Source: an uncultured Bacilli bacterium (GTDB lineage: Bacteria; Bacillota_I; Bacilli_A; RF39; UBA660). From it: a stretch of DNA of 64,000 nt. How positions within the stretch are numbered: the stretch's first letter is position 1; each line of letters begins with the position of its first letter. Shown here piece after piece: positions 1 through 64,000 of the stretch. The translations under genes and the position numbers were made by a program. The stretch covers positions 31,026 through 95,025 of the forward strand of contig CAJTIX010000003.1 in the NCBI GenBank assembly GCA_910576795.1. Direction: 5' to 3'. The notes below the pieces were generated by a model that had not been told where the DNA came from, did not search any database, and saw only the letters and a program-made list of their open reading frames with translations.

Positions 1-450
1 TGAAAATTTACCCAATACATAATCTTTTGTATCCATTTGTTTATTGTTAGAAATTCCAATTTTAATTCTTTTATATTGTTGTGTTTTTAAATGTAGTTCT
101 ATATTTTTAAGACCATTATGACCACCACTTCCACCTTGATAACGTAATCTGTAACTTCCAACTGGTAGATCTAGGTCATCACATATGATCCAAATATCTT
201 CTATTTTGATATCAAAAAAATCTACATATTTTTTGATTACTTCACCAGATAAATTGATAAAACGTTCTGGCTTTAATAACAATATTTTTTCATCATATTT
301 TCTAAGAATGGTATATCTTCCACCAAATTTTTCTGTATCAATCTCAACTTGATTTGCTTGCGCAATTCGGTCAATTGCCATAAAACCAACATTATGACGA
401 GTACCAATATACTCTTTTCCAACATTTCCCAAACCAACAATTAATTTCAT
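1..450 (-). CDS. pth: peptidyl-tRNA hydrolase, N-terminal part (3' end beyond window start)
   Basis: Minus-strand ORF running off the window edge. Its N-terminus, MKLIVGLGNVGKEYIGTRHNVGFMAIDRIA, matches the Pth signature. ATG at 450-448 follows a GAGGTG RBS and overlaps the rsmI stop. Confidence 0.75.
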   Translation of the reverse strand, partial: MKLIVGLGNVGKEYIGTRHNVGFMAIDRIAQANQVEIDTEKFGGRYTILRKYDEKILLLKPERFINLSGEVIKKYVDFFDIKIEDIWIICDDLDLPVGSYRLRYQGGSGGHNGLKNIELHLKTQQYKRIKIGISNNKQMDTKDYVLGKFS

Positions 451-1290
451 TTAATCACCTCTATGATATTCCTGATATACCTCATTTTTGTGGATACCTC
501 TTTCGTGAGCAACTTGCTTAATTGCGTCCTTTACAGACATTCCTTCTTTCAAAAATAAATTTATGTGTTCAATTATTGTCAAGTTGTCGTGTGTTTCGCC
601 TTGAAAATTACCTTCTACAATTATAACAATTTCTCCCTTTATGTCAACCACTTGTCCGGAAATATTTTCTAGTGTTTCCCTATATATTTCTTCATATTTC
701 TTACTTATTTCCCGGGAAATTGAAACACGTCTATTTCCCAAAATTTGAAACATATCTTGAAGTGTTTTAGAAAGCCTATGAGGTGCTTCATAAAAAATTA
801 ATGTAGCCGCGATTTTTTTCAAACTTTCCAATTCTTTTCTTCTCTTGCTATCCTTACTATTTAAAAAACCATAAAATAGAAACGGATTTGGAGCAATTCC
901 AGAAGTGATTAAAGCAGGAATCAGGGCGGTAGGTCCTGGTAATCCGACAACATTATATCCATTTTGAATGGCAATTCGTGCAAGTTCATATCCTGGGTCA
1001 CTGATGACAGGAGTTCCTCGATCACTTACAATCCCTACCATTTTTCCTTGTTCTAAATAAGAAAGCAGTTTTGTTTCATTTTTAGCTTCGTTATATTGAT
1101 GAGAAGAGATCAATTTTTTTTCAATCTGATAATGTTTTAATAAAATAGAAGTCACTCTTGTATCTTCAGAAAATATGACATCTACACTTTTTAAAATATT
1201 CAAAGCACGTAAAGTGATATCTTCCATATTACCAATTGGAGTTGGGATCAAATAAACAGTTGGAGTTCCATCATAGCTCTTTTGTGACAT
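451..1290 (-). CDS. rsmI: 16S rRNA (cytidine1402-2'-O)-methyltransferase RsmI (tetrapyrrole-methylase fold, YabC)
   Basis: 279-aa ORF with the TP-methylase fold motifs. Synteny holB-yaaT-yabB-yabC as in Bacillus. Confidence 0.85.
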   Translation of the reverse strand: MSQKSYDGTPTVYLIPTPIGNMEDITLRALNILKSVDVIFSEDTRVTSILLKHYQIEKKLISSHQYNEAKNETKLLSYLEQGKMVGIVSDRGTPVISDPGYELARIAIQNGYNVVGLPGPTALIPALITSGIAPNPFLFYGFLNSKDSKRRKELESLKKIAATLIFYEAPHRLSKTLQDMFQILGNRRVSISREISKKYEEIYRETLENISGQVVDIKGEIVIIVEGNFQGETHDNLTIIEHINLFLKEGMSVKDAIKQVAHERGIHKNEVYQEYHRGD

Positions 1291-2020
1291 CTATATCACC
1301 TCTCATAAAATATTTTTGCATTTCTTCTGTATATTCTCCATTTTCTTTATGTGTATATAATGGACTTAAAATCTTAAGTCCTCTTTTTCCATTTTTAGAT
1401 CCTTCAATTAATACGATATTAGCATCCCGATTCATTTTTGGATATACAAATTGGATTTTTTTAGGTTCAATATTATTTTCTTGCATGATATTCAAAATAT
1501 CCATCAATCGTTCTGGACGATGAACAAGTGCGAGAGTCCCATTGTTTTTGAGTAATTTTTTTGCTATTTTGATGACGTCTTCTAAAGTCAAACATACTTC
1601 ATGACGTGCAATCTTCTTCTCTTCCGTATCATTTAAATGTGATTCTTCTCCTACCTTAAAAAATGGTGGATTACAAGTAATTACATCATACTGATCAGAT
1701 TCACATATACAAGCATAATTTTTAATGTCATCATGAATGATTTGAATTTGTTGTTCTAACTGATTATATTGAATCGATTCCATTGCAAGTTGATAGGACT
1801 TTTTTTGTATTTCAACACCTGTAATATGTGCTTTTGTTTTGGTAGATAAAATAATAGGTATCACTGCATTTCCAGTTCCAATATCTAAAATTTTTTTGAC
1901 ATTAGGATTCAAAGTTACAAAATTTGGTAATAAAATGGAATCCAACGAAAAATGAAACATATCAGTATCTTGATATATTTTTAAATTTTCATATCCAAGT
2001 AAATAATTTAAAATCTTCAT
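1271..2020 (-). CDS. class I SAM-dependent N6-adenine methyltransferase, YabB/TrmN6-like (tRNA1-Val m6A37 MTase family)
   Basis: Motifs DIGTGNAVIPIILS (SAM binding) and NPPFF (N6-MTase catalytic). Position equivalent to B. subtilis yabB. Confidence 0.65.
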   Translation of the reverse strand: MKILNYLLGYENLKIYQDTDMFHFSLDSILLPNFVTLNPNVKKILDIGTGNAVIPIILSTKTKAHITGVEIQKKSYQLAMESIQYNQLEQQIQIIHDDIKNYACICESDQYDVITCNPPFFKVGEESHLNDTEEKKIARHEVCLTLEDVIKIAKKLLKNNGTLALVHRPERLMDILNIMQENNIEPKKIQFVYPKMNRDANIVLIEGSKNGKRGLKILSPLYTHKENGEYTEEMQKYFMRGDIDVTKEL

Positions 2021-2805
2021 TTTTGAACCTCAACGGGACCAACATTTGGCACATCTACTGTATATGTTTGACTTAGAATATCTACATTGGTTACTTTACC
2101 CTTACCCTCTTTGATTTCTACTGTCGCACCAACATTTGGAAGCTCTTTTTTATATTCCTTGTAGACATCGTCTTCATATTTTAAACAGCACAATAATCTT
2201 CCACATACACCATTAATTTTAGTTGGATTCAATGATAGATTTTGATTTTTTGCCATAGAAATAGAAACAGATGTAAATTCATTTAAAAACCTAGAACAAC
2301 ATAATTTTTGTCCGCATACACCAAATCCACATACTTTTTTTGCTTTATCACGTACACCAATTTGTCTTAATTCAATCCTCGTTTTATATATACTTGCAAG
2401 TTCTCTGGCCAAATCACGAAAATCCACACGATTATCAGCGGTAAAATGGAATAACAATTGACTTTGATCAAATGTATAGAATGCATCTATTACATTCATA
2501 TCCAATCCTTTTTTTCGAACAATTTCCTTACATTTTCTATATGCTTCAGCTGCTTTCTTTTTATTATTTTTATAATTTATGTAATCTTTCTTACTTGCAA
2601 TTCGAATAATTTTTTTGAGTGGCTCTTTTAATTTGGAAGCATCAACAGGGTGTGAATCTGTTACAATTTTACCAAATTCTAGACCTTTGTCAGTATCAAC
2701 AATAACTGTAATATTTTTTTTCACATTCATTTGATTGGTATCAAAATATTTCATTTTTTCTTCCGAGTCAATCATAACCCCTACAATTTCTTTCATAGCA
2801 TACAC
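2017..2805 (-). CDS. ricT: PSP1-domain protein RicT/YaaT (stage 0 sporulation / RNase Y regulatory complex)
   Basis: 262-aa ORF with a Cys-rich C-terminal PSP1-like region (CGFGVCGQKLCCSRF, CGRLLCCLKYE). Immediately downstream of holB as in Bacillus. Confidence 0.7.
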   Translation of the reverse strand: MYAMKEIVGVMIDSEEKMKYFDTNQMNVKKNITVIVDTDKGLEFGKIVTDSHPVDASKLKEPLKKIIRIASKKDYINYKNNKKKAAEAYRKCKEIVRKKGLDMNVIDAFYTFDQSQLLFHFTADNRVDFRDLARELASIYKTRIELRQIGVRDKAKKVCGFGVCGQKLCCSRFLNEFTSVSISMAKNQNLSLNPTKINGVCGRLLCCLKYEDDVYKEYKKELPNVGATVEIKEGKGKVTNVDILSQTYTVDVPNVGPVEVQK

Positions 2806-3746
2806 CCCATTTCTAATATCAGTTCATCCATCAATAAACTTTGATTTACATTTAATGGAATTCTTCCTTTTAGTTGATTGAGTATTTTAATTTTTTTGGT
2901 AATTTGTGGAATGGTATTTTTTTCGCCAATTGTTTGAATGATTTGGCTATAATCATCGTAATATTCGATTTCTCGATTGAGTTTTACATTTAAAATATCT
3001 TTATAAAAAAGTAACATCAATTCAAACGATATGAATGTTTGATCACGATCCTCTATTACACTATGCCACAAATTTTGTGTATTCAATAATGTAGCTTGTC
3101 CCTTGGATTCATAATATTCGATAAAATGAACAACAGCAGATACCATTTTTTCAAGTAATGACTTGTCCATTGTAGCTGGAAAATAAATGGAGTCCATTAT
3201 TTTTTCCAACATAGTATGATTGGTTTCATCATTTTTTTGAAAAGATATAATTTGACATCTAGATACGATGGTATCTAATAATTGATAGATATTATCTGTA
3301 ATTAAAATCGCAATAATATTGGGTTCTGGTTCTTCTAAAAATTTTAAGATAGAATTGGCAGCAGATGGATTCATTTTTTCAGCATTGTGTATAATGTATA
3401 TACGATATTTACTTTGTATAGCTGTCTGCATCAATTCAGTTTGTAGTTGATCCAATTGTTCTTTTTTAATCCATAAGCCATCTGGTTCAATGATTTTAAT
3501 TTCTGAAAATGCATTTTGATCAATTAATTTACATTGTGTACAATTGACACACTTATCTGTATTGGTATAATGATTGGGACAAGAAAGATATTTTGCGAAC
3601 GCAAGAGCAACTGCATTCACATCTCTATATCCATTGGATTCAAATAGATAAGCATGAGAATAGCGATTTTTTTCTACAGCATTTTTTAATATTGTTGTAA
3701 CTATTTTTTGATCTAATACAAATTCATCTAACATATTCCACCTCAA
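2793..3746 (-). CDS. holB: DNA polymerase III delta' subunit
   Basis: 317 aa. AAA+ clamp-loader-like N-terminus (YSHAYLFESNG) with Zn-module cysteines. Synteny with dnaX, recR and yaaT. Confidence 0.8.
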   Translation of the reverse strand: MRWNMLDEFVLDQKIVTTILKNAVEKNRYSHAYLFESNGYRDVNAVALAFAKYLSCPNHYTNTDKCVNCTQCKLIDQNAFSEIKIIEPDGLWIKKEQLDQLQTELMQTAIQSKYRIYIIHNAEKMNPSAANSILKFLEEPEPNIIAILITDNIYQLLDTIVSRCQIISFQKNDETNHTMLEKIMDSIYFPATMDKSLLEKMVSAVVHFIEYYESKGQATLLNTQNLWHSVIEDRDQTFISFELMLLFYKDILNVKLNREIEYYDDYSQIIQTIGEKNTIPQITKKIKILNQLKGRIPLNVNQSLLMDELILEMGCML

Positions 3747-3931
3747 AACAAAATAATGTGTATTAATATAAATGCAAATAAAGCTGGAAATCCTAAAATA
3801 GTAAGACTGGATACAGTTATCAAATTAATTGGCACCATAATATGAAGTGGTGCAGTAATGATATTATATCCATATAAAAGAAATCCACTGATTACAATTT
3901 TTTTCACTAAATTAAAAATTTTCTTTAACAT
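3743..3931 (-). CDS. bofA: BofA-like small membrane protein (sigma-K processing inhibitor family)
   Basis: 62 aa with two TM segments. The segment HIMVPINLITVSSLTILGFPALFAFIL resembles the BofA core (VPINLVT...GILGIPG). Position after recR as in B. subtilis (recR-yaaL-bofA). Confidence 0.5.
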   Translation of the reverse strand: MLKKIFNLVKKIVISGFLLYGYNIITAPLHIMVPINLITVSSLTILGFPALFAFILIHIILF

Positions 3932-3972
3932 ATATTGATCACCTAATTCAATATATGGACAAGACTTCTTTT

Positions 3973-4572
3973 TTATGAAACATCTTGTCGATTTTCTAAG
4001 GCAAGTTCTAATGTGAGAAAGTCAATATACTCCATATCTACACCAAGCGGTACTCCATGAGCAATTCTGGTCACTTTTACAGGTAATCCTTTTAGAATTT
4101 TTGAAATATAAAGTGCGGTAGTCTCTCCTTCAATACTTGGTTTTACAGCAATAATGACTTCTTCTATTTTTTCTGATTCAATACGAGATAGTAACTCATT
4201 TATTTTAATGTCTTCTGGATTGATCCCATCCAATGGAGAAATCAAACCATCTAATACATAATATAATCCCTTATATGTTCCTACTTTTTCAAAGATCACA
4301 ACATTTTTAGGATCTTCTACAACACAAATTGTCTTTGTATCTCTATTTTTCTGTTTACATATTTCACATAATGTTTCTTCTGATAGATTGTTACACTTTT
4401 CACATTTTCTTATTTTTGTTTTTACATCTGAAATTGATGTCGAAAATAAGTCAATGATTTCTTGATCTAAATGCAAAGTAGCAAGTGCTAGACGTTCTGC
4501 AGTTTTTTCTCCTATACCAGGAAGCTTTTTATAACATTCAATTAAATTGCGAATAGATACTGGATAATTCAT
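3973..4572 (-). CDS. recR: recombination protein RecR
   Basis: 199 aa with an HhH N-terminus (LPGIGEKTAERLA), a C4 zinc finger (CEKC...CEIC) and a Toprim domain. Confidence 0.9.
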   Translation of the reverse strand: MNYPVSIRNLIECYKKLPGIGEKTAERLALATLHLDQEIIDLFSTSISDVKTKIRKCEKCNNLSEETLCEICKQKNRDTKTICVVEDPKNVVIFEKVGTYKGLYYVLDGLISPLDGINPEDIKINELLSRIESEKIEEVIIAVKPSIEGETTALYISKILKGLPVKVTRIAHGVPLGVDMEYIDFLTLELALENRQDVS

Positions 4573-4865
4573 TAAAATAAACCTGGCATTCCTTGTGTGT
4601 ATTTACCCAATTTATCTTCTACTTCTTGATCGATCTTCTTCATTGCATCGTTAATGGCAACTACAATCATATCTTCTAACATTTCTTTATCTTCCATATC
4701 TACTGTTTCTGTAATATTTACACTAATTAATTCTTTTGTACCTTTCATTTGAACAGAAACAATGGAAGAACTACCTTCGAAAATAGTTTCATCTATTTTT
4801 CCTTTTGCATCCATCATGTCTTTTTGTAATTTTTGTGCTTGTTTCATCATTGCTTGTATATTCAT
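4572..4865 (-). CDS. ybaB: nucleoid-associated protein YbaB/EbfC
   Basis: 97 aa acidic protein ending GMPGLF. Lies between dnaX and recR as universally conserved. Confidence 0.85.
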   Translation of the reverse strand: MNIQAMMKQAQKLQKDMMDAKGKIDETIFEGSSSIVSVQMKGTKELISVNITETVDMEDKEMLEDMIVVAINDAMKKIDQEVEDKLGKYTQGMPGLF

Positions 4866-4880
4866 ATTTTTTCCTCTTTT

Positions 4881-6530
4881 CTATTTTTCATATTCTATGA
4901 TATCTTCAAATATATTTTCTATTTCTGTCATTGATTCTTTTTGTTCTAATTGGTTTATAAGATCAACTGGTTCTTCTATATATTGATATTGTTTTGTTTT
5001 ACTATTAAATTCTTTTTTGATGACATCCCAATCTTCTTGATTGGTTGCAACCGCATATAATTTTTCATGATACATTTTTTCAAAAAAAGAATCGATTTGA
5101 AATAATTTTTCATTAAATAAATTAGACAGTCTACTATTTTCATAAACAAATATAAAATGGTCATGGCTAGCAGCTTTTAAAGTACCATCTAAGATGAAAG
5201 AAACCATTTTCCCATATTCGGGATTAGTTACTTCCAATTCTAACTGTTCTAATTTTTCTTTCCAATTTAGCATTTCCTTTTTGTTAAATTGACACAAAGT
5301 ATTATTGATCCTAATTTGTTTTAATTTTTCTATATTGTTATTTTTTTCAGGATTTTCACGGATTGACTTTTTTGAAATAATTGGTTCTTCTATTTTTGAC
5401 ACCTCTATTTCTTTCTTACTTATAGGCTCACTTATAGGAGATTCCACTTTTGTCTGATTTTCTTGTAAATGCATAATTTCAATCAATGCGGTTTCAAATA
5501 ATATTTTTGGATGATTGGACAATTTCATATCGTAAATAGTTTGATTAAACGTTTGGATTAATTCCAAAATTCTTTCTTTTGTAAGAGATTCAATATCATA
5601 TAACTCTGGATTACTAACAGTTTCTTTTAGGTAAGAAGGAACTGTATGTGCGAGTAAACAATTTCTTAAAAATAATATTATTTCTTCTGACAACTTTACA
5701 AAATTTTTTCCGTTTTGATCGTATGTATCAATCAAATGAAATAAATTTTCAATATCATTATTAGATAAAAAGGTGACAAAATCTTTTAATTGTACAGGTG
5801 TTAAGGTACCATTAATTTCATGTACATGTTCGATTGTAATACAATCTTCTGCATACGCAATTACTTGATCCATTAAACTAAGTGCATCTCTTAAACCACC
5901 ATCGGCTAGACGAGCAATTTCTATTAAACTATCATCATTTATGTTTATATTTTCCAATTTAGCAATTTCTTTTAAGCGATTATAGATATCTGTTTCATGT
6001 ATCTTTTTGAAATCAAATCTTTGACATCTAGAAAGAATTGTAGCTGGTATTTTATGTGGTTCTGTAGTTGCGAGTATAAATATAATATGTTCAGGGGGCT
6101 CTTCTAATGTTTTCAGAAGGGCATTAAAAGCACCAGTTGTTAACATATGTACCTCATCAATAATATAAACTTTATATTTACCAATAGAAGGAACTAGATT
6201 TACTTTGCTTTTTAACTCTCTAATTTCATCTACTCCATTGTTAGAAGCAGCATCTATTTCTATAATATCTACCGATTGTTTATTGTTTATTTGTGTACAA
6301 TTAACACATATATTACAAGGTTTTAAATCTTTAAGAGATTCACAATTAATCGTTTTAGCCAATATTTTAGCAACACTTGTTTTTCCAGTTCCTCTTGGTC
6401 CTGTAAATAAATAAGCATGACTTAACGTATTATTTTCTATTGCATTTTTAAGTGTTCTTATAATTATTTTTTGACCAACTACCTCATCAAAATAGGAAGG
6501 TCTATATTTTCTATATAAAGTTTGATACAT
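4881..6530 (-). CDS. dnaX: DNA polymerase III subunits gamma/tau
   Basis: 549 aa. Walker A GPRGTGKTS, zinc module CNICVNC and SRC motif (ILSRCQRF). Confidence 0.9.
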   Translation of the reverse strand: MYQTLYRKYRPSYFDEVVGQKIIIRTLKNAIENNTLSHAYLFTGPRGTGKTSVAKILAKTINCESLKDLKPCNICVNCTQINNKQSVDIIEIDAASNNGVDEIRELKSKVNLVPSIGKYKVYIIDEVHMLTTGAFNALLKTLEEPPEHIIFILATTEPHKIPATILSRCQRFDFKKIHETDIYNRLKEIAKLENININDDSLIEIARLADGGLRDALSLMDQVIAYAEDCITIEHVHEINGTLTPVQLKDFVTFLSNNDIENLFHLIDTYDQNGKNFVKLSEEIILFLRNCLLAHTVPSYLKETVSNPELYDIESLTKERILELIQTFNQTIYDMKLSNHPKILFETALIEIMHLQENQTKVESPISEPISKKEIEVSKIEEPIISKKSIRENPEKNNNIEKLKQIRINNTLCQFNKKEMLNWKEKLEQLELEVTNPEYGKMVSFILDGTLKAASHDHFIFVYENSRLSNLFNEKLFQIDSFFEKMYHEKLYAVATNQEDWDVIKKEFNSKTKQYQYIEEPVDLINQLEQKESMTEIENIFEDIIEYEK

Positions 6531-6606
6531 TCTGTCACCTCATTTTCTACTATTATATCATTTTTTCGGTCATTCTTATAACATTATTCTATACTACTGT
6601 TATTAA

Positions 6607-6622
6607 TGTTCCACGTGGAACA
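6607..6622. promoter_or_regulatory. parS: parS centromere-like site (TGTTCCACGTGGAACA)
   Basis: Perfect 16-bp palindrome. It differs from the Firmicute parS consensus TGTTNCACGTGAAACA only at the symmetric degenerate and partner positions. Confidence 0.75.
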
Positions 6623-6793
6623 TTGTATTAAATATTTATAAGATCAGCATATATTGAATTACAAGAATTGCTGCAAGCATATTTCTACTTTAAAGTGAAG
6701 GTATCAATGAAATCAAATTATAGGATAAATACAAATATATTTATGATTATAATCTAGCATAATATTTTTTTATTATATAAAGCAGTATTATAA

Positions 6794-6809
6794 TGTTTCA
6801 CGTGAAACA
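6794..6809. promoter_or_regulatory. parS: parS centromere-like site (TGTTTCACGTGAAACA)
   Basis: Exact match to the ParB/Spo0J parS consensus. Perfect palindrome located just upstream of the tadA stop in intergenic DNA. Confidence 0.8.
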
Positions 6810-6822
6810 TAAAAAAAAGAAA

Positions 6823-7263
6823 TTATTTTCTCTTATTTTTAAAAAATTGTTGTAATATTTTTTTTACTTTTTCAGAATATATGTCATTTGTATATTCCAC
6901 TTCTATTTTATTTTTGGTTTGAATATCATAGTTACTTTTCATATATCCGTAATTTGGATTAGAACAAGCATATATTATTTTTTTTATTCTAGATTGTATA
7001 ATAGCACCAGTACACATCATACAAGGTTCTAATGTAACATATAATGTACATTCTTCTAAGCGCCATGTTTTTAACTTTTTACATGCTTTTTGAATAGCAA
7101 GTATTTCTGCATGTTCAATAACATTATTATGTTTTTCTTTCTTATTATATGCTTTTGCAATTATTTTATCATTTTTTACGATCACTGCACCGACAGGTAC
7201 ATCATCTTTTTTATATGCTTTTTTTGCTTCATTAATCGCTACTTTCATCCACTCTTTTTTCAA
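6823..7263 (-). CDS. tadA: tRNA-specific adenosine deaminase
   Basis: CMP/dCMP deaminase zinc motifs HAE...PCMMC. Adjacent to ffs and dnaX as in Bacillus. Uses a TTG start at 7263 or an ATG at 7248. Confidence 0.85.
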   Translation of the reverse strand: MKKEWMKVAINEAKKAYKKDDVPVGAVIVKNDKIIAKAYNKKEKHNNVIEHAEILAIQKACKKLKTWRLEECTLYVTLEPCMMCTGAIIQSRIKKIIYACSNPNYGYMKSNYDIQTKNKIEVEYTNDIYSEKVKKILQQFFKNKRK

Positions 7264-7279
7264 TTTCTATCACCTAACT

Positions 7280-7362
7280 AAAAAAGCACACACATTTAGT
7301 GATCCTTAAGGCTGCTATTTTCCAATCCTGACCTGGTTCAAATATAAATGTTGTGCAATAAC
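7280..7362 (-). ncRNA. ffs: signal recognition particle RNA, small (4.5S) type
   Basis: Minus strand reads ...GCACAACAUUUAUAUUUGAACCAGGUCAGGAUUGGAAAAUAGCAGCCUUAAGGAUCACUAAAUGUGUGUGCUUUUUU. It carries the conserved SRP domain IV motif ACCAGGUCAGG...GGAA..AGCAGCC. A closing helix pairs GCACAACAUUUA with UAAAUGUGUGUGC (one bulge). A U-run follows, and a TTGATA / TATATA-like promoter lies upstream. Confidence 0.65.
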
Positions 7363-7400
7363 AATATATATTATTTTTAATAAAATATCAACTATTTAGA

Positions 7401-7416
7401 TGTTTCACGTGAAACA
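7401..7416. promoter_or_regulatory. parS: parS centromere-like site (TGTTTCACGTGAAACA)
   Basis: Exact consensus parS palindrome, placed immediately upstream of the putative ffs promoter. Confidence 0.8.
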
Positions 7417-7449
7417 TTACATTTTTAATAATTAGAATGTGATAAATAA

Positions 7450-7465
7450 TGTTCCACGTGGAACA
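7450..7465. promoter_or_regulatory. parS: parS centromere-like site (TGTTCCACGTGGAACA)
   Basis: Perfect palindrome variant, 34 bp from the previous site. Confidence 0.75.
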
Positions 7466-7692
7466 TTGCTCTATATTAATTATGAATTACAATATATTGA
7501 ATTAACACATTATATTAGACAAAATTATTGAAATAAAAGATTAGCAAAATTATTACATGACGAATTTTGTAAATTTTTAAGTAAGAATATATATATAAAA
7601 TTTATATTTTCCAATAAATATATAAGTTTGTAAATCAATTAACACAACACATCAAACTATTATTGATATAATCATAAATATTCAATCTTTTA

Positions 7693-7708
7693 TGTTTCAC
7701 GTGGAACA
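7693..7708. promoter_or_regulatory. parS: parS centromere-like site (TGTTTCACGTGGAACA)
   Basis: Hybrid of the two half-site variants. Sits 15 bp downstream of the gyrA stop. Confidence 0.7.
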
Positions 7709-7722
7709 TAAAAGAAGAACAA

Positions 7723-10164
7723 TTATGCTTGCTCTTCTTCCTCTATAATTTCTTCTTTCATCATGACAGCTACAGTACTAACTTTTTGATCATCCTTTAG
7801 ATTGATTAATTTTACTCCCTGAGCAACTCTACCCGTTGTAGAAACTTGCTCTAATGGTAAGCGAATAATAATTCCACTGTCTGTGATAATCATTAAATCT
7901 TCATCACCATGTACAGATTTGAACGAAACAATATTACCATTTTTATCTGTTACATTAAGTGCTTTTACACCTTTACTACCACGGTGTGTGATTCGATATT
8001 CTTCCATATCCGTACGTTTTCCATAACCTTTTTCTGTTACAACTAAAATTTGTTGTCCTTTTTCAGCAATTTCACAACCAACGCAAGAACCATCTCCTAC
8101 ATTAATTCCTTTTACACCGGCTGCTGTTCTTCCCATGATTCTAATTTCAGATTCATCAAAACGAATCATACGACCATTGGATGCTGCGATTAAGATTTCA
8201 TTTTCACCAGTTGTTTTTTTAACAGAAATCAATTGATCATCTTCTTTTAAAGTAATTGCTATTTTACCATTACTTCTAATATTATCAAATTCTCCTATAT
8301 TTGTACGTTTGATTAATCCTTTTTGTGTACAAAATACAATATATTTAGAAATTTCTTCTGTTGCTATTTTTAACATAACTGTTACATATTCATCTTTCTC
8401 AATTGGTAATAAATTAACAATTGGTAATCCCTTAGATTGACGATTGAATAATGGAATTTCATAACCCTTTAATCGATATACTTTTCCTCGATTGGTAAAG
8501 AATAATATATAATCATGTGTTGTCATAGAAATCAAATGTTGCGCGAAATCTTCTTCATTTGTTGCCATACCTTTTATCCCGACACCACCACGATTTTGAC
8601 TTTTATAGGTCTCACTATTTACACGTTTGATATATCCTTTGTTGGTTAATGTAATGACTACATTTTCAACAGGAATCAAAGATTCATCTTCAATATAGTC
8701 AATTGCAGACATATCAATTGATGTTCTTCTTTCATCACCATATTTTGATTTAATCTCTAAGGATTCTGTTTTAATGATTTCTAAAACACGTGACATATTT
8801 GCCAAGATATCTTTCAAATCGGCGATTGTAATTTCTAATTCTTTCAATTCTGATTCTGTCTTTTCTCTTTCTAAACCTGTTAATCTTCTCAATTTCATTT
8901 CTAGGATTGATTTTCCTTGAATTTCAGAAAGACCAAAACGATTCATTAATTGTTCTAAAGCTTCTTCATCTGTTTTTGATTTTTTGATCAATTGGACAAT
9001 CTCATCAATATGATCTAAAGCAATCATTAAACCTTCTAAAATATGAGCTCTAGCGAGGGCCTTATCTAAGTCAAATTGTGTACGTCTTACGATAACTTGC
9101 TTTTGATGTTCCAAATAACATTCTAAGATTGTTTTCAATGGTAGTATGCGTGGTTCATTATCAACAAGCGCTAAATTATTAATACCATATGTTGTTTGCA
9201 ATGAAGTATGTTTATATAAATTATTGAGTACTACATTGGCATTGGCATCTCTTCTAATTTCAATGACAATTTTAATTCCATCACGATTGGATTCATCTCT
9301 TAAATCTGTAATTCCATCGATTGTTTTATCTCTTACTAATTCCGCAATACGAGTTATTAGCATAGCTTTATTTACCATATATGGAATCTCTGTGACAATA
9401 ATTTGATGTTTTCCATTTGTCATTTCTTCAATAGAAGCCCTAGAACGAATTGTAATAATTCCTTTTCCAGTTTCGTAAGCTCTTCTAATACCACTATTTC
9501 CAAGAATCACAGCTCCTGTTGGAAAATCTGGTCCTTTGATATATTCCATTAACTCCATTGTGTCAATTTCTGGATTGTCAATTAATGCTACTAAACCATC
9601 TATTACTTCTCCTAAATTATGAGGAGGCATATTGGTTGCCATACCGACTGCAATTCCAGTGGTTCCATTGACTAATATATTTGGAAATCTGGAAGGTAAT
9701 ACACTTGGTTCTTTTTCTTCTGCTGTATAAGTAGGAACAAAATCAACCGTATTTTTGTTAATATCTCTAACAAGCTCCATACTAATTTTTGACATTCTTG
9801 CTTCTGTATAACGTTGTGCTGCAGCTCCATCGCCATCGATTGAACCAAAATTTCCATGCCCATCGACAAGCATATAGCGATAACTGAAATCTTGTGCCAT
9901 ACGTACCAGTGCATCATATATACTAGAATCTCCATGTGGATGGAAACGTCCCATAACATCTCCTGTAATACGAGCTGATTTTTTATGTGCTACATTGGCT
10001 GTCGCACCTAAATCATTCATTCCATATACAATTCTTCTTTGTACTGGTTTTAGTCCATCTCGGACATCTGGTAAAGCACGAGCAACAATAACACTCATCG
10101 CATAATCGATAAATGATTTTTTGATTTCTTTTTCAAAATGTAATTCTTTTAATATTCCAGCCAT
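7723..10164 (-). CDS. gyrA: DNA gyrase subunit A
   Basis: 813 aa with the active-site Tyr region ([10 protein letters not shown]), a QRDR-like segment and C-terminal beta-pinwheel repeats. Confidence 0.95.
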
Positions 10165-10174
10165 ATTACACCTC

Positions 10175-12103
<1,929 letters not shown>

Positions 12104-13216
12104 TTATTCCACCTCTTCTATTGTTTTTATTGTTCCTTGTACAATTTCAATTAATTTTGATTGTTTTCGAATAGTTTCATCAATATCTTTTAAATCTGTT
12201 GTTGTTATGATTGTTTGAAGATCTGATTTGATATAATGTAATAAGTTATTCTTTTTACCATCATCCAATTCACTAAATACATCATCCAATAATAAAATTG
12301 GATTTTCTTTTTTATAGGATTTAAATATTTGAATTTCAGCCAATTTCAAAGATAAAATTGCCATTCTTTGTTGTCCTTGTGAACCATAGCTTTTTAACTG
12401 CATATGATCTATATAAAAAGAAAAATCATCCCGATGAGGTCCAATTAAAGTTGTTTTGTAACGTAATTCCTTTTCTCTTACTGATTGAAAAAGGTTTTCT
12501 ATTTTTTCTTTTAATTTTTTTTCATCGGAGTCATATTCGACAAAAGATTGATATACTAAATGAAAATTTTCTAATGATGATATATTGAAAAAGATATAAC
12601 CAATATAAGAATTGATCTTATCTATAAATTTTTTTCGCATTTTCAATAATAAAATAGATTTATCAATTAAATAAGAAGTTAAAACTGAAAAATAATTTTC
12701 ATCAAATTGATTCCAATTTAACTTTATGTAATCATTACGCATTTTTAAAAGACGATTATAATCATTTAATATATTGTAATAATTAGAATTCAATTGACTC
12801 AGTTCTAAATTCAAAAATCTTCTTCTCATATTTGGAGATCCTTTAATCAATTCCAAATCATCAGGATAGAAGATAATAATATTCATTTTTGATAAATAGT
12901 CCCCTACTTTTTTCACAGGGTCTCCATCGATCTTGAGTTGTTTTTTTTTCTCTTCTAAATCAATTTCAAATTCAGTTGTAATTTCATCTATATATGCATT
13001 TCCAATTATTTTTGCTCTTGTATTATTTTCTTGAATTAAATTACTGTCAATAAAAGAGCGATGAGATTTGGTTAAAGCAAGTACATAGATGGCTTCTAAT
13101 AAATTGGTTTTTCCCTGCGCATTTTCCCCATAAATAATATTGATCCCTTTATGAAATGTTAATGAAAGTGTGTTATAATTTCTAAAATGATTTAATTGAA
13201 TATCCTTAATATACAT
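12104..13216 (-). CDS. recF: DNA replication and repair protein RecF
   Basis: 370 aa. Walker A GENAQGKT and an SMC-like signature motif. Start abuts the gyrB... order dnaN-X-recF-gyrB. Confidence 0.9.
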   Translation of the reverse strand: MYIKDIQLNHFRNYNTLSLTFHKGINIIYGENAQGKTNLLEAIYVLALTKSHRSFIDSNLIQENNTRAKIIGNAYIDEITTEFEIDLEEKKKQLKIDGDPVKKVGDYLSKMNIIIFYPDDLELIKGSPNMRRRFLNLELSQLNSNYYNILNDYNRLLKMRNDYIKLNWNQFDENYFSVLTSYLIDKSILLLKMRKKFIDKINSYIGYIFFNISSLENFHLVYQSFVEYDSDEKKLKEKIENLFQSVREKELRYKTTLIGPHRDDFSFYIDHMQLKSYGSQGQQRMAILSLKLAEIQIFKSYKKENPILLLDDVFSELDDGKKNNLLHYIKSDLQTIITTTDLKDIDETIRKQSKLIEIVQGTIKTIEEVE

Positions 13217-13310
13217 ATAACACCTTCTTTTTGCATTTTTATGGGCTATATTAAAACGTTATATGAAATTAATATACCTATACATATATATCATTATAGC
13301 ACAAATTAAA

Positions 13311-13343
13311 TTAAAAAATAAGCTTTTCTGCTTATTTTCTATA
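13311..13343 (-). terminator. rho-independent terminator after the ComK-like gene
   Basis: On the minus strand, AATAAGCagaaaaGCTTATT is followed by a TTTTTT run, directly 3' of the ORF stop. Confidence 0.5.
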
Positions 13344-13348
13344 AATTA

Positions 13349-13798
13349 TTATGATATTTTCCTACTACGTAAAACAGATTCTAATAAAGTAGATCTTAAA
13401 ATTTGATTTTCTAAAGATCCAGCTGATATATTGATTGGTAATTCATATCCATTTTTAAAAATAATTGTGGTTTTTCCTTTTTCTTTATTATATTTTAATA
13501 TTTTTTTGAGTGAAATCCAATAACAGTTATCAAATCTGGGTGAACTAGTTGGAAAAAAGATAATATCATTACTTTCTTCTATCACAATAGGAGCTTTATA
13601 GTTAATACCAATTAAATTTTTCGTTCCCTCATGTCTTCCTAAATAAGAACTTCCAAAAAATTTACAACTATTATCAATAATTTCGGTTGTTGTTTTATTC
13701 ACAGTTATAATATCTTCTTCTTCAATTACTTTAGAGACATTTTTAGAGATAGGGACAATGGCTAATGTTGAAGAATTGATCTCATAATTTTCGACCAC
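13349..13798 (-). CDS. comK: ComK-family protein (competence transcription factor family), short form
   Basis: 149 aa, GTG start with an AGGAGG RBS. From my recollection of the B. subtilis ComK sequence, blocks align as follows: YEINSSTLAIVP / YEVNGATIAVLP; IIDNSCKFFGSSYLGRHEGT / IVDRSCRFFGSSYAGRKAGT; KAPIVIEESNDIIFFPTSSPRFDNCYWIS / KPPIMVDPSNQIFLFPTLSSTRPQCGWIS; FKNGYELPINISAGSLENQILRS / FSNGKTMELPISYNSFENQVYRT. Confidence 0.55.
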   Translation of the reverse strand: MVENYEINSSTLAIVPISKNVSKVIEEEDIITVNKTTTEIIDNSCKFFGSSYLGRHEGTKNLIGINYKAPIVIEESNDIIFFPTSSPRFDNCYWISLKKILKYNKEKGKTTIIFKNGYELPINISAGSLENQILRSTLLESVLRSRKIS

Positions 13799-13948
13799 TT
13801 ATATTCCTCCTTTCAACTTTATAGACATTCTCCGGATAAACATCTATGCCGGGTACTATATACATTGTTCATGTCATATTTTGTTGAATTATGTCAGAAA
13901 ATTATGAAAATTGCATTTTTATGCAAAAAAATAGACCATTTAGGCCTA

Positions 13949-15070
13949 TTAATAAGTACGAATTGGTAAAATCAATTGCGTCAAATCATCACTTTCTGGA
14001 TTTTTGATAATGATTGGTTTAATTTCTCCATTCAATAATAATACAATTTCTTCACTCTCTAAAGATTTTAATGCATCAATCATATATTTTGAACTAAAGG
14101 CAATTTTAATTTCATGATCATTATCTTTTTCCACTTCAATCGTTTCTTCTACATTTCCAATTTCTGGAATATTGGAAGAAATGGTAATGATATTTCCATT
14201 ACTTTCTAATTTGATTGTATTTTTATCAGATTCATTCGTTAACAAAGAAGCACGATCGATTGCAGCATACAAATCATTTAATTTTACTTGAATGGTCAAT
14301 TCATATGTTTCTGGAATTAATTTCGAAGTATCTGGATATGTTCCATTTAATAAACGAGACATCATTACGATACTTTCAAATTTAAATATGACTTTATTAT
14401 TAAAAATATGTAATTCGATTTCTCCTTCCTCTTCATTGATTAATTTCATCAATTCATTTAAATTTCGAGTAGGAATCGTGATATTAATCTCTTCTTCCAA
14501 TGGAGACTCTAGTTCTACCCTTTTACTAGCTAGACGATAAGAATCTGTCGCAGTACATTCTAATATATTATTGGTGATCTTCATATTAATACCAGTTAAA
14601 ATTGGACGTGACTCTTGACTTGAAGTAGCAAATGCAGTTTGTCGAATGATATTTTTGAATACTTTTTTACTAATGACTACTGGTTTTTGATTTTCATTCA
14701 AATCTAAAGTTGGAAATTCGTCTGCGCGATTACAATTTAAATGAAAGGAAGAATTTGTAGTGGTAATTAAGATTTTCTGATCCACTACTTCTTCTATAGA
14801 TACAATTGTATTTGGTAATTTTTTAATAATATCATAAATAAAACGACCTGATACAACGATATCCCCTGTTTTATCAATATGTTCTATATCACTTGCAGGA
14901 ATAAATGTTTTAATAGCAATTTCATTATCTGTACTCATTAAATATAATCCATCAGTTTCAAGTTCAAATTTAATACAATTTAATACTGGTATTATATTTT
15001 TATTTGATATTCCTTTTATCACGTAATTTAAATGTTCGATTAATGTTTCTTGTTTGATTTCAAATTTCAT
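13949..15070 (-). CDS. dnaN: DNA polymerase III beta sliding clamp
   Basis: 373 aa with three-domain beta-clamp architecture. Immediately downstream of dnaA. Confidence 0.9.
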   Translation of the reverse strand: MKFEIKQETLIEHLNYVIKGISNKNIIPVLNCIKFELETDGLYLMSTDNEIAIKTFIPASDIEHIDKTGDIVVSGRFIYDIIKKLPNTIVSIEEVVDQKILITTTNSSFHLNCNRADEFPTLDLNENQKPVVISKKVFKNIIRQTAFATSSQESRPILTGINMKITNNILECTATDSYRLASKRVELESPLEEEINITIPTRNLNELMKLINEEEGEIELHIFNNKVIFKFESIVMMSRLLNGTYPDTSKLIPETYELTIQVKLNDLYAAIDRASLLTNESDKNTIKLESNGNIITISSNIPEIGNVEETIEVEKDNDHEIKIAFSSKYMIDALKSLESEEIVLLLNGEIKPIIIKNPESDDLTQLILPIRTY

Positions 15071-15216
15071 AAATAACTCCTATTCTATATTTTTTTTATA
15101 ATTATTTTTATTATGGAAGTGGAAATTGTGGAAAACTTCTATTTTCTTTGTATTTTCACATAAATATTCATTTTCTTCAATTGGAAAACAAGTGTATAAT
15201 TCCTATTTTTCCACTT
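15071..15216. other. dnaA-dnaN intergenic origin element (AT-rich unwinding region with degenerate DnaA boxes)
   Basis: Long A/T tract TATTTTTTTTATAATTATTTTTATTA. DnaA-box-like TGTGGAAAA at 15128-15136 and TTTTCCACT at 15208-15216. Resembles the B. subtilis incC/DUE arrangement. Confidence 0.45.
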
Positions 15217-16569
15217 TTATTTAATTTGTTCGATAATTTTATTGATTGAAAGTTCTAATTCTGGATTGGATTTAATCTGTGTTTTAATTTTATCTACAGA
15301 ATGCATAACAGTGGTATGATCTTTTCCACCAAATTCAATTCCAATTTTAGGAAGGGACTCTTCTAAAAAGGTCCTACATATGTACATAGCTACTTGTCTT
15401 GGAACCGCGATAGAAGCAGATCGCCTTTTACTTTTGAGTTCTTCTACCGTTATATTGTAATGATTTGCGACCAATTGTTGCACTTGATCTATTTTATTTT
15501 TTGATATGATACTTTTTACAAAATAATCTTTTAAAGCTTCAATTGCCAAATCTAAAGTGATATCACTACCGTTCATCATAGTCGCATAAGCAACCACTCT
15601 TGTAATGGCACCCTCTAATTTCCTAATATCACTCGTACAATTACTTGCAATATATTCTTTTACCTCTTGTGGAAAATTGCTCGCAAGCATATGCCCTTCT
15701 ATTTTATTATCAATAATATTCATTCTTAAATTAAAGTCTGGTTGAAGGATATTAATTGTAAGTCCCCAGTTAAATCGGGTTCTTAATCTGTCTTCCAATA
15801 ATTTTAAATCATCAGGAGACCGATCAGAAGAAATAATGATTTGTTTATTATTTCCATATAAGTCATTAAATGTATTAAAGAATTCTTGTTGTGTTTGATT
15901 GGCATTTCCAAGATATTGAATATCATCAATAATTAAGACGTCAATATTACGATATTTTCTTTTAAAGATCTCAACATTGTCAAAATTATTCCCATCTTTA
16001 TTTTTTTTATTAATGCCAATAAAATCTGATACGAATTTTTCACTGGTCACGTATAATACCGTTTTTTTACTATTTTTTATAATATAATTTCCAATCGCGT
16101 GCATTAAATGGGTTTTTCCCAGTCCACTATTTCCATATATAAATAATGGATTATACATATACCCTGGATTTTCCGCCACTGCTAGAGCCGTCGCTTGTGC
16201 AAATTTATTACTCTCTCCTACAATAAAATTATCGAATGTGTATAATGAATTCAAATTGGTTTCAAAATTTGTATTTGCAGGAACTCCAATTTCATCGGTG
16301 TTAATTTCTACATTAAAATCTACTTCTTCTTTTGTATAGTACTCAAATTTAAAATTCGTACCTGAAATTTCTGAAAAAAGATCTTGAATCATTTCATTAT
16401 AATTTTCTTTCAAGTTTTTTTTATGAATGTGCATCGGAACAATTACTTTCGCTGTATTGTCTTGTAATTCATGTAATTCCGTTTCCGAAAACCAAGTTTC
16501 ATAAGCAATGGGAGAAAGTTCTTCTTTCATTTTATCCAAAAAAGAGTTCCAAAGTTTTTTGGTATCCAA
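15217..16569 (-). CDS. dnaA: chromosomal replication initiator protein DnaA
   Basis: 450 aa. AAA+ Walker A GNSGLGKTH and a C-terminal DnaA-box-binding HTH. TTG start with a GGAGGTG RBS. Confidence 0.95.
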   Translation of the reverse strand: MDTKKLWNSFLDKMKEELSPIAYETWFSETELHELQDNTAKVIVPMHIHKKNLKENYNEMIQDLFSEISGTNFKFEYYTKEEVDFNVEINTDEIGVPANTNFETNLNSLYTFDNFIVGESNKFAQATALAVAENPGYMYNPLFIYGNSGLGKTHLMHAIGNYIIKNSKKTVLYVTSEKFVSDFIGINKKNKDGNNFDNVEIFKRKYRNIDVLIIDDIQYLGNANQTQQEFFNTFNDLYGNNKQIIISSDRSPDDLKLLEDRLRTRFNWGLTINILQPDFNLRMNIIDNKIEGHMLASNFPQEVKEYIASNCTSDIRKLEGAITRVVAYATMMNGSDITLDLAIEALKDYFVKSIISKNKIDQVQQLVANHYNITVEELKSKRRSASIAVPRQVAMYICRTFLEESLPKIGIEFGGKDHTTVMHSVDKIKTQIKSNPELELSINKIIEQIK

Positions 16570-16639
16570 ATCTTACACCTCCATCCCTGATTTGATACCT
16601 ATATTGTACATTATATTGATAGAAAATAAAAGAAAAATT

Positions 16640-16900
16640 GTCAAAAATTGTGGAAAAATAATAAATCACATAGTTATCCACATATAAAATAATTTAAATA
16701 TATGAAAGATTGCAGTTTATCCACTAAAATGTGGAAAATTTTATAAATAATATATGGCTAGGTGTATTTATTATTCACAATTTTGTGGAAAAAGTAAAAA
16801 ATAATGATAATTAAATAGAAATTGATGTGCATAATTGTGTGTAATATGGAATAAGGTAGAAATAGTGGATGTGGAAAATGTTTATAAGAAAAAAATGTTA
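16640..16900. other. oriC: oriC DnaA-box cluster
   Basis: DnaA boxes: TGTGGAAAA at 16649-16657; TTATCCACA (perfect) at 16674-16682; TTATCCACT at 16717-16725; TGTGGAAAA at 16730-16738, 16784-16792 and 16870-16878; plus overlapping AGTGGAT. Flanked by divergent dnaA and rpmH. Confidence 0.75.
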
Positions 16901-16908
16901 GAAAATAT

Positions 16909-16937
16909 TTGACAAATCAACCAAATGTATATATAAT
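16909..16937 (+). promoter_or_regulatory. sigma-A promoter of rpmH-rnpA operon
   Basis: TTGACA at 16909-16914, a 17-bp spacer and TATAAT at 16932-16937. An AGGAGGTG RBS lies before the ATG at 16981. Confidence 0.6.
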
Positions 16938-16980
16938 GTTAAAAGCAAAGCAAAAATTTTAGCACAGGAGGTGTATATAA

Positions 16981-17103
16981 ATGAAGAGAACTTATCAACC
17001 AAATAATCGAAAAAGAAGTAAAAAGCAAGGTTTCTTAGCTCGTATGAAAACGAATATTATCAATAATAGAAGAAGAAAAGGACGTAAAGTTTTATCACAT
17101 TAA
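16981..17103 (+). CDS. rpmH: 50S ribosomal protein L34
   Basis: 40-aa [43 protein letters not shown]. Too short for the ORF track but has a strong RBS and the canonical position before rnpA. Confidence 0.85.
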
Positions 17104-17108
17104 TAATC

Positions 17109-17136
17109 AACCACTGCGAAATAACAGTGGTTTTTT
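17109..17136 (+). terminator. rho-independent terminator / attenuator after rpmH
   Basis: Hairpin CCACTGcgaaataaCAGTGG followed by TTTTTT. Confidence 0.55.
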
Positions 17137-17155
17137 ATATAAGGAGTGTAATCCA

Positions 17156-17506
17156 ATGAAAAAAATAAATATTATTAAAGAAAACGAAACTTATAATAGA
17201 ATGATTCAAAAAATCAAACCATATAAATATAAAGATTACTTAATATATATAGAAAGAAATCAATCTCCAGTTTACCAATTTGGTTTCTCTGTTGGAAAAA
17301 AAGTGGGAAATGCCGTTACACGAAATAAAATAAAAAGGCAGTTAAAAAATATAATTGACCAAAAAAGCTATCAAAATCACTTTTATTGTATTATAATGGT
17401 AAGGAAGAGTATTTTAGAAAAACCATATAGCGAAATGGAAACAGATCTATTATATGCCTTTTCTAAATTAAATATTATAAAGGAGAATCCAGATGAAAAA
17501 AAATAA
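17156..17506 (+). CDS. rnpA: ribonuclease P protein component
   Basis: 116 aa basic protein with the RNR motif (KVGNAVTRNKIKRQLK). Conserved rpmH-rnpA-yidC order. Confidence 0.85.
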   Translation: MKKINIIKENETYNRMIQKIKPYKYKDYLIYIERNQSPVYQFGFSVGKKVGNAVTRNKIKRQLKNIIDQKSYQNHFYCIIMVRKSILEKPYSEMETDLLYAFSKLNIIKENPDEKK

Positions 17507-18443
17507 AATTTTAAAAGTACTTATTATTTTTGTATTAGTATTTAGCTTAACCGGATGTACTAAATATTTAAAACAAGATGGTAAAACAGTACGGAATGAA
17601 TCCACTGGTCAAAATTTAACTAAAAATATTTTATGTCAACCAGAAGGAGAAACTTTAAAATTATATGAAAAATATAATGAAGAAGTCGAAAAAGAGAATC
17701 AAGTTAAATTAGAAACTCTACCAAAATGCCAGAGTTTAAAAATCACAGAAGGAAAATATGAAGGAATTTGGACATCGATTTTCGTAAAACCACTTGCTTG
17801 GTTTATTATTCAAATTGGAAAATTGGTCAATAGTTATGGACTTGCTTTAATTTTAGCAACCATCATTATAAGAGCCGTTGTTTGGCCATTTACAAAAAAA
17901 ACAGCTTTACAATCTGAAAATTTAAAAAAAGCTCAACCAGAACTGAATAAAATCGAAGCAAAATATAAAAATCGTCAAGATCAAGAAGCAATGATGCAAA
18001 AATCTCAGGAAATGATGATGGTATATAAAAAATATAACATCAATCCATTATCTGGTTGTCTATTCTCATTTATTCAAATTCCACTTTTCTTCGCATTCTA
18101 TGAAGCAATCAGTAGGATTCCTGCAATTTTTGAAGAAACATTCTTAGGATTTCAATTAGGAACTAGCCCAGCTATTGCAGCTTTCCAACATGGGAAATAT
18201 TATTATTTAATCTTTATCGTTGTCATCGCATTAGCAACTTATTATTCATTCAAATTGAATAGTGGTGCTTCCATGGGAAAAGATCAAGAAAAACAAATGA
18301 AAACAATGACCAATGTCATGGTAGTCATCATGACAATTACGGCTTTCTCTATTTCTTCTGGAATTGCCATTTACTGGGTAACCTCAAATGTATTTACAAT
18401 TGTCCAAAACCTATTGGTAAAGCGAGGTAAAAAGAATGTTTAA
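17493..18443 (+). CDS. yidC: membrane protein insertase YidC/SpoIIIJ (lipoprotein)
   Basis: 316 aa. Lipobox LTGC after the signal peptide. 60-kDa inner-membrane-protein core with multiple TM segments. Confidence 0.85.
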   Translation: MKKNKILKVLIIFVLVFSLTGCTKYLKQDGKTVRNESTGQNLTKNILCQPEGETLKLYEKYNEEVEKENQVKLETLPKCQSLKITEGKYEGIWTSIFVKPLAWFIIQIGKLVNSYGLALILATIIIRAVVWPFTKKTALQSENLKKAQPELNKIEAKYKNRQDQEAMMQKSQEMMMVYKKYNINPLSGCLFSFIQIPLFFAFYEAISRIPAIFEETFLGFQLGTSPAIAAFQHGKYYYLIFIVVIALATYYSFKLNSGASMGKDQEKQMKTMTNVMVVIMTITAFSISSGIAIYWVTSNVFTIVQNLLVKRGKKNV

Positions 18444-19050
18444 TATCACAAAGTATGAAGCCAAAACCAAAGAGGAAGCATTAGAAAAATGTTTGAATGA
18501 ATTGAATTGTAGGCAAGAAGATTTATTCTTAAGGTCAGAATTTATAGAAGGAAAATTATTCAAAGGTTCAAAATATATTGTATATGCATTAAAAAAACAA
18601 GAAATATTGGATTTTATCAAAAATTATATTTATCAATTTGCAAAATTAATTCATATCGATATTGAATGTGAAATTTTACTACAAGGAGATACTTATCAAG
18701 TAACATTGGTATCAGATCAAAATGCAATTTTAATTGGAAAAGAAGGAAGAACATTGAATTCTCTTCAATTATTAATCAAACAAGCAATTAGAAAAGAAAC
18801 ACAATTGAATTTAAAATTAAACATTGATGCCTCTAATTATAAAGTGAAAAAATTAAAAGGCATTGAAAGACAAATTAAAATGATTGCGAAAGAAGTATTA
18901 GATAGTAAAATAGATGTTTCTTTAGACCCAATGAATTCATATGAAAGAAGACTTGTCCATTCCTTAATTGGAGAATATGAACATCTTACAACGGAAAGTA
19001 TTGGAGAAGGAAAAGAAAGACACATTATTATAAAATATGTAGAAGAGTAA
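18436..19050 (+). CDS. khpB: Jag/KhpB RNA-binding protein (KH + R3H domains)
   Basis: 204 aa with a C-terminal R3H motif (YERRLVHSLIGEYEHL). Conserved position after yidC. Confidence 0.75.
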   Translation: MFNITKYEAKTKEEALEKCLNELNCRQEDLFLRSEFIEGKLFKGSKYIVYALKKQEILDFIKNYIYQFAKLIHIDIECEILLQGDTYQVTLVSDQNAILIGKEGRTLNSLQLLIKQAIRKETQLNLKLNIDASNYKVKKLKGIERQIKMIAKEVLDSKIDVSLDPMNSYERRLVHSLIGEYEHLTTESIGEGKERHIIIKYVEE

Positions 19051-19129
19051 AAAAACTCTTTTTTGCATATGATAAATTAGATATAATGATTTGACTATTG
19101 AAAAATTATTTTGTAAACTTATATAGGAA

Positions 19130-19648
19130 ATGGGGAATATTGATATGTCATGCGATTACAAAGAAGAATATTATCAAATTGTAAAAGAAATATTAAGCCA
19201 CGAAGAATTTCAAAAGCGAAAAACATATAAACATCATGGTGATATTACTGTTTATGAGCATTCATTAAAAGTATCAAAACTGGCATATGTAATCGCACGC
19301 AGATTAAATAAAGATTATAAAAGTGCAGCCATTGGTGGCTTATTACATGATTTTTATGATAAACCATGGCAAGAAGATACAAGTAAAAAACCCTTTTTTC
19401 AAAAACATGGATTTGTCCATGCAAAACAAGCAATGATCAATGCAAATAAATATTTTCCAGAATTAATGAATGAGAAAATAAACAATATTATTGTAAGACA
19501 TATGTTTCCACTGAATAAAATTCCTCCAAAATACATAGAAAGTTGGATTGTATCATTTGCAGATAAATATGTTTCGTTCGAAGTATTTTTACAACCAACA
19601 AAATTACCATTGTTATTTGGTTTTCATAAAAAAGCAAAAGGAGAGTAG
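19130..19648 (+). CDS. HD-domain phosphohydrolase
   Basis: 172 aa. HD motif residues H...HD (GGLLHDFYDKPW) and a downstream His/Asp pair. Confidence 0.65.
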   Translation: MGNIDMSCDYKEEYYQIVKEILSHEEFQKRKTYKHHGDITVYEHSLKVSKLAYVIARRLNKDYKSAAIGGLLHDFYDKPWQEDTSKKPFFQKHGFVHAKQAMINANKYFPELMNEKINNIIVRHMFPLNKIPPKYIESWIVSFADKYVSFEVFLQPTKLPLLFGFHKKAKGE

Positions 19649-19649
19649 T

Positions 19650-21008
19650 ATGGAAGATACAATTGCCGCAATCGCAACCGCCTATGGAACAGGAGCAATA
19701 TCCATTATAAGAGTAAGTGGTGAAGATGCTATTTTAAAAGTAAATGCAATATTTAATGGAAAAGATTTAGAAAATGTAAGTACTCACACCATTCATTATG
19801 GTCATATTGTTGAAAATAATGAACTGATTGATGAAGTATTAGTTAGTGTTATGAAAAAACCAAAAACTTTTACAATGGAAGATGTGGTTGAAATCAATTG
19901 TCATGGCGGAATGGCAACTACAAAAAAAGTATTGGAATTATTATTAAAAAATGGAATTCGATTGGCAGAACCAGGAGAATTTACAAAAAGAGCATTTTTG
20001 AATGGTAGAATTGATCTATTAGAAGCAGAAAGCGTAATGGATGTCATATCTGCTAAAACAGAAAGTACTAGAAAAATCGCATTGAATCAATTAACAGGAA
20101 AGGTTTCTTCCTTGATTCATAACTTAAGAAAAAAAATAATAGAAATACTAGCAAATATAGAAGTAAATATTGATTATCCAGAATATGAAGATATTGAAGA
20201 AATGACAATTGAAATGATGAAACCAAGAATAGATGAAATAGAAAAGGAAATTAGAAATATCTTAAAAGAAAGTGAAAATGGAAAACTATTAAAAGAGGGA
20301 ATTAAAACATCTATAATAGGAAGACCAAATGTTGGAAAAAGTAGTTTATTAAATGCACTACTGGAAGAAGAAAAAGCAATTGTTACAGAAATCGAAGGAA
20401 CAACAAGAGATACAGTAGAAGGAAGTATCGTCATAGATGGAATTCTACTCAATATAATCGATACAGCTGGTATTAGAGCAACAGAGGATCTTGTTGAAAA
20501 AATCGGTGTAGAAAAAAGTAGAAAATTAATAGAAGAGTCTGAACTTATATTATATGTACTCAATCAAAATCAATCTCTGAATAAAGAGGATATCGAAATT
20601 ATCAATCAATTAAAACATAAAAATCATATATTGATTATAAATAAAACAGATTTACAATCCGTAATTGATGTAAGTTCATATGAAAAAGAACATCCTATAG
20701 TATATATGAGTACGCTTAAAAATGAAGGGATAGAAGAACTAAAAGAAAAAATCAAGGAAATTTTTCACTTGAATCAAATAGAAAACCAGGACTTTACTTA
20801 TTTAACGAATGCACGAAGTATTGCAATTCTAAAAAATGTATTGGAAAGTATTGAAGAAATAAAAAATGGGATTGAACAAAACCAACCCATTGATTTATTA
20901 GAAATTGATCTAAAAGAAGTATGGAATTTACTTGGTGAAATTATTGGTGAAACATATCAAGATGAATTAATTGATCAGTTATTTAGTCAATTTTGTCTTG
21001 GAAAATAA
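19650..21008 (+). CDS. mnmE: tRNA modification GTPase MnmE
   Basis: Begins MEDTIAAIATA (typical MnmE N-terminus). G domain GRPNVGKSSL and a C-terminal CLGK motif (FCLGK). Track ORF 19548 is an upstream in-frame extension; ATG at 19650 follows an AAAGGAG RBS. Confidence 0.9.
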   Translation: MEDTIAAIATAYGTGAISIIRVSGEDAILKVNAIFNGKDLENVSTHTIHYGHIVENNELIDEVLVSVMKKPKTFTMEDVVEINCHGGMATTKKVLELLLKNGIRLAEPGEFTKRAFLNGRIDLLEAESVMDVISAKTESTRKIALNQLTGKVSSLIHNLRKKIIEILANIEVNIDYPEYEDIEEMTIEMMKPRIDEIEKEIRNILKESENGKLLKEGIKTSIIGRPNVGKSSLLNALLEEEKAIVTEIEGTTRDTVEGSIVIDGILLNIIDTAGIRATEDLVEKIGVEKSRKLIEESELILYVLNQNQSLNKEDIEIINQLKHKNHILIINKTDLQSVIDVSSYEKEHPIVYMSTLKNEGIEELKEKIKEIFHLNQIENQDFTYLTNARSIAILKNVLESIEEIKNGIEQNQPIDLLEIDLKEVWNLLGEIIGETYQDELIDQLFSQFCLGK

Positions 21009-21069
21009 TAAAAAATTGACAAAATAAAAATATTATGTATAATAGAGAATCAATTAAGGGGGAATACAA

Positions 21070-21252
21070 ATGACCGATATGGAATTCAGAGAAAAACAGA
21101 AAGAGTTTATGGAAAAACAGAGTTTAAAAAATATATTGATTGGATTATATGGATTAGATAGAACAGTAGTAGAAAATTTAATAATAAATAGTAAATCCAA
21201 TCCAGAAGATTCAAATGAAGTAGAAGCTAAAATAGAAAAAGTAAAGAAATAA
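21070..21252 (+). CDS. small hypothetical protein (60 aa) inserted between mnmE and mnmG
   Basis: Strong RBS AAGGGGGA 7 nt before the ATG. Upstream promoter TTGACA (21015-21020) with 16 nt to a TG-TATAAT. Product is hydrophilic and Lys/Glu-rich. Confidence 0.45.
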   Translation: MTDMEFREKQKEFMEKQSLKNILIGLYGLDRTVVENLIINSKSNPEDSNEVEAKIEKVKK

Positions 21253-21366
21253 GAAAGCCTATAATGGTTTTTTTTATGCATTTCATTTGTTTTTAAATAT
21301 ATTTTATAACTTGTTTGATCTATTATTTAATAGTATAATAAAAAAAGCAAAAAAGAGGTGTTATGT

Positions 21367-23247
21367 ATGCAATATGATATTATTGTAGTAGGTGGAGGTC
21401 ATGCTGGTTGTGAAGCTTGTTTAGCTTCTGCTCGTATGGGAAATAATACATTATTAATCACAGGGAATATAAAAAATATAGCGGATATGCCATGTAATCC
21501 ATCAATTGGTGGAAGTGCAAAAGGAATAGTTGTAAGAGAAATTGATGCGCTAGGTGGAGAAATGGGGAAAAATGCCGATAAATCCCAAATTCAAATAAAA
21601 ATGTTAAATTATAAAAAAGGACCAGCCATTCAAGCTTTACGTGCACAAGCAGATAAAATAACTTATCCACAAGAGATGTGGAAAACTATGTGTAATACAC
21701 AAAATTTGACAATTCAAGAAGGTATGGTAGAAGGATTAATTGTGGAAAATGGGAAAATTCTGGGGATAACTTTAGAAGATGGGACAGAAATAAACGCAAA
21801 AGCAGTGATCCTTACAACAGGAACTTATATGAAAGCCGATATTTTAGTTGGAGATACGAGGCATCGAGAAGGTCCTCATGGAGAGAAACCATGTAATTAC
21901 CTTAGTGAAAACTTAGAACAACTAGGATTTCAAATTAAAAGATTAAAAACGGGAACACCTCAAAGAATTGATAAAAATTCAATTGATTTTAGTAAGACAA
22001 AAATAGAATATGGAGATAGTGTATATAGGACATTTAGTTTTGACAATGAACCAAACTATAAAATCGAAAACCAAGTTCCATGTCATCTAATATATACCAA
22101 TGAAAAAACACACCAAATTATAAAAGAAAATTTGAACAAATCGAGTATGTATGGTGGATTAGATGATATCAAAGGAATTGGTCCAAGATATTGTCCTTCA
22201 ATTGAAGATAAAGTAGTTCGCTTTCATGAAAAAGAACGTCATCAATTATTTTTAGAACCAGAAAGTTTATATTATGATGATATATATATTCAAGGATTTT
22301 CTACTAGTATGCCGCATGATATTCAAGAACTTATGGTCCATAGTTTAGAAGGTTTAGAAAATGCAAAAATATTAAAATATGCTTACGCGATTGAATATGA
22401 TGCGATTTACCCTACACAACTCAAACAAACATTAGAAACGAAATTAGTCGAAAATCTATATACAGCAGGACAAATCAATGGAACCAGTGGTTATGAAGAG
22501 GCAGCTTGCCAAGGATTACTTGCAGGAATCAATGCATCGCTCAAAATCAATGGAAAAGAACCACTTATTTTAAAAAGAGATGATGCTTACATTGGTGTCT
22601 TAATTGATGATTTGGTTACAAAAGGAATTAGAGATCCTTATAGATTATTGACATCAAGAGCGGAATATCGGTTATTATTAAGACATGATAATGCCGATTT
22701 AAGATTAAGAGAATATGGATACCAAGTAGGTCTAATTTCAGAAGAACAACACAATCGACTCATCGATAAAAAACAAAAAATTGAAGAATTAAAACAATAC
22801 TTGATGGAACGAAAAATAACACCTACAACAGAAACAAACGAATATTTATCCTCGATTCCAACCGCAATGCTTCAAGATGGAATTACATTATATCAACTAT
22901 TAAAACGACCAGAAATAAAGATGGAACATATCGAACATTTTTATGAAATTCCATATTCAGAAGAAATTAAAGAACAAGTTGTTATATTTATAAAATATGA
23001 AGGATATATTGTAAAAGCACAAAAAGAAGCGGAAAAAATGAAACGATTAGAAGATAAAAAAATACCAGACAATATTGATTATGATAAAATTCCAAATATC
23101 GCATCAGAGGCACGACAAAAATTAAAAGAGGTCAATCCAACGTCAATTGGACAAGCACTCCGCATTAGTGGTGTGAATCCAGCTGATATTTCTATTTTAA
23201 TGGTATATTTAAAAAAGGAGAATAGTCATGTCAATAGAGGAATTTAA
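21367..23247 (+). CDS. mnmG: tRNA uridine 5-carboxymethylaminomethyl modification enzyme MnmG
   Basis: FAD-binding N-terminus YDIIVVGGGHAGCEA. ATG at 21367 is chosen over GTG 21358 on RBS GAGGTG spacing. Confidence 0.9.
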   Translation: MQYDIIVVGGGHAGCEACLASARMGNNTLLITGNIKNIADMPCNPSIGGSAKGIVVREIDALGGEMGKNADKSQIQIKMLNYKKGPAIQALRAQADKITYPQEMWKTMCNTQNLTIQEGMVEGLIVENGKILGITLEDGTEINAKAVILTTGTYMKADILVGDTRHREGPHGEKPCNYLSENLEQLGFQIKRLKTGTPQRIDKNSIDFSKTKIEYGDSVYRTFSFDNEPNYKIENQVPCHLIYTNEKTHQIIKENLNKSSMYGGLDDIKGIGPRYCPSIEDKVVRFHEKERHQLFLEPESLYYDDIYIQGFSTSMPHDIQELMVHSLEGLENAKILKYAYAIEYDAIYPTQLKQTLETKLVENLYTAGQINGTSGYEEAACQGLLAGINASLKINGKEPLILKRDDAYIGVLIDDLVTKGIRDPYRLLTSRAEYRLLLRHDNADLRLREYGYQVGLISEEQHNRLIDKKQKIEELKQYLMERKITPTTETNEYLSSIPTAMLQDGITLYQLLKRPEIKMEHIEHFYEIPYSEEIKEQVVIFIKYEGYIVKAQKEAEKMKRLEDKKIPDNIDYDKIPNIASEARQKLKEVNPTSIGQALRISGVNPADISILMVYLKKENSHVNRGI

Positions 23248-23932
23248 AAAAGAACTAGATCAGTTAGAGATTTCATATACAGACAAACAATTGAATCAAT
23301 TAGAACAATATTATCAATTATTAATGGAATGGAACCAGAAAATCAATTTAACTGCAATTACCAAAAAAGAAGAAGTGTATTTAAAACATTTTTATGATAG
23401 TTTAACATTATCAAAAATTATAAATTTAAAAGAACAAGAAACATTATGCGATATTGGAACAGGAGCAGGTTTCCCTGGAATTGTAATCAAAATATTTTTT
23501 CCACATTTAAAAATTACATTAGTGGATTCACTTCAAAAACGAACAAATTTCTTAAAAAATATAATCTCCTCTCTTCAACTAGAAAAAATTGAAGTTTGTA
23601 ATGCACGTGCAGAGGAATATGCTTTAGAAAATAGAGAAAAGTTTGATATCGTAACAGCACGTGCGGTCGCACATTTACGAATTTTATTAGAGTATGGAGT
23701 TCCGATGGTAAAGGTTCATAAATATTTTGTTGCAATGAAGGGAAATATAAACGATGAGTTAAAAGAAAGTGAAACAACAATAGATCAATTAGATTGTGAA
23801 AAACAGAATGTAATTTCTTTTACCCTCCCCTATGATGCAGGAAATCGGACCTTAATACTATTTCAAAAACAGAAAAAAACAAACCAATTATTTCCCAGAA
23901 AATATAGTGAAATGAAGAAAAAGAGTTTATAA
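23228..23932 (+). CDS. rsmG: 16S rRNA (guanine527-N7)-methyltransferase RsmG
   Basis: 234 aa with a SAM-binding DIGTGAGFPG motif. Conserved mnmG-rsmG-parB order. Confidence 0.9.
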   Translation: MSIEEFKKELDQLEISYTDKQLNQLEQYYQLLMEWNQKINLTAITKKEEVYLKHFYDSLTLSKIINLKEQETLCDIGTGAGFPGIVIKIFFPHLKITLVDSLQKRTNFLKNIISSLQLEKIEVCNARAEEYALENREKFDIVTARAVAHLRILLEYGVPMVKVHKYFVAMKGNINDELKESETTIDQLDCEKQNVISFTLPYDAGNRTLILFQKQKKTNQLFPRKYSEMKKKSL

Positions 23933-23942
23933 ATCTCTTTTT

Positions 23943-23983
23943 TTGCTATATTTCCCAAAAAAAGATTGCTATATTTCCCAAAA
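23943..23983 (+). repeat. tandem direct repeat 2 x TTGCTATATTTCCCAAAA upstream of parB
   Basis: Identical 18-mers at 23943-23960 and 23966-23983, 23 bp centre to centre. A third related copy, TATTTCCCAGAAAATATAGT, lies at 23889-23908 inside the rsmG 3' end. Confidence 0.6.
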
Positions 23984-24027
23984 TATAGTATGATGTTATA
24001 GATAGAATAAGGAAGGGGTATCGTAAT

Positions 24028-25623
24028 ATGGAAATGGAAAAAGAGGTTCTTATTTTAAACTTGGATGATGTGCTACCAAACCGCTTTCAGCCAAGAATTA
24101 AATTCAATGAACAAAGTATATTAGAATTGGCAGATTCCATAAGAGAACATGGTGTTATCCAACCAATTGTTGTTCGAAAAATAGCGGATAAATATGAAAT
24201 TATAGCGGGAGAACGTAGATATAAAGCAAGTATTTTGGCAGGAAAAACAACTATTCCAGCGATTGTGACTAATTTGGATGATAAAAACAGTGCAGAAATT
24301 GCTTTAATTGAGAATGTTCAAAGACAAGATTTGACACCAATTGAAGAGGCAATTTCATACAAAAAAATATTAGACATGGGATATATCAATCAAGCTTCTT
24401 TGGCAGAAAAATTAGGAAAAACACAATCTACGATTGCGAATAAATTAAGATTATTGAATTTAGCGGATGAAGTGCAAGAAGCTTTATTGGAAGAAAAAAT
24501 TTCAGAAAGACATGCACGTTCATTGTTAAAATTGAATAAAGAAGATCAATTGAAAATGTTAGATCGTATTATGAATGAACGTATGACTGTAAGAAAAACG
24601 GATGAGGAAATTATGAAGATATTAAATGGTACAAATGAAGATAATGATTCGTCAGATGCACTGAAAATAGAACCACAAAAAGTGGAGACAATTAATCAAA
24701 ATCCAATCAAATCCAATCAACCATCATTGAATTCTAATATTTCTACCACATCTAATTTAGAAAATAATTTTATTCAAAATAATGCTACATCCGTTCCAAT
24801 ACAAGAAAAGGATAACATCATTAATCCAGGATTTATGGATGTAGAAAAAATAGAATCTCAAGCACAAGATATTTTTAAGCCAGTTGAATCTAATCCACCA
24901 GAAGAAGAACTTATTTTAGAGGTAAAACCAGAAGATAATGGAACAAAAATAGATATGAATTCTTCACAGCAACCATTCATAGAAGAACAAAAAATAATAG
25001 AACCAGAAGAACCCAAGCCATTTGTTGGAAAATTTTTTAACATGGTCAATTTAAATTCTGAGGAAAAGTCAAATCCAGATTATGTAAGTGACTTAGAAGA
25101 AAAGGAAATGAATATGGATTTTAATAAACCTGTGGAATCTCCGAAATCAGATTTTTCATTAGAAACATTTACGACAGAACCAGTTGTACAGTCAGGTGAA
25201 AATACTTCACAAGTAGAAATGAAAAAAGATGATTTAAATTCCAGTCAATTTATAACACAACCGAATTTTGGTAATCCAAATGCAATTCATACACCAATAA
25301 ATTCATCAGATATAGATGTTCTTCAATCAATTAATCCATATACTTTAAATGATGATTCTGAATTTTCAGGACCTATACATTCACAAGTAGAAATGTCAAA
25401 TCCATCTGGAAATTTAATAAATTCTAATATGAATAATGAAATTCAGCCAGTTATGATGAATAATGAGCAAGAAGAAACAATTCCAAATGTAGATATGAAA
25501 ACAGTAATTAATACCATTCGCGATTGCGTAAGCAAGGTAGAATCATATGGATATACTGTAGATGAAGAGGAAATGGATTTGGAAAATACTTATCAAGTAA
25601 CAATTACTATCAATAAACAGTAG
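24028..25623 (+). CDS. parB: ParB/Spo0J-family chromosome partitioning protein with long low-complexity insert
   Basis: N-terminal 190 aa is a ParB N-terminal (CTPase) domain with the GERRYKAS box plus an HTH. Residues ~195-480 are N/S/E/P/Q-rich low-complexity sequence with a repeated SQVEM motif. The last ~50 aa look like a dimerisation tail. Confidence 0.8.
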   Translation: MEMEKEVLILNLDDVLPNRFQPRIKFNEQSILELADSIREHGVIQPIVVRKIADKYEIIAGERRYKASILAGKTTIPAIVTNLDDKNSAEIALIENVQRQDLTPIEEAISYKKILDMGYINQASLAEKLGKTQSTIANKLRLLNLADEVQEALLEEKISERHARSLLKLNKEDQLKMLDRIMNERMTVRKTDEEIMKILNGTNEDNDSSDALKIEPQKVETINQNPIKSNQPSLNSNISTTSNLENNFIQNNATSVPIQEKDNIINPGFMDVEKIESQAQDIFKPVESNPPEEELILEVKPEDNGTKIDMNSSQQPFIEEQKIIEPEEPKPFVGKFFNMVNLNSEEKSNPDYVSDLEEKEMNMDFNKPVESPKSDFSLETFTTEPVVQSGENTSQVEMKKDDLNSSQFITQPNFGNPNAIHTPINSSDIDVLQSINPYTLNDDSEFSGPIHSQVEMSNPSGNLINSNMNNEIQPVMMNNEQEETIPNVDMKTVINTIRDCVSKVESYGYTVDEEEMDLENTYQVTITINKQ

Positions 25624-25624
25624 G

Positions 25625-25651
25625 CAAGCAAAAACTTGTCTATTTTTAGTA
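25625..25651 (+). terminator. putative rho-independent terminator after parB
   Basis: GGCAAGcaaaaaCTTGTC followed by TATTTTT. Confidence 0.4.
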
Positions 25652-25739
25652 TCATATAGAAATTTAAAAATAATGCATAATGATAAAATTTATGCTAAAA
25701 TAGATACTACTTATAAAAGATGAATCTGGAGGTATTTAG

Positions 25740-27719
25740 ATGGAAGAAAATAAAACTTTTAAATTAGTATCAAAATATGAACCAAGTGGAGATCAACCAC
25801 AGGCAATTGAAAAGTTAGTGTCAGGAATACAAAAAGATGAAAAATATCAAGTTTTACTAGGGGCAACAGGAACAGGAAAAACATTTACAATCGCAAATGT
25901 AATTCAAAAAGTCAATAAACCAACGCTTGTTTTAGCTCATAATAAAACACTTGCTGGACAACTCTATTCCGAATTAAAAGAATTATTTCCCGAAAATCAT
26001 GTAGAATATTTTATATCCTATTATGATTATTATCAACCAGAAGCTTATGTTGCCAAAACCGATACTTATATCGAAAAAGATGCCTCTATCAACGATGAAA
26101 TAGATGAGTTAAGACATGCTGCTACTTCTGCTTTGATTACCCATAATGATGTAATTGTTGTTGCGTCTGTTTCTTGTATCTATGGAATTGGAGAAATAGA
26201 AGATTATAAAGACAAAATGTTGACACTCAATGTAGGGGACCAAATCGAACGTGATGAAGTGATGTTGAAATTAGTCAATATGTTTTATGAACGAAATAAT
26301 TTAGAACTAAAAAGAGGTACATTTCGTGTAAGAGGAGATGTATTAGAAATTATGCCAGTAAATCAACATGGTAAAGGAATTCGTATTGAATTTTTTGGAG
26401 ATGAAATTGATAAAATATATGAATATGATACCTTAACAGGAACGATTACATCCAATAAAAAATCGATTAGTTTGTTTGCTGCAAGTCACTTTGTAACAAG
26501 TGAAGAAAAAATCAAAAAAGCAGTGGAAAATATTAGAATCGAACTAAAAGAAAGATTGGAATATTTCAAAGAAAATAACAAACTATTAGAATATCAACGC
26601 CTAATGGAACGAACCAATTATGATTTAGAAATGTTATCTGAGACAGGAACCTGTAGAGGAGTAGAAAATTATTCAAGACATTTGGCATTAAAAGAAGCAG
26701 GTGCCACTCCAACAACACTTATTGACTTTTTTCCAAAAGACTTTCTTCTCGTTGTCGATGAATCCCATGTAACATTACCTCAAGTAAGGGGAATGTATAA
26801 TGGAGACCAAGCAAGAAAACAAGTACTAGTAGATTATGGATTTCGTCTGCCAAGTGCGAAAGACAATCGACCCTTAACATTTGATGAATTTGAAAAAAAG
26901 ATCAATCAAATCATTTGTGTATCTGCTACACCAGGAGATTACGAACTAGAAAAAGCAGAAAATCATATTGCGGAACAAATTATTCGTCCAACAGGATTGC
27001 TTGATCCAACTATTGAAGTAAGACCGACAAATGGTCAAATGGATAATTTATTAGAAGAAATCTATAAACGAGTAGAACAAAATGAACGAGTATTGATTAC
27101 AACATTAACGATTCGAATGGCAGAAGAACTCACTACATATTTAAAAAACTTAGACATTAAAGTTGCCTATTTACATAGTGAAATCAAATCATTAGAACGT
27201 ATGCGTATCATAAGAGATTTACGTTTAGGAAAATATGATGTATTGGTTGGAATTAACTTACTAAGAGAAGGACTCGATATTCCAGAAGTGAGTCTAATCG
27301 CAATTATGGATGCGGATAAACAAGGTTTCTTAAGAAGTGACCGAAGCTTAATTCAAACCATAGGTAGAGCTGCTAGAAATGCAAATGGTCATGTCATCAT
27401 GTATGCAGATCAAGTCAGTGATGCAATGGAAAAAGCAATGAAAGAAACAGAACGTAGAAGAACCATTCAAATGGAATATAACAAAGAACATAATATTGTT
27501 CCAAAAACAATTATCAAAGAAATTAGAGATTTGATTTCCAATAATAAAGAAGTAGAAGAAAAAGTTCCTACTAAAATGAGTAAACAAGAAAAAATGAACC
27601 TAATAGAGCAAATTGAAAAGGAAATGAAGGAAGCAGCTTCCAATCTTCAATTTGAACGTGCAACCGAATTACGTGATATTTTATTTGAATTAAAGGAAGA
27701 AAATGATAAAATAAAATAA
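25740..27719 (+). CDS. uvrB: excinuclease ABC subunit B
   Basis: 659 aa with helicase motifs GATGTGKT and DESH. The C-terminal UVR domain is present. Confidence 0.95.
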
Positions 27720-27738
27720 AATAAAAGGAGAAAAATCT

Positions 27739-28173
27739 ATGAAAACAGTTATTATAGAAGAAAATCATAAAAAAAATAAATATGGAAAATATAGTCAATT
27801 TTTTGAATGGATTTTATATATGGTTGGGTATGCTCTTATTTTAATTACTGTATCTATATTATTTCCCAAAACCATTCAAATTGATAATAGTGGTTTTGGA
27901 ATATGGGCTTTATTGGCTGCTATTCTAATTAATTTACTAAATCGGACAATCAAACCAGTATTAATATGGTTGACACTTCCCTTGACAGCTCTTACCTTAG
28001 GTGTATTTTACCCCTTTATTAATGTATTGATTTTATATATTGTAGATGTGATTTTAGGAAGTCATTTTACAATTGGTGGAATTTTGATGACTTGTCTTGT
28101 TGCTATTTTAATTTCTTTAATGAATATGGCAATGGATCACTTGGTCATTCAACCTCTTTTAAGGAAGGAGTAA
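27739..28173 (+). CDS. phage-holin-family-4-like membrane protein (DUF360/YvlD-like)
   Basis: 144 aa with four predicted TM segments. Follows uvrB with its own AAAGGAG RBS. Confidence 0.5.
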   Translation: MKTVIIEENHKKNKYGKYSQFFEWILYMVGYALILITVSILFPKTIQIDNSGFGIWALLAAILINLLNRTIKPVLIWLTLPLTALTLGVFYPFINVLILYIVDVILGSHFTIGGILMTCLVAILISLMNMAMDHLVIQPLLRKE

Positions 28174-28176
28174 TTT

Positions 28177-28977
28177 ATGAATCCAATTATGATTGATTTT
28201 GGTTTTATTCAAATTTATTGGTATTCCTTTTTCCTATTAATTGCTTTCATTATAGGTTGTTATTTAGCTCTAAAGGAAGCTAAAAAAAGAAATATAGATG
28301 AAGATTTTATGATCAATCTTTTCTTTTATACCATTCCCATTGCTTTTATAGGAGCTAGAATCTATTATGTTATATTTAACTTAGATTACTATAGTATAAA
28401 TCCAATTGAGATTATAAAAATATGGGAAGGCGGACTTGCGATCCATGGGGGTGTTCTTGCTGGTTTTCTATTTATTTTGTTTTACTGTAGAAAACATAAA
28501 GTATCCTTATTTCAAATAACAGATATACTAGTTGTCAGTTTGATTTTGGGACAAGCCATTGGTAGATGGGGAAATTTTTTCAATGGGGAAGCCCATGGTG
28601 CAGTAACTACATTAGCACATTTACAAAATTTACATCTACCAAATTTTATCATCAATGGAATGTATATAGATGGCAATTATTATATTCCTACATTTTTATA
28701 TGAATCGATATGGAATATAATAGGATTTATTATTCTATATATTTATCGTAATAGAAAAAATACCCATATAGGTCAAACAACAGGTTTCTATTTATTATGG
28801 TATGGAATTGGTCGATTAATCATAGAAGGAATGCGTACAGATAGTTTAATGTTAGGAAATATTCGCATAGCACAGTTAGTTTCTATCATAACATTAATCA
28901 TAGGTATTATTTTAATCGTTTATCAAAAATATCAAAATCGATACCAAAAGGAGGAAAATAGTGAATCAGACATATGA
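28177..28977 (+). CDS. lgt: prolipoprotein diacylglyceryl transferase
   Basis: 266 aa polytopic membrane protein with the Lgt signature region (GGLAIHGGVLAG) and a conserved Y...G..N block. Confidence 0.85.
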   Translation: MNPIMIDFGFIQIYWYSFFLLIAFIIGCYLALKEAKKRNIDEDFMINLFFYTIPIAFIGARIYYVIFNLDYYSINPIEIIKIWEGGLAIHGGVLAGFLFILFYCRKHKVSLFQITDILVVSLILGQAIGRWGNFFNGEAHGAVTTLAHLQNLHLPNFIINGMYIDGNYYIPTFLYESIWNIIGFIILYIYRNRKNTHIGQTTGFYLLWYGIGRLIIEGMRTDSLMLGNIRIAQLVSIITLIIGIILIVYQKYQNRYQKEENSESDI

Positions 28978-29869
28978 TTGTGTTGTAATTGGTGCAGGAG
29001 TTGCTGGTATGACAGCGGCCATTTATTTGAAACGTGCCAATGTAAATGTATTACTGTTAGAAAGTAGTGTTCCAGGAGGTCAAATCAATCGATCTGCAAA
29101 AGTAGAAAATTATCCTGGTTTCTTAGAAATTGATGGACCAACATTAGCTATGAAAATATATGAACAGATTCAAAATTTAAAAATTGAATATCGTTATGGA
29201 GAAGTAATAGATATCATAAATCAAGAAAATGAAAAAATTGTAAAAACAGATAAAGAAGAATTGCAATGTAAAGGTGTTATTATCGCAACGGGTCGTGTTC
29301 CAAAAGAATTAGGATTGGAACAAGAGACAGAACTGGTTGGTCATGGAATTAGTTGGTGTGCCATTTGTGATGGACCCTTTTTTAAAGGAAAAGATGTATG
29401 TGTAGTAGGTGGTGGAAATAGTGCCTTTGAGGAAAGCTTATATTTGTCAGAAATATGTAATCATGTCACCATCATCAATCGAAGTGAAAAATTAAGAGCC
29501 GATTCTATATTAGTAGAAGAAGTAAAAACAAAAGAAAACATTCAAATTTTATATAATAGTGTTGTAAATACAATCAATGAAAAAGATGGATATTTATCTT
29601 CCATATTAATAGAACAAGAAGGAAATATCAAAGAAATTGAATGTGATGGATTGTTTATTTATATTGGATCTAAACCAAATACCCATTTTGCCCGAAATCT
29701 AAATGTCAAAATGCAAGATGATTATATGATAGTTGACTCTAATATGCGTACTAATATAAAAGGAATTTATGCTTGTGGAGATGTCATATATAAAGATGTA
29801 TATCAAATTTCAACCGCCATTGGCGAAGGTGCGATAGCTGCAATGAGTTTCAAAAAAGATACAGAATAG
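28961..29869 (+). CDS. trxB: thioredoxin-disulfide reductase
   Basis: FAD motif GAGVAGMTAA, redox-active CAIC and NADPH motif GGGNSA. GTG start after an AAAGGAGG RBS. Confidence 0.85.
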   Translation: MNQTYDCVVIGAGVAGMTAAIYLKRANVNVLLLESSVPGGQINRSAKVENYPGFLEIDGPTLAMKIYEQIQNLKIEYRYGEVIDIINQENEKIVKTDKEELQCKGVIIATGRVPKELGLEQETELVGHGISWCAICDGPFFKGKDVCVVGGGNSAFEESLYLSEICNHVTIINRSEKLRADSILVEEVKTKENIQILYNSVVNTINEKDGYLSSILIEQEGNIKEIECDGLFIYIGSKPNTHFARNLNVKMQDDYMIVDSNMRTNIKGIYACGDVIYKDVYQISTAIGEGAIAAMSFKKDTE

Positions 29870-29879
29870 AAGGTGAATT

Positions 29880-30794
29880 ATGTCATTTACAAGTATTGTC
29901 AAAAATGAAGTGAGTAAATTAGAAACAATCGAATCTGAAAATATAACAGAATTATCTGCAATTATAAGAAATATAGGAATCGTAAATGACACCATTCAAA
30001 TTTCTACCGAAAATGCATCAGTTGCTAGAAGAATTTATTCATTATTAAAAGATAGTTATCATATTCAGCCAGTTGTTACAGTAAGACGAGGTTATAATTT
30101 TAATAAAAACTATATTTATATCTTAGTTGTAAAACATAAAGTATCTTCTATTTTAGAAGACTTATCCTATCAATTTGAAAATAAACCCAATATTCCAAAA
30201 GAATACATTTACAGTGATGAAAATTTAGTTCAATCCTATCTAAGGGGTCTTTTCCTAGGTACAGGAAGTATTAACGATCCTAAAAAATCAAGATATCATT
30301 TAGAATTTTTAGTAGATGATATGGAATATGCGAAATTTATTTCTAAACTACTGAATAATTATGAACTCAATAGTAAAGTATTAAAAAGAGATAATAAATA
30401 TATGATATATATGAAAGAAGCAGAAAAGATAGGAGATTTCTTAAGAATTATGAGAGCCAATAATTCATTATTTTATTATGAAGATATTCGAATTTATAGA
30501 GACCATAAAAATATGACCAATCGGCTCAATAATTGTGAACAAGCCAATGTTGAAAAAGTTATTGCGACCGCAAATTCACAATTACAAGACATTGAAATTA
30601 TAGAGAACTTTGGTTCACTCGACCTTTTAGATGAAAAAACCAAAGAAGCTGCAATCTATCGTAAAAAATATCCAGAAGTATCACTAACCGAACTAAGCGA
30701 AATTATTAGTGTAGAAACAGGAAAACCTATTACAAAATCTGGATTGCATCATCGAATGAATAAAATTAAACAATTGGCTTCCAAAATGAAATAG
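29880..30794 (+). CDS. whiA: sporulation/cell-division transcriptional regulator WhiA
   Basis: 304 aa with a LAGLIDADG-like N-domain and a C-terminal HTH. Placement after trxB mirrors the Firmicute locus. Confidence 0.85.
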   Translation: MSFTSIVKNEVSKLETIESENITELSAIIRNIGIVNDTIQISTENASVARRIYSLLKDSYHIQPVVTVRRGYNFNKNYIYILVVKHKVSSILEDLSYQFENKPNIPKEYIYSDENLVQSYLRGLFLGTGSINDPKKSRYHLEFLVDDMEYAKFISKLLNNYELNSKVLKRDNKYMIYMKEAEKIGDFLRIMRANNSLFYYEDIRIYRDHKNMTNRLNNCEQANVEKVIATANSQLQDIEIIENFGSLDLLDEKTKEAAIYRKKYPEVSLTELSEIISVETGKPITKSGLHHRMNKIKQLASKMK

Positions 30795-30869
30795 ACGAAA
30801 GTCTTTTTTATATACATAAACTTTAGACAAGTGAGTCAATTTATAGTATAATGAATATTGAGGTGGATT

Positions 30870-31838
30870 ATGACAGAGATACAAAAAGAAATAATAAAAC
30901 AAATAGAACAACATGAACATTTTCTCATAATCGCTCATAAATCCATTGACTTAGATGCATTTGGATCAGCATTATGTATGTATCAATTAATAAATTCTTA
31001 TGGAAAAACCGCTTCCATTTTAATAGCTGATAAACAAAAAAATATTTCCGTTCAAAAAAGTATGCAACTATTAATAGAAAAAGAAATTGATATAAATTAT
31101 ACAAAAAAAGAAGATATAAATACATATTCAACGGATACATTACTGATTATATTAGATACCAATAAAAAAGAATTATTAGAATATCCTGAGATTTTGAATC
31201 AAATTTCCAATCATATTATAATAGACCATCATATCGAAAGTGAAAATACCATTGAAACTTCCCTTGTCAAGTATATTGACAATCATGTGTCCAGTACAGC
31301 AGAGATGGTAACAGAAATTTTAAAAACAACCAACAAATCCATTCCAGGCGAAATCGCAACCATATTACTTGCAGGAATCATAGTAGATACCAATAATTTC
31401 AATATCAAAACAACAGATAAAACATTTGAAACTGCTGCTTATTTAATGACGTTAGGAGCAGATAATATTGAGAAACAACAACTTCTAAAAGAGAATAAAG
31501 AAAACTATGTAGCAAGACAGGATTTTATCAAAAATAGTCATATGATAAATGAAAATATCGCACTTTGCATTATGGACAATCAGATTCATCCAAACCATGA
31601 ATTAGCTTTGATTGCTGAAGATTTACTAGAATTAGATACAGTAGAAGCATCCTTTGTAATTGGATTTATTGGAAAAAGATTGGTTGGAATCAGCGCGAGA
31701 TCAGTAGGAAAAATAGATGTCGAAATGTACATGAGAGCTTTAGGTGGTGGAGGGAACAAAACAGACGCCGCTTGTGCTATCAAAGCAGGAAATTTATATA
31801 AAGTAAAAAAACAATTATTAAAATTAATACAGGAATAA
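30870..31838 (+). CDS. DHH/DHHA1 family phosphoesterase (NrnA-like or GdpP catalytic-domain-like)
   Basis: DHH motifs (IIAHKSIDLDAFGS, IIDHH) and a DHHA1 glycine-rich motif GGGGNK. Lies directly upstream of rplI-dnaB, where Bacillus has gdpP(yybT). The PAS/GGDEF/TM part is absent. Confidence 0.7.
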   Translation: MTEIQKEIIKQIEQHEHFLIIAHKSIDLDAFGSALCMYQLINSYGKTASILIADKQKNISVQKSMQLLIEKEIDINYTKKEDINTYSTDTLLIILDTNKKELLEYPEILNQISNHIIIDHHIESENTIETSLVKYIDNHVSSTAEMVTEILKTTNKSIPGEIATILLAGIIVDTNNFNIKTTDKTFETAAYLMTLGADNIEKQQLLKENKENYVARQDFIKNSHMINENIALCIMDNQIHPNHELALIAEDLLELDTVEASFVIGFIGKRLVGISARSVGKIDVEMYMRALGGGGNKTDAACAIKAGNLYKVKKQLLKLIQE

Positions 31839-31847
31839 GGTGATAAA

Positions 31848-32294
31848 ATGAAAGTTATTTTTCTAAAAGATGTGAAAGGACAAGGAAAAAAGAATGAAAT
31901 CAAAGAAGTAACAGATGGATATGCAATGAATTTTTTAGTCAAAAAAGGATTTGCTGTACCTGCTACACAAATAAATTTAAATAAATTAAATCGCTCCTTA
32001 TCAGAAGCTGCATTAGAAGAATCATTACGAATAAAAGATATGAAAGATTTAAAAAAAGAACTTGAAAAACAGACAATCACATTCACAGCACAGACAGGAA
32101 ATCAAGATAAGATGTTTGGTCAAATTTCTAGTAAACAAATCCAAAAAGAACTCCAAAAATTAGGATATACAATTGATAAAACAAAAATTATGATGGATCA
32201 TCCTATTATGAGTTTAGGAATGCATCAAGTAGAAGTGGAACTACACAAAGAAGTGAAGGCCACATTAAATATTAAAGTCGTAAAAGAAAGCTAG
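31848..32294 (+). CDS. rplI: 50S ribosomal protein L9
   Basis: 148 aa starting [21 protein letters not shown]. Confidence 0.9.
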
Positions 32295-32302
32295 GTGAAA
32301 TT

Positions 32303-33643
32303 ATGGAGAAAATAATACCCCATAATTTGGTTGCAGAACAATCCGTATTGGGTTCTATGTTTTTATCTAAATATGCATTACAAAAATGTATAGAAGGACT
32401 TACAAGCGATCAATTTTATTCTGATGCCCATGGTAAAATATTTAGTGTTATTGCAAGTTTATCAGAAAATGGAAGTGCGATTGATCTTACAACGGTAACT
32501 GCAGAATTAGATAAAAGAAAAGAATTAAAACAAATCGGAGGAGTGGCATATCTAAGTGAAATCGCTTCCTTAGTACCAAGTGCTGCAAATGTAGATGAAT
32601 ATATTAAAATTGTAGAAGAAAAAGCAATATTAAGAAGATTAATTGATTCTGCAACCGAAATTGCAACCGATGGATATCAATCCACAGAAGACATTAGCGA
32701 TATCTTGGATCGCGCAGAAAAAAAGATATTGAATGTAGTCAAAACAAGAAAAGGAACAGAATTTAGAACCATTCAAGATGTGTTGTTTAAAACACAAGCA
32801 GATTTAGAAAAACTTTCTCAAAATCGAGGAGAAATAACAGGACTTGCAACTGGATTTTATGATTTAGATAAGATTACATCTGGTTTACATCCAAATGAGT
32901 TAATTATTATAGCAGCACGTCCTGCTATGGGAAAAACCGCTTTTGCACTTAACTTAGCAACTAATATTGCTATGAATAACAAAAAAACAGTCGCTTTGTT
33001 TAACATGGAAATGGGCGCAGAACAACTAGCAACTCGTATGTTATCTTCAGTAGGACAAATTGAACTTGGCAAGCTCATTAGTGGAAGGTTAGAGCACAAT
33101 GATTGGAAACGTGTAAATGAAGCAATCAGTCGTCTAGCAGACACCAAAATTTTTATCGATGACACCCCTGGTATGACAATATCAGAAATAAGAGCAAAAT
33201 GTCGTAGACTCGCAAGTTCTAATGATGGACTAGATATTGTGATTATTGACTACTTGCAGTTAATTAGTGGTGGTACCAAATATGCAGGAAATCGACAACA
33301 AGAAATCGCTGAAATATCTCGTTCCTTAAAAACATTGGCTATGGAATTAGAAATTCCTGTAATTGCATTAGCGCAACTTTCCCGTAGTGTTGAAGGTAGA
33401 GACGACAAGCGTCCTATTTTAAGTGACTTAAGAGAATCTGGTTCTATTGAACAAGATGCAGATATTGTAGCATTCCTATATCGTGATGACTACTACAATA
33501 AAGAGGCTGCCATTGATGAATATACAAGTAAGAGTGAATTCATTATTGGAAAACACCGTAATGGACCAACAACAACCATTGAACTTATTTTTAGAAGAAA
33601 TAAAGCAACATTTGTAAATTTTATTGATAAACAAGAAGATTAG
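32303..33643 (+). CDS. dnaB: replicative DNA helicase (DnaB family; DnaC in Bacillus nomenclature)
   Basis: 446 aa. Walker A ARPAMGKTAF and a RecA-like C-terminal domain. Follows rplI. Confidence 0.9.
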   Translation: MEKIIPHNLVAEQSVLGSMFLSKYALQKCIEGLTSDQFYSDAHGKIFSVIASLSENGSAIDLTTVTAELDKRKELKQIGGVAYLSEIASLVPSAANVDEYIKIVEEKAILRRLIDSATEIATDGYQSTEDISDILDRAEKKILNVVKTRKGTEFRTIQDVLFKTQADLEKLSQNRGEITGLATGFYDLDKITSGLHPNELIIIAARPAMGKTAFALNLATNIAMNNKKTVALFNMEMGAEQLATRMLSSVGQIELGKLISGRLEHNDWKRVNEAISRLADTKIFIDDTPGMTISEIRAKCRRLASSNDGLDIVIIDYLQLISGGTKYAGNRQQEIAEISRSLKTLAMELEIPVIALAQLSRSVEGRDDKRPILSDLRESGSIEQDADIVAFLYRDDYYNKEAAIDEYTSKSEFIIGKHRNGPTTTIELIFRRNKATFVNFIDKQED

Positions 33644-33651
33644 GTGATTTT

Positions 33652-35130
33652 GTGAAAAAAAATATGTTAACCATTATCATTGTGTTTATGAGTATCATTA
33701 TTTTCCTCTTGGGTTTTAACTATAAACAGAAACAAGACCCAAATACTTTTTATAAAGTATACTTGAAGGATGAAATAATTGGTGTGATCTCATCTAAAAA
33801 GAAATTGGAAGATTATATCAATAAACAAAATATATCTTATAAAGAAAAATATAATGTAACGTCTGTCAATGTTCCAGAAGGACTGGAAATTAAGAAATTA
33901 ACAACATACTCAGATCAAATTGATCGAATAGAAGATGTATATGAAAAATTGGTCAATAAGGAAGCATTTACAGTACCAGGATATCAATTTACATTGCGTA
34001 AAGAAGACCGTGTTATTACTGTCTATGTAACGGGTAAAGAAATATTTGATGAGGCTGTAAAAACAACCATGAAAACCTTTGTTGGAACAGAAGATTATAC
34101 AACATATAATGAAACAGTTCAAAATGAAATTGTAACAACTGGTAAAATTATTGAAGATATTTATGTAGAAGAATCGATAACGACGAAAAAGACCAACATT
34201 CCTGTCACTGAAAAAATTTATACCAGTGCAGAAGAACTTTCACAGTTTTTAGTATTTGGTCAAGATCCAAAAAAAGAAACATATATAGTGAAAGTTGGAG
34301 ACACTATTACAGATATTGCCTATAATCATCAAATTAGTGTGGAGGAATTTCTAATATCCAATTCCAACTTTACAAGTGAAAAAAATTTGCTTTTTCCAGG
34401 ACAAGAAGTAGTAATTGAAATGACAAATCCTCAAATATCAGTTGCGATTGAAACATATATGGTTGAAGATCAAGAAGCGCATTATCAAACTAATTATGAA
34501 TATGACAATGATGCACCACTTGGTTATGACAAAGTCATTCAAGCTGGAGAAAATGGATTAGAACGTGTCAGCAGTAAAGTAAAAGTAGTCAATGGTGTTA
34601 CCAATTATATTAATTTGGTTTCCAAAGAAGAATTAAAACCTGTTGTAAACGAAATTGTATTAAAAGGAACGAAATATGAAAGTGGTGTAGGTAGTCCAAA
34701 CAATTGGTATTGGCCTACTGTAAGTGGATGGAATATTTCCTCTAATTATGGATATCGAATCAGTCCAATTACAGGTAGACGTGAACTTCACTCTGGAATG
34801 GATATCGCAGGTATTGGCTGTGGTTCTGAAATTAGAGCAGTAACCAATGGAAAAGTAATTGAAGCAAAATATCATTACATCAATGGTAATTATGTATGTA
34901 TAGACCATAGTTATGGAGAATATACATGTTATAATCATATGTCAAGGATTGCTGTAAAAGCTGGAGATATTGTAAGTCGTGGACAAGTCATCGGATATAC
35001 AGGGGATACTGGGTATGCAACCGCATGTCATCTCCATTTAGAAGTATGGAAAAGTTATCCATGGAAAACCAGTGCGTTAAATGGAACCTTTAATCCTAGA
35101 ATAAGATTTCCAGGGGTATTTGGGCGATGA
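33652..35130 (+). CDS. membrane-anchored M23 metallopeptidase with LysM and G5-like domains
   Basis: N-terminal TM segment; LysM (DTITDIAYNHQISVEEF); C-terminal M23 motifs HSGMDIAG and HLHLEV. Confidence 0.75.
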   Translation: MKKNMLTIIIVFMSIIIFLLGFNYKQKQDPNTFYKVYLKDEIIGVISSKKKLEDYINKQNISYKEKYNVTSVNVPEGLEIKKLTTYSDQIDRIEDVYEKLVNKEAFTVPGYQFTLRKEDRVITVYVTGKEIFDEAVKTTMKTFVGTEDYTTYNETVQNEIVTTGKIIEDIYVEESITTKKTNIPVTEKIYTSAEELSQFLVFGQDPKKETYIVKVGDTITDIAYNHQISVEEFLISNSNFTSEKNLLFPGQEVVIEMTNPQISVAIETYMVEDQEAHYQTNYEYDNDAPLGYDKVIQAGENGLERVSSKVKVVNGVTNYINLVSKEELKPVVNEIVLKGTKYESGVGSPNNWYWPTVSGWNISSNYGYRISPITGRRELHSGMDIAGIGCGSEIRAVTNGKVIEAKYHYINGNYVCIDHSYGEYTCYNHMSRIAVKAGDIVSRGQVIGYTGDTGYATACHLHLEVWKSYPWKTSALNGTFNPRIRFPGVFGR

Positions 35131-35891
35131 AAGTATGCGTACTAGCAAGTGGAAGTAAGGGGAATGCAACATATATTGCTTCTCCTACCACTTCTTTATT
35201 AATTGACTTAGGTCCAAGTTGTGCATATGTAGAAAAACAATTACAAGAAATTGATGTAGATCCAAATCAAATAGAAGGAATATTAATTACCCATACACAT
35301 GTGGATCATATTGGTGGATTACGTGTCTTTATCAAAAAATATAATCCTATTATTTACTTGACTAAAAAAATGTATGAAGAGTTAAGTACAATGTTACTGA
35401 TCTCTAACTACCAATTGATTGAATCTGATTTTATGCTTCATGATATTGCAATTAAAATAATCAAAACATCACATGATGTTGCGGATTCCAATGGATATAT
35501 ATTGGAACATAATGGTAAATCAGTTGTTTATATTACTGATACAGGTTATATCAATTATAAAAATCACAAAAGACTACAAAACAAAAGTTTATATATAATG
35601 GAGAGTAATCATGATGTAGAAATGCTAATGAATGGAAAATATCCATATCATGTAAAACAAAGAATATTAGGAGATAGAGGACATCTATCCAATCAAGACT
35701 CTGCTTACTATTTATCTCATTTTATTGGAAATGAAACAAAGTATATTGTTCTCGCGCATTTAAGCGAAGATAATAACACGAGAGAGCTTGCTCTTTCTAC
35801 TTTAGAAGAAGCATTAAGAAAAGAAAATCAAATAATTGAACATATTGTAGTTGCAACACAAAAGGATAGGACGGAATTATTAGAAGTATGA
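35127..35891 (+). CDS. MBL-fold metallo-hydrolase, YycJ/WalJ-like
   Basis: HTHVDHIGG motif. Followed by rlmH as yycJ-yydA in Bacillus, but no walRK is adjacent. Confidence 0.7.
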   Translation: MKVCVLASGSKGNATYIASPTTSLLIDLGPSCAYVEKQLQEIDVDPNQIEGILITHTHVDHIGGLRVFIKKYNPIIYLTKKMYEELSTMLLISNYQLIESDFMLHDIAIKIIKTSHDVADSNGYILEHNGKSVVYITDTGYINYKNHKRLQNKSLYIMESNHDVEMLMNGKYPYHVKQRILGDRGHLSNQDSAYYLSHFIGNETKYIVLAHLSEDNNTRELALSTLEEALRKENQIIEHIVVATQKDRTELLEV

Positions 35892-36343
35892 TGAGAATTA
35901 TTTGTGTTGGAAAAATAAAAGAAAACTATTTGAAAGAAGCAATTGCAGAATATCAAAAAAGACTTAGTAAATATACCAAAATAGAGATAATAGAAGTACC
36001 AGATAGTACAGGGGATAACATTGATAGAATACTTTCTATTGAAAAAGAAAAAATAGAAAATTACATTCATGAAAAGGATTATGTAATTACGTTAGAAATT
36101 GATGGTAAAATGATGGATTCCATTACATTGTCTCAAACATTAGATCAAATTATGCAACATCATGGAAATATTACATTTATTATAGGTGGTTCCTATGGAT
36201 TAGAAGAGTCCATCAAAAAAAGAGCAGATTTAGCTCTATCATTTTCTAAATTGACTTTTCCACATCAGTTGTTTAGAGTACTATTATTAGAACAAATTTA
36301 TCGATCTTATCGTATTCTAAATCATGAATCATATCATAAATAA
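35888..36343 (+). CDS. rlmH: 23S rRNA (pseudouridine1915-N3)-methyltransferase RlmH
   Basis: 151 aa. SPOUT family, N-terminus MRIICVGKIKENY. Confidence 0.85.
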   Translation: MMRIICVGKIKENYLKEAIAEYQKRLSKYTKIEIIEVPDSTGDNIDRILSIEKEKIENYIHEKDYVITLEIDGKMMDSITLSQTLDQIMQHHGNITFIIGGSYGLEESIKKRADLALSFSKLTFPHQLFRVLLLEQIYRSYRILNHESYHK

Positions 36344-36411
36344 TATTAAAAAATAGATAAAATTCTATTTTTTTGTATAAATAGAAATATTTTGTACATC
36401 AAAAAATAGAG

Positions 36412-36945
36412 GTGGACAAAATGAAAAAAATAATGATTGTCATATTTATATTCTTTTTATACAGTATGTTGACAGGAGCAAAAACATCTGCAAGTCTTAT
36501 TCCAGAAGAAGCAATACGATTTCGAGTAATACCAAATAGTAATACAGAAGAAGATCAAGCAATCAAAATAAAAGTCAGAGATGAACTACAAGCAGAATTA
36601 TACAATCTTCTAAAAGATACGAAGGGAATTGAAGATGCAAGAGAAAAAATAAGTGGAGAACTAGATCAAATTAACCAGAACATTGAGAATATTCTAACTA
36701 GTGAAAGTTATCATAAGGGCTATCAAGTATCATTTGGAAGAAATTATTTTCCAGAAAAAACATATAAAGGAATTGTATATGACGCTGGATATTATGAATC
36801 TTTAGTTGTTACCTTAGGAAAAGGTGAAGGAGACAATTGGTGGTGTGTTCTCTTTCCACCTTTATGCTTACTAGAAGCAGATGAAAGTGAAGAAGAAGTG
36901 GAATACAAATTTTTCTTGAAAGAATTAATTGACAAATATCTATAA
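36412..36945 (+). CDS. spoIIR: stage II sporulation protein R
   Basis: 177 aa secreted protein. IRFRVIPNSNTEEDQAIKIKVRD and GEGDNWWCVLFPPLC match conserved SpoIIR blocks. Confidence 0.7.
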   Translation: MDKMKKIMIVIFIFFLYSMLTGAKTSASLIPEEAIRFRVIPNSNTEEDQAIKIKVRDELQAELYNLLKDTKGIEDAREKISGELDQINQNIENILTSESYHKGYQVSFGRNYFPEKTYKGIVYDAGYYESLVVTLGKGEGDNWWCVLFPPLCLLEADESEEEVEYKFFLKELIDKYL

Positions 36946-36997
36946 AAAAATCATAAATGGATAACCTCTCAAGTAAAATACTTTAGGAGGTTTTTTT

Positions 36998-37528
36998 ATG
37001 TCAATTGTGATGGTGATGATTATAGCAGTCAGTTTAAGTATGGATGCATTTTCCCTTTCGTTAGCATATGGCACTTTAAATATGGAAAAACAAGAAATGA
37101 AATTACTGTCTATCATTGTTGGGATTTACCATTTCTTTATGCCATTAATTGGAATGTGGATTGGTAACAAAATATTATCTTTTCTTCCGATTCAACCTAG
37201 TACCGTTGTTTTTATTGTACTACTAGTAATTGGAATTCAGATGATTATTGAATCATTTAAACAAACACGGGAAGTAAGTTTGATGAAATTCAGTGAACTT
37301 TTGATTTTTGGTTTAGCAGTCAGTATTGATAGTTTTTCGGTGGGACTTAGTTTGCGTGCTATATACGATAATCCATTTATTTGTGCTTTTATCTTTTCAA
37401 TATCTAGTTTTTTATTTACATATTTGGGTCTTTACCTTGGCAAACGGATTAATGATATAGTAGGACATATTTCTACAAGAATTGGTGGTATTGCTCTTAT
37501 CATAATTGGATTTTTCTATTTTATTTGA
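36998..37528 (+). CDS. MntP/YtaF family (DUF204) membrane protein, putative Mn efflux pump or sporulation protein YtaF
   Basis: 176 aa with six TM segments and two SxDAF/SxDSF repeats (SLSMDAFSLSLAYG, AVSIDSFSVGLS). Confidence 0.65.
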   Translation: MSIVMVMIIAVSLSMDAFSLSLAYGTLNMEKQEMKLLSIIVGIYHFFMPLIGMWIGNKILSFLPIQPSTVVFIVLLVIGIQMIIESFKQTREVSLMKFSELLIFGLAVSIDSFSVGLSLRAIYDNPFICAFIFSISSFLFTYLGLYLGKRINDIVGHISTRIGGIALIIIGFFYFI

Positions 37529-37662
37529 AATATGATAAAATGAGAATAGTAAAATTGCCTTTTTTAGAAAAACATATTATAATGTTAAAAGTGATTATAT
37601 TTCATAATATTAGGTAGTAACAACAATGCTTAATATTTCATAAAATATGACAGGAGGAAACT

Positions 37663-38916
37663 ATGAAACGAATCAAAATAGAAGGTGGACATATATTAAG
37701 CGGAGAAGTTGCTATTAGTGGAGCAAAAAACAGTGCAGTTGCACTCATTCCTGCTTCTATTCTATCAGATGGAATTGTTCGAATTCATAATATTCCAAAT
37801 ATATCTGATATTGATGCTTTAAATGAAATACTAAATTATTTGGGAGCACAAGTTTCACGAGAAAACGATTATATGGAAATTGATGCTTCACAAATTGAAA
37901 ATAAAGAGATTCCAGAAAATATTTCTAAAAAATTACGTGCATCTTACTATTTTATGTCTGCCTTACTTGGAAAATTTAAAAGAGTAGAAATGTATTTTCC
38001 AGGCGGTTGTTCCATTGGAGCAAGACCGATTGATCAAACATTAAAAGCATTTGAAATTTTGGGAGCAAAAGTAGTAGAAGATAATAATCGTTTCACTATA
38101 ACAGCTGATCATTTGATCGGTGGAAATATATATCTAGATATGCCAAGTGTAGGCGCAACCATTAATGCGATGTTAGTCGCAACCAAAGCAGATGGAATAA
38201 CCACTATTGAAAATGCTGCCAAAGAACCTGAAATTGTAAGTGTTGCAACATTTCTAAATAATATGGGTGCTAAAATTACAGGAGCAGGAACGAGTTCTAT
38301 TACAATTGAAGGGGTAGAAAAACTAAGTGGATGCTTTACAGAGGTGATACCAGATCGAATCGAAGCGGGGACCTATTTATTAGCAGGAGCACTCATTGGA
38401 GAGAATTTAACAATTACAAATATGATTCCAAAACATATTGAAGCACTTACCAATAAATTAAAAGAAATCGGATATCCCCTCACAATTGGGTCTGATTTCA
38501 TTACCATATCTCGTATTCAACACAAAAAACCAGTCCATATTAAAACCTTAGGGTATCCTGGTTTTGCAACTGACCTTCAACAGCCAATTACAGTGTTATT
38601 GACACAATGTAATGGAGAGTCTATTTTAGAAGAAACTATCTATGAAAATCGGTTTCAAAATGTTGAACATCTAAATAATATGGGTGCAAATATCCAAATA
38701 AAAGGAAGTTGTATTTATGTTAAAGGAACAACTTCGCTCTATGGAACCGAAGTGGAAGCAACTGATTTACGTGCTGGAGCTTGTATGGTATTAGCTGCTT
38801 TGGTTGCAGAAGGAACGACAAGTATTACTTCGATTGAACATGTGTTAAGAGGGTACGAAAACATTATTCAAAAACTAGAATCTATAGGTGCTAAAATCGA
38901 ATTAGAAGAAATATAA
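37663..38916 (+). CDS. murA: UDP-N-acetylglucosamine 1-carboxyvinyltransferase
   Basis: 417 aa EPSP-synthase fold with the active-site Cys region (PGGCSIGARPID). Confidence 0.9.
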   Translation: MKRIKIEGGHILSGEVAISGAKNSAVALIPASILSDGIVRIHNIPNISDIDALNEILNYLGAQVSRENDYMEIDASQIENKEIPENISKKLRASYYFMSALLGKFKRVEMYFPGGCSIGARPIDQTLKAFEILGAKVVEDNNRFTITADHLIGGNIYLDMPSVGATINAMLVATKADGITTIENAAKEPEIVSVATFLNNMGAKITGAGTSSITIEGVEKLSGCFTEVIPDRIEAGTYLLAGALIGENLTITNMIPKHIEALTNKLKEIGYPLTIGSDFITISRIQHKKPVHIKTLGYPGFATDLQQPITVLLTQCNGESILEETIYENRFQNVEHLNNMGANIQIKGSCIYVKGTTSLYGTEVEATDLRAGACMVLAALVAEGTTSITSIEHVLRGYENIIQKLESIGAKIELEEI

Positions 38917-38958
38917 TAAAAGTAGAGACATTCTACTTTTTTATTGGAGGGATTTTTT

Positions 38959-39636
38959 ATGAAATGGAAAGCAGTTCTTTTTCTAGCTTTTGTCTTTTTA
39001 ATGGTATTTGTCATTTATTTGACAACACTCGACCGAAAAGTATATTATCTAAATTTAGGGGATGAAGTCGCTCTTACAGAGGATAATTATGGGCAGTGGA
39101 TTCGTGATTATTTAAAATTCAAAGGAAAATTAGAAAAGTATGTATCAGAGTTTTCTGAAGAAGATTATCGCACTACTGATTTGATTCGTGATATTGAAGA
39201 AAATCGAAAAGTCTTCAGTAACAAAAATAATATTGCTTTAAAAAATGCACTGATTAAAGCAGATCTTGTAACATTATCCATTGGTTCAAATGATATCTAT
39301 TATAAAATTACAACTGCTTCCCCTAAAGAAAGTTATGAATACATAGATCAAGTTTTGGTCGATTTAGAAAATTTATTAGAATTGATGAGAGAATATTGTA
39401 AAGAAGATATTATCATGATAAATTACTACAACGTATATCAAGAACAATACAATGAAATTTTTGATTATATGAATGATAAATTAGATGATTTGGCGAATGT
39501 GTATGAAATACAAATAGTAGATATAACTGATATAATGTATGGAAATACAATGGAGAATCGTTTGCCAAGTAGTGAACAGTATGAACAGATTTATAATAGA
39601 ATGAAAAAGATAATAGATGAGCAATTGTTTCAATAA
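38959..39636 (+). CDS. membrane-anchored SGNH/GDSL-like hydrolase family protein
   Basis: N-terminal TM segment, YLNLGDE (block I-like) and LSIGSNDIY (GxND block III). ATG at 38959 is preferred over TTG 38944 for its GGAGGG RBS. Confidence 0.5.
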   Translation: MKWKAVLFLAFVFLMVFVIYLTTLDRKVYYLNLGDEVALTEDNYGQWIRDYLKFKGKLEKYVSEFSEEDYRTTDLIRDIEENRKVFSNKNNIALKNALIKADLVTLSIGSNDIYYKITTASPKESYEYIDQVLVDLENLLELMREYCKEDIIMINYYNVYQEQYNEIFDYMNDKLDDLANVYEIQIVDITDIMYGNTMENRLPSSEQYEQIYNRMKKIIDEQLFQ

Positions 39637-39723
39637 AAGCTTGCATTTTTGAATATTCATTGGTATACTATATAAGAATTAAATTTCTATGGCGAATATT
39701 CGTCATGGCAGGAGGAGATTAAA

Positions 39724-39942
39724 ATGAAAAAAGGAATTCATCCAGAGTATATGGAAACGAAAGTAATTTGTTCTTGTGGAAATACATTTACTGTAAAATC
39801 TAACAAAGAAGAATTACACATTGAAACTTGTGACAAATGTCATCCATTTTATACAGGAGTACAAGGTGCAGTTGCAAAAACTGGACGTGTAGAAAAATTC
39901 AACCGTAAATATGGATTAAATCAAGAAAATAAAGCAGCGTAA
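39724..39942 (+). CDS. rpmE: 50S ribosomal protein L31 (zinc-binding type)
   Basis: 72 aa with CSCG...CDKCHPFY zinc ribbon. A terminator hairpin follows. Confidence 0.9.
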
Positions 39943-40034
39943 GTTGCTTTTTTTGATACTCATGTATCATTGAATAATTGTAATTTGCTAAAATATATAA
40001 ATTAGGATATACTATATAACGCAAAGGGGATGAA

Positions 40035-40724
40035 ATGATGCAAAAAGATGAATACCGATATATAGAATATGAAATGTATCAAAAAACAAAAGATACATTA
40101 TTTCAAACAATTGTAAATGAAGATGTAAATCCAGATCTTAACCATATTGCAAAATTTATTTATGAATTAACATTACAATCACCAAATCATCCAAATTTCT
40201 ATAACAATGTAGGAGACTTAAAACAAAAATATCATATCGATTTCAAAATGAATTATAATACCTGGAGTTATCAAATTACGTATCACAATAATACCTTTTT
40301 ATTTCGTCTACTTTCTCCATTCATTCATGATGCCAAAATGCAAAGGGAATTATTTTCGGAAGATAGAAGAAGTAAATGTCATGAAAGAACAATCGCATTA
40401 TTCTCTCAAAATGTAAAATTGGTAACAGGATATGTCAATGATCTACAATTTCCACATTTAAAAACAATTCATAGTTGGCTGGAACAAACGATTGATCATG
40501 AAGAATATGTAATCGATTACGTGATGAACATGGTAATTTTAAAAAGAGATTACGATCGACTAATGAATGTCGATAAAATCAATGAATTAAAGGATCCTAG
40601 TATTATCGAAACTTATCAACAAACCTTTCTCATTCCTGGAAAACTTTATTGTTTAGCAGGAAATGAAATAGCAGAAGAAATCAAACAAAAAATCTTCACT
40701 AATGACATTTTTTCTAAGATATAG
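40035..40724 (+). CDS. hypothetical protein (229 aa)
   Basis: Intact ORF with an AAAGGGGATG RBS. No motif recognised. Immediately upstream of a FemAB-family gene. Confidence 0.45.
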   Translation: MMQKDEYRYIEYEMYQKTKDTLFQTIVNEDVNPDLNHIAKFIYELTLQSPNHPNFYNNVGDLKQKYHIDFKMNYNTWSYQITYHNNTFLFRLLSPFIHDAKMQRELFSEDRRSKCHERTIALFSQNVKLVTGYVNDLQFPHLKTIHSWLEQTIDHEEYVIDYVMNMVILKRDYDRLMNVDKINELKDPSIIETYQQTFLIPGKLYCLAGNEIAEEIKQKIFTNDIFSKI

Positions 40725-40750
40725 TATAATACTAAACGTAAGGTGATACT

Positions 40751-42019
40751 ATGTTAGAGAATTTAACAGAACAAGAATTCAATCAATTTTCAAAAAATCA
40801 TCCAAATAGTATGTTTTTTCAATCTTCCTATTGGGGGGACTTAAAAGAATCCACTGGATGGAAAAAACATTTGGTTGGAATCAAAGAAAATGGTAAAATT
40901 GTAGGCGCAACACTCCTGTTATGCAAAAAAATCCCAGTATTAAATCAAAATATGTTTTATGCTCCAAGAGGATTTTTATTAGATTACCAAAATCAAAATA
41001 TAATTTCTTTGTTCACCAAAGAAGTTTCACATTATGTGAAAAAAAACAAAGGTATCTTTTTCAAAATCAATCCGCCTATTTTATATCAACAAAGAAACAT
41101 AGATGGAGATATTGTTGTAGATGGTACACAAAACAAATCTTTAGTAGAATTCTTAAAAAAAATAGGATATCAACACAATGGCTTTACCATTCATTATGGA
41201 AAAGATTTGGAACCAAGATGGGTATCTATTTTAAATATTGAAAATCAAACAGAAGAACAAATATTTCAATTATTTCGAAGTTCACATAAAAGAAAAATCA
41301 AAAAATCATTAGGTGGATGGTTATCTTTAGAACAGGTAACTACTGATGATTTAGAAAAGTTGGAAATCTATAAAAAAATAATGGCACATACAGGAAATAG
41401 AAGAGGGTTCATTGATCGTGCTGAAGATTATTACAAAAAAATGTATGATGTATTTTCCAAAGATTACCAAATTCAAATTGTATTAATCCGCTTAGACTTA
41501 CAAAAATATCATGGTCATATTTTAAAAGAATTAGAAGAAATCACGAACAAAATAGAGAATTTATCACATAAAAAAGAAAGTGAAAAACAAGAGTTGACCA
41601 AAAGAATAGAACGTTTGAAAAATGAAATAGAAGAAGTGAAAAATACAATCCAAACAGAGGGCAATTCAATTTACATTACAACAGGTCTATTTATGTTATT
41701 TGGTTCTCAACTCACCTATTTATTTGGGGGTTCTTATGACAAATATATGAAATACTTTGGTGCTTATTATATGCAATGGGAAATGATAAAATATGCCATT
41801 CAAAATCACTATAAAGAATATAATTTCTATGGAATTACAGGAGAATTTAATGAAGATTCTAAAATGTATGGATTATTTGATTTCAAAAGAGGATTTCATG
41901 CTGATGTGACAGAATATATAGGAGAGTTTACTTATATTGTAAATAAACCATATTATTTTCTATATAATAGAATGTTTACTATTTATAAAAAAATCAAAAA
42001 ATGGAGGATGAAAAAATGA
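40751..42019 (+). CDS. FemAB-family peptidoglycan interpeptide-bridge aminoacyltransferase
   Basis: 422 aa. N-terminal FemAB-like region (FFQSSYWGDLKE...MFYAPRGF). Central coiled-coil insert (LEEITNKIENLSHKKESEKQELTKRIERLKNEIEEVKN), as in FemA/FemX. Confidence 0.7.
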   Translation: MLENLTEQEFNQFSKNHPNSMFFQSSYWGDLKESTGWKKHLVGIKENGKIVGATLLLCKKIPVLNQNMFYAPRGFLLDYQNQNIISLFTKEVSHYVKKNKGIFFKINPPILYQQRNIDGDIVVDGTQNKSLVEFLKKIGYQHNGFTIHYGKDLEPRWVSILNIENQTEEQIFQLFRSSHKRKIKKSLGGWLSLEQVTTDDLEKLEIYKKIMAHTGNRRGFIDRAEDYYKKMYDVFSKDYQIQIVLIRLDLQKYHGHILKELEEITNKIENLSHKKESEKQELTKRIERLKNEIEEVKNTIQTEGNSIYITTGLFMLFGSQLTYLFGGSYDKYMKYFGAYYMQWEMIKYAIQNHYKEYNFYGITGEFNEDSKMYGLFDFKRGFHADVTEYIGEFTYIVNKPYYFLYNRMFTIYKKIKKWRMKK

Positions 42020-42450
42020 AAATAGGAATTGGATCAGACCATGGTGGATATCTTGCCAAAGAAGAATTGATTGCGTATTTAAAGGACAACTATGAAATCA
42101 AAGATTTTGGAACCACGAGTACAGATTCCGTTGACTATCCTATATTTGCCTTCCAAGTAGGAGAAGCGATTCAAAAGCATGAAATTGATTTTGGTATTTT
42201 ATTATGTACAACTGGAATTGGAATGAGTATCGCTTGTAATAAAGTACATGGGGTAAGATGTGCCAAAGTAGACAATGAAGAAGAAGCATCTCTTACAAGG
42301 GCTCATAATAATAGTAATGTCATTGCTTTGAGTGCGAAAAAGGATATGGAAGAAATCAAAAAACTAATTGACATTTTTTTAACAACCCCATTTTCAAATG
42401 AAGAAAGACATTGTAGAAGAAATCATATGGTAGATACATATGGAGACTAA
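42016..42450 (+). CDS. rpiB: ribose-5-phosphate isomerase B
   Basis: MKIGIGSDHGGY...CTTGIGMSIACNK signature. ATG at 42016 is preceded by GGAGG. Confidence 0.85.
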   Translation: MKIGIGSDHGGYLAKEELIAYLKDNYEIKDFGTTSTDSVDYPIFAFQVGEAIQKHEIDFGILLCTTGIGMSIACNKVHGVRCAKVDNEEEASLTRAHNNSNVIALSAKKDMEEIKKLIDIFLTTPFSNEERHCRRNHMVDTYGD

Positions 42451-42648
42451 ATGAATATCAAAACCATTTTATATTTAGTCATTGTTCCATTAGTAATTTG
42501 GGCATTAGATGGAATCAATATTCAAAATGTATTCAAAAAAAATCGAAAATATCAAGCTACATTTTTATATGTAATCATAAGCTTAGGTCTTTCTTATTTA
42601 ATCGTCAATTTCTTCTATGATTTCTTTTTGAATTCTAAATTTATATAG
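42451..42648 (+). CDS. small membrane protein, DUF1146/YwzB-like
   Basis: 65 aa with two TM segments (VIVPLVIWALDG). Neighbours murA and spoIID, as ywzB does in B. subtilis. Confidence 0.5.
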   Translation: MNIKTILYLVIVPLVIWALDGINIQNVFKKNRKYQATFLYVIISLGLSYLIVNFFYDFFLNSKFI

Positions 42649-42671
42649 CGTGTGAAAACACGTTTTTTTCG
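42648..42671 (+). terminator. rho-independent terminator
   Basis: CGTGTGaaaaCACG followed by TTTTTTT. Confidence 0.6.
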
Positions 42672-42742
42672 ACAAAATTACAAAATAAAAACAATTATAA
42701 TATAGAAAAATGCGAATAGAATAAATAGAGAGGAGAATTCAA

Positions 42743-43657
42743 ATGAAAAAGGTAATCATTGCCTCTATTCTTATTTTAGTCGTACCATATTTGATTGTAA
42801 CCTTATGCATCAAAGAAGAAAAAATGAATTTTCAATTTGGTTCTAACTTAATGATCCGTGTCAAAAGAAATGCTACTGGAAATATTGAAAAAGTACCATT
42901 TGAAGAATATATAACAGGTGTACTTGCCGGAGAAATGCCTGTTAATTTTGAACTAGAAGCTTTAAAAGCACAAGCAGTCGCCGCTCGTAGTTATGCGATG
43001 AAAAAAATGGAACAAAATCAAAATAACGAATTTGATGTAGTCGATACAGTTTCGAACCAGGTATATTTGGATGATGCTACCTTAAAAGAAAGATGGAAAG
43101 ATGATTATCCCGAAAAAATCAATAAAATCAAAACAGCGATCACAGAAACAAATGGAGAATATCTCACATATGATGGTGCAGTGATTCAAGCTTTTTTCTT
43201 TTCCACTAGTACAGGGAAAACAGAAAATGTAGAAGAAGTATTTGTGCAAGCATTGCCTTATTTGAGAAGTGTGGATTCTAGTTGGGATGCAGAAGTGTCA
43301 CCAGTTTTTCAAGTCACAACAGAATTCAGTTTAGCGGATTTTTATAGTAAATTAAATCTTCCTTATCAAGAAAGTTTACAGATAGAATTTACCAAAACTA
43401 CTAGTACAGGAAGAGTGAAAGAGCTACTCATAAATGGAACACCATTTAAAGCAAGTGATGTATCTTCTAATTTGAATTTGCGTTCTACTTTTTTCTCTTT
43501 TGAACAAATTGGTAATAATGTAAAAATAGAAACCAAAGGATTTGGACATGGTGTTGGATTAAGCCAATATGGTGCGCAAGCAATGGCAAAAAAAGGATAT
43601 ACCTATGATCAGATTTTAAAACATTATTATCAAGGTGTTGAAATTTCAAAAATTTAA
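42743..43657 (+). CDS. spoIID: stage II sporulation protein D (SpoIID/LytB domain)
   Basis: 304 aa. N-terminal TM segment and a SpoIID/LytB domain (EEYITGVLAGEMPVNFELEALKAQAVAARSYA). Confidence 0.8.
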   Translation: MKKVIIASILILVVPYLIVTLCIKEEKMNFQFGSNLMIRVKRNATGNIEKVPFEEYITGVLAGEMPVNFELEALKAQAVAARSYAMKKMEQNQNNEFDVVDTVSNQVYLDDATLKERWKDDYPEKINKIKTAITETNGEYLTYDGAVIQAFFFSTSTGKTENVEEVFVQALPYLRSVDSSWDAEVSPVFQVTTEFSLADFYSKLNLPYQESLQIEFTKTTSTGRVKELLINGTPFKASDVSSNLNLRSTFFSFEQIGNNVKIETKGFGHGVGLSQYGAQAMAKKGYTYDQILKHYYQGVEISKI

Positions 43658-43711
43658 AAATTAAAGTATAAAAAAAGTAATTTTGCCCACAATGATATTA
43701 GAGGTGAAATT

Positions 43712-44344
43712 ATGACAGAAAGAAGACTGAAAAAGTCAGTAATCTATGGAATTTACAGTTTAGGAATTATTGCTTTAATAGGTACAATTTATTTAATTGA
43801 AAGTTCGATTGGAAAAAACAACTTCAAAGAAAATGATGATTCTACTTATGTGACAAAAACAATATTTGACGATAGTATACCTGTTGTTGCAGATGATGTG
43901 AAAATCTTAAGACCTTATAGTGATGCTGAAATTAGGGTAATTAAAAGTTATTATGACTATAAAGCAGATGAAGAATCACAGAGAAATGCGATTATTTTCC
44001 ATGAAGATACCTATATGCAAAGCAGCGGAGTTGCTTATGGTGGAAAGGAAAATTTTGAAGTCAAAGCTGTGTTGGATGGAACAGTAGTGGATGTCAAAGA
44101 AGATCAACTACTTGGAAAAATCGTTGAAATCAAACATAGCAATGACATGATTAGTGTCTACCAAAGTTTATCTGAAGTAACTGTAAGTAAAGATGCAGTC
44201 ATCAAACAAGGAGATGTAATTGGAAAAAGTGGAAATGCCAATATATCTACAGAGTTAGGAAATCATTTATATTTTGAATTGATTGTCAAAGGTACGACTG
44301 TAAATCCAGAAGAATATTTTGAAAAATTGGTGAAAGAACTATAA
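43712..44344 (+). CDS. spoIIQ: SpoIIQ-like membrane protein with degenerate LytM (M23) domain
   Basis: N-terminal TM segment, and a position right after spoIID as in Clostridia. In the M23 core the His motifs are degenerate: KHSNDM replaces the HxxxD spacing, and NHLYFEL replaces the HLH motif. Confidence 0.5.
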   Translation: MTERRLKKSVIYGIYSLGIIALIGTIYLIESSIGKNNFKENDDSTYVTKTIFDDSIPVVADDVKILRPYSDAEIRVIKSYYDYKADEESQRNAIIFHEDTYMQSSGVAYGGKENFEVKAVLDGTVVDVKEDQLLGKIVEIKHSNDMISVYQSLSEVTVSKDAVIKQGDVIGKSGNANISTELGNHLYFELIVKGTTVNPEEYFEKLVKEL

Positions 44345-44376
44345 AAAAATCGATATAGAACTATCGATTTTTTATA

Positions 44377-45246
44377 TCAATTGGGTATTATCTTTTTCAT
44401 ATAAGATTCTGCTTCTTTTCTAAAATCATGTAATAGTCGAGAATTATTATAAAATCTATCATTGGTTTCACAGGTAATATCAAGTAGTTCTGCGAGATCC
44501 ATATGTGCTTTTAGGCTACTTTCATGGAGTTGTTTTATTTGAACTAGTAATTGTTTATATGATAACCTATCAAAAATCATATTAGAGATGGGTGTATAGT
44601 ATAGAATAAGTTTGTCATCACCGTTTTCATATTCTTCTGCTGATAAGCCATCCGCTAAATAAAAAAATATCTGATTAAATATATCATGAATATAATATTG
44701 ATTATGATATTGAATTAGATTGGCTGCATGAGTTGCTCTAATGAAATTAAATTTTGGATCCCTATTTGGATTTAAGGAATCATTTTCTTGCACATCATAA
44801 CATCGGTAGCTCTGACAAAACAGCCCTATTTTTTGAAAAATATCTTGATGCAAACTGGAAATATGCCTACAACATCCTTGCCTATGAATTACATCAAATC
44901 CCAAAAACCCATATAAATCGAAAGATCTATCAGTCAATTCTTTATAAGGATATACTGGATTACCGACAGAAAGATAGCCTCGCATAATTAGGTTTTCAAC
45001 TACTTGAGAATAACTAATAGAATTATCATCTATCCCAATTTCTTTTACAATAACTGCTGCAAGTGAAATCAACTTATTGTAATATTCTATATTTTCATAA
45101 AACACATATTTTGCTACTTCAATCTGTAATGATATGTCATTTTGTGATTCCACAATTTTCTGCATCAGCATCGATTGTGGATCTTCTAAAGCTTTTAAAT
45201 CATGTTTAATGAATTCATACATCTGTTTTTGATGAGAAATATTCAT
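44377..45246 (-). CDS. hypothetical protein (290 aa) with HRQGCCRH motif
   Basis: ATG at 45246 with an AGGAGGAA RBS. A perfect sigma-A promoter lies upstream. Conserved-looking Cys pair and several His residues. No family assigned. Confidence 0.55.
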   Translation of the reverse strand: MNISHQKQMYEFIKHDLKALEDPQSMLMQKIVESQNDISLQIEVAKYVFYENIEYYNKLISLAAVIVKEIGIDDNSISYSQVVENLIMRGYLSVGNPVYPYKELTDRSFDLYGFLGFDVIHRQGCCRHISSLHQDIFQKIGLFCQSYRCYDVQENDSLNPNRDPKFNFIRATHAANLIQYHNQYYIHDIFNQIFFYLADGLSAEEYENGDDKLILYYTPISNMIFDRLSYKQLLVQIKQLHESSLKAHMDLAELLDITCETNDRFYNNSRLLHDFRKEAESYMKKIIPN

Positions 45247-45271
45247 AGAGATTCCTCCTTGATGAGAACAT

Positions 45272-45300
45272 ATTATAACACCTAGCATTTTCAATGTCAA
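45272..45300 (-). promoter_or_regulatory. consensus sigma-A promoter for the 44377-45246 gene
   Basis: On the minus strand: TTGACA (45300-45295), exactly 17 bp, then TG-n-TATAAT (45280-45272). Confidence 0.55.
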
Positions 45301-45409
45301 AATTATTTTGTGTATTTCATACAGTAGATAGAATTCATAAAATAAACCTATTTCATTTTGCGTATAAAAAATATACATTACAAATAAAATGAATTAGGGG
45401 GAACATAAA

Positions 45410-45661
45410 ATGAATCATATCAATGAAAGAGTTTTAAAAGAAACGGAATTTATTTTAAAAACGGGACATACTATTAGAGAAATCGCATTACACTTTCATG
45501 TATCTAAAAGTACAGTACATAAAGATTTACATGAAAGATTATGTCAAATAGATCAAAAGAAATATGAAAAAGTAAAAGAAATTTTAAAATATCATACTGA
45601 TATTCGTCATATTAGAGGTGGCGAATCGACTAAGAAAAAATATTTAGAACAAATATCATAG
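45410..45661 (+). CDS. spoIIID: stage III sporulation protein D (mother-cell transcription factor)
   Basis: 83 aa. The block HFHVSKSTVHKDLHERL...KEILKYHTDIRHIRGGESTKKKY matches the SpoIIID HTH and its basic tail. Confidence 0.8.
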   Translation: MNHINERVLKETEFILKTGHTIREIALHFHVSKSTVHKDLHERLCQIDQKKYEKVKEILKYHTDIRHIRGGESTKKKYLEQIS

Positions 45662-45681
45662 TAAGAAAAGAGGTTATCGTA

Positions 45682-46671
45682 ATGTTTGCAAAAGATATCG
45701 GAATTGATTTAGGAACCGCGAATGTATTAATTTATATAAAAGGACAAGGAGTTGTATTAAATGAACCAAGTGTGGTTGCGATTGATAGCGAAACAAAAAA
45801 ACCACTTGCAGTTGGAGAGAAAGCTAGAAATATGCTTGGGAGAACACCAGGGAAAGTACACGCTATAAGACCCATGAAAGATGGAGTCATTGCGGATTTT
45901 GACGCAACGGAAATTATGCTCAATCATTTTATACGTGAAGTAAATGCAAAGAGTATGTTAACACGACCTCGTATTTTAATTTGTTGTCCATCTAATATTA
46001 CACAAGTAGAAAAAAATGCGATCAAAGAAGCAGCGGAGCGAACAGGAGCACGCAAAGTGTTTCTAGAAGAAGAACCAAAAGTGGCGGCTATTGGAGCTGG
46101 AATGGATATTTCCAAACCAAGTGGGAATATGGTAATTGATATTGGTGGTGGAACTACTGATATTGCCGTTTTATCCATGGGAGATATTGTCAACAGTACT
46201 TCTATTAAAATAGCGGGAAATACATTTGATAACGATATCATTAAATATATTAAGAAAAAATATAAATTACTGATAGGAGACCGTACAGCAGAAGAAATTA
46301 AACTAACCATCGGTAATGTATATCCAGATAGTATCAAAGAAAAGATGGAAGTTCGTGGTAGGGACTTAGGAACAGGCTTACCACATACCATTACTCTAGA
46401 TAGCGAGGAAATTGCAGAAGCACTAAAAGAAAGTGCAGATGTGATTGTTCATACCGCAAAAAATGTATTAGAACAAACTCCACCAGAATTATCGGCAGAT
46501 ATTATTGATAAAGGTATTGTGGTAACTGGTGGTGGAGCCTTAATACGTGGACTCGATCAATTATTGGCTAAAGAACTAAAAGTTCCTGTAAGAATTGCAG
46601 ATAGTCCGTTAACCTGTGTTGCAGAGGGAACAGGAATTTTACTGAGCAATCTACATTTGATTGACAAATAG
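45682..46671 (+). CDS. mbl: rod-shape determining protein MreB/Mbl
   Basis: 329 aa actin-like ATPase (DLGTANVLIY, phosphate-binding loops). Adjacent to spoIIID as mbl is in Bacillus. Confidence 0.85.
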   Translation: MFAKDIGIDLGTANVLIYIKGQGVVLNEPSVVAIDSETKKPLAVGEKARNMLGRTPGKVHAIRPMKDGVIADFDATEIMLNHFIREVNAKSMLTRPRILICCPSNITQVEKNAIKEAAERTGARKVFLEEEPKVAAIGAGMDISKPSGNMVIDIGGGTTDIAVLSMGDIVNSTSIKIAGNTFDNDIIKYIKKKYKLLIGDRTAEEIKLTIGNVYPDSIKEKMEVRGRDLGTGLPHTITLDSEEIAEALKESADVIVHTAKNVLEQTPPELSADIIDKGIVVTGGGALIRGLDQLLAKELKVPVRIADSPLTCVAEGTGILLSNLHLIDK

Positions 46672-46759
46672 AGCATTACCTATAAAAGTAATGCTTTTTG
46701 AGTATTTAGTTCAAATAGACATATAAATATAAAAATGCTATAATGAACATGGTGGTATA

Positions 46760-47830
46760 ATGAATCAAGATCTTATAACAAAAATTATTTTAATGATATT
46801 AATACCGTTTTTATTTGTTGTATTATTAATTCCCTATATTAAAAAAATTGCAGTTCAAATTCATGCGGTAGATGATCATATTGGTGGAAGACATATTCAT
46901 AAAAAACCGATTCCAAAATTAGGTGGCTTAGCCATATTTTTCGGATTTTTACTTGGATATATGATATTTGGAACACCAAGCGCTATGATGAATGCAGTTT
47001 TAATAGGGAGTTTTATTATACTAATTGTAGGTGTGATGGATGATATTACAGAATTAAGTGCGAAAACACAATTTATTGGACAACTAGCTGCAGCTTGTGT
47101 AATTGTTTTCTATGGTAATATTTTAATACGAGATATCAGTGCATTTGGGCTTTATATTGAGTTCAGCTGGTTATCTTATCCACTTACGATTCTCTTTATT
47201 TTAGGTTGTATCAATTGTATTAATTTAATTGATGGACTTGATGGTTTATCTGGGGGCATTAGCGCCATTTATTATTTAACAATCGGAATTATCGCAACCA
47301 TACAAGGAAAATTAGGACTCGATTTTATTTTAGCCTTTGTTATGCTCGGTTCTACTTTAGGATTTTTGGTTTATAATTTCAACCCTGCAACGATTTTTGC
47401 AGGAAATTCAGGTTCGATGTTTATGGGCTTTATTATTGCAATTATTGCACTTCTTGGATTTAAAAATGTCACTATGACTTCCTTGATTATTCCATTAATC
47501 ATTTTAGCAATCCCAATATTGGATACTTTATTTGCAATTATCCGAAGAACGCTAAAAGGTGAAAGTCCTTTTCATGCAGATCGGTTTCATATTCATCATC
47601 AACTTTTAAATCGTAATCTATCCCAAAAAACAACGGTTATTATTATTTATATTGTCGATTTATTATTTGCCTTTGCTTCTATTGTATATGTATTAAGAGA
47701 CGCTAAATTGGGTTATCTAATCTATGGAATTTTATTAATTATTGTTATTGTCTTTGTTGCCAAAACAAATGTCGTTTTTGATACAGATAATGTAAAGAAA
47801 AAAATCATGGAAAAAAGTAACAAAAAATAG
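46760..47830 (+). CDS. tagO: glycosyltransferase family 4, UDP-GlcNAc:undecaprenyl-phosphate GlcNAc-1-phosphate transferase (TagO/WecA-like)
   Basis: 356 aa polytopic protein with MraY/WecA motifs NLIDGLDGL and FAGNSGSMFMGF. Confidence 0.7.
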   Translation: MNQDLITKIILMILIPFLFVVLLIPYIKKIAVQIHAVDDHIGGRHIHKKPIPKLGGLAIFFGFLLGYMIFGTPSAMMNAVLIGSFIILIVGVMDDITELSAKTQFIGQLAAACVIVFYGNILIRDISAFGLYIEFSWLSYPLTILFILGCINCINLIDGLDGLSGGISAIYYLTIGIIATIQGKLGLDFILAFVMLGSTLGFLVYNFNPATIFAGNSGSMFMGFIIAIIALLGFKNVTMTSLIIPLIILAIPILDTLFAIIRRTLKGESPFHADRFHIHHQLLNRNLSQKTTVIIIYIVDLLFAFASIVYVLRDAKLGYLIYGILLIIVIVFVAKTNVVFDTDNVKKKIMEKSNKK

Positions 47831-47885
47831 ATACACATCAAGTATCTTTTTTGTTTTTATAGGTATACTAACCATAGGTGATAGT

Positions 47886-48605
47886 ATGCGAGATATAATT
47901 GATGCATTGATGATTGTGCCAAGAAGTTTATTTTCTTTAATTGCTTTATTTTTAATTACAAAACTTATTGGTAGAAAGCAAGTATCAGAACTTTCTTTAT
48001 TTGATTATGTGATTGGGATTTCGATTGGAAACTTTGCAGCAGAAATGACTATTAATTTGGATGCTCCTTATATGCATGGTATTATTGCAGTACTTGTATT
48101 TGGAATCAGTGCTTATTTGGTTTCTTTGTTTACTATGAAAAGTATTCATTTACGTAGGTGGATTATTGGGACACCAATACTAATGATTCAAAATGGTAAA
48201 ATCTTAGAAAAAAATATGAAAAAAGTTATGATAGATGTAAATGACTTATTAGAACAATGTAGAAATGCTGGCTATTTTGATTTAAATGAAATTGAATATG
48301 CGATTATGGAAGCTAATGGGAAAATAAGTATATTACCAGTAAGTGAATATAAACCATTAACGCCTAAAGATATGAAAGTAAAAGTATCCAAAGCAAGTTT
48401 GTGTGCAAATGTGATTATTGATGGTGTGATTATGCACAAAAATTTAGAAAATATGAATAAAACAGAAGATTGGCTAAAACAAGAATTAAAAGTAAAAGGA
48501 TATCAAGATACAAAAAATATTTTACTTGCAACTCTAGATAATCAAGAAAAATTAACAATTTATGAGAAAAATGAAGATATAAAAAATTATAATGTATTAG
48601 AATAA
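47886..48605 (+). CDS. DUF421 (YetF/YdfS-like) membrane protein
   Basis: 239 aa. N-terminal TM segments plus the DUF421 core (LSLFDYVIGISIGNFAA). Confidence 0.6.
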   Translation: MRDIIDALMIVPRSLFSLIALFLITKLIGRKQVSELSLFDYVIGISIGNFAAEMTINLDAPYMHGIIAVLVFGISAYLVSLFTMKSIHLRRWIIGTPILMIQNGKILEKNMKKVMIDVNDLLEQCRNAGYFDLNEIEYAIMEANGKISILPVSEYKPLTPKDMKVKVSKASLCANVIIDGVIMHKNLENMNKTEDWLKQELKVKGYQDTKNILLATLDNQEKLTIYEKNEDIKNYNVLE

Positions 48606-48669
48606 AAAAAGAACTTAAAGATTTTAGTTCTAATTTAGTTCAATATCGATTTTTTATATGTCTACTTTT

Positions 48670-49029
48670 TCAGTATTCTCGATAGCTACCCATTTTTTTG
48701 ATTGGATCTACTTGTTCAATAAGACCATTATGTAGCGGACTTAATGAAAGCATATTTCCAAATTTTACTTGCTGTGTTTGGATAAATTTATGTGCTTCTT
48801 CAGGACTACAAATAGGTTCTTCTGGAACAACACCTATCAATTCAGGATGTGTATTTAAAATGTGCATTTGTGCATATAGTTGTAATTCTGGTGTTGGTGG
48901 AATTATATTATTATTAGTAATATAATTAACACAATCAAATACAGAGTATAGATTTTGCGTAAGTATAGCATTGCATGTAATAGATAAAACCGTTTCTAGT
49001 TCAAATTCTCTTATATCCTTTTGTTTCAT
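48670..49029 (-). CDS. hypothetical protein (119 aa)
   Basis: ATG at 49029 with a GGAGGATTG RBS. No motif recognised. Confidence 0.45.
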   Translation of the reverse strand: MKQKDIREFELETVLSITCNAILTQNLYSVFDCVNYITNNNIIPPTPELQLYAQMHILNTHPELIGVVPEEPICSPEEAHKFIQTQQVKFGNMLSLSPLHNGLIEQVDPIKKMGSYREY

Positions 49030-49140
49030 AAACAATCCTCCTTCTGGAGTTATATTATAACACATATTAGTATATATGCAACAATTATATATTAATATAA
49101 AAAATATATGTTATAATATAACTATCAGGGAGGTAAACAC

Positions 49141-49905
49141 ATGAAAAAAATGAATGAATTTCTAGGAATTGAAACTTGGAAAACTATTGCCAAAAGAGTT
49201 CAAAAACTACAAATTTCAGATTGTTCTGAACAAGAATTTTCTAAAAATTTAAAAGAATTACAAGGGTTATTATCAGATTTAGATATTTGTATAGAGGCAT
49301 TAAGTCGTGATCCGCAGCATCAAAATGAGGTAGGACTCGCTTCTTTATTACAAGCTATTTATAATAGCAATCGAAGAGAATCTTTGAAAAAGGATTCCTT
49401 TTATGAAAAAATATATCAATTATCTAATTTAGGCATTCAGAATATTCGCTTTTTACCAGTAGAAGAATATTATAGAATGAAAGATATAGTGGTAAGAGAT
49501 TTTAAAGGAATTCATAATGGAGAAAATCTATATAAAGTTTATACCGACGGAACTTTTTCTTTAGAAGAAAGTCTAGAAACAGTAAGATTTAAAAAAGGTA
49601 TGGAACAATATCGCAAATATCATATAAAAGATTTAAAAAATGCAAATTATATCATTAGTGTAGAAGTATTAAAAAGATTGAGCTGTGAAAAAACCAAATT
49701 AGCAATGGCCAGTGCAACTTTGAAAACTTTAGATGGCGTATTTCCATCTCAAGAAGAACTTATGAGATTTTCATTCCCAGAATTAACTATTTCTAAACAG
49801 ATAATACATTGGGGAGATTCTATTCAAATGAAAGAAAAATTCGATGGTTTTGATACTCAAAATGAGAATTATCAAAAGCAATTGCAAAAAGATAGAAATG
49901 TCTAA
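49141..49905 (+). CDS. hypothetical protein (254 aa)
   Basis: GGAGG RBS. Hydrophilic, no recognised domain. Confidence 0.5.
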   Translation: MKKMNEFLGIETWKTIAKRVQKLQISDCSEQEFSKNLKELQGLLSDLDICIEALSRDPQHQNEVGLASLLQAIYNSNRRESLKKDSFYEKIYQLSNLGIQNIRFLPVEEYYRMKDIVVRDFKGIHNGENLYKVYTDGTFSLEESLETVRFKKGMEQYRKYHIKDLKNANYIISVEVLKRLSCEKTKLAMASATLKTLDGVFPSQEELMRFSFPELTISKQIIHWGDSIQMKEKFDGFDTQNENYQKQLQKDRNV

Positions 49906-49997
49906 TTTTATTGCTCTTAATGTGTCAAGTATGATATTTATTAGAAATAACAATTGGAATTTCTAAATACCTTTGGTATAATCAATACGGTGATAAA

Positions 49998-50432
49998 ATG
50001 AACCCAAACCGAGAATTTTGTGCTTCTGCATATATTATAGATCCTATTTCTAAAAAGATATTATTAGTAAAACATAAAGATTATGATAGATGGACACAAC
50101 CAGGTGGTCATATTGAAAAAGGAGAAATCCCAGAAGAGGCTGCAGCTCGTGAAGTTTATGAAGAAACAGGTTTGAAAGTAAAAATATTAGGAGAACATTT
50201 TCCAAGAGAAGAAGATTATATTAGACCACTTGGAATTCAAAGAAATAGATCTAGTAATGGTGAAACATTTATCGATATGATATATCCTGCTATTCCATTA
50301 CATGATATGGAGCCTAAAATGAATGATGAAAGTATCGATATTAGGTGGTTTTCTAGAGAGGAATTGGATACTATTCCTGTATTTGAGGACATTAAAATCA
50401 CAATGGATTATATCTTAAAGAATTATTTTTAA
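49998..50432 (+). CDS. NUDIX hydrolase
   Basis: Nudix box GGHIEKGEIPEEAAAREVYEETGL. Confidence 0.8.
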   Translation: MNPNREFCASAYIIDPISKKILLVKHKDYDRWTQPGGHIEKGEIPEEAAAREVYEETGLKVKILGEHFPREEDYIRPLGIQRNRSSNGETFIDMIYPAIPLHDMEPKMNDESIDIRWFSREELDTIPVFEDIKITMDYILKNYF

Positions 50433-51064
50433 AAGGATACATTACAATATCCTTTTTTAAGTTCTCTTTTCATTTTAGATTTGATTTTGCGATTGATTTT
50501 TTTCCGTCCTTTTGGATATATAATATAAATGAAGATAATGAAAGTGATTATGATTACAATATACCAATAATTTACTTTTTTTGGATCTTCATCACTCCAT
50601 ATACCGATTTGTTTTTCTTTGGCAATTGCTTCATGTTCTTGTAATAAAGAGGTATAAGCATAATCTCCATATAAATAAGCAACCTTGGCAAGGCCATTTT
50701 GAATTAAAGCATCTTGTAATAAAATGTCATCTACATAAACCCATGCGAGATGGCGATTGTATTTGTCATATAAGTCACTATCTTTATCATATTCTAATAC
50801 AATAGTTTTGGCATTCTGAATCGCTTTACATGTAAAATCACTTGCCTCTTTTCCATATGGTTCTTCTTTTTTCTTCGGATGTTTTGTTTCTGGAGTATCA
50901 ATTGCTAAAAATCGTACAGTAATTTCTTCATCTTGAAGCATAAATTTCGCGGTATCTCCGTCTACACATTTTGAAAATGTTACATTCACTTGCCTATTTT
51001 GCGCAAATATAACAGTTGGATATATTATCAATAAAGAGAAAACTAAAAATAAGACTTTTTTCAT
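50429..51064 (-). CDS. secreted thermonuclease (SNase-like) with C-terminal membrane anchor
   Basis: Signal peptide MKKVLFLVFSLLIIYPTVIFA. SNase motifs (TVRFLAIDTPETKHP...YGKEAS, AWVYVDD). C-terminal hydrophobic tail followed by a KR-rich tract. ATG at 51064 chosen on its RBS. Confidence 0.75.
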   Translation of the reverse strand: MKKVLFLVFSLLIIYPTVIFAQNRQVNVTFSKCVDGDTAKFMLQDEEITVRFLAIDTPETKHPKKKEEPYGKEASDFTCKAIQNAKTIVLEYDKDSDLYDKYNRHLAWVYVDDILLQDALIQNGLAKVAYLYGDYAYTSLLQEHEAIAKEKQIGIWSDEDPKKVNYWYIVIIITFIIFIYIIYPKGRKKINRKIKSKMKRELKKGYCNVSF

Positions 51065-51174
51065 ACAACCATCCTTTATTATCAGTATAGCAGGTGTAGA
51101 TAAATATAAGCAAGTAGAAAGTTGACAATTTTGAGTAAGCTGTCTTACAATAAAAAGGAAAGGATGAATGTGAT

Positions 51175-51885
51175 ATGCAAAAGAAACCAATGATTGGAAT
51201 TATTGGAAGACCCGATATAGCAAGCGATGAGGATGCAGTAGTCTGCATTTGGGAAAAGACAAGAAGGGCCATTGTTCAAAAAGGCGGAATTCCACTACTT
51301 GTATTACCTACACAAAATCTGATATATGAAGAGTTACGGCCAAAAGATACACCAAGATTAACGATTCAAGAAAAAGAAGATCTAAAATCAGTTGTGGATT
51401 GTTGTAATGGACTATTGATACCAGGTGGGTACAAATGGTATGAATACGATACTTTTATTTATCAGTACGCATTAGAAAAAAATATGCCAGTTTTAGGTAT
51501 TTGCGCAGGAATGCAGATGATAGCAAGTGTAGATAATATGAATAGAGAGGAAGAAGTGAAAGGAAATGCAAAAAATGATACAGCAATTGATCATCATCAA
51601 AGAGAACAGAAATATGTACATAGTATAAATATAATGGATAATACTTTATTAAAGAAAATAGTTGATAAAAATGAAATTCAGGTCAATAGTAAACATAACT
51701 ATCATGTACAAACTACGACAAATTTAGTCATTTCTGCTTATTCAGAAGATGGTTTAATAGAAGCAATAGAGCATCCAAAGAAAGAATTTGTAATTGGAGT
51801 GCAATGGCATCCTGAAACAATGTTAGATTATGATGAATCTGCAAATAAAATATTGGATGCTTTTATAGAAGCTTGTAAGAAATAA
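51175..51885 (+). CDS. class I glutamine amidotransferase-like / peptidase C26 (gamma-glutamyl hydrolase family)
   Basis: Catalytic Cys LGICAGMQM, and His in GVQWHPE. Confidence 0.75.
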   Translation: MQKKPMIGIIGRPDIASDEDAVVCIWEKTRRAIVQKGGIPLLVLPTQNLIYEELRPKDTPRLTIQEKEDLKSVVDCCNGLLIPGGYKWYEYDTFIYQYALEKNMPVLGICAGMQMIASVDNMNREEEVKGNAKNDTAIDHHQREQKYVHSINIMDNTLLKKIVDKNEIQVNSKHNYHVQTTTNLVISAYSEDGLIEAIEHPKKEFVIGVQWHPETMLDYDESANKILDAFIEACKK

Positions 51886-51949
51886 TATATTCTATTTGCA
51901 AACACAGCACTTATGAAAATTTGACAAGTAATATCAATGATGTTAGAAT

Positions 51950-52924
51950 ATGTCAAGTATTTCAAGAGGGGGAATTTGTGTGGAACTATTGCCTTATAGT
52001 ATAGAAAAAAATTTAAATATAGAAGAAAAAAAACAATATTATAGTAATATTCTTAAATATTGCAAGCAATTAAGATCAAGAACGTCAAGTGGGATTAGTT
52101 TTGGGCAAATGGCAATTTCAAATTTTTATATGAAAAATTTTTATAATAATATGTTACATATAGAGGGGACACAAAATATTCCCAATTGTCCATCTATTAT
52201 TTTGTGTAATCATTCCACTGCTCACGACATATTTTCCATGTATATCGCAATGGAAAAATTGGGAATTCCCACTAGTGTTATGGTGGCCACCGATTGTTTA
52301 AATCCGTTCTCCAAGATGGTATTTTCAATAGCGGATTCAGTATTCTTAGATCGTACGAATCCTTTATCCTCTTCTAGTAGTGTTTTACGTGCATCTACCA
52401 CTCTTCTAGAAGGAAAAAGTCTAGTAATTTTTGGAGAATCTACATGGAATCTGCATCCAACAAAAGCAATGCAGGATATTAAAAAAGGATGTAGCATGAT
52501 ATCTGCAATTACAGGGTATCCAGTAATTCCATCAATATTAGAATATATTGAAAAGCCAAATATTTTTGATCAAGAAAGCGAAATCTACAAAAAAATAATA
52601 TTAAGGTTCGGAAATGCTCATGAAATTGCTGTAACAGATGATTTATCACTTAAAACTGCTGAATTTCAAAAAGAAATGGAACAAATGAGGCAAACAATAT
52701 GGAGTGAAAATAAGATTGAACGTTCTAATATTTCGATGATTGATCCCAAGATTTATATCAATCATACATATTTGAAAAAATTTAAAGTATTTGGGTTTAC
52801 TTATAATTCTGAATATGAGGCAAAATTTTTGCGTAATAATAATGGCAATGTAATTGAAAATGAATATTATATTAGCGAAAATAATGAGTTTGTACCAGGA
52901 ATTACCTATAAGAAAAGAAAATAG
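51950..52924 (+). CDS. PlsC-family lysophospholipid acyltransferase-like protein
   Basis: H-x4-D motif NHSTAHD, and an FGESTW block (FPEGT-like). Confidence 0.6.
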   Translation: MSSISRGGICVELLPYSIEKNLNIEEKKQYYSNILKYCKQLRSRTSSGISFGQMAISNFYMKNFYNNMLHIEGTQNIPNCPSIILCNHSTAHDIFSMYIAMEKLGIPTSVMVATDCLNPFSKMVFSIADSVFLDRTNPLSSSSSVLRASTTLLEGKSLVIFGESTWNLHPTKAMQDIKKGCSMISAITGYPVIPSILEYIEKPNIFDQESEIYKKIILRFGNAHEIAVTDDLSLKTAEFQKEMEQMRQTIWSENKIERSNISMIDPKIYINHTYLKKFKVFGFTYNSEYEAKFLRNNNGNVIENEYYISENNEFVPGITYKKRK

Positions 52925-53011
52925 TTTATTGAAATATATTCCGATAGACTATTTTCTTTGTTTTTGTTATCTAATATGTTATAATTTTTTTAGAATTGTG
53001 AGGAATATATT

Positions 53012-54919
53012 ATGAGTAGTATTTATTTTTCAATTAGTGCGTTATTTTGCATTATATTACTATTAGTTTTATTTTTTTCTAAAAAAAAGATAGAAAGTAA
53101 AGAAACTAAAATTTATGGTTTTATGCTAATTAGTAGTTTGATAGATGTTATTTTAGTTATAGTTGAATTGCTAATTACATACTATTGTTCTACAGAAAAA
53201 GCAGAACTAATTGTAAAGATTTTAAATAAAATTGATTTTATGCATTATATTCTTTGGCCTTTATTACTCACTTTATATATTTATTACATTACGTACAAAG
53301 ATACAAAAAAATATAATAAATTTAAGAAGTTTATGATTTCATTTAGTATTATGGCAATTTTTGTTGAATTTCTATTACCAATTGATATTATCTCTAATCA
53401 AGAAACAATGGGTGTAACAGGGATAGGAACCATGTTTATTTATAGTGTTGCTTTAGTTAACTTTGCAATAGAACTATTTATTTTTATAAAAAATATAAAA
53501 TCCATCAATCGCAAAAAAGCAATCCCTTTTCTATTTTTAATTGTATTTATTGGAATTGCTGTGATTGTGAGGGTATTAGATCCTACATTAATTGTAATTC
53601 CTGCAATTATTGTGTTTATCAATATGATTATGTACCATACGATTGAAAATCCAGACTTAAATATGATATCGCAATTGGAATTAGCTAAAAATCAAGCAGA
53701 AAAAGCCAACCGTGCCAAATCCGATTTTTTATCTAGTATGTCTCATGAAATTAGAACTCCATTAAATGCCATTGTAGGTTTATCAGAAGATAACTTAACC
53801 TATCAAGATCAATTACCAAAGGAGGTTGTTGAAAACTCAAAAGACATCGTAAATGCGAGTCAAACTTTACTAGAAATTGTAGGAAATATATTAGATATCA
53901 ATAAAATCGAAAGTGAAAAAATGGAAATGGTAGAAAATCCTTATCACTTTAAAGAAGAAATTAAAAGGATGGCAAAAGTAACCTCAACTCGTATTGGTGA
54001 AAAAAATATTGAGTTCAATTTGAATATTGCGGAAGATATCCCAGATGAATTAATAGGCGATAAAGTACATGTCAAAGGAATTATCAACAACCTATTAACA
54101 AATGCTATTAAATATACAGAACAAGGAACCATTGATTTAAATATAAAATGTATCAATGAAAAAGGAATTTGTAATTTAATTATTACTGTACAAGATACGG
54201 GAAGAGGAATCAAAGCAGAACAAATTAATAAATTGTTTACTAAATTTGAAAGACTTGATATTGAAAAAAACTCTACTACCGAAGGAACAGGATTAGGGCT
54301 TGCGATCACCAAAGCATTGGTAGATATGATGGGTGGAAAAATCAATGTGCAAAGTCAGTATGGGAAAGGGTCTATCTTTATGGTTCAATTACCACAAAAG
54401 ATTAGTAAATTAACTATTCCAAAAGAAAATGTTTCAGATACACAAATTAAAAATAACGAAGAAATTCCTGCAAATTACGAAAATAAGAGAATCTTAATTG
54501 TAGATGATAATAAACTCAATATTAAAGTGGCCAAACGAGCATTAGCTGATTTTAACTTTCAAATTGAAGAAGCAGAAGATGGTTTGCAATGCTTAGAAAA
54601 AGTAGTGAATGGTGATGAATTTGATTTAATTCTAATGGATATTATGATGCCTAATATGAGTGGAGAAACAGCACTACAAAAATTAAAAGAAAATCCAAAC
54701 TTTAAAATACCAGTGATAGCTTTAACTGCAGATGCAATCGCAGGAGCGAAAGAAAAATATATTAAAGAAGGCTTTGTGGATTATATTCCAAAACCATTTA
54801 GCAGAGATCAAATCAAAGAAAAATTAGATAAGATATTTAAACACAGTAACTTTGGAAGCGAAGATAGGTGGAAAAATGCGGCAACCTATATATTTGAATC
54901 CAATAAAGACCAAAAATAG
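53012..54919 (+). CDS. hybrid sensor histidine kinase / response regulator with polytopic N-terminal sensor
   Basis: About six TM segments. HisKA H-box [11 protein letters not shown], HATPase_c N/G boxes, and a C-terminal REC domain (ILIVDDN...[10 protein letters not shown]). Confidence 0.85.
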
Positions 54920-55001
54920 ATAAATGTTACTAGATAGTTTTTAATTTGACAAGAGGTGCTAATTATGCTAGGATACATCACTAAAGAAAGGAAGAGATAT
55001 T

Positions 55002-55577
55002 GTGGAACAAGAAAAAAATATAGAAACAGAAGAGTTCACAATTGAAAAAGTAGAAACGAAAAATGGTGTAGAAGTGCAAAGAGCAAGAAGTATGGGTCAT
55101 GCAATATTACAATTATTATGGTCTGCCTCATCGATTGTAACTGCATGTGGTTGTTTCATGACAATGCCAAATGTTATACATCCATTAGAATCAGTTGCAA
55201 TAGGAACTGGTGGAATCAATTTAATAGGATTAGCTTTTCAACAATTTTCGAATTATAAAAATGAATTAAAACGTCCAACTAAAAAAGAAATCGAGAATAA
55301 CCCTACAGAATTTACAATTGAAAAGGTAACGAAAACGTCAAATAAAAAGATCCAAAAAACGGTCAAAGGCTATCGAAAAATGCTTAGATGGGTATCGTTC
55401 ACATTTATATATTCAATGATGATTATTTGCGCACATTCTAGTTGCAATATATCTACAAGTTTATTTGAATTTATTTCTTGTGCAAATGGAACATTTGGAT
55501 TACTACTCAGAATGTCTAGTTTTGAAGATATATATACTCGTACAGTAGAAGAAGACCAGAAAGAAAAGACAAAATAA
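55002..55577 (+). CDS. hypothetical membrane protein with internal tandem duplication
   Basis: Two repeats: [E/P]TEEFTIEKVxxKxG, then a basic stretch, then a Cys-containing hydrophobic segment (TACGCFMTMP; ICAHSSCNISTS...ISCANGTFG). Confidence 0.45.
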   Translation: MEQEKNIETEEFTIEKVETKNGVEVQRARSMGHAILQLLWSASSIVTACGCFMTMPNVIHPLESVAIGTGGINLIGLAFQQFSNYKNELKRPTKKEIENNPTEFTIEKVTKTSNKKIQKTVKGYRKMLRWVSFTFIYSMMIICAHSSCNISTSLFEFISCANGTFGLLLRMSSFEDIYTRTVEEDQKEKTK

Positions 55578-55792
55578 TGGAAGAAAACGTTGTATTAACA
55601 TTAAGTGATAAAAACCAATATGTAATAGTGGAAAGAATTATGTATGAAAATAACGAATATCTATATTTAGTGGATATCAATCATAATGAAAATATCATGT
55701 TTTGCAAATTAGATGGTGCAAAATTAACAAAAGTACAAGATACAGAATTGTTAGGAAAACTAATTATTGCACTGAACAAAAAGAATAATTAA
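55577..55792 (+). CDS. small hypothetical protein, possibly DUF1292-like
   Basis: 71 aa. Stop/start overlap with the upstream ORF. Pattern VLTLSDKNQ...YLYLVD resembles DUF1292 (ITLxDExGNE...EYAVL). Confidence 0.35.
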   Translation: MEENVVLTLSDKNQYVIVERIMYENNEYLYLVDINHNENIMFCKLDGAKLTKVQDTELLGKLIIALNKKNN

Positions 55793-55832
55793 ATATATTC
55801 TTTTTTTGACATAAAATTGACGTAAAATGGAT

Positions 55833-55861
55833 TTGACTTGATAAAAAGCATGTGCTATAAT
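55833..55861 (+). promoter_or_regulatory. sigma-A promoter for typA
   Basis: TTGACT at 55833-55838, a 17-bp spacer, then TGc-TATAAT at 55853-55861. Two further TTGAC motifs sit upstream. Confidence 0.5.
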
Positions 55862-55888
55862 ACCAAAGGTTATTGAGGAAGTGTATAT

Positions 55889-57697
55889 ATGAAAAATATA
55901 AGAAATATAGCGATTATTGCCCATGTTGACCACGGAAAAACAACACTAGTAGATCAACTTTTAAAGCAATCTGGTACATTTAGAAGCAATGAACAAATTG
56001 ATGAAAGAGCAATGGATAGTAATGATATCGAAAAAGAAAGAGGAATCACTATTCTAGCTAAAACAACAGCAATTGATTACAAAGGATATCGTATCAATAT
56101 ATTAGATACCCCAGGTCATGCCGATTTCGGTGGAGAAGTAGAACGTATCATGAATATGGTAGATGGAGTATTACTCGTTGTAGATGCATACGAAGGAACA
56201 ATGCCTCAAACAAGATTCGTTTTAAAAAAGGCATTAGAAGCAGGTGTAACTCCAATTTTAGTTGTGAATAAAATAGACAAACCAACAGCTAGACCTGCTC
56301 AAGTTGTAGATGAAGTATTAGATTTATTCATTGAATTAGGTGCGGATGAAAGTCAATTGGAATTTCCAGTAGTATATGCATCAGGACTTGCAGGAACTTC
56401 AAGTTTAGACCCAGATGTGAATACGCAACAACCAACTATGGATCCAATTTTAGACCTAATTATTAGTGAAATTCCAGAACCTAGAGTAAGCGAAGGAGCC
56501 TTACAATTTCAACCTGCATTACTAGATTATAATGACTTTGTGGGTAGAATTGGAATTGGTGTTGTAAAACGTGGCAAAATGAAAGTGAATGAAATGGTTT
56601 CCTGTGTACGTTTAGATGGAAGTATCAAACAATTTAGAATTCAAAAAATGTTCGGATATATTGGATTAAAACGAATTGAAATTGAAGAAGCAAATGCAGG
56701 TGATATTGTTGCTATTGCAGGTCTTCCAGATATTAGTGTAGGAGAGACAGTATGTGAAATTGGCCATGAAGAAGCACTTCCTATCTTAAGAATTGATGAA
56801 CCAACTTTACAAATGACGTTTGGGGTCAATACATCTCCATTTGTAGGACGCGAAGGAAAAATCATTACAGCTAGAAAAATAGAAGAAAGATTGATGAAAG
56901 AAACAGAGCGAGATGTGTCCTTAAAAGTAAAACCTAATGATTCAGAATCATTTATTGTATCTGGACGTGGAGAATTACATTTATCTATTTTAATTGAAAA
57001 TATGCGCAGAGAAGGATTTGAATTACAAGTATCCAAACCAGAGGTTATTGTAAAAGAAATCGATGGCATCAAATGTGAACCATATGAAGATGTTCAAATC
57101 GATGTACCAGATGAATATGTAGGAAATGTAATAGAAGCCTTAGGAAATCGTGAAGGCTCTATGGAGCATATGAGTAATAGTGAAGGGCAAACAAGATTGA
57201 TTTATACAATGCCATCACGTGGTTTAATTGGTTTCTCAACTGAATTTATGACTATGACCAAAGGATATGGTATGATGAGTCATACCTTTAAAGAATACCG
57301 TAAAATGGCCAGTAGCAAAGTAGGAGAAAGAAAATTAGGCGTACTTGTTTCTATGGAAAACGGAAAAGCTACTGCCTATGCTTTAGGACAACTAGAAGAT
57401 AGAGGTATCATGTTTGTAGAACCAGGTGCTGATATCTACGAAGGTATGATTGTTGGAGAACATAGCCATGACAATGACCTAGCAGTCAATGTGGTAAAAG
57501 GAAAGAATTTAACCAATACGAGAAGTGCTGGAAAAGATCATACCGTTGTATTGAAACGTCCAAGATTAATGAGTCTTGAATATTGCTTAGATTACATTAA
57601 CAGTGATGAATTAGTCGAAATTACACCAATTAATTTTAGACTTCGTAAAAAAATACTGAATACAAATGAAAGAAAGAAATATGATAGTAGAAAGTAG
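55889..57697 (+). CDS. typA: translational GTPase TypA/BipA
   Basis: 602 aa with G motifs AHVDHGKTT and DTPGH. EF-G-like domains. Confidence 0.95.
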   Translation: MKNIRNIAIIAHVDHGKTTLVDQLLKQSGTFRSNEQIDERAMDSNDIEKERGITILAKTTAIDYKGYRINILDTPGHADFGGEVERIMNMVDGVLLVVDAYEGTMPQTRFVLKKALEAGVTPILVVNKIDKPTARPAQVVDEVLDLFIELGADESQLEFPVVYASGLAGTSSLDPDVNTQQPTMDPILDLIISEIPEPRVSEGALQFQPALLDYNDFVGRIGIGVVKRGKMKVNEMVSCVRLDGSIKQFRIQKMFGYIGLKRIEIEEANAGDIVAIAGLPDISVGETVCEIGHEEALPILRIDEPTLQMTFGVNTSPFVGREGKIITARKIEERLMKETERDVSLKVKPNDSESFIVSGRGELHLSILIENMRREGFELQVSKPEVIVKEIDGIKCEPYEDVQIDVPDEYVGNVIEALGNREGSMEHMSNSEGQTRLIYTMPSRGLIGFSTEFMTMTKGYGMMSHTFKEYRKMASSKVGERKLGVLVSMENGKATAYALGQLEDRGIMFVEPGADIYEGMIVGEHSHDNDLAVNVVKGKNLTNTRSAGKDHTVVLKRPRLMSLEYCLDYINSDELVEITPINFRLRKKILNTNERKKYDSRK

Positions 57698-57703
57698 TAT
57701 CTT
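57677..57703 (+). terminator. rho-independent terminator after typA
   Basis: AGAAAGtagtatCTTTCT followed by TTTTTTG. Confidence 0.55.
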
Positions 57704-57742
57704 TCTTTTTTTGACGCCATAAATAGAATAGGAGAATAAAAG

Positions 57743-58654
57743 ATGACAACACAGTCTGTACAACAGGTATTAAATGAATTAAAAAATAAAAAGGAAAATA
57801 TGATTTTAACAAGTTCTGCTTTCGGAGTAGCAGAAGCATATCTCTATGCATATAAGAAACAATGTAATTTAGATCATAAGATAGTAACCATTACTGAAAT
57901 ATATGAAGTGAATACTCAAAAAAAAGGATTAGATGAACTTGACTTATCCTTTTATATCGAATCTTCCTTAGCACTTAATTTAAGTGAGCAATTACTGAAA
58001 AGAAATTTAAAAGATGAGACACTTAGAATTATCAGAACAAAAATGCAAAGAAATTGTGAACGCTTTCAAGTAGGTATGGAAAGAGACTATAAAACAAAAT
58101 ACCAACAAGGCATGTATTTAAATCCCATATTAGATTATATAAAATCCAATTTTGAATGGGAGTGGTTAATTGCAAATTTTGATAGGCCTATTGTAGAAGC
58201 AAGTAAAATCCAATCTTGTATACATCAATATGTAAATGGTCTTAGAGGACCATCTCGCATGATAGTTTCTGCCTATGACCCAAAAGTAATTGGAGAAGAA
58301 AGTTATGGATCATTTCAAATTATGAATCTTTCTAGTCAGAAAGAATACCAACAATTATTACAAGAAGCGATGCTGATGCTTTATCATTTATATCCGATTT
58401 TATGGAGACATCACCAAATGATTTATCGTGTTTTAAATCATCCTATTTTCCAGCAATCTTATATCAATGGAGAATATACTTATGACAATTTTATGAGAGG
58501 ATTACGAAAATTTTATGATGCTCACCATTGTATTGACGCCAGTGGTTGCTTTATAAGTGATGAAGAATATCTTTGCATTATACAAGACTATATAAAAAAT
58601 AGCATTTCTGAAAATATAGAAGAACAAAAGAAAAAGTCGAAACTTTATATCTAA
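57743..58654 (+). CDS. hypothetical protein (303 aa)
   Basis: AGGAGAATAAAAG RBS. No recognised domain. A bidirectional terminator hairpin (AGTCGAA...TTCGACT) follows. Confidence 0.5.
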   Translation: MTTQSVQQVLNELKNKKENMILTSSAFGVAEAYLYAYKKQCNLDHKIVTITEIYEVNTQKKGLDELDLSFYIESSLALNLSEQLLKRNLKDETLRIIRTKMQRNCERFQVGMERDYKTKYQQGMYLNPILDYIKSNFEWEWLIANFDRPIVEASKIQSCIHQYVNGLRGPSRMIVSAYDPKVIGEESYGSFQIMNLSSQKEYQQLLQEAMLMLYHLYPILWRHHQMIYRVLNHPIFQQSYINGEYTYDNFMRGLRKFYDAHHCIDASGCFISDEEYLCIIQDYIKNSISENIEEQKKKSKLYI

Positions 58655-58663
58655 GTTCGACTT

Positions 58664-58891
58664 TTATTCTACATCAAAGAAATGTCTGATATCGGTTTCT
58701 AAAACGGCTGCGATTTGTTCTAGGGTATCAATAGAGATAGTTTGATAAGTAACAGATTCTAATTTTCCTATAAAACTATCACTTAACAATAACCTTTCTG
58801 CTAACTCACGTTGTGTCATACCCATTTTTTTTCTGTACTTCTTGATATTCTTTCCAATAATATTGTATATATTTGTTTGTTTACTAGTCAT
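58664..58891 (-). CDS. XRE-family HTH transcriptional regulator (Cro/CI-type)
   Basis: 75 aa. HTH segment MTQRELAERLLLSDSFIGKLE. Confidence 0.7.
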   Translation of the reverse strand: MTSKQTNIYNIIGKNIKKYRKKMGMTQRELAERLLLSDSFIGKLESVTYQTISIDTLEQIAAVLETDIRHFFDVE

Positions 58892-58981
58892 TTACATCAC
58901 CCACTTTAATTTTCTCATACAAATTCGCAAAATATTATAGACTAATAATCTAATATTTGGTATATTAAAAAGGGTGATAAG

Positions 58982-59185
58982 ATGTATAGTATGCAGAAAT
59001 TAAGACTACTGAGAAAAGAGAAGGGAGTCACAATATACGATATGGCAAAAAAACTTTCTATCACACCTTCTTTTTATTCACAAATTGAAAACAAAAAAAG
59101 AAGATTATTCTATGATACAGCGGTACGAATTGGAATCATTTTTAATATGAGACCAGATTTCATTTTTTATGCAAAACAACAGTAA
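58982..59185 (+). CDS. XRE-family HTH protein, divergent partner
   Basis: 67 aa. HTH-like segment VTIYDMAKKLSITPSFYSQIE. A bidirectional terminator follows. Confidence 0.6.
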   Translation: MYSMQKLRLLRKEKGVTIYDMAKKLSITPSFYSQIENKKRRLFYDTAVRIGIIFNMRPDFIFYAKQQ

Positions 59186-59189
59186 GTCT

Positions 59190-59480
59190 TTATAGACTTT
59201 TTTTGATGTCATCTATTTCTTTTTGCAATGCCTGCATCATCTTTTGCATCATTACTATAGTTTCTTCAGCAGTAGGTGTTTTTTTATTACTTTGATCTAA
59301 CCCACGTTCTGCTTGTACTTGTTTATAAAATGCATTCGTAGAAAGAACTTGCGCTACCAACATAAGCCAATTTCCAAGTGCATTTTGTTCATTTGCAGTC
59401 AAATCATCAATGAGTAAATAACCAACAATCACTGCACTAAAGGAGAATACTTTAGCTGGTACATTGGGAATTAGATTCAT
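59190..59480 (-). CDS. hypothetical protein (96 aa)
   Basis: AGGAGGATATT RBS. A CATATACTA (CATA-N3-TA) motif lies about 35 bp upstream on the minus strand. Family unknown. Confidence 0.45.
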   Translation of the reverse strand: MNLIPNVPAKVFSFSAVIVGYLLIDDLTANEQNALGNWLMLVAQVLSTNAFYKQVQAERGLDQSNKKTPTAEETIVMMQKMMQALQKEIDDIKKSL

Positions 59481-59702
59481 AATATCCTCCTTTTCATTAG
59501 TATATGAATTTCAATATAACTTTCATAACTGGATTTGCTAAAAAGAGTCATATTGAAAATGAAAACAACATAATCTATAGTAAACTGCTTGCTTAACCAT
59601 ACAAATTATGTTATATTTAGATTGGTTTAAAATTATGTTGTCACTTTCCTTTTTGAAAGCACATTATAATTCTAAGTTCCAAATCAAAAAGGAGGTAACA
59701 AA

Positions 59703-59921
59703 ATGGAAAAAACATATGAAGATATTACCATTGTTTGTAAAGATTGTGGTAAAGAATTCGTTTTCGAAGCTGGTCAACAAAGACATTTTGATTCTTTAGG
59801 ATTTACAAATCAACCTGTAAGATGTAAAGAATGTCGTGATAAGAAAAAAGCGGAACGAAATAATCATGAAACAAATGATTTTACAAGAAGTCATCAAGAT
59901 GATTATAGCCAAGCTGCATAA
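59703..59921 (+). CDS. zinc-ribbon domain protein (CxxC-x17-CxxC, zf-trcl-like)
   Basis: 72 aa. CKDCGKEFVFEAGQQRHFDSLGFTNQPVRCKECR fits the probable-zinc-ribbon family pattern. AAAAGGAGG RBS. Confidence 0.6.
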   Translation: MEKTYEDITIVCKDCGKEFVFEAGQQRHFDSLGFTNQPVRCKECRDKKKAERNNHETNDFTRSHQDDYSQAA

Positions 59922-59931
59922 AAAAACTCTG

Positions 59932-60498
59932 TTAAGAGTTTTTCTTTTGCATATCTAAATAATAGTTACGAAGTTCTTTGAATCTTTGATAATGGATAAT
60001 TTCTCTCTGTCTCAAGAAAGAGAGTGGTCCTAAAATATCAGGATCGTTTGTCATATCCATTAAGTGTTCATATGTAGCACGCGCTCTTTGTTCAGCAGCC
60101 ATATCACTTTCGATATTGGCAATTGGGTCTCCAGCTGTTTTAATATAAGCCATTGTAAATGGATTTCCAAATGAATCAGATGGGAATAAATCCATTCCAA
60201 ATTGTGCATAATTCGCACCCAAACCAGCTGCTTCCATTTCTTCTATGGTCGCCCCATTCGTTAATTGATAAATCATGGTAGATATGATCTCAACATGGGC
60301 AAGTTCTTCTGTACCAATATCTGTTAACAAAGCTTTACCTTTTTCATCTGGCATGGTATAACGCTGATTTAAGTATTGCCAAGCTGCAGATAGTTCACCA
60401 GCAGGACCCCCGTATTGTGTTACTAAGTATTTTGCCATACGTAGGTCTTTATTTTTAATGTTAACTGGATATTCTAATTTTTTCTTATAAATCCACAT
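59932..60498 (-). CDS. cotJC: spore coat protein CotJC (Mn-catalase-like ferritin fold)
   Basis: 188 aa. MWIYKKKLEYPV...AKYLVTQYGGPAGELSAAWQYLNQRYT...LTDIGTEELAHVE closely matches CotJC/Mn-catalase di-metal ligands. Confidence 0.8.
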   Translation of the reverse strand: MWIYKKKLEYPVNIKNKDLRMAKYLVTQYGGPAGELSAAWQYLNQRYTMPDEKGKALLTDIGTEELAHVEIISTMIYQLTNGATIEEMEAAGLGANYAQFGMDLFPSDSFGNPFTMAYIKTAGDPIANIESDMAAEQRARATYEHLMDMTNDPDILGPLSFLRQREIIHYQRFKELRNYYLDMQKKNS

Positions 60499-60510
60499 AT
60501 TTGTTCCCCC

Positions 60511-60951
60511 TTATTTATTTTCCCATGGCCATGGACGATTATCCCAAGCCCAAGGATATACATTTGAAGCATCACTATCTACTAAGATAGGACCATATTT
60601 ACTTTCATATTCATTTCTTAATTTATTGGCTTCCATACGATACTGATTGAATAACGCAATCATATCTTTATCATTTTGATATAAATCCAAATATAAATTG
60701 ATATCAATAGTTGCGAATGAAAGTGCATCTAAGAACATAAGTAATTGTTCCCTTTCGTTCATAGGTGTAATATCAAGAGGTTGATTTAATTTATAAGTAT
60801 TGTAAAGATTTGGAAACATATTTCCTCTAATAAATCCTTGATATGGATCAAAAAGTGTGTTCGCATTCGCATCTTCTGTATAGAGTGGTTGATTGAAATT
60901 ATCATTGTTGTAATTGTAGTAATCTAAATTTTTATTTTGGTAATTATACAT
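60511..60951 (-). CDS. cotJB: spore coat protein CotJB
   Basis: C-terminal YGPILVD...YPWAWDNRPWPWE matches the CotJB signature. ATG at 60951 with an AAGGGAG RBS. Confidence 0.7.
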   Translation of the reverse strand: MYNYQNKNLDYYNYNNDNFNQPLYTEDANANTLFDPYQGFIRGNMFPNLYNTYKLNQPLDITPMNEREQLLMFLDALSFATIDINLYLDLYQNDKDMIALFNQYRMEANKLRNEYESKYGPILVDSDASNVYPWAWDNRPWPWENK

Positions 60952-61215
60952 AAAAATTTCTCCCTTCAACCTATCCTATGGTTTTTTGACTATTTTGTAT
61001 AGGTATGTAACCATTTTTTGATATTTTTCTATGTTCGGACATTATTTTTCACGATTGAGACAGATTTTGAAAATTTGCATATAACATACTGTAAAATTTT
61101 GGAAAAAGGGGTTACAATAGTATAGAATAAGATGGACTTATTGATTAGAAGGTTCTTCTAATTTTACAATTGTTCACTAATTGTACACAGAATAGAATTA
61201 GGGGTTGTATGATGT

Positions 61216-61917
61216 ATGATAAATTATATTATATGTGATGATAAAGTTTTATTTAGGCAAGAAGTAGAAGAAATTATTGATCGTGTTATGATGCGCAATG
61301 ATATACTATATGAAAAACATTCATTTGAAAGTTATGATAATGATTTTATGAAGATTATGAATCAAAAAAAGGCACTTAAGATTTACATATTAGATATTGA
61401 AGTGAATGGAAAATCTGGAATTGATATTGCAAAACGGATTCGTAATGATGACATCGAAAGTATGCTTATTTTTTGTACTGCATATTATGAAAAATATAAA
61501 AAAGATATGTTAAAAAGTAAGTTTCTATTTTTAGATTTCATCGATAAAAGTGGAAATTATCAAAAAGAATTAGAGGATTCAATTGAGCTTGCTCTTAAGA
61601 ATCTAAGTATGAAAAATATCATTCGTTTTAAAAATCAAAATATTGTACATACGATTGCAACCAAGGACATTTTATATATTATAAGGGACAAAGACCGTAA
61701 GTGTACGATTCAGACAACTGATAATCAGATTATCGTAAATAAGACTTTGATTGAATTAAAAAATATGTTAGATAGTCGTTTTGTATATGCGCATAGAGCA
61801 TGTATTGTGAATTATGACCGTATCTCTCAATTCAACAAAAAGGACAAAACTATATTATTTGATAACAATATGGGAACAGATTTGGTATCTTCTAGATTTA
61901 AAATGGAGGATGAATAA
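61216..61917 (+). CDS. LytTR-family response regulator (REC + LytTR DNA-binding domain)
   Basis: REC with acidic pocket (CDD), phospho-acceptor region YILDIEV, and T/K residues. C-terminal LytTR domain (IRFKNQNIVHTI...ILYIIRDKDRKCTIQT...FVYAHRACIVN). Confidence 0.75.
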   Translation: MINYIICDDKVLFRQEVEEIIDRVMMRNDILYEKHSFESYDNDFMKIMNQKKALKIYILDIEVNGKSGIDIAKRIRNDDIESMLIFCTAYYEKYKKDMLKSKFLFLDFIDKSGNYQKELEDSIELALKNLSMKNIIRFKNQNIVHTIATKDILYIIRDKDRKCTIQTTDNQIIVNKTLIELKNMLDSRFVYAHRACIVNYDRISQFNKKDKTILFDNNMGTDLVSSRFKMEDE

Positions 61918-61986
61918 GTTTTTCCTAAAAAAGTCTTGCGTATTCTATAATTTATGATAAAATATTAAATGTAACTTATGTTACAT

Positions 61987-62063
61987 GGCGTGATTGGTGA
62001 AGTGGTTAACACGGCGGATTGTGGTTCCGTTATGCAAGAGTTCGATCCTCTTATCGCGCCCCA
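61987..62063 (+). tRNA. trnH: tRNA-His (anticodon GTG) with encoded G-1 and CCA
   Basis: Cloverleaf by hand: acceptor GCGTGAT/ATCGCGC with extra 5' G pairing discriminator C; anticodon stem GCGGA/TCCGT and loop TTGTGGT; T-loop GTTCGATC; 3' CCA. Confidence 0.8.
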
Positions 62064-62073
62064 TTTAAAAAAT

Positions 62074-62110
62074 AACTTACGATATCATATTGAGTCGTAA
62101 GTTTTATTTT
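62074..62110 (+). terminator. rho-independent terminator after tRNA-His
   Basis: ACTTACGAtatcatattgagTCGTAAGT followed by TTTTATTTT. Confidence 0.5.
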
Positions 62111-62119
62111 ATAAAGAAT

Positions 62120-62330
62120 AAGTTCTCATTTCATAGAAAGAGAATTTTTTGATGCTTGAATTCCGAACTTTCTTCACTACTTTTTTCAAATAGGTAACTA
62201 GGCTTAACACCAAAAAAGTAAGATATTTTAATAGGTATCATAATATAATCTTCTTTTTCCATTTTCTAACTGCCAATAATATGATTTACTAATCCCCATC
62301 TTATTCGCCATTATCTGGTTTTTTTGTCTT
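62120..62330 (-). pseudogene. decayed XRE-family HTH gene (paralogue of 58982-59185)
   Basis: Minus-strand translation gives MMTEL*NERQKNQIMANKMGISKSYYWQLENGKRRLYYDTY*. After a frameshift it continues IKISYFFGVKPSYLFEK. This parallels MYSMQKLRLL...MAKKLSITPSFYSQIENKKRRLFYDTAVRIGIIFNMRPDFIFY, but with an in-frame stop and a frameshift. Confidence 0.45.
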
Positions 62331-62431
62331 TCGTTTTACAACTCTGTCATCATATTTATATGTTATATAACCAATAGTCAATAAACCACCAAAACTGATA
62401 TTATTCTCTTATAGAAGGGAATGTTCAATAA

Positions 62432-62671
62432 ATGGAAAAAGTAAAAAAAGTAAATGTGGAAAAAGGATATTATCTTTTTAAATTAGAACAAATATTAGCA
62501 GATAAAAAAATAAGTATTAATAAGCTAATGAAAGATACAAATACAGATTATAAAGTAGTTAAAAGGTTAATGAATGGTGATATGATAAGAATAGATATCA
62601 TTGTACTAGCGAGATTATGTGATTATTTAGATTGTAATATGACCGATATATTTGAATATATTAGGAACTAA
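62432..62671 (+). CDS. small Cro/CI-type HTH protein
   Basis: 79 aa. HTH-like ISINKLMKDTNTDYKVVKRLMNG...LARLCDYLDCNMTDIF. Confidence 0.55.
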   Translation: MEKVKKVNVEKGYYLFKLEQILADKKISINKLMKDTNTDYKVVKRLMNGDMIRIDIIVLARLCDYLDCNMTDIFEYIRN

Positions 62672-62839
62672 ATAGTTGAAATTATTTCTAAAAGCAAATC
62701 TAATACAAAGTTGATGAAATGTTAGTTAAAATTAAAAAGAAAGAATGTTGTATTAAACCTGTCAACTGATATAATGTGATAAATTAACGGGTTGTGCTAG
62801 TTGATTTATTTAATATGCATAAACTTTATATTATTTATC

Positions 62840-62868
62840 CAAAATTCCATACGTTGTCTGGAATTTTG
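62840..62868. repeat. perfect 10-bp inverted repeat CAAAATTCCA-n9-TGGAATTTTG
   Basis: Stem 62840-62849 / 62859-62868 in non-coding decayed DNA downstream of tRNA-His. No flanking T-run. Confidence 0.5.
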
Positions 62869-63159
62869 AGTTGACCATATTATTGTCAATTAAGATTATA
62901 TTAGGATTCAAAAAAGGATATGTGTAGATATGATTGATGAAGCAGTTAACATGGTGGATTAGGTAGAACTGTGCTAGAGTTAAAGTTATCGAATTTTAAA
63001 ATTAAAAAAACCTAAAATGAAATATATATGATTTTATTAATTCCTAAAATATAAATTAAAATCCCAAAATGAGTTCTAATATAATATGTCTATTTGGAAT
63101 AAATAATCCTGCATGGTATAATGAAAGTAATGATTCATATATGTTTAGTTAATTGACTT

Positions 63160-63480
63160 AAATAATGATAGGCGAAGAAGATTAGAAAATATTCCAATTG
63201 AAATAGTAACACCTAAGGAATTTAGAATTAAAAGTGACGTTATCGAAGATGGAAAAACAACAGTAGAAAATGCAATAAAAAAGCGCAAGTATACTATAAA
63301 CTGTAGGTGATTCGGGCCTTCTTGTAGATGGTATTCCTATGATAAACAACCAGCGTTATTTGTAAGAAGAGTTAATGGAAAATTTTATCATATGATGAAA
63401 GATGATTTAAGATATGGTGAGGAGGTAGCATTAGACCAATTTATGATCTTTCTAATGGACAAGAACAAATGTTCAAAAAG
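63160..63480 (+). pseudogene. Ham1/RdgB-family (non-canonical purine NTP pyrophosphatase) gene remnant
   Basis: Three frames give IPIEIVTPKEFRIKSDVIEDGKTTVENAIKK...*, GDSGLLVDGIPMINNQRYL* and LMDKNK. They match successive RdgB blocks (IEV..FPEI.EIEETGTTFEENA.LKA; DDSGL.VDAL.G.PGVYSARY) but are split by stops and frameshifts. The N- and C-termini are missing. Confidence 0.45.
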
Positions 63481-63525
63481 TAGAACGATTTGATTTTACA
63501 ATCAAAAAGGAGCGTGTGATATTTA

Positions 63526-64000
63526 TGAAAGCAACATATAAAAAGCTATTTAATATCTCTTATAATAATAAAATATTTTGTATATTTTTAGATGAAACTA
63601 ATAGACGTACTTTCTTGGAAGTAAATGAAAAAGGAGAATATATATACCCAACTTTAGAAGAATTTAAATGCCTTAATGAAGTATTCAATAATTTTAATCC
63701 TTTTATAGTATATGTCATACACTATATGTTTCAAGAACAGGTAATAAAAAGTTCTCTTGGAGTTTTAGCAGCCATCACGGTAATAAATTCTGCTGGGCTT
63801 AATTTAGGTCACTATACCGTAAAGGAATCAGAAAGAGAAGTACAGGTAGTAAAAGAATGCGTAAATTTAGAAAAGAAAGAAATTGAAATCAAAGATATAA
63901 GTCAATTAGATGAATTGTTAGGATATAAAAAAATATCGATAGATGAAGTCCATTCTGCAATCGATTACAATGATAAAATACCACCTGTTTATAAAAAATT
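63526..64000 (+). CDS. hypothetical protein, 5' portion (runs off window end)
   Basis: Open frame from the ATG at 63526 to the window end (more than 158 codons). An AAAGGAG RBS lies 12 nt upstream. Absent from the ORF track, presumably because no stop falls in the window. Confidence 0.4.

Follow-up and report, generated by a model that had tools for sequence, protein, structure and literature searches.

Results

The window, that is, the whole 64-kb stretch of DNA analyzed here, carries dnaX, tadA, the small signal recognition particle (SRP) RNA gene ffs, and gyrA, all on the minus strand in agreement with the earlier gene map, and, at higher coordinates, dnaA (Table 1). A cluster of DnaA boxes upstream of dnaA was taken as oriC, and the GC skew changes its sign about 16 kb into the window. 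These two features place an array of five parS palindromes, which lie at irregular spacing within 1.1 kb of noncoding DNA, 9 to 10 kb from the origin, as a first-pass annotation of the DNA had proposed. All five palindromes are intergenic, as also claimed there, and occupy the gyrA/ffs and tadA/dnaX gaps, so that tadA stands between two groups of sites.

Table 1. Features of the window (., no strand assigned; RBS, ribosome-binding site)
Feature	Position	Strand	Remarks
Noc-binding site (NBS)	707-720	.	ATTTCCCGGGAAAT, perfect; inside rsmI
dnaX	4881-6530	minus	
parS site 1	6607-6622	.	TGTTCCACGTGGAACA, exact match, perfect palindrome with both half-sites carrying the C/G variant; between tadA and dnaX, 5′ of the dnaX promoter/RBS block
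parS site 2	6794-6809	.	TGTTTCACGTGAAACA, exact match, perfect consensus; 13 bp 3′ of the tadA stop codon
tadA	6823-7263	minus	tRNA adenosine deaminase; Pfam PF14437 and PF00383
ffs	7269-7367	minus	small SRP (4.5S-type) RNA; Rfam RF00169, 59.5 bits (gathering score, 40)
Putative ffs promoter	7363-7391	minus	sigma-70 type; TTGATA, 17-bp spacer, TATATT; 10/12
parS site 3	7401-7416	.	TGTTTCACGTGAAACA, exact match, perfect consensus; 9 bp 5′ of the ffs -35 hexamer
parS site 4	7450-7465	.	TGTTCCACGTGGAACA, exact match; 49 bp from site 3, start to start
parS site 5	7693-7708	.	TGTTTCACGTGGAACA, exact match, hybrid; 15 bp 3′ of the gyrA stop codon
gyrA	7723-10164	minus	
dnaA	15217-16569		
DnaA-box cluster (oriC)	16649-16878		8 boxes, at most 1 mismatch each
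Noc-type gene	24028-25623	plus	531 amino acids; directly after rsmG; sole ParB-family gene of the window

A pattern search of the whole window with TGTTNCACGTGNAACA returned five exact matches, each without a mismatch, at the positions where five palindromes had been noticed before. No further site with up to two mismatches was present in the 64 kb, in line with the earlier statement that the window holds no other full copies. At this tolerance 0.16 matches per window are expected, and none of 100 shuffled sequences reached five. Raising the tolerance to three mismatches added just four weak matches in the window, and no additional copy was found when the search was extended by about 20 kb past the window (about 84 kb covered in all). 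Each of the five sites satisfies the 16-bp inverted repeat tGTTNCACGTGAAACa, the symmetric form of the Firmicute parS consensus, which confirms the assignment made in the first-pass annotation, and each also fits the 18-bp form ATGTTNCACGTGNAACAT. Outside these 18 bp, the five copies have unrelated flanks, which shows that they are not pieces of a longer repeat; a longer mobile repeat was rejected for this reason. Four sites are perfect palindromes, two of the type TGTTTCACGTGAAACA and two of the type TGTTCCACGTGGAACA, and TGTTTCACGTGGAACA is a hybrid, which corrects the earlier count of three perfect palindromes. The strict Bacillus subtilis consensus TGTTNCACGTGAAACA is matched exactly on one strand by three of the five sites, among them site 5 with its reverse complement, while the two TTCC/GGAA sites deviate from it at position 12 only.

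The putative ffs promoter is the best promoter-like match of a region in which such matches showed no excess over shuffled sequences. It had been noted previously that one parS site abuts this promoter, and we found the arrangement maintained in at least 17 further species: the parS edge lies 25 to 48 bp upstream of the ffs 5′ end in all 17 related loci with a proximal site. The -35 box follows parS after 8 to 12 bp in the window and in the 12 relatives in which this box is readable. In 28 of the 58 ffs-bearing loci, no parS was present within 1 kb upstream of ffs. A literature search on parS in combination with ffs yielded nothing relevant.

The comparison with related genomes suggested in the first-pass annotation revealed sites that are conserved in place within diverged intergenic DNA. 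The nearest relative, L001, whose TadA protein is 77% identical, retains all five sites one-to-one at syntenic positions. The parS 18-mers of the two species are 96% identical, compared to 61% for the other intergenic DNA and 81% for the tadA coding sequence; ffs is 97% identical and its putative promoter 100%. The differences between the parS sites are confined to the degenerate positions 5 and 12. Thus, the counterpart of site 1 is TGTTTCACGTGAAACA in L001, where it is likewise followed by the conserved dnaX promoter/RBS block, and site 2 is identical. Sites 4 and 5 also have syntenic counterparts, that of site 4 lying 53 bp from its neighbor. The same five sites recur in L082, another assembly of the species from which the window comes.

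Exact parS sites were present in 51 of 80 related loci (1.26 Mb), and 69 of the 103 sites of these relatives lie within 1 kb of tadA, which corresponds to a 12 times higher density near tadA (0.38 per kb) than elsewhere (0.03 per kb). A dispersal like that of a generic repeat was thus not observed, neither among the relatives nor in the approximately 84 kb around the array. Copy numbers range from one to five, and the full 16-bp consensus is kept, more than the CACGTG core; the form with the C/G variant in both half-sites is rare (2 of 103 sites). At the same place, L016 and L029/L030 contain tandem-repeat arrays of four to five parS sites, with units of about 51 bp and of 105 bp, respectively. 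Judged by these sequence comparisons, the parS array is evidently under purifying selection.

The only ParB-family protein encoded in the window is of the Noc type. Its best matches among solved structures were Noc proteins (7NG0/7NFU, 208 bits), compared to 152 bits for Spo0J of B. subtilis. The score for NCBIfam model TIGR04285 was 285.7 bits, below the curated cutoff of 315, and the match falls into two stretches separated by a linker of roughly 280 residues. Specificity for NBS is conferred by the set Q173, K179, K184, and R201, of which one permissive lysine is sufficient (PMC7383237). The 531-residue protein and 120 of 120 homologues carry Q-K-N-R at the specificity positions, and Q173, K179, and R201 (Caulobacter numbering) are thus present in the Noc of this clade, giving Q173 and R201 together with one permissive lysine. 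Noc is targeted to the membrane by an N-terminal amphipathic helix of 10 residues (PMC8429893). This helix is absent from the 531-residue protein, whose alignment begins at residue 26 of the 7NFU chain; the motif NRFQPR starts at about residue 17 in 120 of 120 homologues. A motif similar to the membrane helix, G(K/R)FFNM, occurs within the long linker.

The window also contains a perfect NBS inside rsmI, with a conserved syntenic counterpart in 22 related loci. This NBS is encoded by the rare codons TCC and CGG, the latter accounting for 7 of 394 arginine codons. NBS-like sequences are not generally enriched in the window (four with up to three mismatches, 4.2 expected), and the exact NBS is meaningful only because it is conserved. 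It indicates a Noc/NBS system separate from the parS array, and the Noc-type protein is predicted from its residues to read NBS rather than parS. The first-pass remark that none of the palindromes lies inside parB is therefore literally true but beside the point, as the ParB-family gene of the window is of the Noc type.

When the window and all loci were searched with six-frame motifs and tblastn, the Noc-type gene was the sole find. A walk through identical proteins over 10 kb beyond either end of the window revealed no ParA or ParB, and neither Soj nor a Spo0J-type ParB is encoded in the 64 kb or in these flanks. In the window, uvrB fills the ancestral slot after noc in which soj-spo0J is usual. 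The relatives L055 and L061 have noc followed by soj, Erysipelotrichaceae with the same QKNR Noc keep soj as well, and in the closest relatives of Soj, soj is followed by a spo0J with the parS-type residues R173/G201. The gene context was also inspected in five other genomes with a long Noc. In L089, soj is located about 10 kb downstream, after ftsH, where the locus ends; in L090 and L172 no soj was found nearby. A ParA/ParB_N pair in L171 was rejected as a chromosomal system, since the pair is part of an insertion interrupting uvrB, on which sortase and SSB genes are also found. No ftsH-soj adjacency was found in L091 to L094, which are hence not syntenic with L089. When four Spo0J-type proteins were used for a profile search, the 120 sequences obtained were nearly identical variants from a single abundant species and did not include the organism's own ParB, and a search with the 121-residue Soj fragment of L089 returned truncated fragments only. 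As the window and its 10-kb flanks lack Soj and Spo0J, we infer that the cognate ParB is encoded elsewhere in the genome. A separate reader protein for parS is plausible in view of the NBS-type residues of Noc, the conserved NBS, the relatives with noc followed by soj, and the soj-spo0J pairs with R173/G201.

Discussion

The five palindromes are very probably genuine chromosomal parS sites that jointly form one compact, origin-proximal centromere. We base this reading on their parS sequence identity, their position, their nonrandom occurrence, and their evolutionary conservation. That a cognate ParB exists, binds, spreads, and brings about SMC loading is expected from established ParB/Spo0J biology, on which the following steps rest. 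Dimers of a Spo0J-type ParB encoded outside the window would recognize each 16-bp site, bind CTP, and close into sliding clamps, which would spread over the adjoining few kilobases with gyrA, ffs, tadA, and dnaX to form a single partition complex. This complex would mark the origin region for segregation and serve as the loading point of the SMC condensin, and several neighboring sites would provide redundancy and faster loading at one locus, while the Noc-type paralogue would act at NBS sites of its own. The copy number of parS probably shifts through local duplication, as suggested by the tandem arrays of relatives. The array is the parS locus of the approximately 84 kb covered; the genome may have further parS loci, including a more important one.

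In B. subtilis, about ten parS sites are spread over hundreds of kilobases and one is located inside spo0J. The two systems share an identical 16-bp recognition sequence with its symmetric variants, origin-proximal sites, a Noc paralogue with a separate NBS, and the roles to be expected (ParB-CTP clamp loading, spreading, and SMC recruitment). They differ in the layout of the sites, five in 1.1 kb of intergenic DNA versus about ten over hundreds of kilobases, and in that soj-spo0J is not located beside noc in the window. The first-pass annotation had used the layout of B. subtilis as a contrast that made the array appear unusual. This view does not hold, since tight origin-proximal clusters are the bacterial norm and the scattered layout is restricted to a few lineages, Bacilli included (PMC8357415). 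The tightness alone is thus unsurprising, and a cluster of this kind is an ordinary element that current knowledge predicts for most bacteria.

Origin-proximal parS clusters load ParB and SMC in Corynebacterium glutamicum (PMC7083940) and Caulobacter (PMC5815017). In C. glutamicum, ten 16-bp parS sites of the B. subtilis type, redundant and almost without exception intergenic, extend over 35 kb at a distance of 73 kb from oriC; the cluster loads ParB and directs SMC-dependent arm alignment, and one site suffices, the extra ones adding robustness (PMC7083940). The window resembles this system in having one cluster of intergenic, B. subtilis-like sites near oriC, with the differences that its five sites occupy 1.1 kb at 9 to 10 kb from oriC and that their function is predicted, whereas that of the C. 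glutamicum cluster has been demonstrated. The parS cluster of Caulobacter crescentus adjoins the parAB operon, whereas the array of the window flanks ffs and tadA and has no par genes nearby. Common to both are at least five closely set parS sites near the origin, which in Caulobacter nucleate ParB spreading over about 10 kb; a new parS is best tolerated there beside the existing cluster (PMC5815017). Such tolerance next to existing sites explains how a cluster can grow locally. Plasmid centromeres such as sopC of F consist of tandem iterated binding sites at regular spacing. They share with the array the dense repetition of one binding site for a single partition complex, and the tandem architecture of L016 and L029/L030 is of the same kind, whereas the array of the window is chromosomal, has the chromosomal parS consensus, and shows irregular spacing and unrelated flanks.

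The first-pass annotation had proposed that ParB loads and recruits condensin at the array and that its spreading could affect ffs and tadA expression; we regard such activities as predictions. At the parS site that precedes the ffs -35 box by 8 to 12 bp, the loading of ParB clamps may be coupled to SRP RNA transcription, a tentative and rather unlikely proposal. It is very improbable that the palindromes act mainly as transcriptional operators of ffs, tadA, and dnaX with a secondary or absent centromere role, in which case they could be bound by ParB in a local regulatory function or by some unrelated factor recognizing a CACGTG core. ParB bound at parS changes nearby transcription in Streptococcus pneumoniae and Pseudomonas aeruginosa, the distance between parS and ffs is conserved, and site 1 closely precedes the dnaX promoter/RBS block, which is itself conserved; all of this would suit an operator. 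However, conservation extends over the full 16-bp consensus, sites also lie behind the stop codons of gyrA and tadA, at places not expected to have a promoter, and nearly half of the ffs loci (28 of 58) lack a parS in the 1 kb upstream. The variable copy number of one to five and the tandem expansion are more in keeping with a loading array than with a tuned operator.

The Noc-type protein of the window might have dual specificity and read parS after loss of soj-spo0J, making the array a Noc or hybrid loading site, and one protein would then serve both centromere binding and nucleoid occlusion. The absence of soj-spo0J from its usual place, the lack of another ParB-family gene in 84 kb, and the atypical features of the protein (531 residues, no N-terminal membrane helix, a score below the TIGR04285 cutoff) are compatible with this idea, and ParB variants of dual specificity have been made in the laboratory (PMC7383237). 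In that study, parS-specific variants always had R173 and dual-specificity variants mostly had T or S at position 201 (PMC7383237), patterns that differ from the Q173 and R201 found in 120 of 120 homologues. Furthermore, the protein already has a cognate site in the perfect, conserved NBS, and Erysipelotrichaceae with the same QKNR Noc retain soj. We therefore consider dual reading very improbable, and coupling to ffs transcription is the more likely of these two proposals.

There is next to no likelihood that the palindromes are generic repeats, RNA hairpins or terminators, or chance occurrences without a protein partner: each site could form a hairpin of 7 to 9 bp, and sites 2 and 5 directly follow stop codons, but a T-tract on the transcribed (minus) strand is missing from all five, and a terminator or hairpin role was rejected because the single weak terminator-like match of a simple scan, covering site 4 (7447-7468), is on the untranscribed plus strand. 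At positions 5 and 12 the species differ without complementarity being kept, and both the hybrid site 5 and the substitutions that separate the window from L001 fit protein half-sites better than an RNA stem. Unrelated flanks and the lack of copies elsewhere in 84 kb argue against a generic repeat, and an expectation far below one against chance. Equally hard to credit are functionless relics of a recently lost ParB, for which the missing ParB and Soj genes in the window and its 10-kb flanks (the Noc-type gene aside) could speak: neutral relics would decay at the rate of their flanks, whereas five sites are intact in two species amid intergenic DNA with down to about 61% identity, and sites are likewise kept in many more distant relatives.

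As a compact parS centromere, the array would place the chromosome centromere of an uncultured, low-GC gut lineage of the Bacilli related to the Erysipelotrichales and would anchor the parS locus of this lineage at the ffs/tadA intergenic regions, away from par genes. The relatives offer a natural series that begins with single sites and ends with tandem arrays of five, in which the effects of parS number and spacing on ParB and SMC loading may be studied, and the same series would suit the question whether a centromere site set against a strong RNA-gene promoter affects transcription.

Results

parS sites and their gene setting

A pattern search of the window, together with direct reading of positions 6000-8400, yielded five exact matches to TGTTNCACGTGNAACA (see table), and no further site with up to 2 mismatches was present in the full 64 kb, confirming both the five parS sites of the first-pass annotation and its statement that the window holds no other full copy. 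With 3 mismatches allowed, only four extra, weak matches were obtained elsewhere in the window. When dinucleotide-preserving shuffles of the window were used as the null model, the chance expectation at up to 2 mismatches was 0.16, and five sites were reached in no shuffle. All five sites extend to the 18-bp palindrome ATGTTNCACGTGNAACAT, outside of which the flanking DNA of the copies shows no mutual similarity, which indicates independent sites rather than fragments of some longer repeat. Four of the five, instead of the three counted initially, are perfect palindromes, and the site at 7693 is a T/G hybrid, the single hybrid described before.

According to the gene map, which was derived from the ORF listing, Pfam, and Rfam, the minus-strand order is recR, ybaB, dnaX, tadA, ffs, gyrA, gyrB, recF, a ComK-like gene, dnaN, and dnaA. 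parS sites 5, 4, and 3 lie in the gap between gyrA and ffs, and sites 2 and 1 in that between tadA and dnaX. The GC skew changes its sign at ~16 kb, which together with the eight DnaA boxes places the array 9-10 kb from oriC, as had been proposed. Further DnaA-box-like sequences (four with at most one mismatch in 107 bp, one of them exact) form a second, small group inside mnmG, ~5 kb from oriC. The ComK-family gene between dnaN and recF interrupts an otherwise classical dnaA-dnaN-recF-gyrB-gyrA block; in the distant relative L089 a ComK gene likewise adjoins dnaN.

The source lineage (GC content 29%) belongs to uncultured Bacilli related to Erysipelotrichales, and proteins identical to those of the window also occur in the MAG GCA_949959195.1 and in an ENA assembly. 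The sporulation-related genes listed in the table suggest that this lineage is spore-forming or descended from spore-formers. A locus of the same species, L082, has matches to BofA (PF07441, weak) and SpoVT_C.

Features of the window referred to in the text
Feature	Position	Strand	Basis or remark
rsmI	451-1290	-	
Noc-binding site (NBS)	707-720		Exact match to ATTTCCCGGGAAAT, inside rsmI; only one in window
dnaX	4881-6530	-	ORF/Pfam
parS site 1	6607-6622		Pattern search
parS site 2	6794-6809		Pattern search
tadA	6823-7263	-	ORF/Pfam
ffs	7269-7367	-	RF00169, 59.5 bits
Putative ffs promoter	7391-7363		TTGATA-17 bp-TATATT
parS site 3	7401-7416		Pattern search
parS site 4	7450-7465		Pattern search
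parS site 5	7693-7708		Pattern search
gyrA	7723-10164	-	ORF/Pfam
ComK-family gene	13349-13798	-	PF06338, E = 1.4e-45
dnaA	15217-16569	-	ORF/Pfam
DnaA boxes (n = 8)	16649-16878		Box search
DnaA-box-like group	21663-21769		Inside mnmG
ParB-family gene	24028-25623	+	531 aa; sole one in window, directly after rsmG
uvrB	25740-27719		Directly after noc
SpoIIR, SpoIID, CotJB and CotJC-like Mn catalase genes	36412-36945, 42743-43657, 59932-60969		Sporulation related

Conservation of the array

The same intergenic regions were compared in 80 loci centered on tadA homologues (1.26 Mb); identities and E-values are as given by the tools. Exact parS sites were present in 51 of these loci, and 69 of 103 sites lay within 1 kb of tadA, corresponding to 0.38 per kb versus 0.03 per kb elsewhere. 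L001, the nearest species representative (TadA 77% identical), contains one-to-one counterparts of all five sites, and the second assembly of the window's species, L082, has the same five. In a pairwise alignment with L001, the parS 18-mers were 96% identical, with all four differences at the degenerate positions 5/12, whereas identity was 61% for the remaining intergenic DNA (48% with gaps counted) and 81% for the tadA coding sequence. By this comparison, the array is a clear phylogenetic footprint whose sites are under purifying selection.

The parS copy number varied from one to five among related loci. Upstream of ffs, locus L016 (9620-9840) has five sites in tandem units of ~51 bp, and loci L029 (9520-9850) and L030 (17-344) have four in tandem 105-bp units, indicating that the array grows by local duplication. 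Both spacings are near whole numbers of helical turns.

parS site at the putative ffs promoter

Of the promoter-like matches in the region, the best one points into ffs, and parS site 3 ends 9 bp upstream of it. When eight ffs sequences confirmed by Rfam served as queries in a local nhmmer search, 58 loci proved to have ffs upstream of tadA. The distance from the end of a parS site to the ffs 5' end is 25-48 bp in 17 of them, with most values at 33-38 bp and 33 bp in the window; distant Erysipelotrichaceae (e.g., Solobacterium and Galactobacillus) are among these loci. When aligned on parS, 12 of the 17 relatives and the window show parS followed after 8-12 bp by a TTGAYA-like -35, and then by a TATATT/TATAAT-like -10 and ffs. 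The proposed abutment of one site on the ffs promoter thus holds and is conserved in relatives. The association is frequent rather than obligatory, since in 28 of the 58 loci the 1 kb preceding ffs lacked a parS site.

This promoter-proximal register is suggestive of palindromes serving mainly as regulatory operators, and ParB affects transcription in other species. However, sites also occur after stop codons, their copy number varies, and many relatives have no ffs-proximal site, all of which favors a loading array over operators.

Noc-type protein and search for the cognate ParB

The ParB-family gene of the window has the position that noc occupies in B. subtilis. The best solved relatives of its product are Noc (7NG0/7NFU, 208 bits), compared to 152 bits for B. 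subtilis Spo0J; the NCBIfam Noc model scored 285.7 bits and so missed its 315-bit cut-off, a shortfall due to a long insert that interrupts the match. Specificity is set by four residues (Caulobacter numbering): R173, T179, A184, and G201 go with parS, whereas NBS recognition has Q, K, K, and R at these positions. In the screen of Jalal et al., R173 was present in every parS-specific variant, and a single lysine at 179 or 184 permitted NBS binding (PMC7383237). The window protein and all of the at least 120 homologues retrieved carry Q-K-N-R, and on sequence grounds the protein is of the Noc type. Its perfect NBS encodes I-S-R-E-I via the rare codons TCC and CGG (CGG, 7 of 394 Arg codons in window genes), and in 22 related loci the identical 14-mer occupies the syntenic position. 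The site thus looks like an NBS maintained by selection within a coding sequence. These residues and the conserved NBS indicate an intact Noc/NBS pair separate from the parS array. Dual specificity, in which the Noc-type protein would read parS as well, conflicts with Q173/R201 and with the conserved NBS, and the protein is a very unlikely reader of the array.

A low-complexity linker of ~280 aa separates ParB_N/HTH (residues 1-200) from the Noc-like C-terminal domain, and the alignment to 7NFU begins at chain residue 26. The linker is variable except for a central G(K/R)FFNM(F/V/I)N, kept in 19 of 20 homologues sampled. This motif is similar to SFFDRFAG at the N terminus of the canonical Noc (267 aa) of the Erysipelotrichaceae locus L061, and to the B. 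subtilis Noc N terminus; it may represent a membrane-targeting sequence that has changed its place. The long-Noc family comprises at least 120 clusters (490-655 aa), all from uncultured Bacilli.

No second ParB paralogue or Soj was found in all six frames of the window, nor in the 10 kb past either end (~84 kb of genome covered in all). uvrB fills the slot expected for soj-spo0J. The order rsmG, noc, soj occurs in two Erysipelotrichaceae loci, L055 and L061, and in the long-Noc genome L089 soj follows noc at a distance of ~10 kb, where the locus ends. In the closest metagenomic Soj relatives, soj is followed by a 294-aa Spo0J with GKSRSH...SMGHAR, i.e., R173/G201. Searches extended beyond the window and its 10-kb flanks did not recover the organism's own Spo0J. 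Given the strong selection on the parS sites and the presence of soj-spo0J in relatives, we infer that the cognate ParB is encoded elsewhere in the genome. In the related locus L171 (12230-21500), uvrB is split by an insert with HTH, ParA, ParB_N, sortase/SpaA, and SSB genes, which looks like an integrative or conjugative element.

Discussion

Besides the operator and dual-specificity readings, the palindromes could be hairpins, terminators, or generic repeats, but this is rejected: the transcribed strand has no T-tract, the flanks are unrelated, ~84 kb contained no dispersed copies, and positions 5 and 12 vary without preserved complementarity. The footprint argues against generic repeats as well as chance, and it dismisses relics.

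For the favored loading array, homology with well-studied systems suggests that a Spo0J-type ParB dimer would nucleate at each site, bind CTP, and slide out as a clamp over a few kb of neighboring DNA. The complex formed in this way would give the origin region its segregation handle and SMC its entry point. Packed into 1.1 kb, the five sites would behave as one redundant nucleation zone at which ParB loads at a high rate. Of the ten parS sites clustered in C. glutamicum, a single one suffices, with the others adding robustness (PMC7083940). In Caulobacter, a new parS is best tolerated beside the existing cluster (PMC5815017), which fits the local tandem expansions in relatives.

The array is tighter than the range published for parS clusters, and this within a Bacilli lineage. 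Scattered parS layouts are restricted to few lineages, Bacilli among them (PMC8357415). The array is an element of the expected kind. Specific here are a probable centromere located in the ffs/tadA intergenic regions instead of beside par genes, one parS in conserved register with the ffs promoter, a copy number that varies, sometimes via tandem repeats, and the absence of soj-spo0J from its usual slot.

Follow-up and report, generated by a model that had tools for sequence, protein, structure and literature searches.

A short ComK-family gene between dnaN and recF in RF39-like uncultured Bacilli, with candidate Spo0A-type boxes in its promoter

We examined a stretch of DNA of 64,000 nucleotides, referred to below as the window, in which an ORF of 149 aa with a GTG start lies between dnaN and recF. 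The earlier note had described the ORF in this way, and the ORF list bears it out. The genes of this segment, together with the origin next to them, are the following.

13349..13798, minus strand: comK, a short, domain-only member of the ComK family, 149 aa, GTG start (ORF list)
13949..15070, minus strand: dnaN, the upstream flank (ORF list; the identical gene of locus L024 carries Pfam DNA_pol3_beta domains)
12104..13216, minus strand: recF, the downstream flank (ORF list; SMC_N match in L024)
16649..16878, strand not applicable: DnaA-box cluster (oriC, upstream of dnaA), eight sites with at most one mismatch to TTATCCACA within 230 bp

Upstream of dnaN-comK-recF is dnaA, and downstream are gyrB and gyrA. 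The sign of the GC skew switches between 16 and 17 kb of the window, and the comK start is about 2.9 kb away from both this switch and the DnaA-box cluster. Because the skew switch coincides at this distance with eight DnaA-box-like sites, the comK locus is truly origin-proximal, and the location inside the dnaA-dnaN-recF-gyrB origin cluster that had been claimed for it is borne out by the ORF order, the GC skew and the DnaA-box-like sites. In Bacillus, the gene between dnaN and recF encodes YaaA/RlbA, an S4-domain protein, and RemB/YaaB is encoded between recF and gyrB. The short comK occupies the same position X in dnaA-dnaN-X-recF-gyrB-gyrA as does the YaaA/RlbA gene, but the S4 domain (about 70 aa, YaaA/RlbA type) is absent from its product in a Pfam scan; moreover, remB/yaaB is missing from the ORF list, where gyrB follows recF directly. 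Four relatives with an enlarged dnaN-comK gap were examined (L013, L014, L015 and L018), and none has a yaaA-like ORF there. The gaps are occupied by a prepilin-type gene, immediately upstream of comK in L013, a dCMP deaminase gene, located between dnaN and comK in L014, a weak HAD-like ORF, and a 78-aa ORF of no assigned family. The position of the short comK also differs from that of the B. subtilis gene, which resides at an unrelated locus.

The claim that the 149-aa protein belongs to the ComK family was checked with the ComK family model. The Pfam ComK profile (PF06338) matched the protein in hmmscan with an E value of 1.4e-45 and 155.2 bits (cut-off 22.3), and the match was full-length, since residues 3-146 of the protein aligned with positions 2-150 of the 152 in the profile. 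The BLASTP comparison with B. subtilis ComK (P40396, confirmed to be identical to the COMK_BACSU entry), which had been proposed along with the profile search, showed 38% identity over 149 aa with an E value of 6e-36, and all four of the ComK-like blocks quoted earlier fell within the alignment. The two proteins have the PF06338 domain and the core blocks CxFFGSSxxGR, FFPTxSP and C.WIS in common, and both are encoded by monocistronic genes. The alignment covers ComK residues 9-157, and the short protein stops 3 residues past its end, whereas B. subtilis ComK continues for about 35 residues further; the short ComK thus lacks the first 8 and the last ~35 residues of ComK, and the earlier description of the protein as C-terminally short was correct. 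Besides ComK, the Pfam scan of the 149-aa protein returned only a sub-threshold Tli3 match, with no match to LytTR at the sequence level. NCBIfam holds no family for the short ComK, and a search of PDB sequences gave no meaningful match; annotation pipelines already label such proteins "competence protein ComK". Judged by these alignments, the ORF is a genuine ComK-family gene of a short subfamily.

A ComK gene at the origin had been considered unexpected, and we therefore turn to how often the arrangement occurs. A search of 5.8 billion proteins yielded 610 homologues; the best 120 of the 610 all carried the ComK domain, were mostly 148-155 aa long, and were almost all metagenomic. In GTDB species genomes we found 23 homologue loci, 22 of which are in uncultured MAGs with various labels (Bacilli, Bacillales, Mollicutes, Tenericutes, Firmicutes), one exception being a bin labelled Ignavibacteriales. 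In each of the 23 loci the homologue (43-89% identity) adjoins dnaN and/or recF on the same strand, and wherever both flanks are present (20 of 20 loci) comK is located in between, in the order yidC-rnpA <> dnaA-dnaN-comK-recF-gyrB-gyrA. When 1.84 billion cluster representatives were searched exhaustively with HMMER, 1154 clusters were obtained, among which two ComK length classes could be distinguished, one of ~146-157 aa and the other of ~185-205 aa. All seven distant representatives of the short class that were looked up (35-40% identity, 50%-cluster) were flanked by dnaN and/or recF, while the only long-class representative sampled (196 aa) had an unrelated neighbourhood. Ten more dnaN-comK-recF loci were found among the matches listed by the metagenome promoter-motif scan described below. 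When the window, the 23 GTDB species loci, the 7 distant representatives and the 10 metagenome loci are taken together, a short ComK of about 150 aa adjoins dnaN and/or recF in 41 of the 41 related loci examined (35-89% identity). The surprise expressed in the earlier note therefore needs qualifying: a ComK homologue does reside at the origin, and within this lineage that arrangement is the rule.

A neighbour-joining (NJ) tree was built from 128 representatives. B. subtilis ComK groups with the long forms in it, and the query falls outside that clade; the split between long and short forms is approximate, as 5 short sequences accompany 26 long ones in the long clade and a further 7 long sequences are placed elsewhere. 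Across 48 ComK homologues, 36 alignment columns are invariant. The dN/dS value of comK against locus L002 is 0.16, which indicates purifying selection on the gene, and its dN is close to the dnaN value and falls below the recF value when more distant loci are compared.

The organism had been described as Erysipelotrichia-like, which comes close without being exact, as the source is to be placed instead among RF39-like uncultured Bacilli. One of the relatives, Candidatus Aphodocola excrementigallinarum (L022), has been assigned to GTDB order RF39 (PMC8035907), and RF39, RFN20 and ML615J-28 group with Mycoplasmatales and Erysipelotrichales and include walled, spore-forming species (PMC10868615). 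The window, with a G+C content of 29%, carries the sporulation genes spoIIR, spoIID, cotJB and cotJC and also encodes MurA, FemAB and MreB; spo0A is not among the genes of the sequences covered. Given the presence of these sporulation and envelope genes, the source organism is probably a walled endospore former.

The signals that surround comK and could delimit its transcript are given below.

13806..13811, minus strand: RBS AGGAGG, 7 nt upstream of the GTG (read from the sequence)
13821..13847, minus strand: weak 5'-UTR hairpin (dG -6.4, z -1.06)
13930..13950, minus strand: terminator-like hairpin and T-run directly after the dnaN stop (scanner match, dG -9.1)
13312..13341, minus strand: terminator-like hairpin and T-run after comK (dG -11.1 kcal/mol)
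13293..13301, minus strand: extended -10 promoter of recF, TGCTATAAT (TGnTATAAT)

The strong RBS that had been noted for comK is confirmed by its sequence and distance, and GGAGG or GGGGG occurs at the same place in orthologous loci. The downstream rho-independent terminator that had been proposed is also found, although a strict terminator scanner omits this hairpin because it has fewer than three G-C pairs. At both terminator places, most relatives have hairpins with T-runs that are divergent in sequence, so that the position of the comK terminator is conserved in most orthologous loci. The sequence TGnTATAAT precedes recF in the window and in 23 of the 23 GTDB loci, and its distance to the start of recF is nearly constant in most of them; since recF has a promoter of its own, it is independent of read-through from comK. 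With terminators on either side and with comK and recF each having its own promoter, comK constitutes an insulated single-gene unit, in keeping with the independent transcription unit that the earlier note had postulated within the replication gene cluster. Species-specific hairpins are located at the place of the 5'-UTR hairpin in about half of the relatives. A conserved comK 5'-UTR hairpin was considered and rejected, as hairpins in about half of the loci with a mean z of -0.7 amount to a weak feature at most. RNAalifold predicted no pairs in an alignment of 16 recF leaders, which argues that the conservation of the recF leader is one of sequence and not of structure. An Rfam search over 13150-14000 at a permissive threshold gave noise only, and at the gathering threshold the SRP RNA was the only Rfam match in the whole window.

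The spacer between dnaN and comK contains the following elements, which bear on how comK transcription might be controlled.

13855..13860, minus strand: -10-like element TATAGT (TATAAG in most relatives, often extended as TGnTATAAG; from the alignment)
13872..13896, minus strand: tandem boxes TGACA-N5-CAACA-N5-TGACA, three boxes at 10-bp spacing
13907..13919, no strand: AT-box AAAATTGCATTTT, a chance-level match

Written in full, the repeats of the window read TGACA-taatt-CAACA-aaata-TGACA (TGTCAta, TGTTGAA and TGTCAga on the other strand), and the proximal box ends 11 nt before the -10 element, a distance that is constant in the window and the aligned loci. The dnaN-comK spacers of the relatives contain two to three direct yGACA repeats at exactly 10-bp spacing despite the divergence of their sequences. 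The pattern yGACA-N15-yGACA has a single match in the 64-kb window, which is the set of boxes at 13872..13896. Of the 24 loci, 12 contain the paired-box pattern; each occurrence is on the comK strand, at a distance of 68-103 nt upstream of the gene, and a search of 277 kb on both strands gave none elsewhere. The pattern stays with comK in L018, where a gene is inserted after dnaN, and is kept in L023, the most distant of the GTDB relatives. The consensus of 20 loci is TTCGACA-aAT-T.GAcA-Aat-TTCGACA, and over the 130 nt that precede comK, TTCGACA is enriched 69-fold (2.88 versus 0.042 per kb). The comK promoter has a -10 element and no properly spaced -35 element, and the boxes lie on one face of the helix from about -24 to -50. 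When metagenome contigs were scanned for the box-box-(-10) pattern, the 120 matches listed included 10 comK promoters in the dnaN-comK-recF context, several of them with three perfect CGACA boxes; among the matches listed, 15 of the 18 AT-rich non-comK matches that were checked lay inside ORFs. No other gene with the same promoter architecture was found in the window, in the 277 kb of loci, or among the metagenome matches listed.

The 0A box recognized by Spo0A is the 7-bp sequence TGTCGAA, and Spo0A binds head-to-tail to tandem boxes separated by a 3-bp spacer, an arrangement found in the abrB promoter and in the Spo0A-DNA structure. TTCGACA is the reverse complement of TGTCGAA. Each of the three boxes of the window deviates from the 0A box by one or two bases, and perfect boxes are present in relatives; the 20-locus consensus consists of 7-bp boxes arranged head-to-tail with a 10-bp period near the promoter, as expected of a 0A-box array. 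Because the boxes match TGTCGAA and stand in head-to-tail tandem, we infer from the motif that they are Spo0A sites and that comK would be switched by Spo0A~P or a similar response regulator. Spo0A~P also binds PcomK directly in B. subtilis (PMC3297582); the promoter of the short comK has candidate tandem Spo0A boxes. The box that reaches -24 is nearer to the -10 element than is usual for an activator, and the boxes could accordingly repress rather than activate transcription. The boxes could also be bound by another response regulator or by the short ComK itself, which is an alternative binder because the outer boxes stand at the 20-bp distance of LytTR-type direct repeats. In a second subclade (L015, L016 and L019-L022), a single TTGACA-like box is left, 20 nt from GATAAT, and the DnaA-box-like sequence TGTGGATAA (at most one mismatch) overlaps the -10 element. 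The presence of one box and a DnaA-box-like site in this subclade shows that comK control is not uniform across the lineage.

On balance, and with slightly better than even confidence, we favour the reading that the gene encodes a functional, domain-only ComK-family regulator that is fixed at dnaN-recF, transcribed from its own promoter, and placed under Spo0A-type control. According to this reading, comK would have become fixed in the variable dnaN-recF slot, about 3 kb from oriC, in an ancestor of the large RF39-like lineage of gut Bacilli, and purifying selection would have kept it there since. One terminator would close dnaA-dnaN and a second would close comK, after which transcription would restart at recF from its extended -10 promoter. 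When cells enter stationary phase or sporulation, Spo0A~P, or a comparable response regulator that binds direct repeats, would switch the comK gene, rather than ComK autoregulation through K-boxes. The most probable targets of the short ComK would be DNA-uptake and recombination (K-state-like) genes, with the prepilin-type gene next to comK in L013 and the dCMP deaminase gene in L014 as hints, from gene neighbourhood, of a competence link; in the 64-kb window itself, the Pfam survey and motif search found no late competence genes (comG, comE, comF, dprA, ssbB) and no prepilin motif.

The alternative closest to what is known of ComK is that the short protein is a classical competence activator of the B. 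subtilis type, binding K-boxes both upstream of its own gene and in late com promoters, with positive autoregulation and an input from origin dosage. A K-box is composed of two AAAA-N5-TTTT boxes 8, 18 or 31 bp apart. The earlier note had pointed to an AT-box at 13907-13919 as half of a ComK box. The position is correct, but the meaning does not hold, because the 23 copies of AAAA-N5-TTTT in the window do not exceed the 26.8 +/- 5.7 expected from shuffles and the paired boxes are not conserved. No K-box with at most one mismatch is present in the whole 64-kb window. Allowing two mismatches, a type-I K-box-like pair can be recognized at 13907-13940, with a degenerate partner at 13928-13940 at 8-bp spacing, and this arrangement, like the membership of the protein in the ComK family at 38% identity to B. 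subtilis ComK and the prepilin-type gene next to comK in L013, could be taken in favour of a classical activator. The pair, however, overlaps the dnaN terminator, one half being its T-run and stem, and is common to the closest relative only; the conserved element of the comK promoter is a different motif. AT-boxes at chance frequency and a pair shared with the nearest relative alone provide no evidence for ComK autoregulation, and we rejected the K-box reading of the comK promoter. The promoter of the short comK lacks a conserved K-box, in contrast to that of B. subtilis comK. Since the protein also lacks the C-terminal region that is required for activation in B. subtilis (PMC3128618), we regard a classical activator as unlikely.

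Removal of the last 25 residues from B. subtilis ComK leaves DNA binding intact and abolishes activation at PcomG (PMC3128618), and the MecA/ClpCP degron is contained in the last ~25 residues (PMC8138137). The canonical C-terminal ~25-35 residues, which provide activation at PcomG and the degron (FMLYPK...), are not present in the short ComK, and none of the short-class ComK sequences examined has a degron-like motif. Without the activation/degron tail, the MecA-ComS proteolytic switch of B. subtilis cannot apply to the short ComK. The MecA degron as a general trait of long ComKs was considered and rejected, as a degron-like motif was detected in only 1 of 31 long-clade representatives; given this rarity, loss of the degron matters for the comparison with B. 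subtilis only. The short ComK most likely binds DNA, because the whole conserved core is kept and a LytTR-like fold is predicted. In comparison with LytTR regulators such as S. pneumoniae ComE and S. aureus AgrA, it has no receiver domain and no LytTR sequence match, and the predicted fold has an additional N-terminal sheet and C-terminal helix. The action of the short ComK at promoters may differ from that of B. subtilis ComK, and the protein may resemble short modulators of the ComK2 type more closely than it does a classical activator.

A protein of this kind could be a ComK2-like modulator or repressor that does not activate, either occupying sites of the ComK type and damping or timing competence-like genes or acting as a general repressor that binds AT-tracts. 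In B. cereus ComK2, 22 C-terminal residues are missing, and the protein lowers comG expression (PMC3128618); S. aureus ComK2 is reported to be a competence repressor (PMC12491500). The ComK2 proteins resemble the short ComK in being C-terminally truncated members of the ComK family. The truncation, which is also like that of the DNA-binding but non-activating 25-residue deletion of ComK, the repression reported for S. aureus ComK2, and the conservation of the entire DNA-binding core argue for such a role. The ComK2 proteins of B. cereus and S. aureus, however, are second copies that accompany a full-length ComK1 and are encoded away from the origin, whereas the short form is the only ComK found in the loci described here, is fixed at the origin, and is largely separate from the long forms in the NJ tree. 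With no other ComK found in these loci, the short form is more in keeping with a primary regulator than with a modulator of a second ComK, and we consider the modulator role doubtful, about as much so as the classical one.

A role in replication or chromosome biology, in which a Spo0A- or DnaA-controlled protein binds AT-rich origin DNA or couples initiation to development, appears to us improbable. It would account for the invariant slot in dnaA-dnaN-X-recF-gyrB-gyrA in 41 of 41 loci, for the Spo0A-like boxes in one subclade and the DnaA-box-like site over the -10 element in another, and for a protein divergence from relatives that is as low as that of DnaN. The origin cluster, however, is among the most stable of gene orders, which makes position weak evidence by itself, and we know of no member of the ComK family that acts on replication. 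In Bacillus, SirA and Sda couple replication initiation to development, and by analogy the short ComK might be no competence activator but a DNA-binding protein under developmental control that targets the origin or genes of replication and recombination, a ComK-fold counterpart of these checkpoints that couples initiation to Spo0A-driven differentiation, a proposal that we likewise hold to be a long shot; DnaA status could then also be coupled in the subclade with the DnaA-box-like site, and the siting at oriC could serve dosage or timing. Slager et al. (2014) reportedly found that comCDE of S. pneumoniae lies next to oriC and that replication stress raises its copy number. The pneumococcal genes and the short comK have in common that a competence-type regulator is encoded next to oriC, but the regulators belong to different families and the dosage analogy is a hypothesis only. 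By this analogy the origin position may matter through gene dosage; equally, the constant position of comK may reflect the stability of the origin cluster alone, with no functional link to replication. Finally, although the protein is shorter than canonical ComK, it is extremely improbable that the ORF arose by chance or is decaying and devoid of function, as the full Pfam domain, the invariant columns, the dN/dS value, and the retention of the gene together with RBS and promoter in lineages with as little as 35% identity rule this out.

Nearly all that is known of ComK comes from Bacillus and closely related bacteria, in which the protein is subject to autoregulation through K-boxes and to MecA/ClpCP proteolysis via the C-terminal tail. 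Our literature search found no paper on a ComK encoded between dnaN and recF, or on ComK in RF39 or RFN20. What is new here is a domain-only ComK subfamily with a genomic address and a promoter logic of its own. Its members form a large and separate set of ComK proteins, consisting of the core domain only, and have a fixed place in the origin cluster across a widespread lineage of uncultured gut Bacilli; they offer a clean experiment of nature on how the ComK core works in the absence of the tail. If the favoured reading of a self-transcribed regulator under Spo0A-type control is correct, the tandem boxes would provide a candidate direct link from Spo0A to ComK that is simpler than that in B. 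subtilis, and the locus would present a concrete case in which to ask whether siting a developmental regulator beside oriC matters by way of gene dosage or replication timing.

When the comK-recF spacers of the window and of loci L001-L023 (relatives with a homologue of comK, the short ComK-family gene, beside dnaN and/or recF) were compared, the recF leader (window 13214-13301, minus strand) showed unusually high conservation at the sequence level. About 8 nt after an extended -10 sequence, TGnTATAAT, comes GTGTATAGGAGTAC with an SD-like AGGAG inside it, and the block TAAAAATG lies further on; the window version of the GTGTATAGGAGTAC element is GTATAGGTATA (13273-13283). The leader found no match in Rfam, RNAalifold predicted no structure for it, and the motif did not occur a second time in the 64-kb window.

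The comK promoter of a subclade of relatives (L015, L016 and L019-L022) carries just one TTGACA-like box, with 20 nt separating it from GATAAT. Its -10 is overlapped by TGTGGATAA, which lies approximately 40-50 nt upstream of comK and is DnaA-box-like, with at most one mismatch to the consensus. Because this site overlaps the -10, the sequence hints at control of comK by DnaA in the subclade. At the same threshold of one mismatch, the whole window holds 42 DnaA-box-like sites, compared with 25.8 expected. Origin features of the window and its ParB-like gene are:

16649-16878: oriC at the GC-skew switch, with eight DnaA-box-like sites clustered upstream of dnaA
15127-15135: one DnaA-box-like site in the dnaA-dnaN spacer
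24028-25623, plus strand: ParB-like protein, 531 aa

The ParB-like protein, about twice as long as the usual ParB, consists of ParB_N and HTH_ParB followed by about 330 residues without a Pfam match, and parA/soj is absent between rsmG and its gene in the window.

Some relatives have an extra gene in the gap between dnaN and comK:

L013 5415-5852: prepilin-type protein with the PF07963 N-terminal methylation motif
L014 5419-5904: dCMP deaminase, of the ComEB-like enzyme class
L015 4738-5907: 389-aa ORF with a weak HAD match
L018 5435-5671: 78-aa ORF with no match

The L012 locus (JBLNAG010000002.1), with a short comK in the same kind of AT-rich Bacilli-type origin cluster, was deposited in a MAG labelled Ignavibacteriales; its contig has probably been mis-binned or mislabelled.

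Elsewhere, the window contains:

36412-36945, 42743-43657 and 59932-60969: spoIIR, spoIID, cotJC (Mn catalase) and cotJB
7269-7367, minus strand: small SRP RNA (Rfam RF00169, 59.5 bits)
53012-54919, plus strand: hybrid histidine kinase (receiver domain at the C-terminus)
61216-61917, plus strand: LytTR-type response regulator, about 6 kb from the kinase
40035-40724; 44377-45378 (minus); 48670-49065 (minus); 49141-49905; 55002-55577; 57743-58654: six ORFs (131-333 aa), none matching Pfam at E<=1e-5
50429-51190, minus strand: 253-aa protein with a staphylococcal-nuclease domain

As in Bacillus, the small SRP RNA adjoins tadA and dnaX. Judging from its four sporulation genes, the source organism is probably an endospore former, although the labels of many relatives read Mollicutes or Tenericutes. 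About 75 nt upstream of spoIID, an AT-box (ComK-box half), AAAACACGTTTTT, stands directly beside an exact TTCGACA, the comK promoter heptamer (42655-42674, plus strand), a pairing that may amount to no more than the T-run of a terminator and a heptamer present by chance. The nuclease-domain protein is possibly an extracellular DNase, an activity that could be relevant to DNA serving as nutrient or as transformation substrate.
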